Shown here: positions 1 through 54,445 of the stretch, in pieces
How the letters are laid out: each line of letters opens with the position of its first letter
Position numbering within the stretch: the stretch's first letter is position 1
Virus record (IMG/VR): IMGVR_UViG_3300030333_003568
Coordinates: 1 to 54,445 of that record
Source of the DNA: a virus
Lineage: Duplodnaviria; Caudoviricetes
Length of the DNA: 54,445 nucleotides
Direction: 5' to 3' (one strand)
Program-made: the position numbers and the translations under genes
The notes under the pieces: model-generated
The model's input: the letters and a program-made list of their open reading frames with translations, nothing else
The model's database searches: none
Told to the model about the DNA's origin: nothing

Positions 1-683
1 TCATCTTGATCATAATATCTAAACATATCAATAATATAATTCCTTTTAGCTATTGCTTGTGTAATTTTGTCAAATGCAGTAAGATCGGTTTTTAATCCAG
101 TTTTACTTATATAATCAGCAGCATTTTTAACATTATTTAAAATTTCACTATTTGCACTTGAATCGTATTTAAGATATAATCCACTTTCTTGTTCTTTTTT
201 TGTTAAGTTAAATAATTGGTCTCTAAGAAGATCAATAGAGTCAACTGCGTTTTTACGATTTATAGCATTATCAGACATTTTATTAATATTTGCTCTAAGC
301 AACTTTCTTTTTAATTGACCATCTGAGCCTTGAAATCTTTCATCGTCTAATCCTAACTTGTCAATATTATCATAAGCAGAATTTTCTAATGTTTTTATAT
401 TCTCTACAGACAAATCTTGATCACTTATTTGCAACTGAAATAAATCTAAAAAATCTTTTGCAACATAATCTCTTTCTTGCATACTTTGATCATTTGCACT
501 TCTTGCTGCAGTGGCTTCTCTATAAGCATCATTTTTAAGATCATTTAATGATTTAGCAAGAGCTTTTACAGATGCTAAAGCAGATGTTCTTCTAATATTT
601 TTTGATATAGGGTCTTCATCAACTGGGCTTAAAGCAGATGCGATTGCAGTTGGTATACCTGTAAGTCTATTTCCATTACTCAT
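1..683 (-). CDS. Putative internal virion/ejection protein, N-terminal part (runs off left edge)
   Basis: ATG at 683 after GGA(A) SD; frame MSNGNRLTGIPTAIASALSP... appears open to the window edge; absent from ORF track. Confidence 0.6.
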   Translation of the reverse strand, partial: MSNGNRLTGIPTAIASALSPVDEDPISKNIRRTSALASVKALAKSLNDLKNDAYREATAARSANDQSMQERDYVAKDFLDLFQLQISDQDLSVENIKTLENSAYDNIDKLGLDDERFQGSDGQLKRKLLRANINKMSDNAINRKNAVDSIDLLRDQLFNLTKKEQESGLYLKYDSSANSEILNNVKNAADYISKTGLKTDLTAFDKITQAIAKRNYIIDMFRYYDQD

Positions 684-692
684 TTTAACTTC

Positions 693-1274
693 CTAACCTG
701 TTTTATAATCGCTTCCAAATATACCTTCCCAAAATGTATCTGGAGTTGCAGCTATTTCTGCTATTCTAGCGTCAAATCTTTCGCCAATAGCAGCTAAACT
801 TTTTTCTTTGAATATATCAACACCTGTTAGTGTTGAAACCATGCTTTCATAACTTCCTTTTTGTTGTATAGCTAATTTATCAATAGCACTTTCACCTTTT
901 TTTCTAGCCGATCTATAAGAATCTGATGTCATAGTATCTAATTGACCACTACCTGCAAAACCTCCCTTTTGAGATAAATAGCTTTGCTCTGAAAAAGTTT
1001 TTAACAAACTATCACTAACTGCTAAGTTTGTATCCATAACTTGATTTGAAATTGATTCTGTAGCTAATTCATATTGACTTTTAGCTGATCTAATTTTAGA
1101 CGCTGTTTCTTTTCTTAAAAGAGCCTCTTCTTTATCTCTTACTTCTTCAGCTAGTTTTTCTGCTTGTTTGCTATCAAATCTCTCAGCAGCTTTTCCACTT
1201 TTGTAAGCACCTATTGTTTTTACGGCAGCTCCCCCAACAGTAACCGCAGCTGCTGCAGTTGCTATAAAACTCAT
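693..1274 (-). CDS. Putative internal virion (ejection/pilot) protein
   Basis: Ala/Gly-rich hydrophobic N-terminus followed by coiled coil; downstream of tail genes as in podoviruses. Confidence 0.5.
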   Translation of the reverse strand: MSFIATAAAAVTVGGAAVKTIGAYKSGKAAERFDSKQAEKLAEEVRDKEEALLRKETASKIRSAKSQYELATESISNQVMDTNLAVSDSLLKTFSEQSYLSQKGGFAGSGQLDTMTSDSYRSARKKGESAIDKLAIQQKGSYESMVSTLTGVDIFKEKSLAAIGERFDARIAEIAATPDTFWEGIFGSDYKTG

Positions 1275-1840
1275 TGATCTATTCCTTCTTCAAAGTCTTT
1301 AGATATTATTTCGTTTTCTATTTCTTTTAAATCTGTTTTGTTTGTAGCGTGAACTGTTACAAATATGCAATCTGTATGAGCATATATTATTCTTTTTGTT
1401 CCAGCTTTTGTTATTCCATAATGAGGAGCTACAATCTTTTTTTCACCATCTTTATCTAAAATAGACATTTCTCCACTAAGCAAAAAATAAGGATGATCGT
1501 ATTTATGTATTTTAGTAACAATAAGTTCCCCTTGTGGATTAAAAACCTCTCTAACATAAAGACCTTTTCCAAATGAATGTTTAAGTGGATTAAAGCTATC
1601 TATATCTTTTGTATCAATAGATTTATTACTTTTTTTAATTGAATTTTCAATTTTTTTAATACCATTTTGAAATTGTTCTTTTGTATATTTGGATTTTTTA
1701 AAACCAATTGGATTATTTAAAGTTTTTTTAAGTTCAGAATATTTAGCAAAACTCCAAGCACTATCAAAATCAAAACTATGCTTTAAAGAAAGTTTATCAG
1801 TCCAATAATCAAATTGTTTTTTAGCTTCTTCTTTTGTCAT
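1271..1840 (-). CDS. Cupin-like domain phage protein
   Basis: HSFGKGLYVRE...KIHKYDHPYFLLSG...FVTVH His pattern typical of phage cupin-fold proteins. Confidence 0.55.
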   Translation of the reverse strand: MTKEEAKKQFDYWTDKLSLKHSFDFDSAWSFAKYSELKKTLNNPIGFKKSKYTKEQFQNGIKKIENSIKKSNKSIDTKDIDSFNPLKHSFGKGLYVREVFNPQGELIVTKIHKYDHPYFLLSGEMSILDKDGEKKIVAPHYGITKAGTKRIIYAHTDCIFVTVHATNKTDLKEIENEIISKDFEEGIDQ

Positions 1841-2631
1841 TGTTTAAGTATTTTGTTTTTATCTTCAATGGTTAAATTACCCCATTCACCATATTCACCT
1901 TTTAAAAAAGTATCCCAAATTTTTTCAACACTAGAAAAATCTCCTTTCCAATGAACTTTAAATGCTTCTTCTAGACTTTTCTTGTTTGATGAAACATCTT
2001 TAAGTATAGCTTTAAATAATTCTTTTTGGTTGCTTTTTGATAAGGAAAGAGCTTTTAAAATCAACTCTTTTTTATCATTGGGATTATTTGGATTGTAGTT
2101 TTTAAAGTCTCCATTTACAGATTCATCTCCTTCATTTAAATTTAAATTATTATAAGTTTCTTTTTGATCATCTAATGAGCTTCTTTCTGATGTTTTTATA
2201 AAATCCATTGGATCAAATTCTTTTGAAAAAATATGATTAACATTTTTAGAATTAGTTGCTTTCATTAAATCGCTTTTTACAACCATTGCACTTGAATCTC
2301 CACTGTTTAAATAACCAATAGTAGACAAAGAATCAGCTGAGTATGTATTCCCATCCTTGCCTTTGTATTCTTTAGTTTTATCTAAATCTGTTATCCCAAG
2401 CTTTTGAAAAAGAGTAAAATCGGGATCGTCAATACCTACTTTTTCAGCTCCTAATTCAGCCATTTGAGTTTTAATTCTATTGGGTTTTGTAGCCTTATTA
2501 AGACTACTTAACGCCTTCCCTGTTTCAAGAAGAATACTTCCCGCTGAACTCCATTGGTTTGCTTGCGCTGCGTCTTTTTTAAATTCCGACATCATTGTAT
2601 TATAGTTTTTTAAAGAATCTCTTAGCGACAT
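1837..2631 (-). CDS. Hypothetical protein, possibly internal virion protein
   Basis: 264-aa ORF, ATGA overlap with next gene; context only. Confidence 0.5.
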   Translation of the reverse strand: MSLRDSLKNYNTMMSEFKKDAAQANQWSSAGSILLETGKALSSLNKATKPNRIKTQMAELGAEKVGIDDPDFTLFQKLGITDLDKTKEYKGKDGNTYSADSLSTIGYLNSGDSSAMVVKSDLMKATNSKNVNHIFSKEFDPMDFIKTSERSSLDDQKETYNNLNLNEGDESVNGDFKNYNPNNPNDKKELILKALSLSKSNQKELFKAILKDVSSNKKSLEEAFKVHWKGDFSSVEKIWDTFLKGEYGEWGNLTIEDKNKILKQ

Positions 2632-2705
2632 TTAATTAAACCTTTTTATATTACTAAATTTAATATTAATGAATAATCTTAAAAACATATTATTAATTTC
2701 GTATA

Positions 2706-5700
2706 TTAACAATGTATTACTATACTTGTGCCAGTTTGACCATTTGAAGGGTTAACTGCATTTGTAGCATTACCACTTCCGTTGCTGCCAGCAGTCCCAC
2801 CGTTAACATCTATTGTAATTCCATCTGGATCCGTTCCACTAATAACGGTTACGCATCCACCATCTCCACCGTTACCACCAGCGCCTCTTCCACCATTATA
2901 CCCAGTTGGTGAATGACCATTTCCACCATCTCCACCACTTCCTCCTTTAGCTTCTAATTCTAAATTACTTTGAGTGCCTGATATAATTCTAGCTACTACC
3001 ATAACATGACCACCAGAGCCTCCACCTTGTCCTCCTCCTCCTCCAGCACCAGAGCTATTTGTTGTATCCCAAGCTCCTCCTCCGCCGCCTCCTCCACCAG
3101 CGGCTCCAAGAGCGGGATATAAAGAAGGAGCATTATTACCAACAGCAAACATATCTCTCATAGCTACGATATATGTTAAATCTGCGTTTGTAATACTTAT
3201 TTTGCCTTCAGATCCACTAGTAGCAGAAGCCGCTGCTGCACTGCCAGCTCCACTTCCACCAGATTCACCATCTCCTCCTCTTCCACCAGCTCCATTGGTA
3301 TATGAGCTAACAATATTTGATGTAACAGTAGATACGCTACCAGTTATACCAGGTCCAACTGGACTAGACCCATCAGTCCCATTACCCCCAGCTCCTCCAT
3401 TTCCCCCAGCTTGTCCACCTCTTAAACTTCCTTCAGCACCCCCTGCACCCGATCCACTTCCACCTGCACCTGGAGCTGAAATACTAGGACCAGCATTGTT
3501 TCCATTATCTCCATCAGAGCCATTATTAAAAAATTTAGCACCAGACCCTCCTATAGTAAGAGTGTCTCTAACGAATATTCTATATCCATTTGTATTACAA
3601 GTAACACCTGAGCTAATTAATAAATCTGTAGCGTAAATATCTCTTTGAAGAACGCCACTAGCGATCCAATTATCACCTAAATCATCTTCTTCAGCATTTT
3701 GATCAGAGGTTAAACTGCTACTTGTTATTCTTAATTCACCATCTTTTCCGTTTCCAAATAGTCTAGAAGCTGTTATAAGATAATCAATATTATTTTTTCT
3801 ATATATACCATTTCCTCTTATTTTGCCATCTGAAGCAAATGATATTTTTGCATTTTGACCTGTAGTAGCGCTTGCACCTGCGTAAAAAGCACTTTTACTT
3901 CCTACATCTGAGTGAGCTGCGTTTGATTGAACTAATCCTATAATATCAGTACTATCTGAGCTAGAAATTTTAGATTCAGCAATAACCCATCCATTAGCAC
4001 CTGAAGCATTAGCACCTATATATCCAGTTTTAGCATTAATAGAGCCTTTTAAATAAACATCCCCAGAATATAATCCATATAAATCGGATTGAGTTCCATC
4101 TAAACCAGCAGAAGCATCAGTTATTCCATCAAGTTTTCCAAGTCTTACTTTTGTATTAGTAGCTGTATTCCAAGCTGAATAAGAGTTTATACCATCTTTA
4201 ATATCCATAAAAGGAGCATTTGAATCGTCAGATGTTAAGTATATAGAACCTTGTCTATCCGCGACATTTGTATTACCTATCCTTACAAAATCATCACCCT
4301 CAACTGGAAAATCTGTATTTGTATATCCAGTTGTAGCATATCTACCATCGACATTTGCTACTTCATTACTAACAGAAATAACCTTATATACAAGTTTTTT
4401 AATAACATCCCCTACGGGAGCTTGAGCATTTCCAGCAACCAAAGAACCAGGAACGACTCTTTGCATCATTATAATATCATTAGCTGCGAATGGACATACT
4501 CCATGTCCAGACGGGTCTTCAAAGGTAATATCTCCTTGTTGGTCAGAAGCAGATAAGCTATTTGTTGAAGCTACTTTAGCCGCTGATGTAACAAATACTG
4601 CTCCATTAGTTGCTCTTATTTGTTGTATCAGAAGTTCATATACACTAAGCCTTCCCCTTACAAACATATTGTCAACAGTTAAATCATATTCATTTAAAGC
4701 AGTTGCTCCTTTATCTACCTTCCACCCAGAACCAGCAAAACCAGAAACAAAACTAGAAGAACCAATTTCACCGCCAGTAAAGGAAACAGCTTTTCTAGCA
4801 TACATATTATCTATAAGAGAATAATGCCCACTTGTAGATGATATGTTTCTAATAATTAAATAAAGATTATCATCTTCAGAATTGTAATTTTTTATTAAAG
4901 AATGTCCAGTCCCAACTCCTCTAGCACCACTTTCAGCGCTAGGATTCCAAGATGTAGTAGAGCTTAAACAAACTTCAACATCTGTATTTCCACCAGATAT
5001 AACATCAAAAACAACTTCATAAGAAAACCCACTAGAATCATCACTTAATTGTATGTAAACGGAACCAGCCGCTGAAGTTGAATTTGTTAGTTTACCCCTT
5101 CCACTATTATTTACAAATGTAGCGTTAGAGGCTGTAAATCCATTACTTACAGCTAAATCTGTGCTGCCAGTTGCAAAGTCAAATTTACTATTAGTTCCAT
5201 CTAAGGCATCAGCTAGAGCTGTTTTTTGATCAGAAGAAAGCAAATCAGCCATACTACCAGCAACTGTACTAGAGCCTATAGGAACATATCCAGTTCCATT
5301 TGGAGTAATAGCTATATTGCCATTTGCACCATCTGTAATAGTTATAGAACCTGTGGTTGAATTACCAGTTTGTAATGTTAAATTATGATTGCCACTAGAC
5401 TTTAAAGTAGCATCACCACTTCCACTTCCTATTTGAAGATTGCCATTAATATCTACTTGACCATTAGTGGCATTAGTAATTGTTTCATCATTTGATAATA
5501 TTAAACCAGTTGCCCCAGTTATATCTATACTTGTACTCGCTGTTATTGTTGTAAAAGCACCCGTATTAGCAGAATTTGCTCCTATTGGAGTTCCATCTAT
5601 AGCACCAGAATCAATATTTGCATTAGTCAATGCTTGGCTATTTAAATCTTGAGCAGATGACCATGTTAATCCACCACTTATAGTAGCCGCTGATATATCT

Positions 5701-6260
5701 CCACCATCAATATCAAATGCGCTTCCTTCTATTTCGACTGAACCAGCTTCTAGTTTTTTACCAAGAGTAATTTTTTCACCACTATTTGTAGTAACAAATG
5801 TCAAATATGCGTTATCAGCTTCTTCAATAATTAAAGCATTTGCCGTATTATCTACAATCTTAATTGAGTTTTCACCAACAGCCGTAAAATTTAAAGCACC
5901 ATCTCCTCCTATTAAAGTTAAATCACCAGTCATAGCTCTTGATCCGTCTATTTTTAAATACTGAGTATGGTCATCATCTGATAAGCCAGATAAAGAACCG
6001 TGATCAGTTATAGTTGTTGATGAAGAAGAAGAACCACCTCCTCCACTTCCAACAACTCTGACGGCTGGCATTTCACCAGAAGAAGCAACTGCTATCCATT
6101 GATTATTTGATTTTACATATTCAACGGTTCCAGAACCTTCAATTTGTCTAAAAGATATATCGCCATCTTTACCATCAGAGTCTTCTGGCTTCCCATGACC
6201 AAATGTAGGTTGTTTGCTTTTTTGATGTAATAATTTTCTTTCTTCTCTACTTAAAGGCAT
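2706..6260 (-). CDS. Tail fibre/receptor-binding protein with C-terminal glycine-rich domain
   Basis: 1184 aa, S/T/G/N-rich; DHGSLSGLSDDDHTQYL and SGFAGSGW...VDNMFVRG tail-fibre-type motifs; GGxGG repeats at C-terminus. Confidence 0.75.
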   Translation of the reverse strand: MPLSREERKLLHQKSKQPTFGHGKPEDSDGKDGDISFRQIEGSGTVEYVKSNNQWIAVASSGEMPAVRVVGSGGGGSSSSSTTITDHGSLSGLSDDDHTQYLKIDGSRAMTGDLTLIGGDGALNFTAVGENSIKIVDNTANALIIEEADNAYLTFVTTNSGEKITLGKKLEAGSVEIEGSAFDIDGGDISAATISGGLTWSSAQDLNSQALTNANIDSGAIDGTPIGANSANTGAFTTITASTSIDITGATGLILSNDETITNATNGQVDINGNLQIGSGSGDATLKSSGNHNLTLQTGNSTTGSITITDGANGNIAITPNGTGYVPIGSSTVAGSMADLLSSDQKTALADALDGTNSKFDFATGSTDLAVSNGFTASNATFVNNSGRGKLTNSTSAAGSVYIQLSDDSSGFSYEVVFDVISGGNTDVEVCLSSTTSWNPSAESGARGVGTGHSLIKNYNSEDDNLYLIIRNISSTSGHYSLIDNMYARKAVSFTGGEIGSSSFVSGFAGSGWKVDKGATALNEYDLTVDNMFVRGRLSVYELLIQQIRATNGAVFVTSAAKVASTNSLSASDQQGDITFEDPSGHGVCPFAANDIIMMQRVVPGSLVAGNAQAPVGDVIKKLVYKVISVSNEVANVDGRYATTGYTNTDFPVEGDDFVRIGNTNVADRQGSIYLTSDDSNAPFMDIKDGINSYSAWNTATNTKVRLGKLDGITDASAGLDGTQSDLYGLYSGDVYLKGSINAKTGYIGANASGANGWVIAESKISSSDSTDIIGLVQSNAAHSDVGSKSAFYAGASATTGQNAKISFASDGKIRGNGIYRKNNIDYLITASRLFGNGKDGELRITSSSLTSDQNAEEDDLGDNWIASGVLQRDIYATDLLISSGVTCNTNGYRIFVRDTLTIGGSGAKFFNNGSDGDNGNNAGPSISAPGAGGSGSGAGGAEGSLRGGQAGGNGGAGGNGTDGSSPVGPGITGSVSTVTSNIVSSYTNGAGGRGGDGESGGSGAGSAAAASATSGSEGKISITNADLTYIVAMRDMFAVGNNAPSLYPALGAAGGGGGGGGAWDTTNSSGAGGGGGQGGGSGGHVMVVARIISGTQSNLELEAKGGSGGDGGNGHSPTGYNGGRGAGGNGGDGGCVTVISGTDPDGITIDVNGGTAGSNGSGNATNAVNPSNGQTGTSIVIHC

Positions 6261-9200
6261 TATTTAATTCTTCTCATTCTATAGACTACAGTTATATCGT
6301 TTATTTCAAAATCATTACCACCACTAGAGCCACTTATGGGAGATATTTTAATTTGGAAACTATAAATTCCTTTTAAATTAGAAGGGGTAGATGGTCTTAG
6401 TTCAGCTGTTAGCCAATCTGTAGTTCCAGCATTTACATTTAAACAAGCTTTATTATCACTAGAATTAAGAGTTTTTAAACTTTTACCATCACTACCTATC
6501 TGATAAAAAACATTAGAATCAGAAGGGCTTTCTCCATTCCATCCATATGTAACTCCAATTGCTGACCCAGCTCCTTTAAATGATATATAAACTTTATATA
6601 CCTTTTTTTGTACGCCAGGTTCTCCAAAATCAATATCGCGAGTTTTATAAGAAAATGTATCTGTTCCATCTGAATCATTAAAAAATGTTTTTATATCAGA
6701 ATTTGTACCACATAAATAAAATAAATCTTGATTTTCATCTAAAGCAAAATTTGTTTTACTATGAACAGAATCAGTAGTTTCAACAAATCCTTGTTTTTTT
6801 GTCCAAGCAGATAAAGTAAAATCATAGAACAAAGCATCTCCAATATTATTGGTTATTAAAATTTGTCTTTTGTTTGGAATATATGCTATATGACAATACT
6901 GAGTTTTTAAATCTTGAAATGTTAAATCTTCATCAGATTTTGCCCCACCAGTTGTAGTAGACGATATTGAAAAACTATCAGAGTCTACAATACTAGTAAC
7001 TGTTGTATTAGATGGTATACCAGAGCCACTAACATTAAGACCAACTTGTATTTTTACAAATGTAGCAGATGGAATACTAGTGCAATCAATTTGAGTTCCA
7101 TTATTATAATCACCATAAGTGCCAGATGTAAAAGACCCTTTTAAATGAGTATAAAAATCAACTTCATTAATTAATTTAATTCCACCTTTTTCTAATAAAT
7201 TTACAACTTGGTTTCCGTCATAAAAATAAACACCAAATTTATTAAACCAAGCTATTCCATAATCTGTTTTAACAGAATGATAATTGTAAGCAATTCCTTT
7301 TCCTTGAAATGTGTCTTCTAAAAAATCTACATTTTCAGATACATTAATTATATACAAACTTTGTTCTTTAAATTGAAGTATTCTATCTGCGTAAGCTTCT
7401 AGCTTTACAATACTTTCACCATCGTTAACAGCAACATCAACGCTTCCCATTTTATCTGGAAATACATCAAATTTATTTACTTGGCTTTTTAAAATTCTAT
7501 CTGGATAAGTTCTTCCGTTTTGTTTAACATTCCCAATATAAGCTCTTCTTCCGTGAATAACTGCGGTTTTAAAAAAAGCAGTAATTGATTCTGTTATTCC
7601 ACTAAACCCATTTATTGTTCTAAATGTGTCAATTCCATTAGAGGATGAAGGAGTTATTCCTTTTACAACAGATGCATACCTTGTAAAAACTTCACCAACA
7701 GTACTAGCATGAGAACTATTAGCCATATTATAAGCAATTACATTTCCTTCTGGAAGCCATTTAAATCCTTTATCTACAAAATCAATTTCACCTATTAAAT
7801 AATAGTTATCATTTTCTTGAACCTTGTAATATAATCTAGTTCCCCTTACTCTTCTATTCATTCCATAATAATCAAAAGAAACACCTGCTTGATAATCACT
7901 ACTACTTCCCGCGTTTACAACCCAATTTGTATCAACAGTAGCAACTAATGTACTTCCATTATAATCAGAAATTACACGATACTGACCTGAGCCACCCCCG
8001 CTTGCAATGTAAATAACATACCCATTATAAGCATCTGGGTCTGATGATGATCCACTTGCTAAAGTTATAGTATTATTACTTCCACCTGTTGCTCTTCCAC
8101 TTATTAAAGTTTCATCAGCCCCAGAAAAAGTTTTTGCACTCCCCCCTTTTGAGTCTGCTATTTGAAAAGTATTAGCAGTTTTATTAACAACATAATACAA
8201 TGTTTTTTCATTCCACCCAGTAGAGTTCTTTTTACCTTCAAGTTTAACAACATCATTATTTTTTAGCCCATGAGAAGTTTTTACTATTGTATTTGCACTT
8301 ACATCAATGCCAGCTCCAGTTGTCATTTGTCTGCTAGACCACGGGTTAATATAACTATCAAAATTAAATAAAACAGAAGAGCCAAGAACATTTATTTTAT
8401 TAACATTCCCACTACCTGTGTCTGAAAATTTAAATGGTAAAGATTCTTGTTTTTGTTCATCGTAAAGATATGTATGATAAAACTCATAAAGACCTGGTTG
8501 AAATCCATTAACACCAGGATTTTTAGCTATTACAGGTCCACTTAACCAAAATGTTGGAGCATCGGAAGAAGCGTTTGTATCAACAACAGTTACTTTAAAC
8601 TCATCTAAATTATCACCAAGAGCATAATCTCCACTTCTAAAATTAGAAGCACTACAAACAAGTAAATTCCAACAATCTGGAACAATATCTGTTTTTGAAA
8701 ATTCATAATCAATATACTCAGCATCACTAGGAGTAAAATGACTTACAACAACATGGCTTAAATCATCGTGTTCAGCACTTGTAATATAAAAACCTACAAT
8801 AAATGAATTTACATCTGTTATTGAATAAGATTGACTATCTTCTATGACAACAACTGTTGTTTCTGTGCTATCATTTGAAGTTGCTTTAACATTATTGCCC
8901 TCAAACAATGGATGATATGTGGTATCATCACTTAAAGTAGCTTTACTATTTAAAACACTCCATCCACTAGCTACATTTCCAAGTAGTTGAAAATATTGAA
9001 CCCCAACTCTTAAATTTACAGCTGAAAAATCTACAACATCTTCAGCGCTCCCATCAGCAACATTTCCTATATATTCTGAACTAGAAGAATTAACACCATC
9101 ATTATCACTACCTGTGTAAGGGGTTGAAATTAAACAAATTCCAGCGGTGGGAGTTTTTATTGATTGGTCTTCTGTTAACCAACCGATAGTTCCAGAATCA

Positions 9201-9658
9201 GCATTTAATGAGTCAAATTTTTCTTGAGTAGAATCTATATATCCACGCCATTGAGTTGCGTTAGTTAATCCACCATCAGATATTCTTAAATTCCCGTCTC
9301 CAATGTAAAAAACTGGATCTTGAGTATCAAGGTTTATAACATCTGTATCCCATCCTTCACTATCTTTTATATCAAATGTATTATTATCATCATCATATGC
9401 TACAATAAAAGTTTCATTAGAAGAACCTCCGTCAAGTTGCACATCACTTTTCATAGTGAATAATCCTTTATTTTGTAATATAGCAGCCGTATTGGTGCCA
9501 GTTGTATTTCCAAAATAAGGAGCAAATTTTAATCTGCCTATTGAATCAATTGCAAAATCAGTTATTTCTGGAGATTCGTTTTCAGCTATATCTCTTGGGT
9601 CAGCGTTTGAATTTATTCCTCCATGAAATTCTTGTATTTTATATATCTGTTTAGGCAC
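6260..9658 (-). CDS. Tail structural protein (nozzle/stabilisation-type) with inserted beta-rich modules
   Basis: GTG start; N-terminal FHGGINS...PRDI and C-terminal YKTRDIDFGEPGVQKKVYKVY, typical of podovirus tail nozzle proteins. Confidence 0.65.
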   Translation of the reverse strand: MPKQIYKIQEFHGGINSNADPRDIAENESPEITDFAIDSIGRLKFAPYFGNTTGTNTAAILQNKGLFTMKSDVQLDGGSSNETFIVAYDDDNNTFDIKDSEGWDTDVINLDTQDPVFYIGDGNLRISDGGLTNATQWRGYIDSTQEKFDSLNADSGTIGWLTEDQSIKTPTAGICLISTPYTGSDNDGVNSSSSEYIGNVADGSAEDVVDFSAVNLRVGVQYFQLLGNVASGWSVLNSKATLSDDTTYHPLFEGNNVKATSNDSTETTVVVIEDSQSYSITDVNSFIVGFYITSAEHDDLSHVVVSHFTPSDAEYIDYEFSKTDIVPDCWNLLVCSASNFRSGDYALGDNLDEFKVTVVDTNASSDAPTFWLSGPVIAKNPGVNGFQPGLYEFYHTYLYDEQKQESLPFKFSDTGSGNVNKINVLGSSVLFNFDSYINPWSSRQMTTGAGIDVSANTIVKTSHGLKNNDVVKLEGKKNSTGWNEKTLYYVVNKTANTFQIADSKGGSAKTFSGADETLISGRATGGSNNTITLASGSSSDPDAYNGYVIYIASGGGSGQYRVISDYNGSTLVATVDTNWVVNAGSSSDYQAGVSFDYYGMNRRVRGTRLYYKVQENDNYYLIGEIDFVDKGFKWLPEGNVIAYNMANSSHASTVGEVFTRYASVVKGITPSSSNGIDTFRTINGFSGITESITAFFKTAVIHGRRAYIGNVKQNGRTYPDRILKSQVNKFDVFPDKMGSVDVAVNDGESIVKLEAYADRILQFKEQSLYIINVSENVDFLEDTFQGKGIAYNYHSVKTDYGIAWFNKFGVYFYDGNQVVNLLEKGGIKLINEVDFYTHLKGSFTSGTYGDYNNGTQIDCTSIPSATFVKIQVGLNVSGSGIPSNTTVTSIVDSDSFSISSTTTGGAKSDEDLTFQDLKTQYCHIAYIPNKRQILITNNIGDALFYDFTLSAWTKKQGFVETTDSVHSKTNFALDENQDLFYLCGTNSDIKTFFNDSDGTDTFSYKTRDIDFGEPGVQKKVYKVYISFKGAGSAIGVTYGWNGESPSDSNVFYQIGSDGKSLKTLNSSDNKACLNVNAGTTDWLTAELRPSTPSNLKGIYSFQIKISPISGSSGGNDFEINDITVVYRMRRIK

Positions 9659-9743
9659 AATATACTAACCCCTATAAAAAACAATATATTTACAAGAAAT
9701 TGTTTGGTGATAATATTTTACTTTAGGAACTATTATTGTTTTT

Positions 9744-10220
9744 TTATTCATAATGATTTACCATTTGTATAAATTTTGCAACAGTACCCTTGCCTTTTGC
9801 ACTATTGTAATATTTTTTCCATTGCTCAGCTTGTTCTTTAACTGTTTTTGGAAGAGGCTTTGGAACTCTTCTGTAGTGCAATCTACACATACAAATTTGA
9901 GCAGCTATATTAGTTGTAAGTATATGTTCCCAATCATGTTCTTTTGGATCAAGAAAATATTTCCAATCTAGCTTACAAGCCTTTGCTACTTTTTTCATAA
10001 GAGATTCTCTAAACTTTAAATAGTTTTTGCATATATCTACAGCTACCCAGCTTTCGCATTGGAAAAACCCTCTAGCAGGTCCCTTAATCTGTTTTAAATA
10101 CTCATAGGTGCTTTCAACAAGACCAGTATTATATACAAGCTCAAGAGCATCAGAGCTATACAAATCTATATCTTCTAAAGTATTTTTTATAATTTCTTTT
10201 ATTTGTTTTGAGTTTAACAA
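9744..10220 (-). CDS. Putative endolysin, lysozyme-like fold
   Basis: TTG start with GGAG SD; TGLVES...GPARGFFQ...WKKYYN..GKG motifs of a phage lysozyme-like family; adjacent to membrane-protein genes. Confidence 0.55.
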   Translation of the reverse strand: MLNSKQIKEIIKNTLEDIDLYSSDALELVYNTGLVESTYEYLKQIKGPARGFFQCESWVAVDICKNYLKFRESLMKKVAKACKLDWKYFLDPKEHDWEHILTTNIAAQICMCRLHYRRVPKPLPKTVKEQAEQWKKYYNSAKGKGTVAKFIQMVNHYE

Positions 10221-10232
10221 ATTAAAATCTCC

Positions 10233-10349
10233 TTAATATGATTTTCTTTTAGACCTAGATTTTTTCTTAGAAGACTTCCTTTTTGATTTTGATTTTTTCT
10301 TAGGAGGTCTGCCTCTTTTGGAACCGTACGTTCCTTTACCCATTGGCAT
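10233..10349 (-). CDS. 38-aa highly basic peptide with AT-hook-like RGRP
   Basis: Manual translation MPMGKGTYGSKRGRPPKKKSKSKRKSSKKKSRSKRKSY; fills the gap between flanking genes; below ORF-track cutoff. Confidence 0.7.
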   Translation of the reverse strand: MPMGKGTYGSKRGRPPKKKSKSKRKSSKKKSRSKRKSY

Positions 10350-10351
10350 AA

Positions 10352-10615
10352 TTAAACCTTCTTTAATAGTTCTTTTAAAACAGCAGCAAAAACATCAGTT
10401 CCTTTGTCTATGATAGTTTCAAAAACTTTTTGCTCTTGCTTTTCATTTAAAAATGGAAGATTAATTTTTTTATTAATTTCACTTGCCCATTTTTCTTCAA
10501 ACTCTTCAGATTGTATTTTTTCAATAATTAAATCTTCAATGCCATCTTTCATATCTGGCACAGCTGCTTCAGCTTGTTTAACTAATTGATTTAATACTAT
10601 TGATTTTATGTCCAT
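10352..10615 (-). CDS. Hypothetical protein
   Basis: 87 aa, AAGGAG SD. Confidence 0.6.
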   Translation of the reverse strand: MDIKSIVLNQLVKQAEAAVPDMKDGIEDLIIEKIQSEEFEEKWASEINKKINLPFLNEKQEQKVFETIIDKGTDVFAAVLKELLKKV

Positions 10616-10695
10616 TTAAGACTCCTTTGTTAAAGTACAATGCCCCTTTTGTAAGGGAGGGGGAAGGATGTGTGTATTATATACGACTTGGGGCA

Positions 10696-10932
10696 TTATA
10701 CTAATCTCATTATTATTGAAACTACTACAGGAGTTACAATTATTCCAATTGTTCCTACTGTACTTATTTTTGTCAAATTTGTTTTATTTTCCTCTACTTG
10801 ACCATTTAATTTGTCTAAATGCTTTTCAACTCTCTGAATAGCTTTAAAAATACTTATTTGGCGTTCTTCTAATTTAACCATTCTTGCAGAATTTTCTGCT
10901 CTATATTCAGCTACTGTCATATTACTTCTCAT
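10696..10932 (-). CDS. Coiled-coil plus C-terminal TM protein (holin/XhlA-like); start probably 10920
   Basis: Coiled coil followed by hydrophobic VGTIGIIVTPVVVSIIM. Confidence 0.5.
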   Translation of the reverse strand: MRSNMTVAEYRAENSARMVKLEERQISIFKAIQRVEKHLDKLNGQVEENKTNLTKISTVGTIGIIVTPVVVSIIMRLV

Positions 10933-11206
10933 TTCTTATTCTGTCTAATTCTTTTTCTAAATAATCAATTCTTTGATTTTGTTTAATATCTGCTGGAATT
11001 TCAGCATTTTGATTAGCATCTGCATCTTCCTCCATTCTGCTAATATGCTCTTCATTCATCGCTACTTGATATTCTAAAAAACTAATTCGAGTATTTAATT
11101 GACCATATCCCCATACCATAGCACCTATTAAACCTACTGCTTGAATAAGCATAGGAAGAGATATATTTAAACTACTAGAATCTGAAATTGGTTTAGTGTC
11201 TTCCAT
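10922..11206 (-). CDS. TM plus coiled-coil membrane protein (lysis-cassette type)
   Basis: One TM helix then coiled coil; resembles 11575..11967. Confidence 0.55.
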   Translation of the reverse strand: MEDTKPISDSSSLNISLPMLIQAVGLIGAMVWGYGQLNTRISFLEYQVAMNEEHISRMEEDADANQNAEIPADIKQNQRIDYLEKELDRIRNEK

Positions 11207-11513
11207 TTATTCTACTTACACTCCCTTTTATTTCCATTAAAACATCACTCATATCATTTACTTCTTTTACTAAATCTTCATGCCTTCTGTCTCTAGTTTC
11301 ATCTGAACGATTCCATCTATCTAAAAATTTTAACACTATTCCTTCTATGTTAGCAATACGAGTAGATTGTTCTTCGTTTTCTATTTTAAGAGCTTCTAAA
11401 GCTGCTGCTTGTTGATTTGCTCTTTTGCTCATAGAATAAACAAGGAACATAAACATAGCACCCACTACGCCTATCATTCCTGCTTCGGAATATAATGTTA
11501 AAAATTCTTCCAT
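11193..11513 (-). CDS. Holin-like TM plus coiled-coil protein
   Basis: N-terminal TM AGMIGVVGAMFMFLVY then coiled coil (BhlA-like layout). Confidence 0.5.
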   Translation of the reverse strand: MEEFLTLYSEAGMIGVVGAMFMFLVYSMSKRANQQAAALEALKIENEEQSTRIANIEGIVLKFLDRWNRSDETRDRRHEDLVKEVNDMSDVLMEIKGSVSRINGRH

Positions 11514-11574
11514 TAATTTTTTCCATTACCCATTATAATTGATTCTATTCTTGCACAAACTTCCATAAAGCCTA

Positions 11575-11967
11575 TTACTTTCTTTTCCTTTTTTTCTTCC
11601 AACTTAACGGATTTAGGTTTAAGCCTAGTTCCTTTTGATACCATTGTAGCTCCTCTTCCATTTTATCATATCTAATACGTTCTTCAGATATATGTTTTGA
11701 AACAAGTTCGGATATTTGATCATTAGCTTCAGCCATCCTTTGTTCCAATATTGTGATACGATTTTCGATACGCCAAGCTGCGTAAAGAAGTCCACCCACA
11801 AGCACCAAAAGCTGACCCAACCACTTAATATTAATATTGAGGGCGAGATTGTCATCAATGACATCGCCTCGAAAACTTCTAGCGGTTTTTGGTTTACCAT
11901 CTATTGACCTATTAGCCATCGTACTATTGTTATAAAAAACATTATAAAACCTACCACTCCAAACCAA
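11575..11967 (-). CDS. TM plus coiled-coil membrane protein; true start probably near 11919
   Basis: TM WLGQLLVLVGGLLYAAW, coiled coil, basic tail. Confidence 0.55.
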   Translation of the reverse strand: MVWSGRFYNVFYNNSTMANRSIDGKPKTARSFRGDVIDDNLALNINIKWLGQLLVLVGGLLYAAWRIENRITILEQRMAEANDQISELVSKHISEERIRYDKMEEELQWYQKELGLNLNPLSWKKKRKRK

Positions 11968-11993
11968 AAATGAATTTCATTATCTTCGTACAT
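11901..11993 (-). CDS. 30-aa single-TM micropeptide
   Basis: Manual translation MYEDNEIHFWFGVVGFIMFFITIVRWLIGQ; bridges two genes. Confidence 0.4.
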   Translation of the reverse strand: MYEDNEIHFWFGVVGFIMFFITIVRWLIGQ

Positions 11994-12255
11994 TCCTTCT
12001 AACCTCTTCATATTTGTGATGATAGTAACACCAATGAGTTCCTTCATACAGTTTAGTATACCAATGAACTACAGAATCTTGATCTACTATTTCATGAAAT
12101 ATTGTAGAATAGTGAGTAGAATCTGGCTTTACTTTACTTGATACTAAATTTGAATTAGAACAACCAGTAAACAATACAGCTATAAACATACATAATAAAA
12201 ATACAATATATGTTATAATGTAAAACTTTATCCCTCTTCTTGGATCGTCAAACAT
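11980..12255 (-). CDS. Putative lipoprotein (o-spanin-like position)
   Basis: Hydrophobic signal ending in lipobox-like LFTG-C. Confidence 0.5.
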   Translation of the reverse strand: MFDDPRRGIKFYIITYIVFLLCMFIAVLFTGCSNSNLVSSKVKPDSTHYSTIFHEIVDQDSVVHWYTKLYEGTHWCYYHHKYEEVRRNVRR

Positions 12256-12256
12256 T

Positions 12257-12691
12257 TTATTTTAGTATACTTTTAGATGTTCTATTTGCTATTCTAGATA
12301 ACAATTCTGATTTAGACTCGTTAGAGCTATAAGAAATTCCTCTTATATCATAAAATTTTTTTATTTCTGCTATGGTATTTGAATCCGTAGGGTAGTCAGA
12401 TTGTGAAGTTGCTACATTGTTTACAATATGATGTTGACCAGCCATTAGTCTACCATGTCCATTATCATATTTTTTTGCACATTCTTCAACATAATAAATT
12501 TCTGCATTTTTAAAAGTATTAGACCTTTTTACAACTTCTCCATCAACCTCTACAAAGTATTCATATCCAGAAGTGGGGTAAGTTGTTGTTTCTTTAGAGC
12601 CGTCAGAAAAAGTCCTAGTCCTAACAGCGTTAGGAGTTGTATTCTTATAAAGCTTTATATTATAACCTTGACTAGACCTACGGATTATCAT
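12257..12691 (-). CDS. Phage protein with C-terminal HeH/LEM-like motif
   Basis: TIAEIKKFYDIRGISYSSNESKSELLSRI. Confidence 0.5.
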   Translation of the reverse strand: MIIRRSSQGYNIKLYKNTTPNAVRTRTFSDGSKETTTYPTSGYEYFVEVDGEVVKRSNTFKNAEIYYVEECAKKYDNGHGRLMAGQHHIVNNVATSQSDYPTDSNTIAEIKKFYDIRGISYSSNESKSELLSRIANRTSKSILK

Positions 12692-12922
12692 TTACGCCTC
12701 TACTTCTTCCTTCTCAGGTTCTTTTAAAGATTCTCTTAACATATTAACAAAAGATGCTTTACCAACTTCTAATTGCTCTTTTACAAAAGCATTTGTGTTT
12801 AGCTTGTTTTGAATGTCGTTAATATGGTTTAGAATCCTTTTTGATTCATCAGACATATCTTCAATGATATATTCTTTATCATCAAAGTTTAACTTAGGCT
12901 GTTCTTTTTTATCTTTAGCCAT
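12692..12922 (-). CDS. Small protein downstream of tail fibre (possible fibre chaperone)
   Basis: FDDKEYIIEDMSDE plus coiled coil; position. Confidence 0.5.
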   Translation of the reverse strand: MAKDKKEQPKLNFDDKEYIIEDMSDESKRILNHINDIQNKLNTNAFVKEQLEVGKASFVNMLRESLKEPEKEEVEA

Positions 12923-12939
12923 TTTGTTCTCCTATTTTG

Positions 12940-15534
12940 TTATTCTGGTCTTTGATTTGGTGCTAAGTTTCCAACTCCATCAAGTGGGTCTTTTCCTTCT
13001 ACATGATCTGTTGATTTTTCTTCTGGTTTTAAAGGTTCGACTATCACTTTTCCATCTTTATCTGTCCAATCTGTATCCATCATATGTTTGTCTTGTCTTT
13101 CTCCAATTACAAGCCACGATATAGTAGCAGTTGAATTTTCATTTTGACAAGAAATGGTAAGAATATTTCCACTAACAGAACCCTTAACTGCATCCCAATC
13201 TGATTCATTAGAAGTAAAACATTGAACTTCTCTATTTAATGCAACAAAAGTACCATCTGTCATTCCTGCAACTTCGTCAATATTAATCGTTGCGGTTCCT
13301 TTTGATAAGTTTACCTTTCCTCTGTAGATGTTATCAGCTTGAGGTGCTTCAACAAAAGAATGAACTAGATGATGTGTGTCTTTTTTAGATTCTAATGGGT
13401 GGTCTATTTTAAAAGAACCACTACCTTTAGACAAAGCACCAGCTACAGTAACTGCTCCGCCAGATGCAATAGTTAATCTAGTAGATCCACCTGTTTGAAA
13501 TTCTAAATCCCTATAAGTTCCACTACTGCCTTTATAAACTTTAATAAATCCGCTGCCTCCATCAGCTTTACTCATAGTAATTACTTCATAATTACTTCCA
13601 ACATAATCATCACTATATATTGAAAGTATAGAGTCATTTAATAAAAGGTTGCCATCTTTAGTAAGTCTCATATATTCCGTCATTCCATCACCAGGATTTG
13701 TATAAAAAGACATTTTAGTTGGACAATCTGTGTTATTAGTCCAAGCACCTTCAGCGTTTACACTTATCTCTCCTCCTACTACTTCACCAGATGAATTTTC
13801 ATTACCATTAAATCTAAGGTAACCTAATGAATTACCATCTGCTATTGTATCACTAGCATTTAGAAGAGTAAGAAGATGCCCACCTGCCCTTGTTAAAACC
13901 ATTTGATTTGTTTCATATTGCATCGTAGTAATAGATGATATGGTTGTATTTCCTTCTAAGCTAGTTGTACCACCTACATATAATTTTTTAGCGATAGATG
14001 CTCCACCTTCACATCTCAATGCGCCAGTGTCTCCAGAATCATTACTTGCATCTGTATTGTCTGTAATATCTACTACACCATTAAAAGTAATACCATTAGC
14101 ATCAATCTGTGCTTGTAAAGTTGAAGCACCAGAGTAAAGCCTAAGTTGATTACTAGTTCCCTTTCCATACAATTTCAACCCATCAGCATCACCTAGCATT
14201 ATTCCTGCATCTCCGTGTGTATCTATTGAAAGTTTTATTTGAGGGTCTGTAGCGTGATAAATCTCTAATTCAGAATCTGGGTCTGTAACTCCAATTCCAA
14301 CATAGGAACCATTTGGCTGTAATACCAATGGTCTATATGCAGTAGCGTGTTCTACGACTCCATAATAGCCGTAATTACTAGAATTATTTACACCCCAGTA
14401 ATGTCTTAATTCCCCAGAAGCATCTCCCCCAACTGTCATAGCTATATTACCATTTTCATCCGTATCATCAGTTGTGTGTTTTACATGAAAAGTTGCCAAT
14501 GGTGAGGCGGTTCCCATTCCAATAGTCCCATTATTAAGAATAGTCATAGCCGTAGTAAATGTTTGAGTCCCACTTGTAGCAACGGCTGCTGCGACATCAA
14601 ATTCATGTGTGCCATTAACTAGTTTATATCTACTTGCTTCATCATTAACAAGAGATTTATTATTACTTCCATCCCAATAATTATTACTTGCTAATATTGT
14701 ATATTGACCAGCAGAGGGTGAACCAGCCGTAGACATTAAGGCACCAGTGCCTCCAATTTGTACAGCGTCATAAGTATCCCAAGTGGCTTGAGGCGTTGTT
14801 CCAATTCCAACTTTGCCACTTGAGGTAATTCTCATTCTTTCATTATATGAATTATTTTGAAGTGTACTAAAAGACATATATGCATCAAAAGTACTAGTTG
14901 TTCCACTCCAAAACTGCTCTTTTCCAGTTTTAATTAAAGAACCTCCTTTTGCATTTCCATCGTTCCCATATAAAACACTAGATATAGTAATAGTTTCGGC
15001 AAAATCTGAATCTCCAGCATCGTGAGCTGAATTATCTATTCTAAAGTCAACATCTCCATCTTCGTGTGAGCCTACAATATGAACCTCTGAATCGGGAGTA
15101 GATGTTCCTATTCCTATATTACCACCACTAAAAAGAGCTGGGTAATTTGTATCTGATCCACTTACATTGACATTTAAGCCTACATTTGTTGTTGTTCCTT
15201 GATTGCTTGTAGAAACAACATCCAAATCTAAACCAGTCATATTAACGGTACCTGAAGCATGATTAGTAGCACCATCATTTAATTGCAAAGCTAACCCAGT
15301 TAAATTAGCAGTTTGACCAGAGGCTGTTACTCCAGACTTGTCAAAGTCTACATATAATACTCTTTCTGTTGCGCTTGTAGTGGCAGTATAATCATTATCA
15401 ATTATCATATTACCAGATACAGTTTCATCAAATGTAAGACTACCTCCCCCAGATACTGTTAAATCTCCAGTAATTGTTAAATCACCAGATATTGTTCCTC
15501 CACCAGTTAATGGAGCACTTCTTGAAAAACCCAT
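12940..15534 (-). CDS. Tail fibre protein
   Basis: Repeated GNIGIGTSTP/GKVGIGTTP/GTIGMGTASP/YVGIGVTDP units and C-terminal GSFKIDHPL...LVHSFVEAP..IYRG domain. Confidence 0.8.
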   Translation of the reverse strand: MGFSRSAPLTGGGTISGDLTITGDLTVSGGGSLTFDETVSGNMIIDNDYTATTSATERVLYVDFDKSGVTASGQTANLTGLALQLNDGATNHASGTVNMTGLDLDVVSTSNQGTTTNVGLNVNVSGSDTNYPALFSGGNIGIGTSTPDSEVHIVGSHEDGDVDFRIDNSAHDAGDSDFAETITISSVLYGNDGNAKGGSLIKTGKEQFWSGTTSTFDAYMSFSTLQNNSYNERMRITSSGKVGIGTTPQATWDTYDAVQIGGTGALMSTAGSPSAGQYTILASNNYWDGSNNKSLVNDEASRYKLVNGTHEFDVAAAVATSGTQTFTTAMTILNNGTIGMGTASPLATFHVKHTTDDTDENGNIAMTVGGDASGELRHYWGVNNSSNYGYYGVVEHATAYRPLVLQPNGSYVGIGVTDPDSELEIYHATDPQIKLSIDTHGDAGIMLGDADGLKLYGKGTSNQLRLYSGASTLQAQIDANGITFNGVVDITDNTDASNDSGDTGALRCEGGASIAKKLYVGGTTSLEGNTTISSITTMQYETNQMVLTRAGGHLLTLLNASDTIADGNSLGYLRFNGNENSSGEVVGGEISVNAEGAWTNNTDCPTKMSFYTNPGDGMTEYMRLTKDGNLLLNDSILSIYSDDYVGSNYEVITMSKADGGSGFIKVYKGSSGTYRDLEFQTGGSTRLTIASGGAVTVAGALSKGSGSFKIDHPLESKKDTHHLVHSFVEAPQADNIYRGKVNLSKGTATINIDEVAGMTDGTFVALNREVQCFTSNESDWDAVKGSVSGNILTISCQNENSTATISWLVIGERQDKHMMDTDWTDKDGKVIVEPLKPEEKSTDHVEGKDPLDGVGNLAPNQRPE

Positions 15535-15544
15535 ATATTACCTC

Positions 15545-15850
15545 TTAAAAATATCCTATTACTTTGAAAGCAGATTCACTTCCTCCAAATACAAATGAAT
15601 CACAAGCAAATGGAACAATAGCACCTGGTGCAAATATAGCTGCAACTGCAGCGCCTGGTATAACAATTGTTTCACCACTTCCTAATGTTAATGTTAAATC
15701 TTCAGTACCAGCAGGAACGACAACTCCCATCATCCCTCTAGTTGTTTGTGAAAACGAAACAGCGGTAGTTCCATCACCAGTTTTTATTTCACATGAGGTT
15801 ATTGGAGCACTTGATTCTTTTACACTCCAGCTTTGAAGTCCTTTAGCCAT
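15545..15850 (-). CDS. Small virion structural protein (putative)
   Basis: 101 aa, beta-rich, AAGGAG SD, within structural block. Confidence 0.5.
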   Translation of the reverse strand: MAKGLQSWSVKESSAPITSCEIKTGDGTTAVSFSQTTRGMMGVVVPAGTEDLTLTLGSGETIVIPGAAVAAIFAPGAIVPFACDSFVFGGSESAFKVIGYF

Positions 15851-15930
15851 CTTTTTTCTCCTTAGTTACGATACCTTACCGAGCTTGACATTTCTCATGG
15901 GCATCTTGGTTAATTCTATATTTAATTTAC

Positions 15931-16641
15931 TTATTTCACTGCAAATGTGGAAGATGGAAAATTAATAGAAATTCTTCTTTTATTGCTTTCATTGTCAGAA
16001 ACTTTTTTCCAAAATTCTCTCATGCAATATTCCTTACCTTGCAAATCTCCTTGACCTTCTTTTATTTGAGCTTTTACATAGTCTACAACCGCCATACATA
16101 ACATTCTACTTAGATTTACATGAGAAGTTTCATCTACACTCGCATCTGCTACAGAACTAGGTATTTGATATATTGTAATACTTTCACCAGATGATTCGGT
16201 TGTAATTGATTCAGAAACTGTTATATCTGCGTTACCTGTTCCAGTTAAACTTGCAATAGTAAAATCTCCATCATTACTAGACGACCCTATTATTCTAATT
16301 TTATCACCTACTGCAAATCCATTTGTAGCCCAATACCCACTAGATCCAGTAGCTATTTTTTTAGTTCCAGATGTAAATGTAAACCCAGTTCCAGACGCTA
16401 CACCTGAAGTATCTTCTAAAGCTTCACTAACAAAAGCCTCTAAAGAAGATGTGTATTCAATTCTTAATCCATTTGATATGTCTTCATCTGGATAAATTAA
16501 TTGTTTTTTAAAAGAACTACTTGGCAGTTTAATTCTATGACCATCTATTGTATCGGTACTAGCACTATCACTTATTTGCCATATATGAATATACCTTCCA
16601 AATAAAGAATAAACCCATGTTTTATCTGTTCTGTATGACAT
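15931..16641 (-). CDS. Tail/connector structural protein
   Basis: Context; inserted GFAVGDKIRIIGSSSNDGDFTI module. Confidence 0.5.
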   Translation of the reverse strand: MSYRTDKTWVYSLFGRYIHIWQISDSASTDTIDGHRIKLPSSSFKKQLIYPDEDISNGLRIEYTSSLEAFVSEALEDTSGVASGTGFTFTSGTKKIATGSSGYWATNGFAVGDKIRIIGSSSNDGDFTIASLTGTGNADITVSESITTESSGESITIYQIPSSVADASVDETSHVNLSRMLCMAVVDYVKAQIKEGQGDLQGKEYCMREFWKKVSDNESNKRRISINFPSSTFAVK

Positions 16642-16919
16642 TATTCTGGATCCGTATCTTCTGCTATTTTAATATTGTTAGTTACTCTTCTTATTTTTTT
16701 ATATTTATTATCTTGAGTATCTTTAATAGACACTGATAATAATTGAATCATATCAGATGGTGCTACATATTCTCTTTCACCATCAATAATATTTTGTTTA
16801 TTTACTTTAATATTTTCTGGGCTTTGAGATTTTATCAAATTAAATGCATCTTTTACCCAAGCTTTGGCAAGACCAGTCTCTTTGACCCCAGTTCTTTCCA
16901 TTATTTCTTGTAATGTCAT
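16641..16919 (-). CDS. Putative head-tail adaptor-type protein
   Basis: MTLQEIMER start; IIDGEREYVAPSDMIQL resembles adaptor motif. Confidence 0.45.
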   Translation of the reverse strand: MTLQEIMERTGVKETGLAKAWVKDAFNLIKSQSPENIKVNKQNIIDGEREYVAPSDMIQLLSVSIKDTQDNKYKKIRRVTNNIKIAEDTDPE

Positions 16920-17632
16920 CTTGTTTCACCTTGTTGTTGATTCATTTGAGATTGTAATATAGATTCATAACTCCTATCTGGAATAAAGCTTTGATTATAT
17001 GAATTTTGTAATTGTTGTAAAGTTATTTGCAAAGCACCACTTAATTCTATATCTTCTTCATCTAAAGTAAGGCTTGCTAACTTTGCTTCTATTGATTTAA
17101 TAGCCGCATATAAAACAACTAAATAAACTTTGTCATCTGAAAAATATTTTATATCACTATGTGAGTAAGCTAATAAACTTCCTCCTTTGTCAACAGGAAG
17201 ATTATTTACATAATAAACTTTAAATGCATCTGGATTAGACCCAGGCGAAGGAAAAACACTTATTGTTCCATTCTCATTAACCATATAAGCTGGGTTGTAT
17301 TTAGATGCGTAGTGTAAACTATTAGTATCTGTTACATTTGATTGAAGAGCAACTGATATTTCTCTGCAGTCTCTCCAATCGTTATCAGTTCCAGCTTCTC
17401 TAACAACTGAAACAATTTTAGCACCATTTATATCTAGACCATTTGAAGTTTGCTCAGAGCTTTCTTTTATAAACATATGAGTATCTTGAGGTCTAATTGA
17501 TAAATGTTTTGAAGTTACATCTATAACTCCATCTTTTAAAAATTGAGATAGTTGAGCTTGAGTTGGATAACTGTTGCTACTTTCAATATCAATTGATGTT
17601 AATCCTTCTACTTGAGCTTCAAATGTTGCCAT
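16916..17632 (-). CDS. Putative head-tail connector/adaptor protein
   Basis: Position after capsid genes; YNPAY...ISVFPSP...LVVLYAA motifs. Confidence 0.5.
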   Translation of the reverse strand: MATFEAQVEGLTSIDIESSNSYPTQAQLSQFLKDGVIDVTSKHLSIRPQDTHMFIKESSEQTSNGLDINGAKIVSVVREAGTDNDWRDCREISVALQSNVTDTNSLHYASKYNPAYMVNENGTISVFPSPGSNPDAFKVYYVNNLPVDKGGSLLAYSHSDIKYFSDDKVYLVVLYAAIKSIEAKLASLTLDEEDIELSGALQITLQQLQNSYNQSFIPDRSYESILQSQMNQQQGETR

Positions 17633-17655
17633 ATTATTTTATTTTTATAAGGTTA

Positions 17656-17685
17656 TGCTACTGCTCAAAAAATCAAGCAGTAGCA
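17656..17685 (-). terminator. Stem-loop after capsid-accessory genes (terminator or mRNA stabiliser)
   Basis: Perfect 10-bp IR TGCTACTGCT/AGCAGTAGCA; no long U tail. Confidence 0.5.
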
Positions 17686-17712
17686 ATTCCCTTATTTTAC
17701 CTATTTAGAAGA

Positions 17713-18222
17713 TTATGTAGTGCCAGATGTTATTCCTTCAGCTACAAAGCATGCACCTGAAAAATACCAACTTGTACCATCGCTAATTACTTTTACCCAA
17801 TCTCCAACAACTGATTGACCACCAACAAATGTAATAACATCTGCGTTAGCATCATATTGTCCAAGATCGTCAGCAGTTGCACAAGTAACCATTCCAATCA
17901 TTATATCAGCTCCACCATCGGTTACAATAGTGTAATTAGCTCCAGAAGGAGCTGCTTTTACAATGAAAGTATAATTAAGCCCAGCTGCTGGGGCAGGTAA
18001 GGTAGAAGCAAATTCAGTCGATGAATTTAGAAAAAAAGTTTTTCCAGATTCAGCGGCTGTAATTACATTTGCTGCTGTAACATCCTCAATCCCACTAGAA
18101 GGATTGCAAGCAATATCAATTTCAGCAGAAGTTGAATTACCCGCACCTATGTCTTTAAGGACTTGAGCTTGAGAATCGGTAATCTCACTATTAGGATTAT
18201 TAGCAACCCAGTATTTAGCCAT
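17713..18222 (-). CDS. Capsid-associated accessory/fibre protein
   Basis: AAESGKTFFL...LPAPAAGLNYTFIV...GDWVKVISDGTSWY beta module; follows capsid gene. Confidence 0.55.
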   Translation of the reverse strand: MAKYWVANNPNSEITDSQAQVLKDIGAGNSTSAEIDIACNPSSGIEDVTAANVITAAESGKTFFLNSSTEFASTLPAPAAGLNYTFIVKAAPSGANYTIVTDGGADIMIGMVTCATADDLGQYDANADVITFVGGQSVVGDWVKVISDGTSWYFSGACFVAEGITSGTT

Positions 18223-18233
18223 AATTTAACTCC

Positions 18234-18548
18234 TTACGACTTTTTAATTACCAAACAGTATGCTGTTGCTGCTGCTAAATTAACGGCTCCACCAGTGTTG
18301 TTTGCCAACACTAATGTAACTGTATTAGCTGCTGTAACTGCTCCTCTTAGAACTAAATCAGCTACGTCTATACTAAGACTAGACATAACAAAATCTCCAA
18401 GAGCGGCTCCTGTTACTGTAATTTCTAACGCTTCTTCATCTCCATCAGCTATAGAACCAGCGTCCCAAGCTTTTGAGCCTGAAAGAGCATTAGCGAGTTG
18501 ATCAATATTAGAACCATCTTTATTTTGTCCATACATTGGAATAGCCAT
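18234..18548 (-). CDS. Putative capsid decoration/cement protein
   Basis: ITVTGAALGDFV...VTAANTVT motif; directly after MCP; strong GGAGG SD. Confidence 0.55.
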   Translation of the reverse strand: MAIPMYGQNKDGSNIDQLANALSGSKAWDAGSIADGDEEALEITVTGAALGDFVMSSLSIDVADLVLRGAVTAANTVTLVLANNTGGAVNLAAATAYCLVIKKS

Positions 18549-18560
18549 TCTAATACCTCC

Positions 18561-20132
18561 TTACGACCAATAAGCGTGGGCTTCTGGCATTGACCATTCC
18601 ATCCCAGCTTCTGTTTGAATTAAGTCAACCCTTCGGTCAACACCACTGTTTTCTAAGGTTTGGACTCCAACATAAATAGCCGTATCTCTATTTAAGCCAT
18701 TTCCAACAAGAGGTCTGTATGCACAATGCCTCATGTTAACAGCTAGCATTTTGACTGGGCTACCATCAAGGTGAACATTACGAGCTACATTCATATCACC
18801 ATAAGGTGTAGAGATAACTGTAATATCAACTCCCAATACCTTCTTTTTGCCAGTAATTGACATATCAGCTCTATAGTTAGGCGATATTTCAAGATTATTA
18901 GCAAAATAACCACTTAGCTTATGTAACCAATTAAAAGTAGCAGTATCTACAAAAAATAGAGATGCATTAGCATTGTTATAACGAGGGTCTAAGAAGTTAC
19001 TCATATCTTGCAAAAAGTCATCTTGAGTTTTGCTTGAGTGAGTTAAGCTAAAAATATTACCATATTGTGTAATATAATCAACAGCACCTTGAGTATACCA
19101 TTCATCACCAGAGTCATATTGAGAACCAAACAAACAACTTTGTTCAATATCCCATTTATGCTCAATCAACTTTTCACGCCAAACTCTAGCCCACTCACTT
19201 GCATCATACTTGAGGACGGTAGCACGAGTTGTGTTATCCATCGCCATAGCAGTCTTCCAAATTTGTGTACGACCATAAGCTGTCGAGAAAGGTTGATCTT
19301 TCCAAGTCTCTGGGTAACCAGAACCTTGACCATGAGCTGTTCCAACAACATAAGACCTATAGTCTTCAAGACCAGCGTTATTTGTTTCTCCTTCACCAGA
19401 GATACTTACATTGTATGTACGATCTCCAGCTGGAGCTGCTGAGTTTACACCCGCAATAACATCATGACCAGCTGATTTTGTTTTTACAACAGTTCCTTTC
19501 AAGATCGCGGCTTCTCCTTGACCATGAGCAGTTGGTGGGTTTGTAGATTCGTCTTGAAGGGTTACGCTATCTACTCTTATTATAGCATAAGAAGCTGTTT
19601 TTTGTTTAGCAGATAAAGAAGCAGATGCATTACCAAAATTTATTCTGACCATTTGGTCTTTCATATAAAATTGTGGTTGAGTTCCTGCTCCTCCGATTCT
19701 TACTTCGTTACCTGTATTTCCATAAACATTTGATATATTACCAGAATGTTTATAATCGCTCATCATCTTAACATAAACAGTAGTACCTGCTGTTTCATAA
19801 CTATCCAATTGAGTATCAATATCTGTTCCATCAAGGGTCTCAACCCACGTTGAATTGTCGTTACTAAAAGCTACAGGATATGCATACCTTTTATGAAAAG
19901 ATGGTCTGCGTTCTGTGAATTTAAATTCTGGGTCATCAGTTGGTTTCTTTGAAAGTTTAGAAACCATTCTGAAAAAAGGATCCTGAGCTATTGCTAACTC
20001 AGATACTCTATCCCCAAAATTGTATTTTCTCCGAAGCGCGCCTGTATCGAGGTCTTGACCATAGAGCGGTTGCCCAGTTGATCCACCAGAAGATACATCA
20101 GCGGTTGCTTCTAGATTAAATAAGTCAGCCAT
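18561..20132 (-). CDS. Major capsid protein
   Basis: 523 aa after portal and scaffold; TQIWKT, EHKWDIEQSCLFG, TPYGDM, TEAGME motifs of HK97-fold MCPs. Confidence 0.8.
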   Translation of the reverse strand: MADLFNLEATADVSSGGSTGQPLYGQDLDTGALRRKYNFGDRVSELAIAQDPFFRMVSKLSKKPTDDPEFKFTERRPSFHKRYAYPVAFSNDNSTWVETLDGTDIDTQLDSYETAGTTVYVKMMSDYKHSGNISNVYGNTGNEVRIGGAGTQPQFYMKDQMVRINFGNASASLSAKQKTASYAIIRVDSVTLQDESTNPPTAHGQGEAAILKGTVVKTKSAGHDVIAGVNSAAPAGDRTYNVSISGEGETNNAGLEDYRSYVVGTAHGQGSGYPETWKDQPFSTAYGRTQIWKTAMAMDNTTRATVLKYDASEWARVWREKLIEHKWDIEQSCLFGSQYDSGDEWYTQGAVDYITQYGNIFSLTHSSKTQDDFLQDMSNFLDPRYNNANASLFFVDTATFNWLHKLSGYFANNLEISPNYRADMSITGKKKVLGVDITVISTPYGDMNVARNVHLDGSPVKMLAVNMRHCAYRPLVGNGLNRDTAIYVGVQTLENSGVDRRVDLIQTEAGMEWSMPEAHAYWS

Positions 20133-20192
20133 TTGACTTACTCCTTATTTTAGAGTTAAAGCATCTGGCTATGACTGAAAAAAGTTCAGCTA

Positions 20193-21035
20193 TTAACCAA
20201 ATGCAGATTCAAGATTCTTGTCAATCCCCAAAATGGCATCAAATAACTCATCTTCTGGATCAGAAATTACAGAAGCAGAACCGTTACTAGCTAATGACTT
20301 AGGTTTCATCTGAGTATTTTTAATATGCTCAGAAGCTTTTTCAGTTACACCAGCTGATCGTGGTTCTTGAATAGGTTCGTTACTTTCTCTTTGTTTAAGA
20401 TAATAAATATCATCAAGAGATAACTTCCTAGAATCTGCATAGTTTTTAAACTCTTTCCATTCGTCTTCGTTAAGACCATGTTTTTCTTTAAAAGAATTTA
20501 TTTCTGAATTAATTTGAGCTTCTTGTCGCTGCTTTCCTAATTCATTCTTCATTCTTTGTTGAACAACCCTATCTATGGTAGAGTTCAGAACTTTTGCTGA
20601 ATCACTTTCAAGATTTGTTACAGCTTCATCCGCGTCAAAGATAAAATCTTCTGGAAGATCAAGCTTTTCTGTTACACTTTGTGGGGTTTGACCGCCACCC
20701 TCGAAATAACTTCTCACATGATTAATTAATTCGGGGTCTTTTCGCATTTCGTCAAGTATAGGTAAATATGGTTCTAGTTCCTTCAGACGGGTGTTAAGCC
20801 GTTTTCCTTCTTTACTAGAATCAGCATACCTTTTTTTAAGAGTCTCGACATCCTCTTGCTGAACTTCACTAACAACATTTTCTTTGTTATCAGAAACAGT
20901 TTGTGAAGAATCATCACTTTCAAGAATACCTCCATTAACTTCTGCATCTAATGATGAGAAGAAATCAGAAGGACTTGTAGAGCCTTGTACTTCATTGGGG
21001 GCTTCGGTTGAAGCGTTGCCTTGAGTTTGAGCCAT
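20193..21035 (-). CDS. Capsid scaffolding protein
   Basis: Acidic, coiled-coil (LKKRYADSSKEGKRL); between portal and MCP. Confidence 0.7.
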   Translation of the reverse strand: MAQTQGNASTEAPNEVQGSTSPSDFFSSLDAEVNGGILESDDSSQTVSDNKENVVSEVQQEDVETLKKRYADSSKEGKRLNTRLKELEPYLPILDEMRKDPELINHVRSYFEGGGQTPQSVTEKLDLPEDFIFDADEAVTNLESDSAKVLNSTIDRVVQQRMKNELGKQRQEAQINSEINSFKEKHGLNEDEWKEFKNYADSRKLSLDDIYYLKQRESNEPIQEPRSAGVTEKASEHIKNTQMKPKSLASNGSASVISDPEDELFDAILGIDKNLESAFG

Positions 21036-21068
21036 AAGTTTTTTTTCCTTGTTTACAATTAGAATTTA

Positions 21069-23288
21069 TTAATTAGTTTTGTCTTGTTCCAATTCTTTTT
21101 CTGTTTTCTTTTTTAGATCATCTTGCATCAATTTTCTATAATATTTTTGTTGAGCTTCTGTTTCTAATACATCTTTTTTAATTTCATTTGAACCAACACC
21201 TATTTGATGTCTTATTCCAGCTTGTACCAATTGACGTTTTAATGTTTCGTTTTCACCCATTTTATCTTTCATTTGAGATTCTAGAGATTGGATTTGTTGT
21301 TGCAATTGAGCATAAAGAGATTTTCTTTCTAGAATTTGTTCTTTACCTCTAACATCTGTTTCAGAAAGCATAGCAACATCATCAATAAGACCAGCTTGAA
21401 ACCATCTAAAATATTCTTCAAGTAAAGCCCACCTATTTAATGGCATAACTGCTCCAGCTACAATTCTTATATCAAATCTAGACGAAGCATAATCATTCCA
21501 AAGTTGAACTTGATCCCCATAATCATTATAAATTGGAATATTAATTCTTGTTTCTTTTTCATCATAATCGCCAGCTGTGTTTGGTTGAACTATTCTAAAT
21601 ACCTTATCTATTTTATAATGAGCTTGAGAATGTTGTTTAAAAATTTCCCCAGTATGTTCAAGAGCAGGTTCTAATACGCTATTCATCCAAGCTTTTATTC
21701 TTCTAGTTCCAAACTCATCATTAGCAAGTAAACCTCTGTATGTTTCAGCTTGTTCTTGAGTAAAGCCCATCATAGCACTTGGAATACCAGCTATATACTC
21801 CATATCTGATTTACCTTCTTGCGTAACGGTAAAAAAAGCATTATTAATTGGAGCTGGCAATACTGGAGTTGGAGGTGTAAAACCAGGTCTGTATTTTAAT
21901 AAAGCACCTGGAGCTGATGAGTATTGTTCCCATTCATCTTCTGGAACACTTCCCTCTTCATATATCCATCTAAGATTGGAAGCAAGGTTTGCATTGTGAA
22001 GCATAACTTGATGAGCCTTATTAACTTCTTGTTGTTTTCCTATCATTGGTATAACTGCTGACATTGGATATGGAGTACCAGTATATAAATAAGGTACTGG
22101 TATTATAGGATAGTCAGTTATTGGTAATATGTATTCATACATAGTAACATCAGAACCAAGAGAACAAGATACCTTAACTCTTTTTTCATAGAATTTTACG
22201 CTATCAATTATAGTTTTTGCAACTTGCTCATTTTCAATTAAAAGTTTATATTCTTTTTCAGTAACAACTTTTGATTCTGTTCTATTTAATTCTTCTTGAG
22301 CTGCGTAATCAATTTCAGATTTCTTTCTTTCTATTCCGTACTTTAAAGCTTCTTCAGCTTTTTTTATTTCGAGCAATGCTCTTTCTTCTATTATTTCACC
22401 AGCTTGAAGTTGGCGATCTATTGACAATATAGCTTCTTTTGTTGCCACTTGAGATTCTTCTATAAATGATTTTAATTTTTGCTCTGAAACTATTTTTACA
22501 TTTTTCATATCCTCATCAGATGGATACATTTGTATTGTAAGATTGTAAAAAGGAACTCTTATTTTTTCAAAACATTCATAATAATCAATTATTTGATCTT
22601 TTGCACCTTCAGAATCAACGCTTGTTCCAATATCTTCATGTATAATAGCGTCTGAAGAATTTCTATCAACCATTGAATAAGATTGCATCCTTCCTTGTTC
22701 TGATGCTTTATTTATTTTACGAATATGTTCTGGGAACATTTGTTTAAGTTGATTTTTAGGAACTGCTTTTTTAACAATAATAAAAGAAGCATCTCTTAAA
22801 AGAAAATCTCTACTCATAGGATCAGGGTAAACATCATAAGGGTCTATTCTTTTAAATACCACATCCCCCTTACCATTATCAAGATCAGTATCTACATCTA
22901 TAAAAAAATAACCAACACCTTTAGCAAGAGCGTCTAAGATAACACTGCCGTAAACAGCTTTGCCATTTGAAATATTCCAACAATAGTCAGATATATCACT
23001 ATGTATTTGAGCTATGTTAGTATCACTTCCATCAACAGCTACTGCTTTCCATCTAGGATTATTAGCAGTTACAAAATATTTCATTGTTTCAATAATAGGA
23101 GTTATCCTATTTATTTGAAAAGTAGGCATACCAGCTTCTTCTAAAGCATCTTTTTCATCTTCTGTTAATTGGTCATTAAGATAAAAATCATATCCTTTTT
23201 GACTTTGAGACTGCCATTTAATTCTTTCATCAGAATTAGCAGAATTAAACATATTATATATTCTTTCACTTGTTTTTGTTTTAGCCAT
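21069..23288 (-). CDS. Portal protein (P22-like)
   Basis: 739 aa after TerL; FYLNDQ, INRITP, DPYDVYPDP motifs; C-terminal coiled coil. Confidence 0.85.
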   Translation of the reverse strand: MAKTKTSERIYNMFNSANSDERIKWQSQSQKGYDFYLNDQLTEDEKDALEEAGMPTFQINRITPIIETMKYFVTANNPRWKAVAVDGSDTNIAQIHSDISDYCWNISNGKAVYGSVILDALAKGVGYFFIDVDTDLDNGKGDVVFKRIDPYDVYPDPMSRDFLLRDASFIIVKKAVPKNQLKQMFPEHIRKINKASEQGRMQSYSMVDRNSSDAIIHEDIGTSVDSEGAKDQIIDYYECFEKIRVPFYNLTIQMYPSDEDMKNVKIVSEQKLKSFIEESQVATKEAILSIDRQLQAGEIIEERALLEIKKAEEALKYGIERKKSEIDYAAQEELNRTESKVVTEKEYKLLIENEQVAKTIIDSVKFYEKRVKVSCSLGSDVTMYEYILPITDYPIIPVPYLYTGTPYPMSAVIPMIGKQQEVNKAHQVMLHNANLASNLRWIYEEGSVPEDEWEQYSSAPGALLKYRPGFTPPTPVLPAPINNAFFTVTQEGKSDMEYIAGIPSAMMGFTQEQAETYRGLLANDEFGTRRIKAWMNSVLEPALEHTGEIFKQHSQAHYKIDKVFRIVQPNTAGDYDEKETRINIPIYNDYGDQVQLWNDYASSRFDIRIVAGAVMPLNRWALLEEYFRWFQAGLIDDVAMLSETDVRGKEQILERKSLYAQLQQQIQSLESQMKDKMGENETLKRQLVQAGIRHQIGVGSNEIKKDVLETEAQQKYYRKLMQDDLKKKTEKELEQDKTN

Positions 23289-23315
23289 TTTAATTATCCG
23301 TATAAAATTTTATTA

Positions 23316-24911
23316 TTAAGCAACTATCCAAGCCTTTGCTTTTCTCTTTGGTTTGATCCATTTTCTTTCTTTTCCTTGATTTGATTGTTTTAAATTTGGG
23401 GGGAAAGCGTGCAAAAGCGCATAGAAAAGTGTTTCAATAGTATCATCATGTGCCATTTTTGACCCAAAAGTAACGATTTCGTGTTTTAAATCAAACATAT
23501 TATCCCTTAAATATACTGTTCCCGTACTAAACCTACCAGATAAACCAGAATATATCTTATTTCTTTTTTCTCTTCCACCTGGTTTTTCAGGGATTACCGC
23601 TATTTCAAACTTATTTTCTATTCTTCTTCTTTCATTTAAAGCTTGAAATACCGATCTATTCATAGCGACATCTTCAACTGTACTAGATGTACAATGGTAT
23701 TTTTGATGCATTTCCATTATGTAATCAACTACACCTTTTTTTCCTGTAAGAGTTCCATCAACTCCTCTTGCTCCGACAGTTGGTATTGAGCGATGTCTTT
23801 CGTATTCAAGAACATAAGCATTATTATTGGGGTCAATTGCCACAGCCATAATAACAGAAAAGTCTGAATTTCTTGTATCTATATCTGTGGCTGGGTCGCA
23901 TCCAATAAATGTATTACATGGTATTTGTTCACCATCTATTATTAAATAATTTATATCATCTTCATTTTTATAATAGCCTTCCCAATATTTTACATAATTA
24001 TTTCCCCAAAGAGCATCTTCTTCATTTTGAACTTCTAGTTCATATTCTTGGTAATAACCTTGTCCTCTTCCAGCTTCTTCATATTCTTTTTTAATTTTTA
24101 AAAGTTTTTCTTTTGGCATATAAGAAGCCCACAATACACCACCTTTCATTTCTGGTTGAGTTGATTTGTATGTAATTACATCCCATGTATATTTAGATTT
24201 ATTATCTGCTTTTTCATATCCATCTAATATATTTTGACACAAGCTATCATAATGAACTGGTGTTCCTGCAAATATTAATCTACCGCTATTAACATCTAAA
24301 GCAGGTCTAACTCCATTATATACAATATTCTTTATCTTTTCTCTAGCATCTTGAGTTACTGTATTTGTTTCACTTTCAGTATCATCAAGGGCAACAATAT
24401 CATATCTTTTTCCTAAATAGTTTTCACCACGAACACTTGAAAGATTTGAACGACTTATTAATTTAGCTTTTGTATTTGTTACAATATCAGTTTCAGTCCA
24501 CTTTTCTCCAACAATATCTCCAAAATAATATTTAATCATATCATTTGTTTGGAAATGTTGTTTAATGTATTGAAGATTTAAAATTGATTTTCTATGATTA
24601 TCAGAAACCCAACCCATAAATAAAAACTCATCTTGAGGTTTAAATAATATTTTATGCATTAAAAATGTTTTAAATAACTGAGTTTTAGCACTTCCTCTAG
24701 GAAGTATTAATGCAAGTGATCTTGTAGTCTTTTCAAGTAGAGCATCTGCTATTTCATAATGGAACTGGGGAGATTCGGACTTTCCAAAATCCCCTGGCAA
24801 GAATAATTTACCAAAAGCAATCAAATCATGCCGCGCTATGTCAAGAACTTCATTTGCTCTTGAAACATTATTATTATTAATATTTACTTTTTGTACTTGC
24901 TTCTTTTCCAT
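23316..24911 (-). CDS. terL: Terminase large subunit
   Basis: PRGSAKT Walker A variant, VALDDTE Walker B, GTP coupling motif, YQEY, nuclease IGCDPA...SDFS...HDD. Confidence 0.9.
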   Translation of the reverse strand: MEKKQVQKVNINNNNVSRANEVLDIARHDLIAFGKLFLPGDFGKSESPQFHYEIADALLEKTTRSLALILPRGSAKTQLFKTFLMHKILFKPQDEFLFMGWVSDNHRKSILNLQYIKQHFQTNDMIKYYFGDIVGEKWTETDIVTNTKAKLISRSNLSSVRGENYLGKRYDIVALDDTESETNTVTQDAREKIKNIVYNGVRPALDVNSGRLIFAGTPVHYDSLCQNILDGYEKADNKSKYTWDVITYKSTQPEMKGGVLWASYMPKEKLLKIKKEYEEAGRGQGYYQEYELEVQNEEDALWGNNYVKYWEGYYKNEDDINYLIIDGEQIPCNTFIGCDPATDIDTRNSDFSVIMAVAIDPNNNAYVLEYERHRSIPTVGARGVDGTLTGKKGVVDYIMEMHQKYHCTSSTVEDVAMNRSVFQALNERRRIENKFEIAVIPEKPGGREKRNKIYSGLSGRFSTGTVYLRDNMFDLKHEIVTFGSKMAHDDTIETLFYALLHAFPPNLKQSNQGKERKWIKPKRKAKAWIVA

Positions 24912-25951
24912 GTTAAATATTCAGCTGCTTCAACTGGGTCAAATATAGTAGTAATTAACCTATTATCGGAATCATCAAAACGAGGGTCTATAATAGTTAC
25001 TGGACAATTAAATATATTTTTATCATCTAATCCTAATTTATCAGCATAATTATCAATCATTTTAAAAGAAGCTACTTGAATACCATGACTAATTAATCCA
25101 CTTGAGGGGTCTTTTAAAACTTGGTATCCAGAAACATGAGTATGTCCGCAAGTAAGTATGTGATCACGCCATCCTGTTTGGATTGCTCTAGACACACCAT
25201 GAGCGGTGTTCCAAATAGAATTACCTTTAAAAGTATGCCTTGCATTTATCCTAACTTGTTTACCATTGGGAAATCTTAAATTCATCCTAGCTCCCCATCT
25301 TTCATACACTCCTCGATGATCCCTCATTAAAAATTCTAATGGGTCTCCATCACCAGACCAAACATCGTGATTACCAGCTACTAAGTATATCCAACTTAAT
25401 TTAGATACAAAGTATTCAGTAAGTCTCCAAGACTCCTTTGCGCTTGTAGATTGTTGTGAGTACAAAGCAGCTAATCTTCCTACCCAATTATTTTGTATAT
25501 CTCCAAGATTTCCTGCAAACATTCCATCTGTTTTATTAATAAGGTCTGTGTAGGCAAGTATTTGAGATATATCAGTGCCATCATCGTCTATATGAGGGTC
25601 TCCAAAATGAGCAATTCCTATTGCCCCATCAATATTAATATCAACATTTATTAACCCTTTTTGTTTTCTTGCACCTTTTTTTACTTCAAACTTTCTTTTT
25701 CTATGAGATATTAATTCATCTATCGGAAGGTCTTCTACTGCATCTTCATATTTTTGCTCTACTTTAAATTTGGGAGGTTCAATAATATCTGGATTTAATG
25801 TTCTAGAACCGCAAGAATAACATTTCCATAATTGTTTTCTAGGCTTTGTGGCTCTGTATTTATGTCCATCTTTTCTTAAAGCCCTTCCTTTGCATTTTGG
25901 ACACCCTATAATCGCCCCTTCATCATTCATTGTAAAATCATCTACAGCCAT
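24884..25951 (-). CDS. Calcineurin-like metallophosphoesterase with N-terminal Zn ribbon
   Basis: GDPH, GD, GNHD, H, GHTH motifs; CPKC...CYSC. Confidence 0.85.
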   Translation of the reverse strand: MAVDDFTMNDEGAIIGCPKCKGRALRKDGHKYRATKPRKQLWKCYSCGSRTLNPDIIEPPKFKVEQKYEDAVEDLPIDELISHRKRKFEVKKGARKQKGLINVDINIDGAIGIAHFGDPHIDDDGTDISQILAYTDLINKTDGMFAGNLGDIQNNWVGRLAALYSQQSTSAKESWRLTEYFVSKLSWIYLVAGNHDVWSGDGDPLEFLMRDHRGVYERWGARMNLRFPNGKQVRINARHTFKGNSIWNTAHGVSRAIQTGWRDHILTCGHTHVSGYQVLKDPSSGLISHGIQVASFKMIDNYADKLGLDDKNIFNCPVTIIDPRFDDSDNRLITTIFDPVEAAEYLTWKRSKYKK

Positions 25952-26722
25952 TTAACTATCCTCCGTTTTTTCTTCTATTTGATTTTGAGGATTTCTAACA
26001 GCTCCTTGCAATTGATCTTGTGAAAAACCAGCAAACAAACCAACGGCTGAATTGTTTTTCTTTGTATTATTTGATGTTCCAATAATTTTTCCTAATTCTT
26101 TAGCAGATTGTAAAACTATATTATCATCTGGGCTACTATCAGCAAGCATCTTTAATCTACTAAGGACATATTCATGATCTATTCCCATTCCTTTGGCAAT
26201 ATCATTTACACCTTTTTCTATTTCATCCATTACTCTCTCCTGTTTTAATAATAGGACTGCTTTGTTTTTTGCTTTTTGAAAGTCATCTGTCCCGTATACA
26301 TTTTTTACAGCATCTACAGCTGGTTGCCCTGTCATTACTTGAGTAGCAAAAAGCTGTTCTTTTTTAGTAATTTTTTTTCTGGAATTAAAATTTGAGTTTG
26401 AATTTTTAAGTTTCTTAGAAAATGTGTATCTGTTTGGATGTTGGTTAAAATCCGTATCCATATAAGCTTTGTCATTAAGAAGAAAGCTGCCAACAACAGT
26501 CCTTACATAACACTTATTAGATTTATAATTATTGGTATCTTTAGGATGATTAATATTCCCTCTCTTTAATATCTGAACTATACCTTTATCATCAGCTTCA
26601 ACCCAGTCTCCTTCTTTTGGATTGTCTTTCCAGTACTTTATTTCACTATCGTTATGAAGCTTAAATTCATCAGAATCATTATAAACAAAGTGTTTTACCC
26701 CTTTGATTTCTCTAGACTCGAT
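25952..26722 (-). CDS. terS: Terminase small subunit-like protein, extended upstream to a non-canonical ATC start
   Basis: Frame stays open from ATG 26461 to beyond 26725; GGGA SD 6 nt before ATC; TerS-like KEQLFA...LLKQERV...EYVLSRLK...ELGKIIG; position upstream of terL. Confidence 0.55.
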   Translation of the reverse strand: MESREIKGVKHFVYNDSDEFKLHNDSEIKYWKDNPKEGDWVEADDKGIVQILKRGNINHPKDTNNYKSNKCYVRTVVGSFLLNDKAYMDTDFNQHPNRYTFSKKLKNSNSNFNSRKKITKKEQLFATQVMTGQPAVDAVKNVYGTDDFQKAKNKAVLLLKQERVMDEIEKGVNDIAKGMGIDHEYVLSRLKMLADSSPDDNIVLQSAKELGKIIGTSNNTKKNNSAVGLFAGFSQDQLQGAVRNPQNQIEEKTEDS

Positions 26723-26910
26723 AATCTTTCCCTTTCTTTTTTATCATCAAGTGCTTTTGCTAATCCCTTTATGAGTGTATTTACTTCTTTTGGAATTACA
26801 TATATTATATTGTCTATTTCGACTGGAATGTAATCAGAAGCAAGACCAGATAAAATAAATTCTTGCCCTTCTATTGGTAGGTGTTGAATCTCTTTTATTA
26901 GTTTACCCAT
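26695..26910 (-). CDS. Hypothetical protein, first gene of late block
   Basis: 71-aa ORF overlapping the terS start. Confidence 0.55.
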   Translation of the reverse strand: MGKLIKEIQHLPIEGQEFILSGLASDYIPVEIDNIIYVIPKEVNTLIKGLAKALDDKKERERLSSLEKSKG

Positions 26911-27141
26911 GTTATAAGTTAACTACTTCTGTTTTAATGTACTACAGTTAATTAATGTAATTTATATATGTATTATTATTTATCCCCGCCCTCACCTCCT
27001 TGAAATTAGATATATTGTCAAGTTATTTCCTAGAATAATTTTTCCAAAAAAATAGGCTCAAAATGCAGCGGACACTATACTTACACCCCATACCCTTAAA
27101 ATGGAATTAACTATTTTTTGTTTTAAGTTAGGAGTCATTTC
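26911..27141. promoter_or_regulatory. Divergent intergenic control region (possible genome end/packaging region)
   Basis: Strand switch between late and early blocks; AT-rich tract plus C-rich runs. Confidence 0.4.
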
Positions 27142-27354
27142 ATGACACATTTTACTTTACATGGCAAAGTCAATCAGTTGATTACTCTAAAGAGTGGCGA
27201 GCAGAAGACCGTTCAAATGGACGCTGAGTTCATTATTGAGGTCGATCTCAAAACGGGCAAAGCTTGGTACCGCGGAGTTAACAAAACTCCATTCGGTAAA
27301 GAGGGCAAATGTCCACAAGCCATTCTTGAGGTTCTCAAGGCAGAGGAAGCGTAA
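27142..27354 (+). CDS. First early gene, hypothetical
   Basis: AGGAG SD, own terminator, more GC-rich codons than neighbours. Confidence 0.7.
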   Translation: MTHFTLHGKVNQLITLKSGEQKTVQMDAEFIIEVDLKTGKAWYRGVNKTPFGKEGKCPQAILEVLKAEEA

Positions 27355-27366
27355 GCTTCCTTTTTT
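27345..27366 (+). terminator. Intrinsic terminator
   Basis: GGAAGC-GTAA-GCTTCC-TTTTTT. Confidence 0.8.
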
Positions 27367-27393
27367 GAGTTAATCATATAGGCTTTCACATAC

Positions 27394-27424
27394 CCAGGTT
27401 GCTAGACCCTGAGAAAACTAGCAA
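27394..27424 (+). ncRNA. Compact H-type pseudoknot, preQ1-I-like layout
   Basis: CAGG/CCTG crossed with TTGCTAG/CTAGCAA, A-rich linker AGAAAA. Confidence 0.3.
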
Positions 27425-27529
27425 AGATTTTATTATATGAGGGCAAGTGTTTTACCATTTTCACTTAGCCTTCAAAGTATTTATTATACACACTTTTCAA
27501 ATAACATGGGTAATAACTAGGGAGGTTAT

Positions 27530-27652
27530 ATGAGCATTAATTTTGCACCCAAAGAAAAGCTATGGTTTGTACTACTAGATGGTACAAATACTGTATTGTT
27601 TTATTCAATACACAAGGCTCAATGTCTTGCGTATATGGAAAAGCGATTATAG
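27530..27652 (+). CDS. 40-aa early protein
   Basis: GGGAGG SD; MSINFAPKEKLWFVLLDGTNTVLFYSIHKAQCLAYMEKRL. Confidence 0.6.
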   Translation: MSINFAPKEKLWFVLLDGTNTVLFYSIHKAQCLAYMEKRL

Positions 27653-27721
27653 TTTTTCTCGTTGGTTAGAGGCTACCAGAAAACAAAGCCTCAAAGAATT
27701 TATTATATAAAGGAACTAATA

Positions 27722-27886
27722 ATGGAATGTAATTTACATGAAAGAATAGAGGCAGCTATTGATCTTATTGAAGCATGGAGATTAAATGATTGTGATGATG
27801 AGTTTATTAGGTATGCTACAATTAATTGTTGCCCTCATCCTATACAACAAGAAGTTATATTAAACTTGTTGGAGCAGGGGTGGTAG
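27722..27886 (+). CDS. Small early protein (MECNLHERIE...)
   Basis: AAGGA SD before ATG 27722, preferred over TTG 27662. Confidence 0.55.
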   Translation: MECNLHERIEAAIDLIEAWRLNDCDDEFIRYATINCCPHPIQQEVILNLLEQGW

Positions 27887-27905
27887 AAATACTATCCCTG
27901 TTATT
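27874..27905 (+). terminator. GNRA-capped hairpin/terminator
   Basis: GCAGGGGTGGTA-GAAA-TACTATCCCTGT then T-rich. Confidence 0.6.
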
Positions 27906-27914
27906 AATTTATTA

Positions 27915-28046
27915 TATAGGCAAGGTCGCTATCACTAGTCAATCTTGAACTTGAAGCCTTCAAGACCTAATGTATGATATAACTAATCGCGGCTATGAAC
28001 TGAACAGAAATGCCGAATTACTCTGGTTAGGAATGTCTTGCCTATA
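27915..28046 (+). ncRNA. Stem-closed ~130-nt candidate structured RNA
   Basis: Perfect 10-bp closing IR TATAGGCAAG/CTTGCCTATA; internal TCTTGAA/TTCAAGA hairpin. Confidence 0.45.
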
Positions 28047-28077
28047 AACATTTAACAATTAACAATAGGGAGTTAAT

Positions 28078-28281
28078 ATGAGCAATTGTAAAGAACCATT
28101 ACATAATCATCACGATGGATGTCCATCTTGTTTTTATTCTTTAAATGCTGAAAGTATAATTTGGGAAGAATCAGAAAGAAAATACTCAGGTAAACCTGTA
28201 GGCGTATTTAATGCTATAAGAAAATACCAGATGGAATCTCCAATATTCAGACTGTTTGTTAAGCTTGGATTGAGAAAGTAA
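28078..28281 (+). CDS. Small Cys/His-rich early protein
   Basis: GGGAG SD; CKEPLHNHHDGCPSC potential metal site. Confidence 0.6.
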   Translation: MSNCKEPLHNHHDGCPSCFYSLNAESIIWEESERKYSGKPVGVFNAIRKYQMESPIFRLFVKLGLRK

Positions 28282-28284
28282 TAA

Positions 28285-28920
28285 TGGCAGGGCTAGAGGG
28301 AAGCCTTTAATTCCCTCAAAGATTTAAAATGATGTGGCTAATAGTAATATCCGTACAAATATTAATATTGGCTTAAATGCAAATCCTATGAACAACTCAT
28401 TCTACTAGGGCGTGAGCATAGGGCAGTGAATCAGTTCTTTAAGGGCTGAAGTATTCGACCTAAATATTGGCAATACTATCGTAAAGATTGAGCTGTAAGT
28501 ATGAGACTACAACTAAGGAAAGTTCTAGTGTTGTTGTGCAATAGTGAAGGATTGTTAACCTTCTAGTTCTATAAATAGATGAGACTAATAGCGTAAAGAA
28601 TAGGCAACTGTTCAATGTTATAATGTTAATGTGATTAATACTCATGAGACATAAGTCGTAGTATAGTAATATCAGATTCTAGCACAATGTTGCTCGAAAG
28701 AGCAAAACAAAATAACCGAGTATTGTTAGGTAATGGGTTAAAACTCCCTGTCTAAATCTAACTTGCAGCATCATTAATTTTGGGGCTAAATACGCGCCAA
28801 ATGTAAGTGCGGAAACCGATTGTGAGCTTACATAGATTGCAAGGATCGCAACCTGTAATATTAGTTTGATCAACTATATTAGGATGGTGTTATGAGCACC
28901 ATCTGCAATCAAACTTTTAT
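28285..28920 (+). ncRNA. Candidate large structured ncRNA (~640 nt; ROOL/GOLLD size class, family unassigned)
   Basis: No SD-led ORF on the transcribed strand; many hairpins incl. TTGCTC-GAAA-GAGCAA and GAATAG-GCAA-CTGTTC; long-range GCTGTAAGT/ACTTGCAGC. Confidence 0.6.
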
Positions 28921-28941
28921 AAAATAATAAAGGAGTTAATA

Positions 28942-29226
28942 GTGAACGAAGATAAAAAGAAAGCAATAGCTTTAAGAATAGCTGTTCTTATTTCATACGT
29001 TATAAAAATGATAAGTGATAAAAAAGTAACTGGTAAAGACACTTCACAAGATGAAAAGATTGTTCCAGAACTATTAAGTAAATTAGTTGGTGAAGTATTT
29101 AGTTATGATAAAGAAGGATTTATGATGGTTCAAGAAGCTACAGAAAAACTTATAGAAGAAGCTGAAAAAGATATGATTAAGAAAGGAATACCTACAACTG
29201 ATGATAAACAAACTGCTCAAGCATAA
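28942..29226 (+). CDS. Hypothetical early protein
   Basis: GTG start, AAGGAG SD. Confidence 0.6.
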   Translation: MNEDKKKAIALRIAVLISYVIKMISDKKVTGKDTSQDEKIVPELLSKLVGEVFSYDKEGFMMVQEATEKLIEEAEKDMIKKGIPTTDDKQTAQA

Positions 29227-29238
29227 TAGGGAGTAAAT

Positions 29239-29664
29239 ATGTTTACAAGAGTAAAGCTATCAAATGGCTTAACTGTAGCCAATTTTTCATCACCACATTC
29301 ATTTAAATTTACAACAGGTGAAATATTGGAAAAGTGTAGTCCTAATTGGTCAAGGGAAATGTCTCTTGATATAAAAGAATCTGAAAAGCAAATGGTTCTT
29401 AAAGATGGAACTAAAAGTTGGACAGATGTTTTATTAACAATAAGCATACCAAAAAATGTTTTATACAATTTAGCTCCAATAGTAGAGCTTGAATCAATAG
29501 ATATAGTAATTGTTCCACTTATGGTATTAAGAGCAATTCAATCTCTTGATGAGGATACATGGGAGCAAGAGAATTTGAAAAAGATACTGCTTTCAAAATG
29601 CAGAACTGTCAGAATAGCTGATAGGGTTACAAAAGAAATATATCCAGATAAATTCTGTATTTAA
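29239..29664 (+). CDS. Hypothetical early protein
   Basis: GGGAG SD; 141 aa. Confidence 0.65.
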   Translation: MFTRVKLSNGLTVANFSSPHSFKFTTGEILEKCSPNWSREMSLDIKESEKQMVLKDGTKSWTDVLLTISIPKNVLYNLAPIVELESIDIVIVPLMVLRAIQSLDEDTWEQENLKKILLSKCRTVRIADRVTKEIYPDKFCI

Positions 29665-29683
29665 TTCCGTACTCCCTAGTACA

Positions 29684-29736
29684 GGTGGTGATGATTGTTT
29701 ATAGACATGGTTTCATGATTCACCACCATTTTTTTA
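29684..29736 (+). terminator. Hairpin plus T-run
   Basis: GGTGGTGA...TCACCACC-ATTTTTTT, large loop. Confidence 0.5.
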
Positions 29737-29827
29737 TTTAGAGAAGTTTAGCATCCATTAGTACTTGTGGGATTGCACATAAAGGTCAGCCCTTTATCTT
29801 CTCTATAAAATTTAAAGGGGAAATATT

Positions 29828-30016
29828 ATGTTTGAAGGAAATATAACTAAAACAATTTATTATAATGAAGATTTACTTAAAAATTTAAAAAAATTAAAAG
29901 CTTTTCTTAAAAAAGTTAAGCCACAAGATTATTATGTTAGAGGATTTGAAGATTCTAGGATAATAATGATTGAAGTTGTTGAAATAATAATAAAAAAACT
30001 AGAGGAGGAAAAATAA
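29828..30016 (+). CDS. Hypothetical protein
   Basis: AGGGG SD; 62 aa. Confidence 0.55.
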   Translation: MFEGNITKTIYYNEDLLKNLKKLKAFLKKVKPQDYYVRGFEDSRIIMIEVVEIIIKKLEEEK

Positions 30017-30017
30017 T

Positions 30018-30179
30018 ATGCTAAAAGGTATATTAATATTTATTGTTATGTTAATACATATAATGTTTGGATTCTTTTTAATGAAAATATGGGAAGACAG
30101 ACATATTTGGAAAAATGATAAATCTAATGAATTAATGAGCAAAGTAGATGATTATATAAGCTCAGAATCTTGGAAATAA
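30018..30179 (+). CDS. 53-aa single-TM protein
   Basis: GAGGAGG SD; MLKGILIFIVMLIHIMFGFFLMKIWE... Confidence 0.5.
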   Translation: MLKGILIFIVMLIHIMFGFFLMKIWEDRHIWKNDKSNELMSKVDDYISSESWK

Positions 30180-30180
30180 T

Positions 30181-30363
30181 ATGTTAAATAAAGTAACTAA
30201 AAAACAAATTAACGATGCTTTTGAATATTTTATGGACACTGGAAGATTAGAAGAAGTTAATTCAGACGACAGGTATTATATTAAAGTATTATTAAAATCA
30301 ATAGCAAATGAACAAAATGTAAAATTAATATTTGGAGAAGAAGATGAGCAATCTAAATCTTAA
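30181..30363 (+). CDS. Hypothetical protein
   Basis: Tightly packed 60-aa ORF. Confidence 0.55.
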   Translation: MLNKVTKKQINDAFEYFMDTGRLEEVNSDDRYYIKVLLKSIANEQNVKLIFGEEDEQSKS

Positions 30364-30571
30364 AAAGAAAGACGATGTGTTTATTAAATTAACAAAATGT
30401 TTAGATAAATGTAATTCAGTTCGTAATCTTAGCAACTGGGAAGACAAAGCTCTTAATGATGGTTGGATAATGGCATTAAAATGGGTATTAGGGTACGATG
30501 AATTAAATAATTCTGAAGAATTATATCTTGACAACTTAGATGATAATGAAATAGATATGAATAAATTATAA
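30345..30571 (+). CDS. Hypothetical protein (start approximate, MSNLNLKK)
   Basis: GGAG SD; GWIMALKWVL motif common in small phage proteins. Confidence 0.5.
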
Positions 30572-30583
30572 AAAGGAATAAAA

Positions 30584-30760
30584 ATGAAACCAATAAAAGA
30601 AAAAAAAGAAGTATCTAGATATAGATTACAATCTGTTAATATAAAAGAGATTATTAATAAATATCCAGATAAAGTAGTAGATGTTTATAATGAAGGAAAA
30701 CACGCTGTTTTACAATTATCAAACATGAAAATAAAATTCTTAAATAAAAGGAGTAATTAA
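30584..30760 (+). CDS. 58-aa hypothetical protein
   Basis: AAGGA SD; MKPIKEKKEVSRYRLQ... Confidence 0.5.
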   Translation: MKPIKEKKEVSRYRLQSVNIKEIINKYPDKVVDVYNEGKHAVLQLSNMKIKFLNKRSN

Positions 30761-30761
30761 T

Positions 30762-31364
30762 ATGGGATTCGATTTAACTGGTTTAAACCCAAATAATCCA
30801 AATAACGCTGTACAGCCTTCAATAGATTGGAGTTCAAATCCAACACAAGAAGAAACAAATAAATATTTTGAAAAGATGGATAAATATCATACTGAAGTTC
30901 CAGGTAATTACTTTAGAAACAATGTATGGTATTGGAGACCGTTATGGGATTTTGTTTGTTCAACTTGTTATGATATATTAACAGAAAAAGATATGGAAGG
31001 TGGAAGCTTCAATGATGGACATGAAATATCTAAAACAAAAGCAATAAGAATAGCAAACAGATTAAAAAAGATGGATAAATTAGGCACTTTAGACAAATCA
31101 GAAGATACATATAAAAAGCAAAAAATTCATTGTGATAAGCATAATAAAAAAATAGAAAAGAAAATGAATAATCTTAAAAAAGAAGTTGTAGAATTAACAA
31201 AAGATAAAAATATAGCACCAAAGGATTATCCAAGACTTTATAAAAAAGAATGGGATAGATTGTACAATCAAAAAAAATGGACTTCTTCTTATCCATTTGA
31301 TGCTGAAAATGTAAGAGCTTTTATAATTTTCTGTGAAAATAGCGGAGGGTTTGTAATATGCTAG
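30762..31364 (+). CDS. Phage hypothetical protein
   Basis: MGFDL...YFRNNVWYWRPLW...FCENSGGF; AAGGAG SD. Confidence 0.7.
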   Translation: MGFDLTGLNPNNPNNAVQPSIDWSSNPTQEETNKYFEKMDKYHTEVPGNYFRNNVWYWRPLWDFVCSTCYDILTEKDMEGGSFNDGHEISKTKAIRIANRLKKMDKLGTLDKSEDTYKKQKIHCDKHNKKIEKKMNNLKKEVVELTKDKNIAPKDYPRLYKKEWDRLYNQKKWTSSYPFDAENVRAFIIFCENSGGFVIC

Positions 31365-31672
31365 GAAAAAAATTAGAACACAGAGTAAAATCTTTGTTAG
31401 CTGAAGATAAAAAATATCAAAGATCTGATTTGGTTTTAATGTCTAGAATATGGTTTGATGATATAAATAGAATACATTATAATAATATAGACGATGTTTC
31501 AGCTGTTAGATTTCTTATGCTATTAAGAGATGGAGCTTTGACAAAATCAGAATCAGTTACTAGATGCAGAAGAAAACTTCAGCAAAAATATCCTGAATTA
31601 AGAGATGAAAAAGTTTATCAAGGTAGAAAGGATAAAGAAAAAGAAATGAGAGAAAGCTCTCAATATTATTAA
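31358..31672 (+). CDS. Phage hypothetical protein (possible HTH)
   Basis: ESVTRCRRKLQQKYPELR motif. Confidence 0.6.
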   Translation: MLGKKLEHRVKSLLAEDKKYQRSDLVLMSRIWFDDINRIHYNNIDDVSAVRFLMLLRDGALTKSESVTRCRRKLQQKYPELRDEKVYQGRKDKEKEMRESSQYY

Positions 31673-31679
31673 TTATATT

Positions 31680-31717
31680 GCCCCTAAGTTTAGATATTAT
31701 TAAATTTAGGGGCTTTT
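31680..31717 (+). terminator. Intrinsic terminator
   Basis: GCCCCTAAGTTTA...TAAATTTAGGGGC-TTTT. Confidence 0.7.
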
Positions 31718-31732
31718 CCAAAGGGAGATACA

Positions 31733-32473
31733 ATGAATTTAGAATCAATTTACGCTGGTTATTTAAATAAAAAACAAGATTTAAACAGAGAAAAATATAA
31801 AGGTTATGATGGATGGCACTCTGCTTCACAAGCTGGTTCGTGTTTTAAGAAATTAGCATTAAGAAGTGAAGGTGTTCCAGAACCTGCTATGGAAAATAGA
31901 GTTATGAGGCTACTTCGTCTTGGAACTATAGTACATGGTGATATAGAAAAATCAATAAAAGATTATATGGATGATCCAAATTCGGATTACAAAAATTCTA
32001 AATCTGTAATTCATACAGAAAAAAAAGTAGAAATACCAGAATTTAAAGTATTAGGTCATCTTGACATAGCAATACATAATACAGAATATAAGTTTGCCAA
32101 AATAATAGATGTAAAAACTTGTGGCAGCTATCCGTGGAAAATGAAATTTGGTAGAAAGCCAGACCCTAATGCTAATACAAATTATAATTTACAATTATCA
32201 ACATACGCATACGCATTTGCAGAAGAAAATAATATTTACTTAGACGATATTGAAATGTCTTTGTTTTGGTATAATAAAGATACAAGTGCTGTTAAAGAAA
32301 TGATTGTTTCTAATGATTGGATTGAACAAGCATTAGAATATTGGGAAGATTTAAGAGAATATACAGATGGAGTAAAATCAGAAGATTTAAAAGTCGGAAG
32401 TTATGGTGTTCCTATGCAAAATTGGGAATGTAGATATTGCTCTTATAAAGACATACACTGTAAGGGAATTTAA
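31733..32473 (+). CDS. Cas4-like PD-(D/E)xK exonuclease with Fe-S cysteines
   Basis: SASQ..SC, GTIVH, GHLD, IDVKT, QLSTY, CRYC...C. Confidence 0.85.
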   Translation: MNLESIYAGYLNKKQDLNREKYKGYDGWHSASQAGSCFKKLALRSEGVPEPAMENRVMRLLRLGTIVHGDIEKSIKDYMDDPNSDYKNSKSVIHTEKKVEIPEFKVLGHLDIAIHNTEYKFAKIIDVKTCGSYPWKMKFGRKPDPNANTNYNLQLSTYAYAFAEENNIYLDDIEMSLFWYNKDTSAVKEMIVSNDWIEQALEYWEDLREYTDGVKSEDLKVGSYGVPMQNWECRYCSYKDIHCKGI

Positions 32474-32500
32474 AAACTTAATAATAGAAAGGAAGGTTGA

Positions 32501-33115
32501 ATGTCAGAAACAATAATGACTTTAAACAATAATGAGCTTACTTTAGATACAGTTAAAGAAAGTTTAAACCAAATAACTAAACAACATAAAAGAATTAGCA
32601 GAATAAAAACACCAAAAGGTCTAGTAAAGAAAAAACAAGGCTTTGATTATGTTGAGCTTAGTTATATGAAAAAAATTGCAAATGAGCAATTTCCAGGATG
32701 GTCTTGGAAAATTATAAACTCAGAAGCTTTAGGCAGTAATGCATATGTAGTTCACGGCAGATTAAAATGGTTTGATAATGGAGTTTGGAGAGAAGGTGAT
32801 ATGGTAGCTGCCCATAGAATACAAACTAAGAAAAATGTTAATCCACCTGAATTTGTTGATATTGGTAATGATATTAAATCTGCAAATACAGACACTATGA
32901 AAAAAGCATTTAATGTGTATATGGATATAGCATCTGATGTTTATAGAAGTGAAGATCCAACTTTGGATGATAATCAAATAGAGAAGCTAATAGAAGCTTC
33001 TAAAGGTACTTCAGTAGAAGACTCTATATCTGAAAAAATAGAAAATAAAGAGATAAATAATAACAACTATAAAGCGAGTTTAGCAAAACTCAGGAGGTTA
33101 GGAAAAAATGAATAG
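32501..33115 (+). CDS. Rad52/Sak-like single-strand annealing protein
   Basis: GFDYVE...ANEQFPGWSW...KSANTDTMKKA...IASDVY. Confidence 0.75.
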   Translation: MSETIMTLNNNELTLDTVKESLNQITKQHKRISRIKTPKGLVKKKQGFDYVELSYMKKIANEQFPGWSWKIINSEALGSNAYVVHGRLKWFDNGVWREGDMVAAHRIQTKKNVNPPEFVDIGNDIKSANTDTMKKAFNVYMDIASDVYRSEDPTLDDNQIEKLIEASKGTSVEDSISEKIENKEINNNNYKASLAKLRRLGKNE

Positions 33116-33359
33116 ATTTGAATCAAATGAAAAACTACTTGTTGAAGGACTTGAATATTCAGTAGGAACAAGTGATGGAAAGGTTTTTAATAGAATAATA
33201 TATAAAGGAACTAAAAACTTTGGCGGAAAGAATATGATGTGTTTTGAAACTGAAAATAAAAATCAAGTAACTATAAATCCAAGTTATAATTCATTTACAA
33301 TAGAAGAAAACGGGCAATTTCCTATGCCCGAAGACCTTAAAATAAAGGAGGGGAAATAA
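33108..33359 (+). CDS. Hypothetical protein
   Basis: GGAGG SD; in recombination operon. Confidence 0.6.
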   Translation: MNRFESNEKLLVEGLEYSVGTSDGKVFNRIIYKGTKNFGGKNMMCFETENKNQVTINPSYNSFTIEENGQFPMPEDLKIKEGK

Positions 33360-33361
33360 TA

Positions 33362-33634
33362 ATGGGAAAACTAACAGTAGCTGAAACTGAAGCACTACAA
33401 AAAGCAGGTGTACTAACAAAAAAAGCAGTAACTGAAATGCAAGAAAAAGGACTTGTCTCTACAAGACGCAAGAATAATAGAAGGTATATCAAAACTGCAA
33501 ATGGAAATCTTGTTTCACCACAATTGTATTTTCAAGGAATTGGAAAAGACAAATATAGTAATGAAATGAGTGAGCTTAAAGAAAAGTTCAATGCTCTCGT
33601 AGTAAAATACACAACAACTAAAAATAATAAATAG
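33362..33634 (+). CDS. Basic hypothetical protein (possible DNA-binding)
   Basis: GGAGG SD; Lys/Arg-rich. Confidence 0.6.
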   Translation: MGKLTVAETEALQKAGVLTKKAVTEMQEKGLVSTRRKNNRRYIKTANGNLVSPQLYFQGIGKDKYSNEMSELKEKFNALVVKYTTTKNNK

Positions 33635-33649
33635 AAAGGACATTTTAAG

Positions 33650-34240
33650 ATGATCGAATTATCTGATACAACTTACAATGAAGAAAGGGATGGAATTATC
33701 CCTATAGTAGCAGGAACATATCCCGCTCATGTAGCAGGTCTTGAAAGTAAAGACTTAACTACCAAAGCTGGAGAACAGAAAGTTTTTAATATAACTTTCC
33801 TAGTTGCTGAAGAAGCTAGTAAAACAAAAGTTACCAAAATGGTTAAAAATGGCGATGGTCAAATGCATGAAGCAAAAGATGAAAATGGTAATCCAATAAC
33901 AATACAAGCTACCCACATGACTGGAAAAAGATTCAATTCTACTGGTATATGGTTAACACCAAGCCCAGAAGCTGGTCAAGGGTGGAAAAATCGCAAATAC
34001 AAAGAGTTCTTTGAAAATCTAGGAGTTATATTCCCAGAAAATAAAGACGGAGATACTGTGTTAGCTGAGGTTGAAGAAAGTGATGTAATAGGTAATCCAT
34101 GTTTTATTAAATTAGGACAAGAAACTTATACAAAAGATGGCGAAGAAAGAAGCGTTTGGAAAGTATTTGATGCTTTTACTTGGTCTGATGGACAAAAATT
34201 GTCTGAAGATGAAGTAGTAGTAGACGATCTTCCATTTTAA
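33650..34240 (+). CDS. Single-stranded DNA-binding protein (DUF669-like)
   Basis: IVAGTYPAHV N-terminal motif; acidic DDLPF tail; follows annealase. Confidence 0.75.
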   Translation: MIELSDTTYNEERDGIIPIVAGTYPAHVAGLESKDLTTKAGEQKVFNITFLVAEEASKTKVTKMVKNGDGQMHEAKDENGNPITIQATHMTGKRFNSTGIWLTPSPEAGQGWKNRKYKEFFENLGVIFPENKDGDTVLAEVEESDVIGNPCFIKLGQETYTKDGEERSVWKVFDAFTWSDGQKLSEDEVVVDDLPF

Positions 34241-34253
34241 AATACCGCATCCT

Positions 34254-34798
34254 AATAAAAGAGAGAGTTTGTTTGAATTTCATTTTCCTTTTGATTAAAA
34301 AAAATCAATCTTATAGATTGTTCTCTCTCTTTTTATTTAGTGGCATTGGATAATTGTTAACAAAAGTATGAATATTAGGATTATTTTTGTAACAAGTGAA
34401 ATTATATATTCTTTTTTGGTTGGCTCTAAGAAAGACCAGTGCCACCTAAAATTTAAATATAGGGATGGAAGTACCCGTAAGGACTTCATAGGTAAAGACT
34501 GTTTGGTATCCAGCCTCCTACCTAATGTTACATCCCTTATTAATAGGGGGGTTCTCGTTAAGTGGTTTATTCTACTTTCACCACTCTGAATTAACAGGCG
34601 TAAAACCGTGAGCAATCCCCCAATAATTATACAATGTCGGTCAGTTAAGTCTAGACGATTCAACTCCGTAAGCGAGCCGACTGTATGGGGCATAAAAATA
34701 AAAATAATAAGGAAAAAAAGTACTTAGCAAAGTAAATAAAAATGTTAGAATAATTTTTCTGCTTTGCTTTGGCTGTGGCAGTTATGCCTTTGCCCCAT
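34254..34798 (+). ncRNA. Tandem array of six stem-closed candidate small structured RNAs
   Basis: Six abutting, non-homologous units each closed by a 7-11 bp inverted repeat, most with internal hairpins. Confidence 0.55.
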
Positions 34799-34947
34799 TA
34801 AATTTTTCAATTAATCTTGGGAGTAGATATGAAAAAAAGAATTAAAATAGTATACAAAATAACTGTAACACTTTGGATATGGACAACAATAATATGGTTT
34901 TGGATGAATGGGTTTATATTCTTTGTAGCAAAATAAAAGGAGAAGTA

Positions 34948-35154
34948 GTGAATAGAGAAATAATACAATTAATGAAACAAAGATTACAAATAGGTAAAAA
35001 AGAATATGGGCAAGAAGTAGATGTATTTGATGGTAGAAGTTGGGAACAAGAAGCTTTAGAAGAGGCTTTAGACTGTTCTATTTATCTAAGCGCTGCTTTA
35101 TTAAAATTAATAAAATCAAAAAAGAAAGGAATACAAAATGACCCAGAATGTTAA
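34948..35154 (+). CDS. MazG-like/all-alpha NTP-PPase-like small protein
   Basis: GTG at 34948 after AAGGAG; GKKEYG...EALEEALDCSIY acidic pattern. Confidence 0.45.
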   Translation: MNREIIQLMKQRLQIGKKEYGQEVDVFDGRSWEQEALEEALDCSIYLSAALLKLIKSKKKGIQNDPEC

Positions 35155-35299
35155 TAAAAATGGATATAAAAAATATCAAGTTCCAAATGAAGCTATGTTT
35201 GGAAAACACGCTGGTGTAAATTTCTACGCCAAAAATAATGAAGATAAGAATCTTTATTTAATTAAATTATTAGATCAACCAGAGGATAAAAATGCTTAG
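35138..35299 (+). CDS. 53-aa hypothetical protein
   Basis: AAGGA SD; MTQNVNKNGYKKY... Confidence 0.5.
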   Translation: MTQNVNKNGYKKYQVPNEAMFGKHAGVNFYAKNNEDKNLYLIKLLDQPEDKNA

Positions 35300-35471
35300 A
35301 TATTATTGGGAAGCTATCTTTTCTGTTGAATATTTTCCATATTGGGAATTTTCAATATTGGCTGTTGTGTTTTTACATTTAAGGTCTTTAATAAGAATGG
35401 AAAAGCTTCAAAAAAAAGTAGACGAAATACAAGAAATAATGTCTGATTTGCTCAATGAAATTGTCGAATAA
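35292..35471 (+). CDS. 59-aa membrane-associated hypothetical protein
   Basis: GAGGA SD; MLRYYWEAIFSVEYFPYWEFSILAVVFL... Confidence 0.5.
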   Translation: MLRYYWEAIFSVEYFPYWEFSILAVVFLHLRSLIRMEKLQKKVDEIQEIMSDLLNEIVE

Positions 35472-35742
35472 ATTAACACTTAAACCTCACAGAAAAGTCA
35501 AAGCAATAGATAGATTAACCAAAAAAGCATTAAAAGATAAACCAAAATGGAAACCATCTAAAGGATATAAATATTTAAAAGATTTAGAACCTGGTACAAT
35601 ATTTAAAGTCGGAGAAATGAAAGGAATTTTACTAGAATCTAGTGTAAATGCTAAAGTAATAATAATAGAATCAGCGGGTAATGAAAGTTCATCTCTTGGG
35701 AAAAAACTTATATCCGCTCATACAGAAGTAAAGGAGGTATAA
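35455..35742 (+). CDS. Hypothetical protein
   Basis: 95 aa, basic N-terminus; start uncertain. Confidence 0.55.
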   Translation: MKLSNKLTLKPHRKVKAIDRLTKKALKDKPKWKPSKGYKYLKDLEPGTIFKVGEMKGILLESSVNAKVIIIESAGNESSSLGKKLISAHTEVKEV

Positions 35743-35957
35743 TGCCTACACCATTTATGTGTCATGAATGTGATTCACCCACGATGAATAGAAATGGAAT
35801 ATGTAATAATTGCATAGAACCAACAACAGCAGATGAATTTAATAAAGCATTATATAAAAAAAATAAAAATATTTTATTTACATCTTTAAAAAAAATTGAT
35901 AAAAAAGTTCATAATCACAAATTGGGAATAGGATTTTCTCAGAAAGACTATAAATAA
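35742..35957 (+). CDS. Small Zn-finger protein
   Basis: CHEC...CNNC; AGGAGG SD. Confidence 0.6.
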   Translation: MPTPFMCHECDSPTMNRNGICNNCIEPTTADEFNKALYKKNKNILFTSLKKIDKKVHNHKLGIGFSQKDYK

Positions 35958-35958
35958 A

Positions 35959-36162
35959 ATGGAAGAAAACACTAAAGTAACTACAACTCCAGATAAAAGA
36001 CCAGCTATGGCATTTGATAGAAGAAAAGAAATTATGGTTATAATGAATGCTCTTGAAAATTATAGAAATGAATACGCTTTAGAGAGCATTGATTACTCAG
36101 TAGAAATTGAACATCTTAAAAAAGAATTTCAAAAACTTTATAAGATGTTTGATAAAAAATGA
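35959..36162 (+). CDS. Hypothetical protein
   Basis: Packed 67-aa ORF. Confidence 0.55.
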   Translation: MEENTKVTTTPDKRPAMAFDRRKEIMVIMNALENYRNEYALESIDYSVEIEHLKKEFQKLYKMFDKK

Positions 36163-36179
36163 TAATATAAAAGAAGCAG

Positions 36180-36395
36180 TTGCTTCGGAAGGAAATTATG
36201 ATATATCTTGACCCAACGATAATAAGAACAAAAACATCTAAAACTCTTTTAAACTTATTAAGTAAATGTGAAAAATATTTAAAACAACATGATAGCATAG
36301 AATCTATCTCAATACAATCTGACATTAATAGAGCAAAAGAAATTTATAAAGAAGAAATAGGGAGAATTTATTATAAAAAAAGAGGAGAAATATAA
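36180..36395 (+). CDS. Hypothetical protein (start probably ATG 36198)
   Basis: AAGGA SD before MIYLDP. Confidence 0.5.
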   Translation: MLRKEIMIYLDPTIIRTKTSKTLLNLLSKCEKYLKQHDSIESISIQSDINRAKEIYKEEIGRIYYKKRGEI

Positions 36396-36610
36396 TGGGA
36401 AGTATGTCTTATATAAGTTATTTATGCGAACATAAAAAAGAAAAAGAATTAATAGAATTATTAGATAAAGACAGAATAACTAGATTAACTGGAAAATCAG
36501 CAAAAGAACTTGCACATGGATTTATAAAAGCACATAATAGTATAAAAGAAAACAAAGATGATCCAGCTTATAAAAAGCTAAATGAAATACACAAAAATTA
36601 TAATAAATGA
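36395..36610 (+). CDS. Hypothetical protein
   Basis: AGGAG SD, TAATG coupling. Confidence 0.6.
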   Translation: MGSMSYISYLCEHKKEKELIELLDKDRITRLTGKSAKELAHGFIKAHNSIKENKDDPAYKKLNEIHKNYNK

Positions 36611-36987
36611 TCTGTCCTTGTTGTGGCTACACAGATGAGGTAAAATATAATCCTAGTAAAAAAATAAGAGAATTAAGAGGTAAAAGAACACGGCATACTA
36701 AAAAGCTTTTAAGACAAGCGATAAATTTAATACAAACAAATATACCTAGCGAAAATAATATAAACTCAGAATATTATTTATATCAATCAATATCAAAAAT
36801 AAAAGACAAAGTAATAGATTGGTCAGTTTCTCAATTTATAAGCAATAAATACTATCTTAAAGGAAAAGGATTTAAATATCTATCTAGTATAATTGTTAAT
36901 CATAATAAAAATAGAGATACTGTTAGCAAACATGAACTTCTGCAGCATGGCAAACCGCCATCTGTAGTTAAAATAAAGGAGGGTTAA
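36607..36987 (+). CDS. CxxC-containing protein, possibly replication-associated
   Basis: MICPCCG N-terminus; FKYLSSII weakly DnaD-like. Confidence 0.45.
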   Translation: MICPCCGYTDEVKYNPSKKIRELRGKRTRHTKKLLRQAINLIQTNIPSENNINSEYYLYQSISKIKDKVIDWSVSQFISNKYYLKGKGFKYLSSIIVNHNKNRDTVSKHELLQHGKPPSVVKIKEG

Positions 36988-37781
36988 TGTTAGAATCAAC
37001 ATTATTTCCAGTAAAAGAAATGCCTGCTTATTGGGAACAAACTAATAAAAACAAAGGTAATGGAACTAGCGTTAGAGAAATGGCAACTGGATATAAATTC
37101 ATAATAAGAGAAGATACAAATGAAGTACTAAGTTGCATGACAAATGATTATAGAATGGTAACAAATAAAGAAATAATAGATACGGCTGTCCCAATATTAA
37201 AAAAACATAAAGCAGAATTAAAAGAATCAGTAGTCTTAGCTCATGGAAGAAAAACTGTTTACAAATGGATAATACCAGATTATAAAATAAGAATATCTAA
37301 AGATGATGTTTTAAACCCAGAGATTATAATAAATAATAGTTACGATGGAAGTCTTCAAGTTCACATATTAGGAGGAGCATTTAGAATTGTATGTTCTAAT
37401 GGTCTTGTAATAGGTGTAACATTTGGAAAAGGGAATTTTAGACACAATGTAAACAATATAAATCTTGAACATTTAGATGAAAAAATAGAAAAAACAATAG
37501 AAAGAACAAGTAAAATGGCTAATGAGTTTGAATTGTTATCAGATACATCTTTAAACGAAAGACACATTATGAAATTGGTAGAGCTTTTCCCAACTCAAAT
37601 GTCTGAATTTATAGTGCAATATTTAATTGCTAATAAACCTAAGACTTATTGGGATTTGCTAAATTGCGGTACCTACATAGCATCTCATAAGATGAAAAGA
37701 AATTATCAAACAACTCATAAACTTGAGTCTCAACTGTTTGGAAGTGTAAACAAATGGGCTAAAGCAACAGCCAAAGCTTAA
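36987..37781 (+). CDS. DUF932 family protein
   Basis: NSYDGS...FRIVCSNG signature. Confidence 0.8.
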   Translation: MLESTLFPVKEMPAYWEQTNKNKGNGTSVREMATGYKFIIREDTNEVLSCMTNDYRMVTNKEIIDTAVPILKKHKAELKESVVLAHGRKTVYKWIIPDYKIRISKDDVLNPEIIINNSYDGSLQVHILGGAFRIVCSNGLVIGVTFGKGNFRHNVNNINLEHLDEKIEKTIERTSKMANEFELLSDTSLNERHIMKLVELFPTQMSEFIVQYLIANKPKTYWDLLNCGTYIASHKMKRNYQTTHKLESQLFGSVNKWAKATAKA

Positions 37782-37790
37782 TTAAACCAC

Positions 37791-37865
37791 GGGGGCAATT
37801 ATTGTATAGGTGTTAATATGCCTACCTATACACCCATTACTACTGCTAGGTGAATAGTTGCCCCC
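37791..37865 (+). ncRNA. Three-way-junction candidate RNA upstream of methylase
   Basis: 13-bp closing stem GGGGGCAATTATT/AATAGTTGCCCCC; inner GTATAGGT/ACCTATAC. Confidence 0.45.
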
Positions 37866-37883
37866 TAATTTAGGAGATAATAT

Positions 37884-38705
37884 ATGGATATAAATTGTCC
37901 AACAATAATACCTTATATGGGAGGAAAATTTGAACTAAGTAAAATTCTAATTCCCATGATTCCAAAACACACTAGATATATAGAAATGTTTTTTGGAGGA
38001 GGAAGTATGTATTTTAGAAAACCAAAAGCTGAATTTAATGTACTAAATGATAAACACAATGATCTAATAAATCTATATTTAACTGTCATGAAAAATTATA
38101 AAGAATTTCAAGATGAATGTAATTCTTTAATTAAATCTAGATATTTGTATGCAGAGTTCAAGGAAAACTTGAAGTTAGAAATAGAATATAAAGATATGCC
38201 AAATCCTTACAGAGCAAGTAGATACTTCTATGTAATAATGAACGCCTTTAACCACACATTTCACAATCCAATAGCAAAAGAAAAACAAACTTGGTTTCCA
38301 TATAAATGGGAAAATTTTCAAGAAAGCAAAAGAAAACTTGAAGGTTCTATAATAGAAAACTTAGACTTTAGAGAATTATTTGAAAGATACCCAACAAAAG
38401 AAAATGATTTTTGGTACTTTGATCCTCCATATGTCGTAGCTGGAGAAAGGGGAGATTATTATTTTCATGCTTTAAATGAACAAGATCACAGAGATATGGC
38501 ATATATGATAGATGTAATAAATAATGATGGAGGAAAATTTATGGTTAGTTATGATGATCATAAATTAGTACATGAATTATATAAAAACTATTTAATTAAA
38601 AAAATACCTGTTAGATATGCAGGTCAAAATGTAGGCAATGATTATAAAAATGAGTTGGTCATAACAAATTATGAACTAACAAATCAACAATTAACTTTTA
38701 TATAG
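37884..38705 (+). CDS. Dam-like (D12 class) N6-adenine DNA methyltransferase
   Basis: YMGGK, EMFFGGGS, LND, FDPPY, FMVSY. Confidence 0.9.
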   Translation: MDINCPTIIPYMGGKFELSKILIPMIPKHTRYIEMFFGGGSMYFRKPKAEFNVLNDKHNDLINLYLTVMKNYKEFQDECNSLIKSRYLYAEFKENLKLEIEYKDMPNPYRASRYFYVIMNAFNHTFHNPIAKEKQTWFPYKWENFQESKRKLEGSIIENLDFRELFERYPTKENDFWYFDPPYVVAGERGDYYFHALNEQDHRDMAYMIDVINNDGGKFMVSYDDHKLVHELYKNYLIKKIPVRYAGQNVGNDYKNELVITNYELTNQQLTFI

Positions 38706-38713
38706 GAGATAAA

Positions 38714-40105
38714 ATGAGTGATAAAATAATGCCAAGCTCTAGAGAAGCAGAAGAAGCTATATTAGGCTCAATACTAATAGACGGTTCAAAAGCATTTGAA
38801 AAGGCAAACGCATGGATAAGAGATAACAACGCATTTTACTATGACAAAAATAAAGTACTTTACTCTGTTATATCTGATATGCATAGAGATGGCAAGGATA
38901 TTGATATGATAACTGTTTCTGATAAAATAAAAGATTTAAAGAAAGAAAATCCTCAATCTGGATTAGATATGTATTACATAACGGGTTTGCCAGAAAAAAT
39001 ACCTACAACATCAAACATAGAAAGTTATTCAAAAATAGTTTGGGAAAAATTTATAAAAAGAGAAACAATAAAATCAGCTCATGATTTATACAACACAGGT
39101 TTTGATACAAAAAATCAAACAGTAGAAGATTTATTACATAGTCATCAAAAACTATTAACTGAATTACTTGAAATAGCACCTAGTAAAAAGAAAGAAATAA
39201 GTTCTGTTATAAACGAAACTATAGATACATTAAAAACTGGAAAGAATATTATAAAATTTGGATACCCAGCATTAGATAATATAGCAGGTGGTATGACTCG
39301 TAAAGAAATAACAGTAGTAGGTGGAAGACCTGGACATGGTAAGACGACATTAACTATCAATATTATATACAGTTTATTGAAACAAGGCTACAGAGTTATG
39401 ATGTTTAACAGAGAAATGAGCAATATAGAAGTAATTAAGAAATTTATGATAATGGAAAGTAAGGATTTGTTATATGAACATTTAAGAACTGGTAATATTG
39501 AAGAAGGAAGAATACAAGCAATTGAAATGATGGCTGATAGTTTAAAAGAAATGTTAAAGAATTTAATTATGTATGATGATATAAAGAATCTTGGCGATGC
39601 TATGAGAGAAATACAAAGAGAGAAACCAGATATTGTAGTTGATGATTATATCCAATTAATTAAAACAAACAATAGAAACACTAAAGATAGAAGATTTGAA
39701 ATTGAAGATATATTACTTGAATACAAATGGGTTTGTAAGAAAGAAAATTGCTCAGCTATACTTGTTTCTCAATTAAATAGAGAAATAGAAAAAAGAATAG
39801 AGCCTAGACCTAGACTTGCAGACTTTGCAGAAAGTGGTACAATAGAACAAACAGCTGAAACTGCATTACTTGTATTTTATGGGCATAACTTTAACGATGA
39901 AAGATTTGACAAACATGAAATAGAAGTTATATGTGATAAAGCTAGATATGGAAAAGTAGGAACTTATGTAATGGGTTTTAATGGTAACAAATGTAAATTC
40001 TACTCTACCGCTGATGATGCTAGGAATGAAATAATTGATTTCAATAAAAATAAAACAAAGATTGGAAACGAGAGAGCCATGTCAAATGTGCAAACTCAGT
40101 TTTAA
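38714..40105 (+). CDS. dnaB: Replicative DNA helicase
   Basis: EAEEAILGSIL, GRPGHGKT, DDYIQL, SQLNR, ESGTIEQ, KARYG. Confidence 0.92.
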   Translation: MSDKIMPSSREAEEAILGSILIDGSKAFEKANAWIRDNNAFYYDKNKVLYSVISDMHRDGKDIDMITVSDKIKDLKKENPQSGLDMYYITGLPEKIPTTSNIESYSKIVWEKFIKRETIKSAHDLYNTGFDTKNQTVEDLLHSHQKLLTELLEIAPSKKKEISSVINETIDTLKTGKNIIKFGYPALDNIAGGMTRKEITVVGGRPGHGKTTLTINIIYSLLKQGYRVMMFNREMSNIEVIKKFMIMESKDLLYEHLRTGNIEEGRIQAIEMMADSLKEMLKNLIMYDDIKNLGDAMREIQREKPDIVVDDYIQLIKTNNRNTKDRRFEIEDILLEYKWVCKKENCSAILVSQLNREIEKRIEPRPRLADFAESGTIEQTAETALLVFYGHNFNDERFDKHEIEVICDKARYGKVGTYVMGFNGNKCKFYSTADDARNEIIDFNKNKTKIGNERAMSNVQTQF

Positions 40106-40283
40106 TGGATTTGAAAAATATGAATATCATTCATCAATTAGCAATACAACATTGTATGTGTGTAAAAAATGTGCAGTAAGGGAATATTATGGTACAAAAT
40201 CACAAGCAAGTAAAAAATGGAAATCAGATAAAAGCAATAATAAATTATTTGGAGAGCCAATTAATAATAAAAGGATTAGATAA
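40035..40283 (+). CDS. Zn-finger protein
   Basis: CQMC...CKKC; start uncertain. Confidence 0.55.
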   Translation: MISIKIKQRLETREPCQMCKLSFNGFEKYEYHSSISNTTLYVCKKCAVREYYGTKSQASKKWKSDKSNNKLFGEPINNKRIR

Positions 40284-40781
40284 ATGCATAAAACAATAAT
40301 AGGAATAGACCCAGGTGCTAGTGGGGCATTATGCTTTACTAACTCAGAAAAAAAACAAATATATACATATAAATGCCATAAGTTAATAAGCGGTAGAAGA
40401 TTAAGTGTTTCACTCGCTTTAAATGCTTACAAAACTAGAAAAGCAACAGCATATATAGAAAAAGTTCACGCAATGCCTCACGATGGTAGAAGCTCTTTAT
40501 TTAAATTTGGAGTAAACTATGGAGCATGGCTAGGAATACTTAATTCAGTAAAGGGAATAAATAAAATAGTAGAAGTATCGCCACAAAAATGGATGAAGTT
40601 TTGGGAAAATAAAATTGGAGAAAAATTACCTAAAATAAAAAAAGATAGAAAAAACAAGTTAAAAGAAATAGCATCTATTTATACAGATAAACCAGCGACA
40701 CTTTGGAACGCTGATAGTGTTTTAATAACAATGTACGGAATGTACACAGAAGAAGGAGAACTATGGAAATCCCAAAAATAG
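40284..40781 (+). CDS. RuvC-like Holliday junction resolvase
   Basis: IGIDPG, YIEKV, FKFGVNYG, PQKW, ADSVLI. Confidence 0.8.
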   Translation: MHKTIIGIDPGASGALCFTNSEKKQIYTYKCHKLISGRRLSVSLALNAYKTRKATAYIEKVHAMPHDGRSSLFKFGVNYGAWLGILNSVKGINKIVEVSPQKWMKFWENKIGEKLPKIKKDRKNKLKEIASIYTDKPATLWNADSVLITMYGMYTEEGELWKSQK

Positions 40782-40978
40782 ATATTGAATTTTCAAAAGG
40801 AGATGAAACAATAGGAGTAAGTAAATTTAAAATAGAATCAAATGAAATATTACAAAAGGAATATAGAATATATTTATTTCCAATAGAACTTCAACTAACA
40901 ACAACACCTAATATGTTTGCAATAGGAATTAAAATCTTTTCAATAACATTTAGTTTTAAATTGGCACATGAAAGATAA
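40763..40978 (+). CDS. Hypothetical protein
   Basis: AAGGAG SD; 71 aa. Confidence 0.55.
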   Translation: MEIPKIDIEFSKGDETIGVSKFKIESNEILQKEYRIYLFPIELQLTTTPNMFAIGIKIFSITFSFKLAHER

Positions 40979-41090
40979 AGATTTAATTGAAATTTTATAT
41001 GATTTAAAAAATAAAGTTAAATTAATGAAAGAAAATATTGATGTTATGATTATGTTTATTGATTTAATTATAGAAAACAAAGAAAATTAA
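40968..41090 (+). CDS. 40-aa hypothetical protein, last early gene
   Basis: MKDKDLIEILYDLK...; stop overlaps convergent late-gene stop. Confidence 0.4.
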   Translation: MKDKDLIEILYDLKNKVKLMKENIDVMIMFIDLIIENKEN

Positions 41091-44000
41091 TCATTATACC
41101 ATTCATAAATATCTTTTGAAGCATTAAAAAATGATCCTAACACAACGGGAAAGAAGAGGTATGATAAGCCAGTCGTGATTTCATTCCTCTTTCTTTCCTC
41201 GTCTTCATCTGCTCCCATAGCAAATAAAGCCCCCCAAATCATAGTTCTAAAAGCAATTGCTAATGCTGGGTTTTCAGCTCCTCTCATCAATCCGTACATA
41301 TTAATAGCTTGACCTTTTAAAAGATAGCCTATAAGAGGAATAGCAGTAACAAAAGAAGCTATAACACTAGCCATTCCTCTTGTTGTTAAAAATCTTAACA
41401 TAGCCACAGCTTCATGATCTATATTTCTATCTGAGGGGTCATATTTTTTGCCTTTAGCAATAGATTTCATTTGAATAGAAACAGCATCTAAAAGCCTTGT
41501 CATTCCATCAATAGTTCCTTCACTTCCATCACTAAATTTTTTATATATTTGATAATCATGTATCATTTGAAGGGTTGGATATTGTTTATATTGCCACAAA
41601 GCTCTTCCAAATCCATTAAAACCTTCTCCAAGATGAGGAGGTGTCATACCAAATTGAGTATAATAAACAGCGTTTCTAGCTATTTCAACAGCGGCTGGTG
41701 TCATAAATATTTGTTCATCTGATTTACTAGAATCAGCATCTATCAAGCCAATTTTTTGAGCATGAAGTAAAGAAGCTACAATAGTTGTTGTTCTTAATTT
41801 TTCTTCACTTCCAGTAAATGTAAATATATCTCTTCCTCCGACTCCTTTCCACCACCATGACAACTTCCAGCTTACCATTCTTTTTATTAACCCATCACTT
41901 ACATCCCCAAGCATATCTTTAAAAAGTTGTTGAATTACTTTTTCGCTTGTACCTTCTTCTAAGGTAAATATATCATAAAATTGTCCTCTTTTTTCTCTCA
42001 AGTCTTTATTGAAGACAGATTTTCTTAGTTCATTAATATCTTTTAAATTTTGAAATTCTTCTCTTGATGAACCTTCTTTAATCTTTATCATTTTCATAAG
42101 CAAGGCATCAATACTTTCATCTCCACTTTTAACAAAGCTATCTCTACCAGCTCTTAATAATCTAGCTAATCTAATTGGGTTTGCTGTTGGAATTTGTATT
42201 CCAGGAGTAGGAATAAATCCCATATCAGAAGACCTTACATCACCATCTTTCATCATAATATCTGTAAACATAGTTAATACATTCAATGCTCCAGTATTTT
42301 GAGCTATTCTTTTCCATTTGTTGTTATCAGAATCCATCGCTTGTTGAGCTTCCCTTACATTATCCCATCCAACTTGAATCATTGTATTAATTATTTGTCC
42401 AGAATTTTGAACGGCTGAACTTCCTCCTAAAAATAACATAGAAGCTGGGGCAGTTATCCACTTAGTTAATCTTTCTGCTTCTTTTGGACTCCATGTTCTT
42501 CCTCCTCTTATAAAAGAAGGTAATCCATTTAACTTATCTGCAAAATCAGCATAGCTTGTTTCTTTTCCAGTAATACTTATAGCTCTTGATGTTGGATCAC
42601 CAAATCCTATTTTTACTCTGTTTACTGCAAACTCTAAAGTACCTTTAGGCATATTCCCTAGTTTTGAAATTTTAAAAACAGATTCAGCTAATTCATTTAT
42701 AATATCTTGCTTGTTTAAAGCATTGTATGTTTCATTAAAATATTCATGATGAATCCTACCATCTTTTCTTCTTAATAAAGGATCAGTCCAAGAAGTAATG
42801 TGCTTTAAGTTTTTTAAAGAAGGTAAATCATATAACGATTGATCAGCTTCTTCATTCTTATGAAATCTAGTTATTATATTTTCCAAATGCTCTAATCCTA
42901 ATTCATACCTTTGAAGATCACTACCTTCATATTCTCCATTTTTTTTAAGAAGTTCCTTTGCCTTACTAAGATATTCAATTCCTCCTCTGCCTCCTAAAAC
43001 AGATTGTATTTCATCTTTTAATTTATTATTTGTTTTTCTTATTTGAGCTGGGAGCATTCTCATAAATACATTCATTTTAGAATATTTATTTGGAAAATAA
43101 TTTTCTGCTTTTGGTCTTGAAAATGCGGTAGGAGTTTGAAGTTCTCCTTGTTCATTTTCCCATAAAGTTGATTGTATTCCATTTGCTTCAAAAAATGTAC
43201 TTAACCATTCATCTGCTTTTTCTTTAGATTCTTTAAATTTTGACATCCTCCATTGAATAACATTTTTGCGAATAGCATTTCTTCTAGCTAGTTGTTTATC
43301 TGCTTTAGATTTTATGTCTGCATACGCAGCTTTATAAGACGCTCTAACAATTGCTAATGATTTCCACACTTGTTTCATAAGCAATTCATTTGGTTCTTTC
43401 CCTTGTTCGTATTTTTTAAAATTTATATATTGTTTTTTATGAGTTCCTTTTAACTCTTTAAATTCTAATTCTTCCTTTTCTTTGCCTTTCTTTTTAACCT
43501 TTACAGTTTGCTTTCCAAAATCATTTATTTCGTCAGACCTATGCCACCCTCTTTCAATAACAGTTCCAAGTTCTTGATTGTCGTATTCTGTATACACCTC
43601 TGTAACTTCTCCATCAACTTCAGATAATGTTTTGCCAAGAAAATTAATACTAGTTCCAGGTTTTCTTTTGTCTCCTAATATCTGAGCTTTGTCTATAAGA
43701 TAAGCATTATAAGTTTCAGATGAACCCCCTTCTCCTTGCTTAATCATTACATATCTATATTCCCATGTTTTGCCTTTCATTATAACTCTTTTTGTATGGA
43801 TTCCTGGTACTCTGTTTCCAGTTTTTTTCGCATTAACTAATTGTTTTATTTTTGTTTTTAATACCTTTAAGTCATTACCTGGCATAGCATTTTCTGATAA
43901 ATACCCTTCTTCATCTACTTCTCTATTTATAAGCTGTGGGTTTATATATCTAACTTGACCATTTCCAATTTCATCCATTAATTCATCTGTATATTTAGAT

Positions 44001-44839
44001 ACAATTTTTTTATCTATGTTTTCTTTGCTTTCTTGCAAGTCTTCATAGCTATAAAACCTAAGAGATTTTCCTTCATCTTCAGCTAAATAACCATAATAAC
44101 CTGGGACATCTAAAGTTACTTCTTCTGTTAAAACAACTCTTTGACCATTAGAATCAACAACTTCAATACCATTCATAACAGAGTTGTTAAAATAAACACC
44201 GCTACCTTTTCCTTTTATTAAATTGTGCATAACATCAAATGCTTTTTTTCTTGTTTCTGTTATTGGATTTAAATATATACCAGCCATAGATATATTTCTA
44301 TCGCCTATAGTTTGAGCTTTGCTTACAAGGCTTCCTAAAAACCCAAATCTATCTACCCAAGAAGCAATAAATTCTGGAGGAGATAAAAATAATTCAGTTT
44401 TAGATATTCCTTTTTCGCTTTTTGCCAACTTTTCTCTTTTATTTATAATCCTATCTGTAAGAGCATTAACAGATGTCATAGTTCTAGTGCCTTGTTGTAT
44501 AGTTACTGGCGTTATCTTGCCTCTTAAATGTTTGGCGTATATTCTTTGCCAGTCATTTGCGTGTTGAACGGGGTCTATTAAATTAGGATCATAACCAGCT
44601 TCTTCAGCTGATTTCATAGAATAATCTACAAGTTTATCATACAATTTTTTGTGAGTTAAATATCTTTTTTCTTCTATTTTTATTAATTTTTTATTTTTAT
44701 ATCTTTGAGCACTAGCAAGATAAGCCTTAGAAGGTCTTCCTATTATACCAGCTATAGCTTCGGAACATTTATATTTCCAAGCTAAAACTTCATTAGAATG
44801 AAGGTCTTTTGCTTGTTGGATAGTTCTACAAGCAGACAT
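41087..44839 (-). CDS. Large putative virion ejection protein (~1250 aa)
   Basis: ATG 44839 coupled (TAATG) to RNAP stop; helical, hydrophobic C-terminal segments; YTQFG...LWQYKQYP motif as in podovirus ejection proteins. Confidence 0.55.
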   Translation of the reverse strand: MSACRTIQQAKDLHSNEVLAWKYKCSEAIAGIIGRPSKAYLASAQRYKNKKLIKIEEKRYLTHKKLYDKLVDYSMKSAEEAGYDPNLIDPVQHANDWQRIYAKHLRGKITPVTIQQGTRTMTSVNALTDRIINKREKLAKSEKGISKTELFLSPPEFIASWVDRFGFLGSLVSKAQTIGDRNISMAGIYLNPITETRKKAFDVMHNLIKGKGSGVYFNNSVMNGIEVVDSNGQRVVLTEEVTLDVPGYYGYLAEDEGKSLRFYSYEDLQESKENIDKKIVSKYTDELMDEIGNGQVRYINPQLINREVDEEGYLSENAMPGNDLKVLKTKIKQLVNAKKTGNRVPGIHTKRVIMKGKTWEYRYVMIKQGEGGSSETYNAYLIDKAQILGDKRKPGTSINFLGKTLSEVDGEVTEVYTEYDNQELGTVIERGWHRSDEINDFGKQTVKVKKKGKEKEELEFKELKGTHKKQYINFKKYEQGKEPNELLMKQVWKSLAIVRASYKAAYADIKSKADKQLARRNAIRKNVIQWRMSKFKESKEKADEWLSTFFEANGIQSTLWENEQGELQTPTAFSRPKAENYFPNKYSKMNVFMRMLPAQIRKTNNKLKDEIQSVLGGRGGIEYLSKAKELLKKNGEYEGSDLQRYELGLEHLENIITRFHKNEEADQSLYDLPSLKNLKHITSWTDPLLRRKDGRIHHEYFNETYNALNKQDIINELAESVFKISKLGNMPKGTLEFAVNRVKIGFGDPTSRAISITGKETSYADFADKLNGLPSFIRGGRTWSPKEAERLTKWITAPASMLFLGGSSAVQNSGQIINTMIQVGWDNVREAQQAMDSDNNKWKRIAQNTGALNVLTMFTDIMMKDGDVRSSDMGFIPTPGIQIPTANPIRLARLLRAGRDSFVKSGDESIDALLMKMIKIKEGSSREEFQNLKDINELRKSVFNKDLREKRGQFYDIFTLEEGTSEKVIQQLFKDMLGDVSDGLIKRMVSWKLSWWWKGVGGRDIFTFTGSEEKLRTTTIVASLLHAQKIGLIDADSSKSDEQIFMTPAAVEIARNAVYYTQFGMTPPHLGEGFNGFGRALWQYKQYPTLQMIHDYQIYKKFSDGSEGTIDGMTRLLDAVSIQMKSIAKGKKYDPSDRNIDHEAVAMLRFLTTRGMASVIASFVTAIPLIGYLLKGQAINMYGLMRGAENPALAIAFRTMIWGALFAMGADEDEERKRNEITTGLSYLFFPVVLGSFFNASKDIYEWYND

Positions 44840-47800
44840 TAGCACTTAGCCATTTTTTCTGATGATGATATTTCTTTTTCTGCCAATTTAGAATTTAATA
44901 TATCTTGAGTATCTCTAAGGTCTTTGTAATAACCTTTTTTCATTTGGGCATCTCTTTGCTTTTCTGGAGTTAAAGACGCTTCAAATGGTTCTAAACTGTT
45001 GTTAACTCGATGAGACATATCACTAACAGATGCTCTAAAATATTTTTCCCATGATGATAAATAAATACCTAATAATTTATCATTTAAAAACGCTTTAGGC
45101 AAAAATTTCTTTACATATATTTTATTTTGATCAGTTAATCCAGATAGATATTTTAAAGTTACCCACATTTTAGCATCTTCATCTAAAGCTTCAAACTTAT
45201 CAATAAACCTATCTGTAAACTCAGAAAAGGAAATGTTTTTATCAGTTTGAATAGCTTCTCTATCATTTGTTTTTTTAAGTAATAAATTCCATATATCTAT
45301 AAAACTCATATCTTTAGAAACTGCTTTTGTTCCTTTTATTCCTAAAAACTCTTGAAGGTTTGTAGTTTCTTTGGAAAAAACTTTAAACTTTTTAAATAGA
45401 AAATCTTCAGCAGCTTCAAATGAAGAAAGTTTATTATTATCATCTCTCATATCTTTTAAATAATTTTGCATAACTGATGATTCTCCCATTTCTTTAGCGG
45501 CTGCTATATGAGCATTATTAGCAACATCATTAGATTCTATAGCATTAATCACATCATAATTTAAATTATTTCCAAGACTAATTAATAAACTTTCAACTGG
45601 AGTTATATTATTTTTTAAAGAAAAACTATATTTTTTAACATTGTTTAAAAGCTTTGAAAGTTTTTTACTTTTTCTTGTTCTTTTATTTAAAGAATTTTGT
45701 ACTTTTGATTTAAAATTATTTGAATAATCTTCATCACTAAGTAAACCTTTTAAAGCCCCTCGGTTATCTATTTTAGATATATCAATTGTTTCATCCCCAT
45801 TCATCATTTCATTTAAATCTCTACTTATATCAACATTTAAAAAGAAATCAGCAGATATACCAGTTTCTGTTCTTCCATGTCTAACTTTACTTACATTTTG
45901 AACACCTTTAACCATAGATAAATAAAAGAACTCAGCGTCAGTAAAATCGCTATTCACTTCGTTTGTACCAACAATTTGCTTTTCAAATATTTTAGATGAC
46001 ATAAAATGATCAAATCTCATAGGTTTACCATCCTCATCTAATGGCATACTTTTAAGAATATCTGTTAAATGTGTAAACTTAGAACCGTCAACAGCCATTT
46101 GAAATAATATTGCTAATTCATGTGATTTAATTGTTTTTAAATACAATACTTTATCAGACTTAGCAGCGTTATCTAAATCTATTTCATTTCCATTTTTATC
46201 TACTAAAGAATCTCCGTTGTTTTTTAATATATTAATTTGTTTTTTATCTAATTGAGATTTATCAATTTCAATATAATCCATTATAACTTCTTTATTTGGA
46301 TCAACTGCTTTTATTACTATATTTTTTATGTCTTCGTCAGCTGCTAAAGTAGTATCCTTAGATTGATTTGATTCCATTTCCATAGAAAAATCTTTACTAT
46401 AAAGCTCAGCCATTATAGTTCTACTATTTAATGAAGTTCCAGTTGTTCCAGTATTTCTTGCGTTTCTTTCTATTTCTTTAAGAGAGTGCAAAGGAGACAA
46501 GGCAGATGATTTAATTTTACTATTTGGATCATCAACCCTTGCTCCAAAAATAGGCAAAGGAACTACTCTGTCTACTTTTTCTTCTTTAGAATAATCTTGC
46601 CATTCTTTCATGCTATCAGCATAATCATCATCAATAAATTCAAATACACCTTTATCGCCATCCCAATCGCCATCAAAGTATTCAGTAACATCTTCTTCTC
46701 TCATTAACATAGATTCGCCAAGACCTTCTTGTAATGCTTGTACTCTTCTAACAATTGGACCCGTTACTTTAGAAATTGGATTTCTGTGCATTAAAACATT
46801 AACCTCATTGTTTTCTAAAAATGGATTTAAATACTCCTTAATCATTCTATGCCTATTTAAGCCTTTACCTTCTTTCTTTTCAGCTTGCATAACTTTAGCA
46901 AAAGCTTTTTCGCCAATTGATTCTTTCCATTTTTGAAAAACTTGATTGTATGCAACTTTATTATCAGCTGAAAGAATAACATTTCCTTTAATTATTTTTT
47001 GATAATGAGATTTTAAATAAAGAATTGAAGACTTGCCGTCCCAATCCCTTCCTTTGTATAATCCTTGTTTTATTAAAATAGAATTAACAACTGGAAAAAT
47101 TTGCGATCTTATAGCTGGGTGAAAAAGACCAAACCCATCTTTCTTTATTAACTTTATATAGCTTTCTGACTCACTAGGTATTTCACCATCTTTTAAAGCC
47201 CTATCAATAAATTTTTTAAATTCATCGGGGTTTTCAATTAAAGTATTTATTTTATCTGTATAATAAGATGAAATATCTTTATATCTGTTTCTAATAGCTT
47301 TTAAAACATTGCTAGTAAATTTATTTTCATAACCATACATAAGAAGCATCTCTCCTAAAGCTATAGGATGAGAAGCGGATTCTTTACTTTTTTCTTGAAC
47401 ATTATTTACTATAATAGAGCTAGAAGGAATTTTATGAACACGACCATATCCATCTTTGTAATCTTCTGGCTTTTTACCAAATGCTTCTGCTTGTTGTTCG
47501 GCACTTGCAAACTTACCAAGTGTCATTTTAGCTTCATTCGGAGAAGCTATCATTTCAAATTCTTTTTTAGTATTTGGGTCATACCAATATGTAAGACCAT
47601 TTTTATCTGCTTTAACTTCGGCTACAACTTTACCAGAAGAAGGGTCTCTTATAACCATATTTTTAAAAGCAGAAAACATCATATGCTTCATGCCTAAATA
47701 ATCATTACTTTTATCAGTTATTTCTCTATGCCTAATAAATGTTTTTATTTGTTGAAACAATCTGTATCCTATATCATCAGCCATTTCAGATAAGTATTTA

Positions 47801-50800
47801 CTGCCAACAAAAGAACCACCATCAAATTTATCATAAGGAATTTCTTCGCTTTGTTCCATTTGAATTTTTCCATTTTTATCTTTAACAAGCTTTCCATTTT
47901 TGTCTACCTTTGGTACTAAGCCACTAACAGTATAATGTTTTGGAATAATCATTAATCCTAAATCCCTAAGATTAACTGGTCTTTGACCTTCAGCCATATC
48001 TATACTAAGTCTTATCATACTGTCTGATGCACTTTTTTCATACATAAAATAGTCTGGTGTTCTTACAGCTTGCCAAAATCTTAAATTTTGCAAAGAGGCT
48101 GCCATAAAAGATTTCGCATAAATAGGTTCTAAATTTTTGGCTATTTCATTTATAAGATCAGATGGCTTTCCATCTGGGTTATCAGAAACCCATTTATCTA
48201 CATATTCAGATAAAGTAAAATTAACAAAATCTGAATCACTTTTACTTAAATCATCATAAAAAGACTCTTTCATCATTAAGTCATAATGCTCTTGTCTTAT
48301 ATTATTAGCAGCTAATTCATTATCTATAATTTGTTTAAACATAGCTGGTGTTAAATTATGTGGATTATTATCACTTGCAATACTTGATAAAATAGAAGCA
48401 TTGTCTCCAAATTTTGTTCCAGTAATAACAAGCAATTGAGCATTTGATTCTTTTATATCTTTTAAAAGTTGATCTTTAATTTCATTAATATCAACATCTT
48501 CATTTAAAAGTTTTTTTGCATTATTAAGGCTTAATGTTAATTGATTTCTAAGTTTAGATATATATCTTATATTACTAGCCTCTTGCATTTTTAATAATTG
48601 TTCCAAATTTAAATCAATAGCTTCTTGCTTAAAAAATTCTCCACCTTGCCATACGATATGTTTCATTATTTGTTTTACAGGAAGAATACCTATTCTTATA
48701 TTATGCTTTTTATTTTGAAAATCTCTTTCAATAGAATTTCTAATAACTCTTGAAGGAAACAACTTGCCATTATTTATTCTATCTTTTTCATCAGCAATTT
48801 GCAAAGCGTTTTCAGAACCAACTGCATTTGTTTCAATTCTATAGTAAAGCCTTGAATTTCTTCCTTGCTTAGATTTGTCAGTTGGGCTAAACCTATCTAT
48901 TGCTTGTCTTCCTTTTACCCATTCTCTTTTTAAATCTCTTAATTCATTTTCTGTTAAAGTTTCTCTTTTCTTAAAAAATTCATCACTTGGGTGTTGTCTA
49001 TTTGCAATAATGTTTTCTAAAAGAGGATAAAGCTCATCTAAATATTTTTCAAAAGTTTTATGTTTTTTAAGAATTAATTTTTGCATTTTAGGATAATCAT
49101 TTATCTTGCTTATATAAATTCCAAAAACTTTTTTATAAAAACTGTTATAAGCATCAACACTTGATACTGTATTTGTTTTATTTAATGATTCTCCCCCAGT
49201 TCCTTCATGAGCTTCATCGCCTGGTAATCCGTCAAAGTTTTCTGGCACTTGTTCAGATGGGTCTTCAGCCATATAATCATCAAAAGTAGTTAATATATCT
49301 GGTTGAACACCAAGCCATCTTCCTTGATAAAACTCTTCAGCAATAAACTCCATAACTTCTTGCTTTCCTTTTGGCTCAATGCCAAACATTCTTTTTAATC
49401 TAGCAACAAATTGTTTTAACCATTTTTCAAATTTTAATTTTAAAGACCTCGGTTCATTCTGCATCCTATCAACATAATACTTGCCAATAGCAAGAACTAA
49501 ATTTTCTTCAGTTTTAAATAAGTTTATACCTCTTTTAACAATATCTTGACTAGCAAACATTTTAATATAAATATGAGCATATTCATGAGGTATTGTATCA
49601 AGTCTTCCATCTGTTGTTGACCACTCAACTAAAGATTCAGTTGCGTGTCCTATTTTTTGAGAGCCATAAACATCAATTAAACCTTCAAATGTTTTTTGTT
49701 CTATAAATGGAAAATGCTTTTTTAATCTTTTGGCAAGTCTTGATGCAAACTCTGGAGTATCTTTTATATATGGCAAATCAGATGAATCAATATCTTGAGT
49801 TCCAATTATTGGATCATTATCACCTTCAATTTTATCTATGTCTTCATCGCTTAATAATTTATTCATAGATTTTCGCTTCGCTTCTAACAATTCATTGTAT
49901 TCGTCTTTTTCTTCTTTTTCTAAATCTTTTTTATCTTGATTTTCATTAGAAACTTCTGAGTCTAATTCATTAGTTCTTTTATTTGAAACTTTACTCTCGG
50001 GCTTTGCAATATCTTCTGTTATATAAAGATTTATTGGATCATCTTTAAGTTTCTTAACAAGGGCTTTTTGCCTTGCTATTTCTCCTTTAACAAAATCGGG
50101 ATTAGAAAATATACCTTCCTTTAAATTCCTTTCATCTTCTGCAATTTCATTTTCAAGATATTTAATAGGATCTTTTTTAAATATTTCATACTCTGCTTTA
50201 CTTGTCTTAATAATATTTTTAGAAGTTTCATCAGTCCAATCTGGGTCATCTTTATGTCTTTCTGAAATTTCTTCAACTGTGTCTTTAGTGCGTTTATATA
50301 ATTCATCATCTATTTCTTTTAAAGTTAATGGCTTTTTTTCTGCTACTTTTTTATCACCAAAATCAAATGTCTCATCTATTGTTCGTGTAGGAGGGAGTTC
50401 TTTTATAGCCTTAATTAATTCGCCTTTATTCATTCCAGAATAACCCTTAATACCTCTTTCTTTTGCAATAGCTACTAATTGATCTTTTTTCATTTCAGGG
50501 AGTTTTTTATCAAAGGCTTTTTTCTTAGCTATAGATTCTTCAGAAGGGGTAGGTTCAGTAGCAACTTTTTCTTTTGGTTTTTTACCTTCAGCTTTTATAA
50601 TCTCAGCAGCTTCAGCTGATTTTCTATTATACCATTGAAGCCATTCAAATTCTTTTTCATCCATTGGAACTTGTTTTGAACCAGGGATCAAGCTTTCTGT
50701 TAATTCATCTCTTCTTTTTTGAGATAATTTATTACCAAACTCCGAAAGTTCTTTGTCTTTAGCAGTTTCAATTTTTATTGCTTTATCAATTCTTTCTGAA

Positions 50801-52926
50801 TATGTTAAAGGTTTGCCTTTTTGTTTGGTATCATCCTCTAAGGACACTTCTTTACCAGATTTAGTAGTAATAGTAACATCAGACATATCTTCAAGATTAA
50901 CTACAGGTTCTCCTTCAATAGGCTCTTCTTGAACAGGTCCTTCTTGAGCAGGTTCCATTTGAACAGGTTTTTTACCTTTTGGATATTTTAAATCTTTACC
51001 ATCAGAATATGATAAATGATCAGATGTTTTTGTGTTGTCAGATAAAATTGCTTGCTTGTATACGGTAAAAGACCTACCTGTTGGTTTTCCATTTTCAATT
51101 TTTTGAACTTGAATTGTAAGTGGAGTGTTTTTAACAACAATATATTCAGATCCTTTTTCTAATTGTTGTATGTTTTGTCTAGCTCTACGAATTAAACTTT
51201 TTAAATTAAATTTATCAGAAAGCTTTATTTTTTCTCCTTTTTTAAATATAGGAAGAATTGGTTTAGCTTTTTTAGGTGGTGTAACAACTTGTTGTTCTGG
51301 ATCTGGTTCCCAAACTAAGCTTATATCTTCAATTTGTTTATCTATTCCTTCGCCAACAACTACTTGCCCTTTTGATATTGTTCCTCTTTCAATAAAATTA
51401 TTTACTATATTAAATTTTTCATCTTTGGTTAAATCTTTTAAATTAACATTTTTTAAATCTTTTGGAATATTTTTAGATTTTAATAGTTCTTCAACCATCG
51501 CATCTATTACTATTGATCCTTTACTGGATGCATTTATTTCATCAAGAAGGTTTTTATCTCCACCTATTATCATTAACCATTTTTTACCAATACCAACTTT
51601 AGCGTTATAAGCTTCTCTTATATCTTTTAAAACTTTACTTGTAGTATCTTCTGGTATGCTTTCAATAAATTCAATAGTTTTCTCATCATCTCCAATTGTA
51701 TCAAGGTATTCAGAAACAATACCAACTTTAGCTTTTGTTGGTTTTTTCTTTTCTATATCTAATTCATCAACGGGGATACCAGCTACATCTTGATCTTCTT
51801 TATCTTTTTCAACAATAGGTTTTTGTTCTTTAATTGTTTCAGCAACTTCTTCTGATGTTATTTTACTTGCTTGTGTTGGAGCTGAGAAACCAGCGAGACC
51901 ACCAAATATACCAGTTGTAGCACCAGCAAATCCCTCTTCCCAAACAGCTTTCTCATCCCATGTTTCTTTAAAAGCTCTTTGTAAGGCTAACTTAGCAGAC
52001 AATTGGTCTTTGCCCATATTAAGTTCCATAGCCTTATTAATAGTATTTTGAGTGTATGCTTGAAGAGTTTCAGTAGTTCCTTCTTGTAAAGCACCTTGAA
52101 GAGTAGACGCAATTGCAGCTGTTCCTCTAACACCAGCGTTAACAATTTTTGATTTACCTATTCCATTATCAATAATTCTTTGAGCTATTGTTCTCTTTAG
52201 TAATTGCTCACCAGCGTCTCCAATCCCAACCATTCTTATAAAATGTTTAGCACCAACTCTTTCAAGTAAAGAAGAGATACTTCCATAACTAAGAGCAGTT
52301 ATCATAGCATAGTCTTTTGCTTCTTCAGCATCCATTCCAATGTCGTCTACAAGAAGAGACATAGCCTCATTATATTGAGCACCAGCTTCCATTGAAAACA
52401 TAGGAGCAAGAGTAGCAGTTGTGATAGCTAAAGAACTACCACCAGTTGCTTTTGCTAATCCAACACCAGCAGCTGTACTTGCAATAGCAACAGCTAACGA
52501 TGGTATGGCTTCTGATAAACTTCTAGCAGCCGTATCTAAATTAGTCCAACCAGGCTCATCTTCTTTCCAAGCAGTTAAAGCTTGAAGTTCTACATTATCT
52601 GCTATTTTTTGTCTATATAAATTTTGATTATACACTCTTTGATTTTCATAGGCTTCTGTTTCAGTCCACGGAAGCATACCATAAATACCAGTTGCAGATT
52701 CAGTAATTTGATTTTCAAGTTGAGCGGTAAATCTATCTATAAAACCAGGTGCTTCACCAGAGCCAAATTCTTTATAAAGTCTTTCTCCTGGGGTGGGTTC
52801 TGGAAGATTTAAATCAGGTATAACATTTTTTACATGAGCGTAAATCATGTCATCAGACCAATCTTTAAGAAGCTCTTGGTTATTAGCTCTTACATCATCT
52901 ATAATAGATTGTCTATCTATTGGCAT
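44839..52926 (-). CDS. Giant single-chain two-barrel RNA polymerase, putative virion RNAP (crAss/phi14:2 gp66-like), multidomain
   Basis: Ordered motifs FDGG, QIK, GMKH, EAKM, HRNP, DGDWDGD (46654-46674), AVDGSK; also HEYAH and Rho-N-like motif. Confidence 0.82.
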   Translation of the reverse strand: MPIDRQSIIDDVRANNQELLKDWSDDMIYAHVKNVIPDLNLPEPTPGERLYKEFGSGEAPGFIDRFTAQLENQITESATGIYGMLPWTETEAYENQRVYNQNLYRQKIADNVELQALTAWKEDEPGWTNLDTAARSLSEAIPSLAVAIASTAAGVGLAKATGGSSLAITTATLAPMFSMEAGAQYNEAMSLLVDDIGMDAEEAKDYAMITALSYGSISSLLERVGAKHFIRMVGIGDAGEQLLKRTIAQRIIDNGIGKSKIVNAGVRGTAAIASTLQGALQEGTTETLQAYTQNTINKAMELNMGKDQLSAKLALQRAFKETWDEKAVWEEGFAGATTGIFGGLAGFSAPTQASKITSEEVAETIKEQKPIVEKDKEDQDVAGIPVDELDIEKKKPTKAKVGIVSEYLDTIGDDEKTIEFIESIPEDTTSKVLKDIREAYNAKVGIGKKWLMIIGGDKNLLDEINASSKGSIVIDAMVEELLKSKNIPKDLKNVNLKDLTKDEKFNIVNNFIERGTISKGQVVVGEGIDKQIEDISLVWEPDPEQQVVTPPKKAKPILPIFKKGEKIKLSDKFNLKSLIRRARQNIQQLEKGSEYIVVKNTPLTIQVQKIENGKPTGRSFTVYKQAILSDNTKTSDHLSYSDGKDLKYPKGKKPVQMEPAQEGPVQEEPIEGEPVVNLEDMSDVTITTKSGKEVSLEDDTKQKGKPLTYSERIDKAIKIETAKDKELSEFGNKLSQKRRDELTESLIPGSKQVPMDEKEFEWLQWYNRKSAEAAEIIKAEGKKPKEKVATEPTPSEESIAKKKAFDKKLPEMKKDQLVAIAKERGIKGYSGMNKGELIKAIKELPPTRTIDETFDFGDKKVAEKKPLTLKEIDDELYKRTKDTVEEISERHKDDPDWTDETSKNIIKTSKAEYEIFKKDPIKYLENEIAEDERNLKEGIFSNPDFVKGEIARQKALVKKLKDDPINLYITEDIAKPESKVSNKRTNELDSEVSNENQDKKDLEKEEKDEYNELLEAKRKSMNKLLSDEDIDKIEGDNDPIIGTQDIDSSDLPYIKDTPEFASRLAKRLKKHFPFIEQKTFEGLIDVYGSQKIGHATESLVEWSTTDGRLDTIPHEYAHIYIKMFASQDIVKRGINLFKTEENLVLAIGKYYVDRMQNEPRSLKLKFEKWLKQFVARLKRMFGIEPKGKQEVMEFIAEEFYQGRWLGVQPDILTTFDDYMAEDPSEQVPENFDGLPGDEAHEGTGGESLNKTNTVSSVDAYNSFYKKVFGIYISKINDYPKMQKLILKKHKTFEKYLDELYPLLENIIANRQHPSDEFFKKRETLTENELRDLKREWVKGRQAIDRFSPTDKSKQGRNSRLYYRIETNAVGSENALQIADEKDRINNGKLFPSRVIRNSIERDFQNKKHNIRIGILPVKQIMKHIVWQGGEFFKQEAIDLNLEQLLKMQEASNIRYISKLRNQLTLSLNNAKKLLNEDVDINEIKDQLLKDIKESNAQLLVITGTKFGDNASILSSIASDNNPHNLTPAMFKQIIDNELAANNIRQEHYDLMMKESFYDDLSKSDSDFVNFTLSEYVDKWVSDNPDGKPSDLINEIAKNLEPIYAKSFMAASLQNLRFWQAVRTPDYFMYEKSASDSMIRLSIDMAEGQRPVNLRDLGLMIIPKHYTVSGLVPKVDKNGKLVKDKNGKIQMEQSEEIPYDKFDGGSFVGSKYLSEMADDIGYRLFQQIKTFIRHREITDKSNDYLGMKHMMFSAFKNMVIRDPSSGKVVAEVKADKNGLTYWYDPNTKKEFEMIASPNEAKMTLGKFASAEQQAEAFGKKPEDYKDGYGRVHKIPSSSIIVNNVQEKSKESASHPIALGEMLLMYGYENKFTSNVLKAIRNRYKDISSYYTDKINTLIENPDEFKKFIDRALKDGEIPSESESYIKLIKKDGFGLFHPAIRSQIFPVVNSILIKQGLYKGRDWDGKSSILYLKSHYQKIIKGNVILSADNKVAYNQVFQKWKESIGEKAFAKVMQAEKKEGKGLNRHRMIKEYLNPFLENNEVNVLMHRNPISKVTGPIVRRVQALQEGLGESMLMREEDVTEYFDGDWDGDKGVFEFIDDDYADSMKEWQDYSKEEKVDRVVPLPIFGARVDDPNSKIKSSALSPLHSLKEIERNARNTGTTGTSLNSRTIMAELYSKDFSMEMESNQSKDTTLAADEDIKNIVIKAVDPNKEVIMDYIEIDKSQLDKKQINILKNNGDSLVDKNGNEIDLDNAAKSDKVLYLKTIKSHELAILFQMAVDGSKFTHLTDILKSMPLDEDGKPMRFDHFMSSKIFEKQIVGTNEVNSDFTDAEFFYLSMVKGVQNVSKVRHGRTETGISADFFLNVDISRDLNEMMNGDETIDISKIDNRGALKGLLSDEDYSNNFKSKVQNSLNKRTRKSKKLSKLLNNVKKYSFSLKNNITPVESLLISLGNNLNYDVINAIESNDVANNAHIAAAKEMGESSVMQNYLKDMRDDNNKLSSFEAAEDFLFKKFKVFSKETTNLQEFLGIKGTKAVSKDMSFIDIWNLLLKKTNDREAIQTDKNISFSEFTDRFIDKFEALDEDAKMWVTLKYLSGLTDQNKIYVKKFLPKAFLNDKLLGIYLSSWEKYFRASVSDMSHRVNNSLEPFEASLTPEKQRDAQMKKGYYKDLRDTQDILNSKLAEKEISSSEKMAKC

Positions 52927-52929
52927 TTT

Positions 52930-53886
52930 CTACCAGCCTATTAAATCTGAAAATTCTTTACTAGCCTCTTGTTCAGCGTATGTCTTAACATTGGGTGATA
53001 TTTCAGAATATTGATCCCCTTCTGATCCTTTAAAGTACCCACCAGTATTTAGCATATATTTAAGTTCTAAATCAGCTAAATTTTCCAAAGCTTTATCTCT
53101 TGATGCTCTTGCTTCTCTAAGCTCAGGTGTTTGCTTATTAAAAGCATCATAACCAGTCGTTTCTAAATCTGGAAACATATTTAACATTTTTTCATCTAAA
53201 GGGGTATTCGCTTTCCCTTCAACATCTCTAATAACTTTTCTTGAACCAATTTCTTGATTTCTATACATATGTTGTTTATTAATCTTAGCTTGCTCTTCTC
53301 TATTTAATTGTATATCTTTATAAAGCTGACCTTCTCTATGTAAAGGATGACCTTCTGGATAGTAATTAACCATAGTTCTTAAAGTTTGTATAAGTTTACT
53401 TTCGCCAGATGGAAGAGTTAAACTTATATTATCCTCTATTTGATTCCACCTATTTTGAAGTTCAGTTTCTTCATTTTTTAATTTATTAATTCTATCTAAT
53501 AAATCAACATTTTCTTTTTCAGATTTACCATAATTAAATTGAGCATTTTCATACTCAGGTCTTGCTTTAATTATATCATCAGATAATTTTTTTAATTTAT
53601 CCTTTGGAAGCTTTCCAAATACTTTAGAATATTTTTCACTAGCTTTTGTATACTCACTATTTTCTTTAACTTGACTAAGATCATTAGAAAGCTTATTAGC
53701 ACTTTCTTCATCCCAAAGATCAGTTGAAATTAAAAGATCATAAGATGGAACACCAAAAGAGTCTTTACCAGCTACCTTATCATCATAAAGCATAGAAGAA
53801 ATAGCACTTCTTATCTCATCTTCTGATTTGCCTTTGTCTAGTTGTAATTCAACCCATTTGTTTAATTTATCTGATTTATTACTCAT
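52930..53886 (-). CDS. Hypothetical protein, possible internal virion protein
   Basis: 318 aa, helical; directly upstream of RNAP. Confidence 0.55.
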   Translation of the reverse strand: MSNKSDKLNKWVELQLDKGKSEDEIRSAISSMLYDDKVAGKDSFGVPSYDLLISTDLWDEESANKLSNDLSQVKENSEYTKASEKYSKVFGKLPKDKLKKLSDDIIKARPEYENAQFNYGKSEKENVDLLDRINKLKNEETELQNRWNQIEDNISLTLPSGESKLIQTLRTMVNYYPEGHPLHREGQLYKDIQLNREEQAKINKQHMYRNQEIGSRKVIRDVEGKANTPLDEKMLNMFPDLETTGYDAFNKQTPELREARASRDKALENLADLELKYMLNTGGYFKGSEGDQYSEISPNVKTYAEQEASKEFSDLIGW

Positions 53887-53888
53887 TT

Positions 53889-54445
53889 TTAATCACCTTG
53901 ACCCAAAAAATTTCTTAATTCTTTCACCATGTCTATTTGTTTTGATTCTTTCGCAGCTTTTTTAAATGTAGGCTCAAGATTTATCTTTTTAGCATCATCT
54001 GAAATTTTCTTAAACCTTTTTTGCTCAATTCTGTTTTCTGGATGAGTATAATTAAAATCTATAATTGAGCCAAGATAATTAACAAGCTCCCTTGTTTGAG
54101 TTGGATTCATCTTTTTTAATTTTTGTTTTGTGCCAAAAGAAAACTTGCCTTCTTTTTGAAAAAACCAACCATGCATCTTATCTGATATGTCTTCTAAATT
54201 TTTATTTTTTTCTGTTTCACTAAGCTTATAAAGAGCCATCATATGCCCATAAGATGCATTTTCTTGAACTTTTCCATTTTTACTATAATAATGAACATTA
54301 CCATCTTCAGTAGTCCAAACAAAATCTTTGCCATTATTTTTAGGTGTAAGTCTTCCAGCGAAATAATAATTTTTTCCTTCATCAGGAAGAGCCTCAACTT
54401 GATCATAAACTTCCCTACCAAAAGCTAATGGGTCACCAGTGCCAA
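53889..54445 (-). CDS. C-terminal part of a gene entering from the right edge
   Basis: Frame of 53889..54242 stays open to the edge (GTGDPLAFGREVYDQVEALP...). Confidence 0.6.
   Translation of the reverse strand, partial: GTGDPLAFGREVYDQVEALPDEGKNYYFAGRLTPKNNGKDFVWTTEDGNVHYYSKNGKVQENASYGHMMALYKLSETEKNKNLEDISDKMHGWFFQKEGKFSFGTKQKLKKMNPTQTRELVNYLGSIIDFNYTHPENRIEQKRFKKISDDAKKINLEPTFKKAAKESKQIDMVKELRNFLGQGD

Follow-up and report, generated by a model that had tools for sequence, protein, structure and literature searches.

The early region of a marine phage genome contains a structured stretch, at about 28327-28781 of the plus strand, that is likely to be a functional, independently expressed non-coding RNA of about 450 nt. 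Its core structure is real, above chance and specific to the plus strand. The RNA lies outside every Rfam 15 family and fails the defining feature of GOLLD, a large phage RNA that occupies the same genomic slot in sister phages. By analogy with these sisters, it is probably a functional stand-in for GOLLD or an offshoot of it. To our knowledge, few bacterial or phage RNAs without known function are as large as GOLLD and ROOL; earlier work on related RNAs reportedly includes that of Weinberg and colleagues from 2009 and 2017.

The DNA analysed, referred to here as the window, is the whole 54,445-nt stretch of an IMG/VR virus record (IMGVR_UViG_3300030333_003568) with a completeness estimate of 99%, and the sequencing runs that contain it are all labelled marine or seawater metagenomes. 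Minus-strand genes, among them a giant ORF of 1252 aa and another of 2695 aa, fill 1-26461 and 41087-54443, and a block of small plus-strand genes occupies about 27142-40978. The large terminase (TerL) is 23-25% identical to the terminases of N4-like podoviruses. Pfam and PHROGs give no virion RNA polymerase family for either giant ORF, Rho_N being the only family match of the 2695-aa ORF in these collections, so that 'N4-like' is a loose label that rests on TerL (~24% identity).

A first-pass annotation, made from the sequence alone, had singled out one of the two longest gene-free gaps of this densely coding genome as a candidate structured RNA of about 640 nt. The gap itself is borne out: on the plus strand, 28282-28941 (660 nt) holds no ORF of at least 40 aa, the longest having 24 aa. 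The early region has one other gap of this kind, 26834-27141, which is shorter, and all genes next to 28282-28941 lie on the plus strand. The Cys-rich ORF upstream (Table 1) belongs to no Pfam or PHROG family, but three other viral contigs (L002-L004) have small ORFs that match its residues 2-19, and its residues 43-67 match a fourth locus, L005. The 94-aa ORF downstream has no relative among viral contigs. A 200-aa ORF has one viral-contig relative, L052, and L052 does not carry the RNA. ARAGORN found 0 tRNA and 0 tmRNA genes in the window.

Table 1. Features of the candidate RNA gene and of its surroundings, in positions of the window.
Feature	Position	Strand	Basis or remark
Large terminase (TerL)	23316-24911	-	gene list
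Upstream 67-aa Cys-rich ORF	28078..28281	+	stop just before the RNA element
Hairpin GAGGGAA/TTCCCTC (28296-28317), then AAAGATTT; promoter-like or processing-site-like	28296..28325	+	directly before the RNA
Candidate RNA body, ~455 nt	28327..28781	+	RNA-library contigs, fold z
Predicted terminal helix joining the RNA ends	28328-28333 / 28770-28775	+	followed by UAAUUUU
Four predicted 5' hairpins	28336-28477	+	MFE fold
Predicted large domain with long-range closing helix GCTGTAAGT/ACTTGCAGC	28492-28500 / 28761-28769	+	pair probability 0.99 for 28492-28769
GNRA hairpin GUAU-GAGA-CUAC, then AACUAAGGAAAG	28497..28522	+	block common to the marine GOLLD subfamily
Predicted subdomain of four hairpins, closing helix TTGTGC/GCACAA	28534-28539 / 28682-28687	+	pair probability 0.91 for 28539-28682
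GNRA hairpin GAAUAG-GCAA-CUGUUC	28598..28613	+	sequence, MFE fold
Hairpin with outer stem AUGUU/GACAU	28623..28652	+	rewritten in a natural variant
GNRA hairpin UUGCUC-GAAA-GAGCAA	28690..28705	+	pair probability 1.0 for 28694-28701
Local hairpin run, e.g. 28801-28808/28826-28833	28782..28882	+	RNA 3' portion, or a regulatory element in DNA or RNA
Hairpin GATGGTG/CACCATC (28883-28903), then CAAACTTTTAT (28910-28920)	28883..28920	+	weaker fourth motif copy, by eye; precedes the next ORF
Downstream 94-aa ORF	28942..29226	+	dispensable in a natural variant
Two ORFs on the opposite strand of the gap (61 and 64 aa)	28460-28645, 28679-28873	-	opposite to all neighbouring genes

The proposal that the structure belongs to the plus strand held when the region was folded against shuffled sequences. 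Over 28285-28920, the plus strand reaches -170.7 kcal/mol with a z of -4.90, equalled by 0 of 20 shuffles, whereas the minus strand has a z of -1.29 and is equalled by 1 of 20; an independent set of 60 shuffles gave z values of -3.99 (plus) and -2.34 (minus). The asymmetry is also seen in the core, 28327-28781, where the plus strand (z -2.95) is matched by 0 of 100 shuffles and the minus strand (z -0.76) by 24 of 100. The last part of the gap, 28780-28920, folds about equally on both strands (z -3.28 for plus and -2.34 for minus, 150 shuffles). All ten helices listed in the first-pass annotation are present in the sequence and are used by the MFE fold. In the overall anatomy predicted from folding, the large domain (28492..28769) contains the first GNRA hairpin block and the subdomain closed by 28534-28539/28682-28687; the GAAA hairpin at 28690-28705 and an A-rich linker are additional elements.

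Because the first ~40 nt of the original interval are a copy of a repeated motif and both strands fold over the last ~140 nt, we place the RNA body, of about 450 nt, from 28327 to ~28781. The proposed element of ~640 nt thus contains a highly structured RNA as claimed, but its length was probably set too great by including flanking hairpins that look regulatory. Should the 3' hairpins belong to the RNA, its length would be at most ~600 nt.

Parts of 28000-29300 occur in 20 sequencing runs, four of which are recorded as RNA libraries, and the contigs of three RNA runs (X3, X6 and X10) and one DNA run (X2) were placed on 27000-30500. The X3 contig covers 28327-28632 with 0 differences, two X6 contigs cover 28522-28668 and 28639-28777, and the X10 contig covers 28330-28739. 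Together these contigs, from three libraries made from two samples of one study, span 28327-28777, or 451 nt, which agrees with the expectation of a transcript, although RNA libraries can hold DNA and the contigs carry no information on strand, ends or level. The starts of two of them, 28327 and 28330, lie immediately behind AAAGATTT, where a DNA contig (28271-28700) continues through. These starts give a weak hint of the RNA 5' end, weak because it comes from two contigs from two samples of one study. The X2 DNA contig keeps 28702-28930 with 1 difference in 229 nt and has 154 other letters in place of 28930-29228; since it drops the next ORF and keeps the RNA region, the RNA is independent of that ORF.

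The X10 contig represents a natural variant, ~94% identical to the window, from which it differs over 411 nt by 19 substitutions and 7 gap letters. Ten of the 17 substitutions listed fall at positions that are unpaired in the MFE fold. Among the seven at paired positions, four break the predicted pair, the partner of one of these four lying beyond the contig; two pairs are kept as wobbles (C28539>U with G28682, and A28701>G with U28694). One substitution, C28605>U, turns a GCAA loop into GUAA, which is still a GNRA loop. Eight changes cluster on the two arms of the hairpin at 28623-28652, five of them within 28622-28627 and the other three within 28650-28652. Its outer stem, 28623-28627/28648-28652, goes from AUGUU/GACAU to CCUC/GAGG in the same place, so that the pairs U-A, G-C and U.G become C-G, C-G and C-G, and another change, C28641>G, extends the inner stem. 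This rewriting of both strands looks like selection on an RNA helix, as seen in one sequence. The energy of the hairpin goes from -4.6 kcal/mol to -8.5 in X10, a value attained by 25% of 1000 random mutants and thus not significant; nor is the fold energy of the variant as a whole (-96.6), attained by 21.5% of 200 random mutants. Covariation, which the first-pass annotation proposed to test on homologues, is seen in one stem re-paired on both strands; with no homologue found besides this ~94% variant, the observation rests on one sequence and carries no statistic.

The element directly in front of the RNA, and outside it, belongs to a repeated motif, a hairpin followed by CAAAGAWTT, of which the early region has three plus-strand copies (CAAAGAWTT at 27422, 27692 and 28317). 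Behind the copies at 27422 and 27692 come TATTATAT and a protein gene. An RNA contig of another organism spans the copy at 27670-27706, so the motif can occur within transcripts. In L010 and L006, two related phage contigs, the corresponding non-coding gap opens as it does in the window, with TAATAATGGCA, a hairpin and CAAAGATTT, and the stem of this front hairpin shows two compensatory changes between the window and these relatives. In most of the 10 aligned loci of the marine GOLLD subfamily described below, the conserved part of the RNA starts directly behind AAGATT.

The relatives were obtained by a TerL search of viral contigs, which returned 38 loci; the closest that reach the region are L006 and L010, with TerL proteins 91% identical to that of the window. 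Their flanks align with those of the window at 73-80% DNA identity, and window positions 27647-30580 are unalignable. It is in this unalignable stretch that both carry GOLLD (RF02032), at 173.7 bits in L010 and 171.2 bits in L006 for a cut-off of 150, full-length in each case (model positions 1-416 covered). In L014, a further relative, the slot is filled by a tRNA, and more distant relatives (TerL ~57% identical) carry a structured RNA of another kind that matches no Rfam family. The presence of GOLLD, a tRNA, another structured RNA and the window RNA at one position points to an exchangeable RNA slot.

No known family explains the RNA in the window. Rfam 15 at gathering thresholds gave 0 matches over the whole window. 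With all 4227 families at E<=10 on 27800-29100, there was no GOLLD, ROOL, intron, RNase P or tmRNA, and the six rows returned (rli60, snR4, caiA, PK-CuYV_BPYV, ceN82 and BTnc060) were at chance level, far below their cut-offs. The GOLLD model, run on the entire 54-kb record at E<=10, gave none, with 6 candidates scored. Sequence searches for homologues were equally negative: blastn in distant mode found no match to 28200-29000 in 50,697 phage records, blastn and nhmmer found nothing for the RNA in 42 related loci (L002-L043), and exact words of at least 12 letters shared across loci L002-L092 were scattered chance words only. A 16-mer scan of viral contigs for the pattern GAGACTAATAGCGTAA gave 4 matches, all due to chance, and among 8 stretches returned from viral contigs by a pattern of the 5' motif, the real ones were only the two known GOLLD contigs. 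Among the titles and abstract openings listed by a literature search, none deals with a GOLLD-slot RNA of marine phages.

A metagenome scan with a long shared block returned 15 loci, none with an RNA of the window type; 13 are GOLLDs 69-100% identical to that of L010 and 2 are unrelated. The marine GOLLD subfamily defined in this work comprises L006, L010/L085 (GOLLD at 6697-7465 of L085), L088, L079/L089, L091, L080 and L081. The Rfam cut-off is passed by seven of the ten subfamily loci scanned, and the other three include two truncated contigs; seven metagenome GOLLD loci, used as positive controls, scored 154.9-181.2 bits. Subfamily GOLLDs are 765-801 nt long, against 660 nt for the entire gap in the window. 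In their 5' domain, from which two covariance models were built, R1 (147 positions) and R2 (122 positions), 96 pairs are predicted and 33 of these show compensatory changes. In the window, R1 run with filters off reached 7.2 bits (E 0.75) at 28440-28546, which is the expected place, below unrelated matches of 9.2 and 7.9 bits; the best R2 match, 9.6 bits (E 0.38) at 28530-28629, is not colinear, and both negatives stand without a positive control from outside the training set. The suggestion that the RNA is a divergent member of GOLLD or ROOL thus failed, with no match to either at E<=10 and with the GOLLD 5' domain models at background.

What the window does have in common with the subfamily is one block. 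The sequence GAGUAGGAAACUACAAUAAGGAAA is invariant in 9 of 9 aligned GOLLDs, and 28497-28522 agrees with it at 23 of 26 positions, with one inserted base. The local alignment score of this 26-nt block is 32, compared with 20.4-21.3 in shuffles, and was reached by 0-1 of 200. Semi-global alignment to GOLLD stays at shuffle level, z lying between 0.2 and 1.4 with its 5' domain and between -0.2 and 1.9 with its 3' domain. About 11 other GOLLD-like viral loci lack ACTACAA/TAAGGAAA in their 5' halves, and the motif is therefore specific to the marine subfamily. In X10, 3 substitutions and a 2-nt deletion alter the block, which speaks against its being strongly constrained here, and one block by itself does not make the RNA a member of the subfamily. 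Two other lines of comparison were set aside: an nhmmer profile of the subfamily gave negative-score noise in the window and missed even the 26-nt block, so that the run was discounted, and GUCGUAGUAU (~28655) resembles the hairpin that opens the GOLLD 3' domain but, inspected by eye, lacks the partner strand required.

How far these data speak for a working RNA depends on how they bear on other explanations. The stretch might be a decaying GOLLD remnant that has lost its 3' domain and is drifting, transcribed through the surviving front signal and functionless. All that it has in common with the sister GOLLD is the 26-nt block, itself mutated in X10, and the flanking signals; a wider family failed to appear in phage records, related loci, and the metagenome and viral-contig scans, and R1 and R2 are at background. 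Drift should nevertheless erase folding, and the plus strand folds 3-5 standard deviations better than shuffles while the minus strand does not; moreover, the variant keeps two hairpins with GNRA loops and has one stem re-paired on both strands, and the semi-global z values of 0.2-1.4 mean that this is not a lightly damaged GOLLD copy. We regard decay as unlikely; if it were true, the finding would reduce to an annotation note. Less probable still is a long cis-acting leader or regulatory region, made of promoters, terminators or processing sites for the downstream early genes. Both ends of the region do have hairpin and CAAAGAWTT-type motifs, which also precede two protein genes, 28780-28920 folds on both strands, and the contig across 27670-27706 places such a motif inside a transcript. 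Yet 450 nt of strand-specific structure separate the motifs, the X2 variant replaces the next ORF and keeps the RNA, and the slot of the sister phages holds GOLLD, a stand-alone RNA.

It is very improbable that the structure acts in DNA, as a replication origin or a set of protein-binding hairpins, or is mere spacer with a chance fold. Inverted repeats are numerous in this AT-rich region, and one whole-gap test gave a minus-strand z of -2.3. DNA hairpins, however, are strand-symmetric, in contrast with the z of -2.95 versus -0.76 and the 0/100 versus 24/100 shuffles of the core, and G.U-dependent helices, wobble-preserving changes and the RNA-library contigs on the region all point to RNA. We give hardly any credence to hidden small protein genes, whether the two ORFs on the minus strand, which do exist, or micro-ORFs on the plus strand. 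The former oppose every neighbouring gene, and the 61-aa one has no GGAG-type ribosome-binding site before it (by eye); plus-strand ORFs are all of 24 aa or less. The X10 indels (-2 at 28513, +1 after 28624, +3 after 28625 and -1 at 28709) frameshift both minus-strand ORFs as well as two of the four small ORFs on the plus strand.

A functional RNA being the preferred reading, its role is most readily approached through the slot: since sister phages have GOLLD there, behind the same signal, a shared role is the simplest supposition. The front signal would either drive synthesis of the RNA or mark where it is cut out, and the stable folded product would accumulate and act in trans. As an abundant structural RNA, it could do the job of GOLLD, through RNA-only self-assembly or through the capture of a component of host translation or defence. 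Its gene may have arisen from a GOLLD gene or recombined with one. It is possible, and we propose it with considerable doubt, that the RNA founds a new class, having displaced GOLLD from the slot to perform the same job with a smaller and different architecture; it may, for example, form an RNA-only multimer from a cap-like domain alone.

If a new class is indeed involved, the slot would be an exchangeable cassette for GOLLD, the window RNA, the other structured RNA of distant relatives (the L029-type RNA) or a tRNA. Independently of that reading, near-identical backbones with either GOLLD or a different structured RNA of ~450 nt in one place and behind the same signal constitute a natural swap experiment, and features common to both RNAs, such as partners, assembly or timing, offer a direct handle on the purpose of GOLLD. 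The comparison further locates GOLLD among the early genes of marine phages that look lytic, and it yields a diverse marine subfamily of GOLLD with covariation in support of the 5' domain. A further structured RNA family, with no Rfam match, came to light in the same phage group.

This further family, the L029-type RNA, was found at L029 (6125-5654) and also in L030, L031-L035, L043, L016, L018, L019, L039 and L004. Like the window RNA, it is a non-coding stretch of the early region, ~470-530 nt long in L029 and L004; a small Cys-rich ORF and a conserved CGGCTAT..GGAATGTCTTGC motif precede it in L029. No Rfam family matched it at gathering thresholds in the eleven loci scanned. Its conserved modules are a three-way junction and an H-type pseudoknot, neither of which was seen when the window was inspected by eye. 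In 4 rounds, an nhmmer profile built from the L029-type RNA did not recruit the window RNA, there being no alignable similarity. The 7-mer ACUACAA, common to both, was rejected because it is within chance expectation.

ROOL, which we take to be Rfam RF03087, resembles the window RNA in being a phage-borne ornate RNA of similar size class, but no ROOL match was found at E<=10 over 27800-29100. GOLLD is a two-domain RNA of ~800 nt, with a 5' cap domain and a 3' ring domain. As described in a bioRxiv preprint (10.1101/2024.12.08.627333), ROOL is found in both phages and prophages, frequently close to tRNA islands, and assembles into an octameric cage; the window holds no tRNA. According to the same source, cryo-EM shows both GOLLD and ROOL as RNA-only homo-oligomeric cages (14-mer and 8-mer, respectively), the 3' region of GOLLD is universally conserved, and the role of GOLLD may involve RNA-only cages, perhaps with ribosomes or tRNAs (bioRxiv 10.1101/2024.12.08.627333).

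It is with GOLLD that the likenesses are most extensive. Both RNAs are large, multi-helix, GNRA-rich and phage-encoded; both occupy the same slot and strand in sister phages, with the same hairpin and AAAGATTT in front and the RNA start directly behind. With the marine subfamily in particular, the window RNA has in common the block made of a GNRA hairpin and ACAA-UAAGGAAA, and a tail of the AUUAAUUUU type. They differ in length, 770-800 nt for GOLLD and ~450-600 nt for the window RNA, and the latter has no match to the 3' domain model, for which at least 150 bits are required. Slot, flanking signals, 26-nt block and tail are thus shared while the models fail, so that the architecture of GOLLD is not. 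The window RNA is one of the large ornate phage RNAs, distinct in membership from both GOLLD and ROOL.

One 170-nt contig of the RNA library X6 falls within the structured RNA of the early block: it covers window positions 28639-28777, continues through a single C and then repeats 28639-28668. As this last segment is read twice, the contig is cyclic. It may stem from a 140-nt fragment that is circular or end-joined, from template switching on a structured RNA whose ends are 28639 and 28777, or from an assembly artefact.

Coordinates of further features are given in the table. A repeated motif, consisting of a hairpin and CAAAGAWTT, is found upstream of both this RNA and early genes, with TATTATAT coming next in two of its copies. 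It may act as a phage promoter or as a processing site of RNase type; an RNA contig from another organism runs through one copy, over window 27670-27706. The motif CGGCTAT..ACAGAAATGCCGA..GGAATGTCTTGC is located upstream of a small Cys-rich ORF, itself placed before the RNA, and is kept between phages whose terminases are just 57% identical. Where the leftward genes and the early block diverge, the intergenic region contains blocks conserved in relatives (CCCCGCCC..CACCTCCTTGAAATTAGAT.., AAAATGCAGCGGA and CACCCCATACCCTTAAAATGG); it may be a control region or a genome end.

Coordinates of features in the window and in related loci (L-numbers)
Feature	Locus	Position	Strand
Hairpin + CAAAGAWTT motif	window	27401-27438, 27669-27708, 28296-28325	
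Hairpin + CAAAGAWTT motif, weaker copy	window	28883-28920	
Hairpin + CAAAGAWTT motif	L010	7517-7566, 7220-7266	-
CGGCTAT..ACAGAAATGCCGA..GGAATGTCTTGC motif	window	27982-28046	
CGGCTAT..ACAGAAATGCCGA..GGAATGTCTTGC motif	L029	6436-6490	-
Divergent intergenic region	window	26911-27141	
Giant ORF, 2695 aa	window	44839-52926	-
Giant ORF, 1252 aa	window	41087-44845	-
Marine GOLLD subfamily member	L010	5837-6640	-
Marine GOLLD subfamily member	L006	5916-6719	-
L029-type RNA	L029	5654-6125	-
L029-type RNA	L004	3988-4520	+

Over window 28930-29228, a DNA contig from run X2 has 154 other letters in place of the 94-aa ORF, which makes this small early gene a variable cassette. Both giant ORFs are nearly devoid of family signal, the only one in the 2695-aa ORF being a Rho_N-like stretch (residues 811-843), and neither matches a virion RNA polymerase family in Pfam or PHROGs. 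In the related locus L014, the early-region slot holds a tRNA (5818-5885, minus strand; anticodon CAT, by eye) with a long non-coding stretch of ~570 nt upstream and, two genes after it, a second non-coding gap of 340 nt (4692-5030).

The early region of window-related phages hosts a marine GOLLD subfamily, also found at metagenome loci L085, L088, L079/L089, L091, L080 and L081. In alignment A2, its 5' domain has 96 predicted pairs, 33 of them with compensatory changes, and an invariant 29-nt block; conservation sets in immediately after ..AAGATT. The L029-type RNA, present as well in L030, L031-L035, L043, L016, L018, L019 and L039, had no Rfam match at gathering threshold in the loci scanned. 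In its module A, GGCACUG/CAGUGCC closes a three-way junction; the loops CACAACUACAAU and CUCCGCAUC are conserved, and the stem below CUCCGCAUC shows covariation (AAGGA/UCCUU versus UAGAC/GUCUA). Its module B resembles an H-type pseudoknot (CUCC..AUCCG..GGAG.CGGAU); in L004, the second stem of this module reads GCCUG/CAGGC. This RNA constitutes a second structured family.

What the first reader, a model, noticed from the sequence alone, without database searches (positions are those of the whole stretch)
34254..34798. Tandem array of six different stem-closed small RNA modules: possible undescribed phage sRNA cassette
Seen: six abutting units, each closed by its own IR. (1) AAAAGAGAGAG/CTCTCTCTTTT 34257-34333. 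(2) GTGGCATTGG/CCAGTGCCAC 34340-34445. (3) AGGGATG/CATCCCT 34461-34537. (4) GGGGGGTT/AATCCCCC 34546-34621. (5) ATACA-GTCGGT/GCCGAC-TGTAT 34629-34686. (6) ATGGGGCA/TGCCCCAT 34685-34798. Linkers are short and AT-rich. Units 3-5 fold as multi-helix junctions and each contains CGTAA in a short hairpin. They are not sequence repeats, tRNAs or CRISPR. Inference: a polycistronic precursor processed into distinct sRNAs (antisense regulators, protein decoys or anti-defence mimics). Together with the scattered modules and the large RNA, it would form an RNA-based early programme.
Basis: partly seen in the sequence, partly recalled or inferred. Interest (0 to 1): 0.82.

Follow-up and report, generated by a model that had tools for sequence, protein, structure and literature searches.

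The report
Array of shuffled phage RNA modules
A 590-base gene-free stretch of an uncultured marine phage holds a row of small, separately folding RNA-like modules; several recur in other marine phages in other orders and places, so they look like swappable accessory RNA elements of unknown function, not tRNAs, repeats or genes.

Summary
They fill a 588-nt non-coding gap (34241-34828) between two same-strand genes of a complete 54-kb marine phage record. A bare count of 7-bp closing repeats is not above chance. The fold of the whole gap is (z -4.4, 0 of 100 shuffles). There are no tRNAs, Rfam families, direct repeats or conserved ORFs.

Comparative data carry the case:
- Unit 1 is a conserved terminator-like hairpin.
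- Unit 4 sits as a discrete block in other metagenome contigs with foreign flanks, and after a unit-6 copy.
- Unit 5 has a 44-nt core that is 93-95% identical in phages whose proteins are 31-63% identical. Its closing stem differs but stays paired.
- Unit 6 belongs to a family with covarying stems, always just upstream of unrelated genes.
- Units 2 and 3 are orphans.

Related phages carry similar arrays that differ by module-sized indels.

Best reading: an array of independently inherited structured RNA modules transcribed with the early/replication genes. No expression data exist, so whether discrete trans-acting sRNAs are made is open. The families are undescribed.

The parts
33650..34240 (+). 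Upstream gene, 196 aa, ending ...DDLPF. Function unassigned; the tail recalls SSB C-termini, which is a recalled resemblance and not a tested one.
   Evidence: ORF list. No PHROG, Pfam, NCBIfam or PDB sequence hit. 14 + 58 related loci were fetched with it.
34254..34340 (+). Unit 1: an 11-bp GA/CU stem closing a 55-nt loop with inner hairpins, followed by a U run. Terminator-like element of the upstream gene.
   Evidence: I5. Conserved at 76-78% in the closest relatives. The closing stem is invariant in 4 of 4 sequences, and one compensatory pair lies in an inner hairpin. Relatives carry a long-stem hairpin plus T run at the same place.
34340..34445 (+). Unit 2: three-way junction closed by 10 bp (one G-U). 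Orphan.
   Evidence: z -5.54 on +, against -2.33 on -. No relative in 91 loci or by pattern in IMG/VR. A ~94% relative's contig runs over units 1-2 and diverges at 34460 (record 18).
34461..34537 (.). Unit 3: 7-bp closing stem and two hairpins, one capped C(GUAA)G on +. Strand uncertain. Orphan.
   Evidence: z -1.43 on +, -4.05 on -. Read from the sequence, two A-C mismatches on + become G-U on -. No relatives.
34546..34623 (+). Unit 4: compact multi-helix module closed by GGGGGGUU/AAUCCCCC. A discrete block shared with other metagenome contigs.
   Evidence: z -3.13. Contigs of runs X2-X5 match 34546-34623 with about 2 differences and then run on unlike the window at both ends. In X2, X3 and X4 it follows a unit-6 copy (joint 34801>34546 with 4 letters between). 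No hit in IMG/VR or GTDB genomes by three patterns.
34629..34686 (+). Unit 5: three-way junction. Conserved core 34636-34681 with a palindromic 8-mer and a C(GUAA)G hairpin. The closing stem is variable.
   Evidence: Family found in 4 IMG/VR loci of 2 lineages. The core is 92.7-95.5% identical. 45 of 45 cells are paired and 4 pairs are compensatory. A further copy with an unrelated but complementary closing stem is in runs X3/X4.
34685..34801 (+). Unit 6: closing stem P1, A-rich 5' segment, variable hairpin P2 and invariant hairpin P3 (GGCA-GUUA-UGCC), 28 nt before the next start codon.
   Evidence: Family in L113, L114/L005, L115, L117, L118 and L006. P1 and P2 covary. P1+P3 are paired in 50 of 50 cells with 3 compensatory pairs. 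z -3.18. Block boundaries 34686/34801 in run X3.
34829..34936 (+). Downstream 35-aa hydrophobic ORF, with GGGAG 5-9 nt upstream of its ATG.
   Evidence: Read. No PHROG hit.
34337..34693 (-). 118-aa ORF across units 2-5, judged spurious, as is the 73-aa + ORF at 34368-34589.
   Evidence: No Pfam hit. In 5.8 billion proteins the only match is itself. It spans modules that occur apart in relatives.

Best explanation
The gap is a mosaic of independently inherited, stem-closed structured RNA modules. They lie on the + strand inside the phage's early/replication gene block and are most likely transcribed with it.

Unit 1 is the terminator-like hairpin of the upstream gene. Unit 6 is a conserved element that always sits just ahead of a gene. 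Units 4 and 5, and perhaps 2 and 3, are free-standing accessory modules. Each closing stem only has to pair, so it drifts by compensatory change, while the core inside it is held constant. That is how structured RNAs evolve.

Modules are gained, lost and re-ordered between related phages much as accessory genes or phage tRNA genes are.

Shown: discreteness, family membership, covariation, co-orientation with the neighbouring genes, and absence of any known family.

Inferred: transcription; cutting at the AU-rich linkers into stable small RNAs, or action in cis on the polycistronic mRNA; and any target. My split within this reading is about 0.3 for released trans-acting small RNAs or ribozymes and about 0.25 for cis-acting processing, stability or leader elements.
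For: 1. The gap folds better than shuffles (z -4.41, 0 of 100).
2. Breakpoints in natural relatives fall at unit edges: 34460, 34546, 34623, 34686 and 34801, plus 34643/34677 inside unit 5's closing stem. Unit 4 is found after unit 6 in 3 runs.
3. Unit 5's 41-44-nt core is 92.7-95.5% identical in phages whose shared proteins are 31-63% identical. Its stems are paired in 45 of 45 cells, with 4 compensatory pairs; 8 of 500 shuffles do as well, and slid controls give at most 44% paired.
4. Unit 6 family: 3 compensatory pairs in P1/P2. P1+P3 are paired in 50 of 50 cells, with 3 compensatory pairs; 2 of 500 shuffles reach the observed covariation score, and likewise the observed % paired.
5. Every copy seen is co-oriented with the gene that follows: unit 5 in 3 of 3 lineages, unit 6 in 7 of 7 loci.
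6. Wobble pairs sit on the sense strand. I counted 11 G-U cells and no A-C cells in the three alignments.
7. Across 16 such arrays, the sense strand has the lower z-score in 13.
8. C(GUAA)G caps read as GNRA tetraloops only on + (established RNA knowledge).
9. There are no tRNAs, Rfam families, repeats or conserved ORFs.
10. Two phages 88-96% identical over the aligned array region differ by at least 6 module-sized indels.
Against: There is no expression evidence at all.

In the focal gap the two strands score alike (z -4.41 against -4.68; -4.60 against -4.19).

Unit 3, and unit 1's interior, fold better on the - strand.

Units 2 and 3 have no relatives, so nothing beyond thermodynamics supports them. 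Unit 3 is not significant on +.

The count of closing repeats is at chance level.

The alignments hold only 3-5 distinct sequences, so the covariation is suggestive and not statistically strong.

Unit 5's covarying element is a DNA-type palindrome (8-mer) whose inner pair would close a 2-nt loop. A dimeric DNA-binding protein site would explain it as well.

Fast gain and loss also fits selfish DNA.

Sense-strand folding is equally expected for single-stranded DNA of that strand.
Confidence: 0.55

Rival explanations
1. The elements work as DNA. Single-stranded hairpins in the replication module would serve as priming or initiation signals, or as hairpin promoters of the kind N4-type phages use. 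Alternatively the palindrome and closing repeats are protein-binding sites.
For: The gap lies among replication-type genes: a Cas4-like exonuclease upstream and a DnaB-like helicase downstream. The terminase is weakly N4-like (about 23-25% identity), and N4 uses DNA-hairpin promoters (recalled). Unit 5 keeps an exact 8-bp palindrome through two changes. Both strands of the focal gap fold equally well. Unit 6 has an A-rich tract between G+C clamps.
Against: There are no iterons or direct repeats. Neither the terminator-like nor the promoter-like site scan singles out the array. Each family is single-copy per genome, unlike promoters. The giant 2694-aa protein gives no RNA-polymerase hit. Closing stems drift freely, which a sequence-specific protein site would not allow. 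Sense-strand bias holds in 13 of 16 arrays. The same modules sit next to unrelated genes outside replication modules.
Confidence: 0.15
2. Selfish or neutral mobile DNA. The units would be miniature hairpin elements that accumulate in a tolerant intergenic hot spot and do nothing for the phage.
For: Module-sized presence/absence differences between near-identical phages. The same module occurs in unrelated contexts and orders. The window's gap (588 nt) is the largest of 64 measured relatives' gaps (4-306 nt).
Against: The terminal repeats are not conserved among copies of one family, while the interior is. That is the reverse of transposase-recognised ends. There is one copy per genome. No target-site duplication is seen at the indel junctions I read. 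Orientation is always the same relative to genes. Cores are far better conserved than the surrounding proteins.
Confidence: 0.12
3. Ordinary intergenic signals plus chance. Unit 1 would be a terminator, unit 6 a promoter/leader, and units 2-5 AT-rich spacer with fortuitous repeats.
For: The closing-repeat count is at chance. Units 1, 3 and 5 are not individually significant on +. Unit 6 holds a TTAGCA-16-TAGAAT match with an upstream TG. Units 2 and 3 are orphans.
Against: Units 4 and 5 are conserved as blocks in other phages. Promoter-like sites are not enriched: 5 found against 6.6 expected. By eye, the promoter-like match is not conserved in the other unit-6 copies. Whole-gap z is -4.4.
Confidence: 0.12
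4. The gap encodes small proteins: the 118-aa ORF on -, the 73-aa ORF on +, or micro-peptides.
For: Two ORFs of 73 and 118 aa are open across the units.
Against: No Pfam hit. No homologue of the 118-aa product other than itself among 5.8 billion proteins. The 73-aa product was only scanned against Pfam. Both ORFs span modules that occur separately elsewhere. Read, the 73-aa ORF has no ribosome-binding site. The conserved unit-5 core carries stops in its frames, by my own reading of the sequence.
Confidence: 0.03

Closest known systems
Phage tRNA / small stable RNA gene clusters, such as the T4 tRNA region with RNAC and RNAD
   Same: Tandem, abutting, tRNA-sized genes closed by a terminal helix, with short linkers, gained and lost as units. 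T4's RNAC and RNAD are still of unknown function (PMC9697503, passages read). tRNA-Met genes lie near comparable arrays in two related contigs.
   Different: There is no tRNA in this phage, no cloverleaf and no encoded CCA. RNase P processing is only a possibility. The cluster sits in the early/replication block. I made no sequence comparison with RNAC or RNAD.
Clusters of self-cleaving ribozymes (hammerhead, twister, pistol, hatchet) in phage polycistronic transcripts
   Same: Small junction RNAs with a conserved core and free stems, placed regardless of the neighbouring gene in phage intergenic regions, often several close together. Sources: PMC4604425, which says ribozymes associate with phage genes and with other ribozymes (passages), and PMC3088659, which describes multiple hammerheads in one polycistronic RNA (passages).
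   Different: No ribozyme model matches even at E<=10, and none matches at gathering score in five related records. By eye there is no hammerhead core. Cleavage is untested.
T4-type 'mobile regulatory cassettes' (promoter plus stem-loop elements in hyperplastic regions) and T7 early RNase III hairpins. Both are recalled, not read here.
   Same: Intergenic stem-loop elements between small early genes that mark module boundaries and go along with cassette shuffling or mRNA processing. Some indels here are a module plus a tiny membrane ORF.
   Different: Those elements are repeats of one sequence within a genome, or simple long hairpins. Here each module is different, single-copy, multi-helix, and shared between genomes rather than within one.

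Membership tests
tRNA / tRNA-like genes | Cloverleaf with anticodon arm and T-loop, detectable by ARAGORN or the Rfam tRNA model | tested here: not met
   ARAGORN found 0 genes in the whole window. No Rfam hit in 33800-35200 at E<=10.
Known self-cleaving ribozyme classes (hammerhead, twister, twister-sister, pistol, hatchet, HDV-like) | Match to the class covariance model / conserved catalytic core | tested here: not met
   No Rfam match at gathering score or at E<=10 or E<=1. None in related arrays.
Known self-cleaving ribozyme classes | Site-specific self-cleavage of the transcript | not testable with these tools
   Needs in-vitro transcription and a cleavage assay.
Intrinsic terminator (unit 1 only) | Stable stem with a short loop, followed directly by a U run, at the end of a transcription unit | tested here: inconclusive
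   The 11-bp stem and U run are present and conserved. The loop is 55 nt, so the scan did not call it. Relatives have long-stem hairpins plus T runs at the same place.
Miniature inverted-repeat mobile elements | Terminal inverted repeats conserved among copies; many copies per genome | tested here: not met
   The closing stems of unit-5 copies differ while the core is constant. Each unit is single-copy in the window and in relatives.
Iteron-type replication origin / CRISPR-like array | Direct repeats at regular spacing | tested here: not met
   0 direct-repeat families. The only tandem repeat is a 16-nt ATAAAA run.
Protein-coding gene | ORF conserved in relatives or matching a protein family | tested here: not met
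   The ORFs span modules that occur apart in relatives.
   No RNA run listed as holding the phage. Only DNA contigs could be laid.
Structured RNA family (generic) | Conserved structure with compensatory base changes in independent lineages | tested here: met
   Met for unit 5 and unit 6, though with only 3-5 distinct sequences. Weak for unit 1, with 1 compensatory pair. Not testable for units 2, 3 and 4, because no fetched relatives were available to align.

The most novel reading that the evidence does not exclude
Marine phages carry an accessory 'RNA cassette pool': dozens of undescribed small structured RNA families that shuffle between genomes like accessory genes. At least one of them, the unit 4/5 type, would be a new catalytic RNA (self-cleaving) or a new host-factor-binding RNA that dimerises through its palindromic loop. 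The unit 4/5 type is a three-way junction with an invariant ~35-nt core holding GUUAAGU, a palindromic loop that stays self-complementary through paired changes, and a CGUAA...GAGC element.
Probability: 0.18. Interest if true: 0.85.

Novelty: new variant of a known kind. Interest (0 to 1): 0.62.

Why it matters
Phage non-coding RNA is far less charted than phage proteins. These modules match none of 4227 Rfam families, yet two of them are better conserved than the surrounding proteins, and they move between phages as units. If they are functional RNAs, they add an RNA layer to the phage accessory genome. Candidate roles are host takeover, anti-defence and mRNA processing. They would also give several compact new motifs (46-105 nt) that can be tested directly in vitro for cleavage, dimerisation or protein binding. 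If instead they are DNA hairpin signals or selfish elements, they still mark recombination-prone module boundaries in an abundant, uncultured group of marine phages.

Tried and rejected
- tRNA-like reading of the 76-77-nt units 3 and 4. Hand threading onto a cloverleaf failed, and ARAGORN and Rfam found nothing.
- Hammerhead, twister and pistol cores by eye: absent.
- Integron attC reading of GTTAAGT...ATTCAAC in unit 5. The boxes come in the wrong order for the recalled consensus; dropped.
- Sarcin-ricin-loop mimicry of unit 5's CGUAAGCGAG. The flanking strand does not fit (recalled consensus); dropped.
- Homology of units 4 and 5. They share GUUAAGU, AAC, CGUAA and GAGC in the same order, but model R1 does not find unit 4; unproven.
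- Isolated phages: no match of the gap in 50,697 phage records. The 196-aa protein has no match there either.
- Pattern scans with no hit: unit 4, unit 3, unit 2.
- The unit-6 motif in GTDB genomes gave 71 hits, against my hand estimate of about 35 by chance. 0 of 71 had the closing stem, so there is no host clue.
- R1 found no unit-5 copy in five unit-6-bearing records.
- Expression: no RNA holder was listed, so nothing can be said about transcription.
- Depth figures were not used to rank abundance.
- Virion RNA polymerase in the 2694-aa protein: only a Rho_N domain hit.
- Promoter scan: not enriched.
- Supplementary files of papers were not consulted.

Full report
**Setting**

The window is a whole virus record of 54,445 bases, rated 99% complete. 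It comes from marine metagenomes; all 20 DNA runs that hold parts of it are marine or seawater. Genes run on the - strand from 1-26.9 kb and from 41.1 kb onward. A + strand block at 27.1-41.0 kb holds small genes, a Cas4-like exonuclease, a DUF932 protein, a DNA methyltransferase and a DnaB-like helicase.

The finding fills the 588-nt gap 34241-34828. Upstream is a 196-aa gene of unassigned function that ends ...DDLPF (no family hit). Downstream is a 35-aa hydrophobic ORF with its own GGGAG ribosome-binding site.

**The observation**

The six closing inverted repeats are real, and the minimum-free-energy fold of the gap reproduces all six stem-closed units.
- CGTAA in units 3, 4 and 5.
- Short AT-rich linkers.
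- No tRNA, no Rfam family at gathering score or at E<=10, and no direct or tandem repeats.

The bare count of closing repeats is not unusual, however. My script found 5 non-overlapping units closed by >=7 bp in the gap, against a mean of 4.57 in dinucleotide shuffles. 160 of 300 shuffles did as well, and 31 coding control windows gave 2-6.

What exceeds chance is the folding energy of the whole gap: z -4.41 on +, -4.68 on -, with 0 of 100 shuffles as good on either strand. Three units also stand out singly on the + strand: unit 2 (-5.5), unit 4 (-3.1) and unit 6 (-3.2). Units 1, 3 and 5 do not (-1.7, -1.4, -0.9). Unit 3 folds clearly better on the - strand (-4.05).

**Not coding**

A 118-aa ORF (-) and a 73-aa ORF (+) cross the units. 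Neither has a Pfam hit. The 118-aa product matches only itself among 5.8 billion proteins. Both span modules that occur separately in relatives.

**Relatives of the locus**

The upstream protein retrieved 14 IMG/VR and 58 metagenome loci; some are the same contig held in both collections. In 64 of the 67 loci with a full-length match, a next ORF of >=40 aa could be called. The gap after the gene is 4-306 nt, mostly about 100 nt. It typically holds one long-stem hairpin followed by a T run.

Only the closest relatives (78-80% protein identity) share sequence with the window's gap, and only unit 1. Its closing stem is invariant in 4 of 4 sequences, and one inner-hairpin pair changed on both sides. 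At the position after unit 1, these close relatives carry three different states: one module, a different module, or none. Units 2-6 have no nhmmer match at E<=10 in any of the 91 loci held at that point.

**Natural variants in sequencing runs**

No RNA run holds the phage, so expression could not be examined. Laying contigs of four DNA runs at >=80% likeness gave the key result: relatives break at unit boundaries.
- One contig covers units 1-2 and diverges at 34460.
- Unit 4 (34546-34623) lies on contigs of X2, X3 and X5 that run on unlike the window on one or both sides.
- In X2, X3 and X4, a unit-6 copy ending at 34801 is joined by four letters to the start of unit 4, so the order is permuted.
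- Unit 6 aligns as a block, 34686-34801.
- In X3 and X4, the interior of unit 5 (34643-34677) is flanked by a different closing stem whose two arms are again complementary.
- One X5 contig keeps the order unit 4 (3' part), unit 5, unit 6, ORF, with 53 differences and 9 gaps over 520 letters.

**Unit 5 family**

A pattern from the core found four IMG/VR loci from two lineages, L093/L095 and L094/L096. The 41-44-nt core is 92.7-95.5% identical to the window. The proteins these phages share with the window are 31-63% identical.

The closing stem differs in each lineage yet always pairs. On the three distinct sequences, 45 of 45 cells form standard pairs and 4 pairs changed on both sides. 8 of 500 shuffles did as well, and structures slid by 1-3 columns gave at most 44% pairing and no compensatory change.

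One of the four compensatory pairs lies in an 8-nt palindrome, GUCUAGAC in the window and GUGUACAC in the others. If the flanking GUU...AAC helix forms, this palindrome sits in the loop. That is what a self-complementary kissing loop would look like, but a dimeric DNA site fits too.

All copies point the same way as the gene that follows them. Those genes are unrelated: by my reading of the translations, ParB-like and ThiF-like, plus others. In each of these phages the unit 5 copy again sits in a row of other stem-closed modules.

**Unit 6 family**

A degenerate pattern from its 3' hairpin found seven IMG/VR loci. Five have the whole architecture: L113, L114 (the same contig as L005), L115, L117 and L118. 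Two GC-rich contigs, L112 and L116, have only the hairpin and its tail in a short gap. Model R2 added L006:675-789 (E 0.0013). For reasons I did not resolve, the window's own copy was not listed in that run.

The family shares:
- a G-rich closing stem followed at once by UAAAAAU and an A-rich tract;
- a hairpin P2 that is different in every member but always pairs;
- an almost invariant hairpin P3 (GGCA-GUUA-UGCC, UGCA...UGCA in L006) two bases before the closing strand.

RNAalifold on four members gave 15 pairs, 3 of them with compensatory changes. On five members, P1+P3 pair in 50 of 50 cells with 3 compensatory pairs; 2 of 500 shuffles reach the observed score.

In L114, L115, L117, L118 and the window, the element ends about 20-50 nt before the start codon of an unrelated gene; in L113 and L006 another module follows it first. 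In L117 and L118 it follows a terminator-like hairpin. So unit 6 behaves like a portable pre-gene element. The sigma-70-like match inside the window's copy is not conserved in the other members, by my reading.

**Units 2, 3 and 4**

Three patterns for unit 4, one for unit 3 and one for unit 2 found nothing in IMG/VR. A unit-4 pattern found nothing in one genome per prokaryotic species. Records very near the window are withheld from these scans, so this is weak evidence of rarity.

Units 4 and 5 share GUUAAGU, AAC, CGUAA and GAGC in the same order next to the closing stem. A module in a third phage has a similar CGUAA...GUGAGC element. Model R1 does not detect unit 4, so common descent is unproven.

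**The phenomenon is wider than this gap**

Two complete phages that are 88-96% identical over the aligned array region differ by at least six indels of about 70-245 nt in their non-coding arrays. Most of these indels are single stem-closed modules; some are a module plus a tiny membrane ORF.

Another module of the window (29733-29826) recurs at 91.6% identity in L113, directly after that phage's unit-6 copy and ahead of a different gene.

None of the related records searched holds an Rfam family. Two related contigs have a tRNA-Met near such arrays.

**Which strand, and RNA or DNA?**

For RNA on the + strand:
- Constant co-orientation with genes.
- 11 G-U cells and no A-C cell in the three alignments.
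- C(GUAA)G caps, which are stable GNRA tetraloops only on this strand.
- A lower z-score for the sense strand in 13 of 16 arrays.
- G-U pairs make up 161 of 1418 pairs on the sense strand, against 102 of 1304 on the antisense.

Against, or neutral:
- The focal gap itself shows no strand difference.
- Unit 3 prefers the - strand.
- Single-stranded DNA of the sense strand would behave the same way.
- The alignments are shallow.

**Conclusion**

This is an array of discrete, structured, horizontally shuffled modules of undescribed families, most likely acting as RNA.

It is heterogeneous: a terminator-like unit, a pre-gene element, two conserved free-standing modules and two orphans. Processing into trans-acting sRNAs is untested.

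The nearest known systems are phage tRNA/stable-RNA clusters (T4 RNAC and RNAD; PMC9697503, passages) and clusters of self-cleaving ribozymes in phage operons (PMC4604425 and PMC3088659, passages). Membership of either fails on the features that could be tested here.

My literature look-up for similar arrays was limited to three searches. It is not proof that none is in print.

Noticed in passing
window 28282-28941: A 660-nt non-coding stretch in the early block, rich in GNRA-type caps. The + strand gives z -4.14 (0 of 20 shuffles) and the - strand z -1.93. There is no Rfam hit and no similar sequence in any fetched locus.
   Followed up: partly
window 29733-29826; L113:335-428: A stem-closed module just upstream of a gene recurs at 91.6% identity in another phage. 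There it directly follows that phage's unit-6 copy and precedes a gene homologous to a different window gene (36180-36395). One closing-stem pair is compensatory, by eye.
   Followed up: partly
window 37782-37883: Another ~76-nt module closed by GGGGGCAA/UUGCCCCC lies between the DUF932 gene and the methyltransferase gene. z is -2.9 on the sense strand and -2.3 on the antisense.
   Followed up: no
window 27355-27661: A 307-nt non-coding stretch with strong strand asymmetry of folding (sense z -4.65, antisense -0.40). It is partly conserved in the closest relative (G001).
   Followed up: no
G006 21150-22860 vs G008 (L105-L111): Two complete phages 88-96% identical over this aligned stretch differ by at least six module-sized indels. 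Some cassettes are a structured module plus a 28-35-aa hydrophobic ORF, like unit 6 plus the 35-aa ORF in the window.
   Followed up: partly
L115:3485-3554; L024:14712-14783: tRNA-Met genes lie within or near non-coding arrays in two related contigs. The window itself has no tRNA.
   Followed up: no
L112:8732-8750; L116:5883-5901: Two GC-rich viral contigs carry only the unit-6 P3 hairpin plus its 3' tail, in a short gap between genes. It may be a minimal form or a chance match.
   Followed up: no
window 23316-24911 and 44839-52926: The terminase is about 23-25% identical to those of N4-like phages. The 2694-aa protein has only a Rho_N domain hit, and no RNA-polymerase similarity by sequence.
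   Followed up: partly
G003 (L027-L029) 19340-20433, 53283-57398: A 58-kb relative has several very long stretches (up to 1644 nt) without an ORF of 55 aa or more. They were not examined.
   Followed up: no
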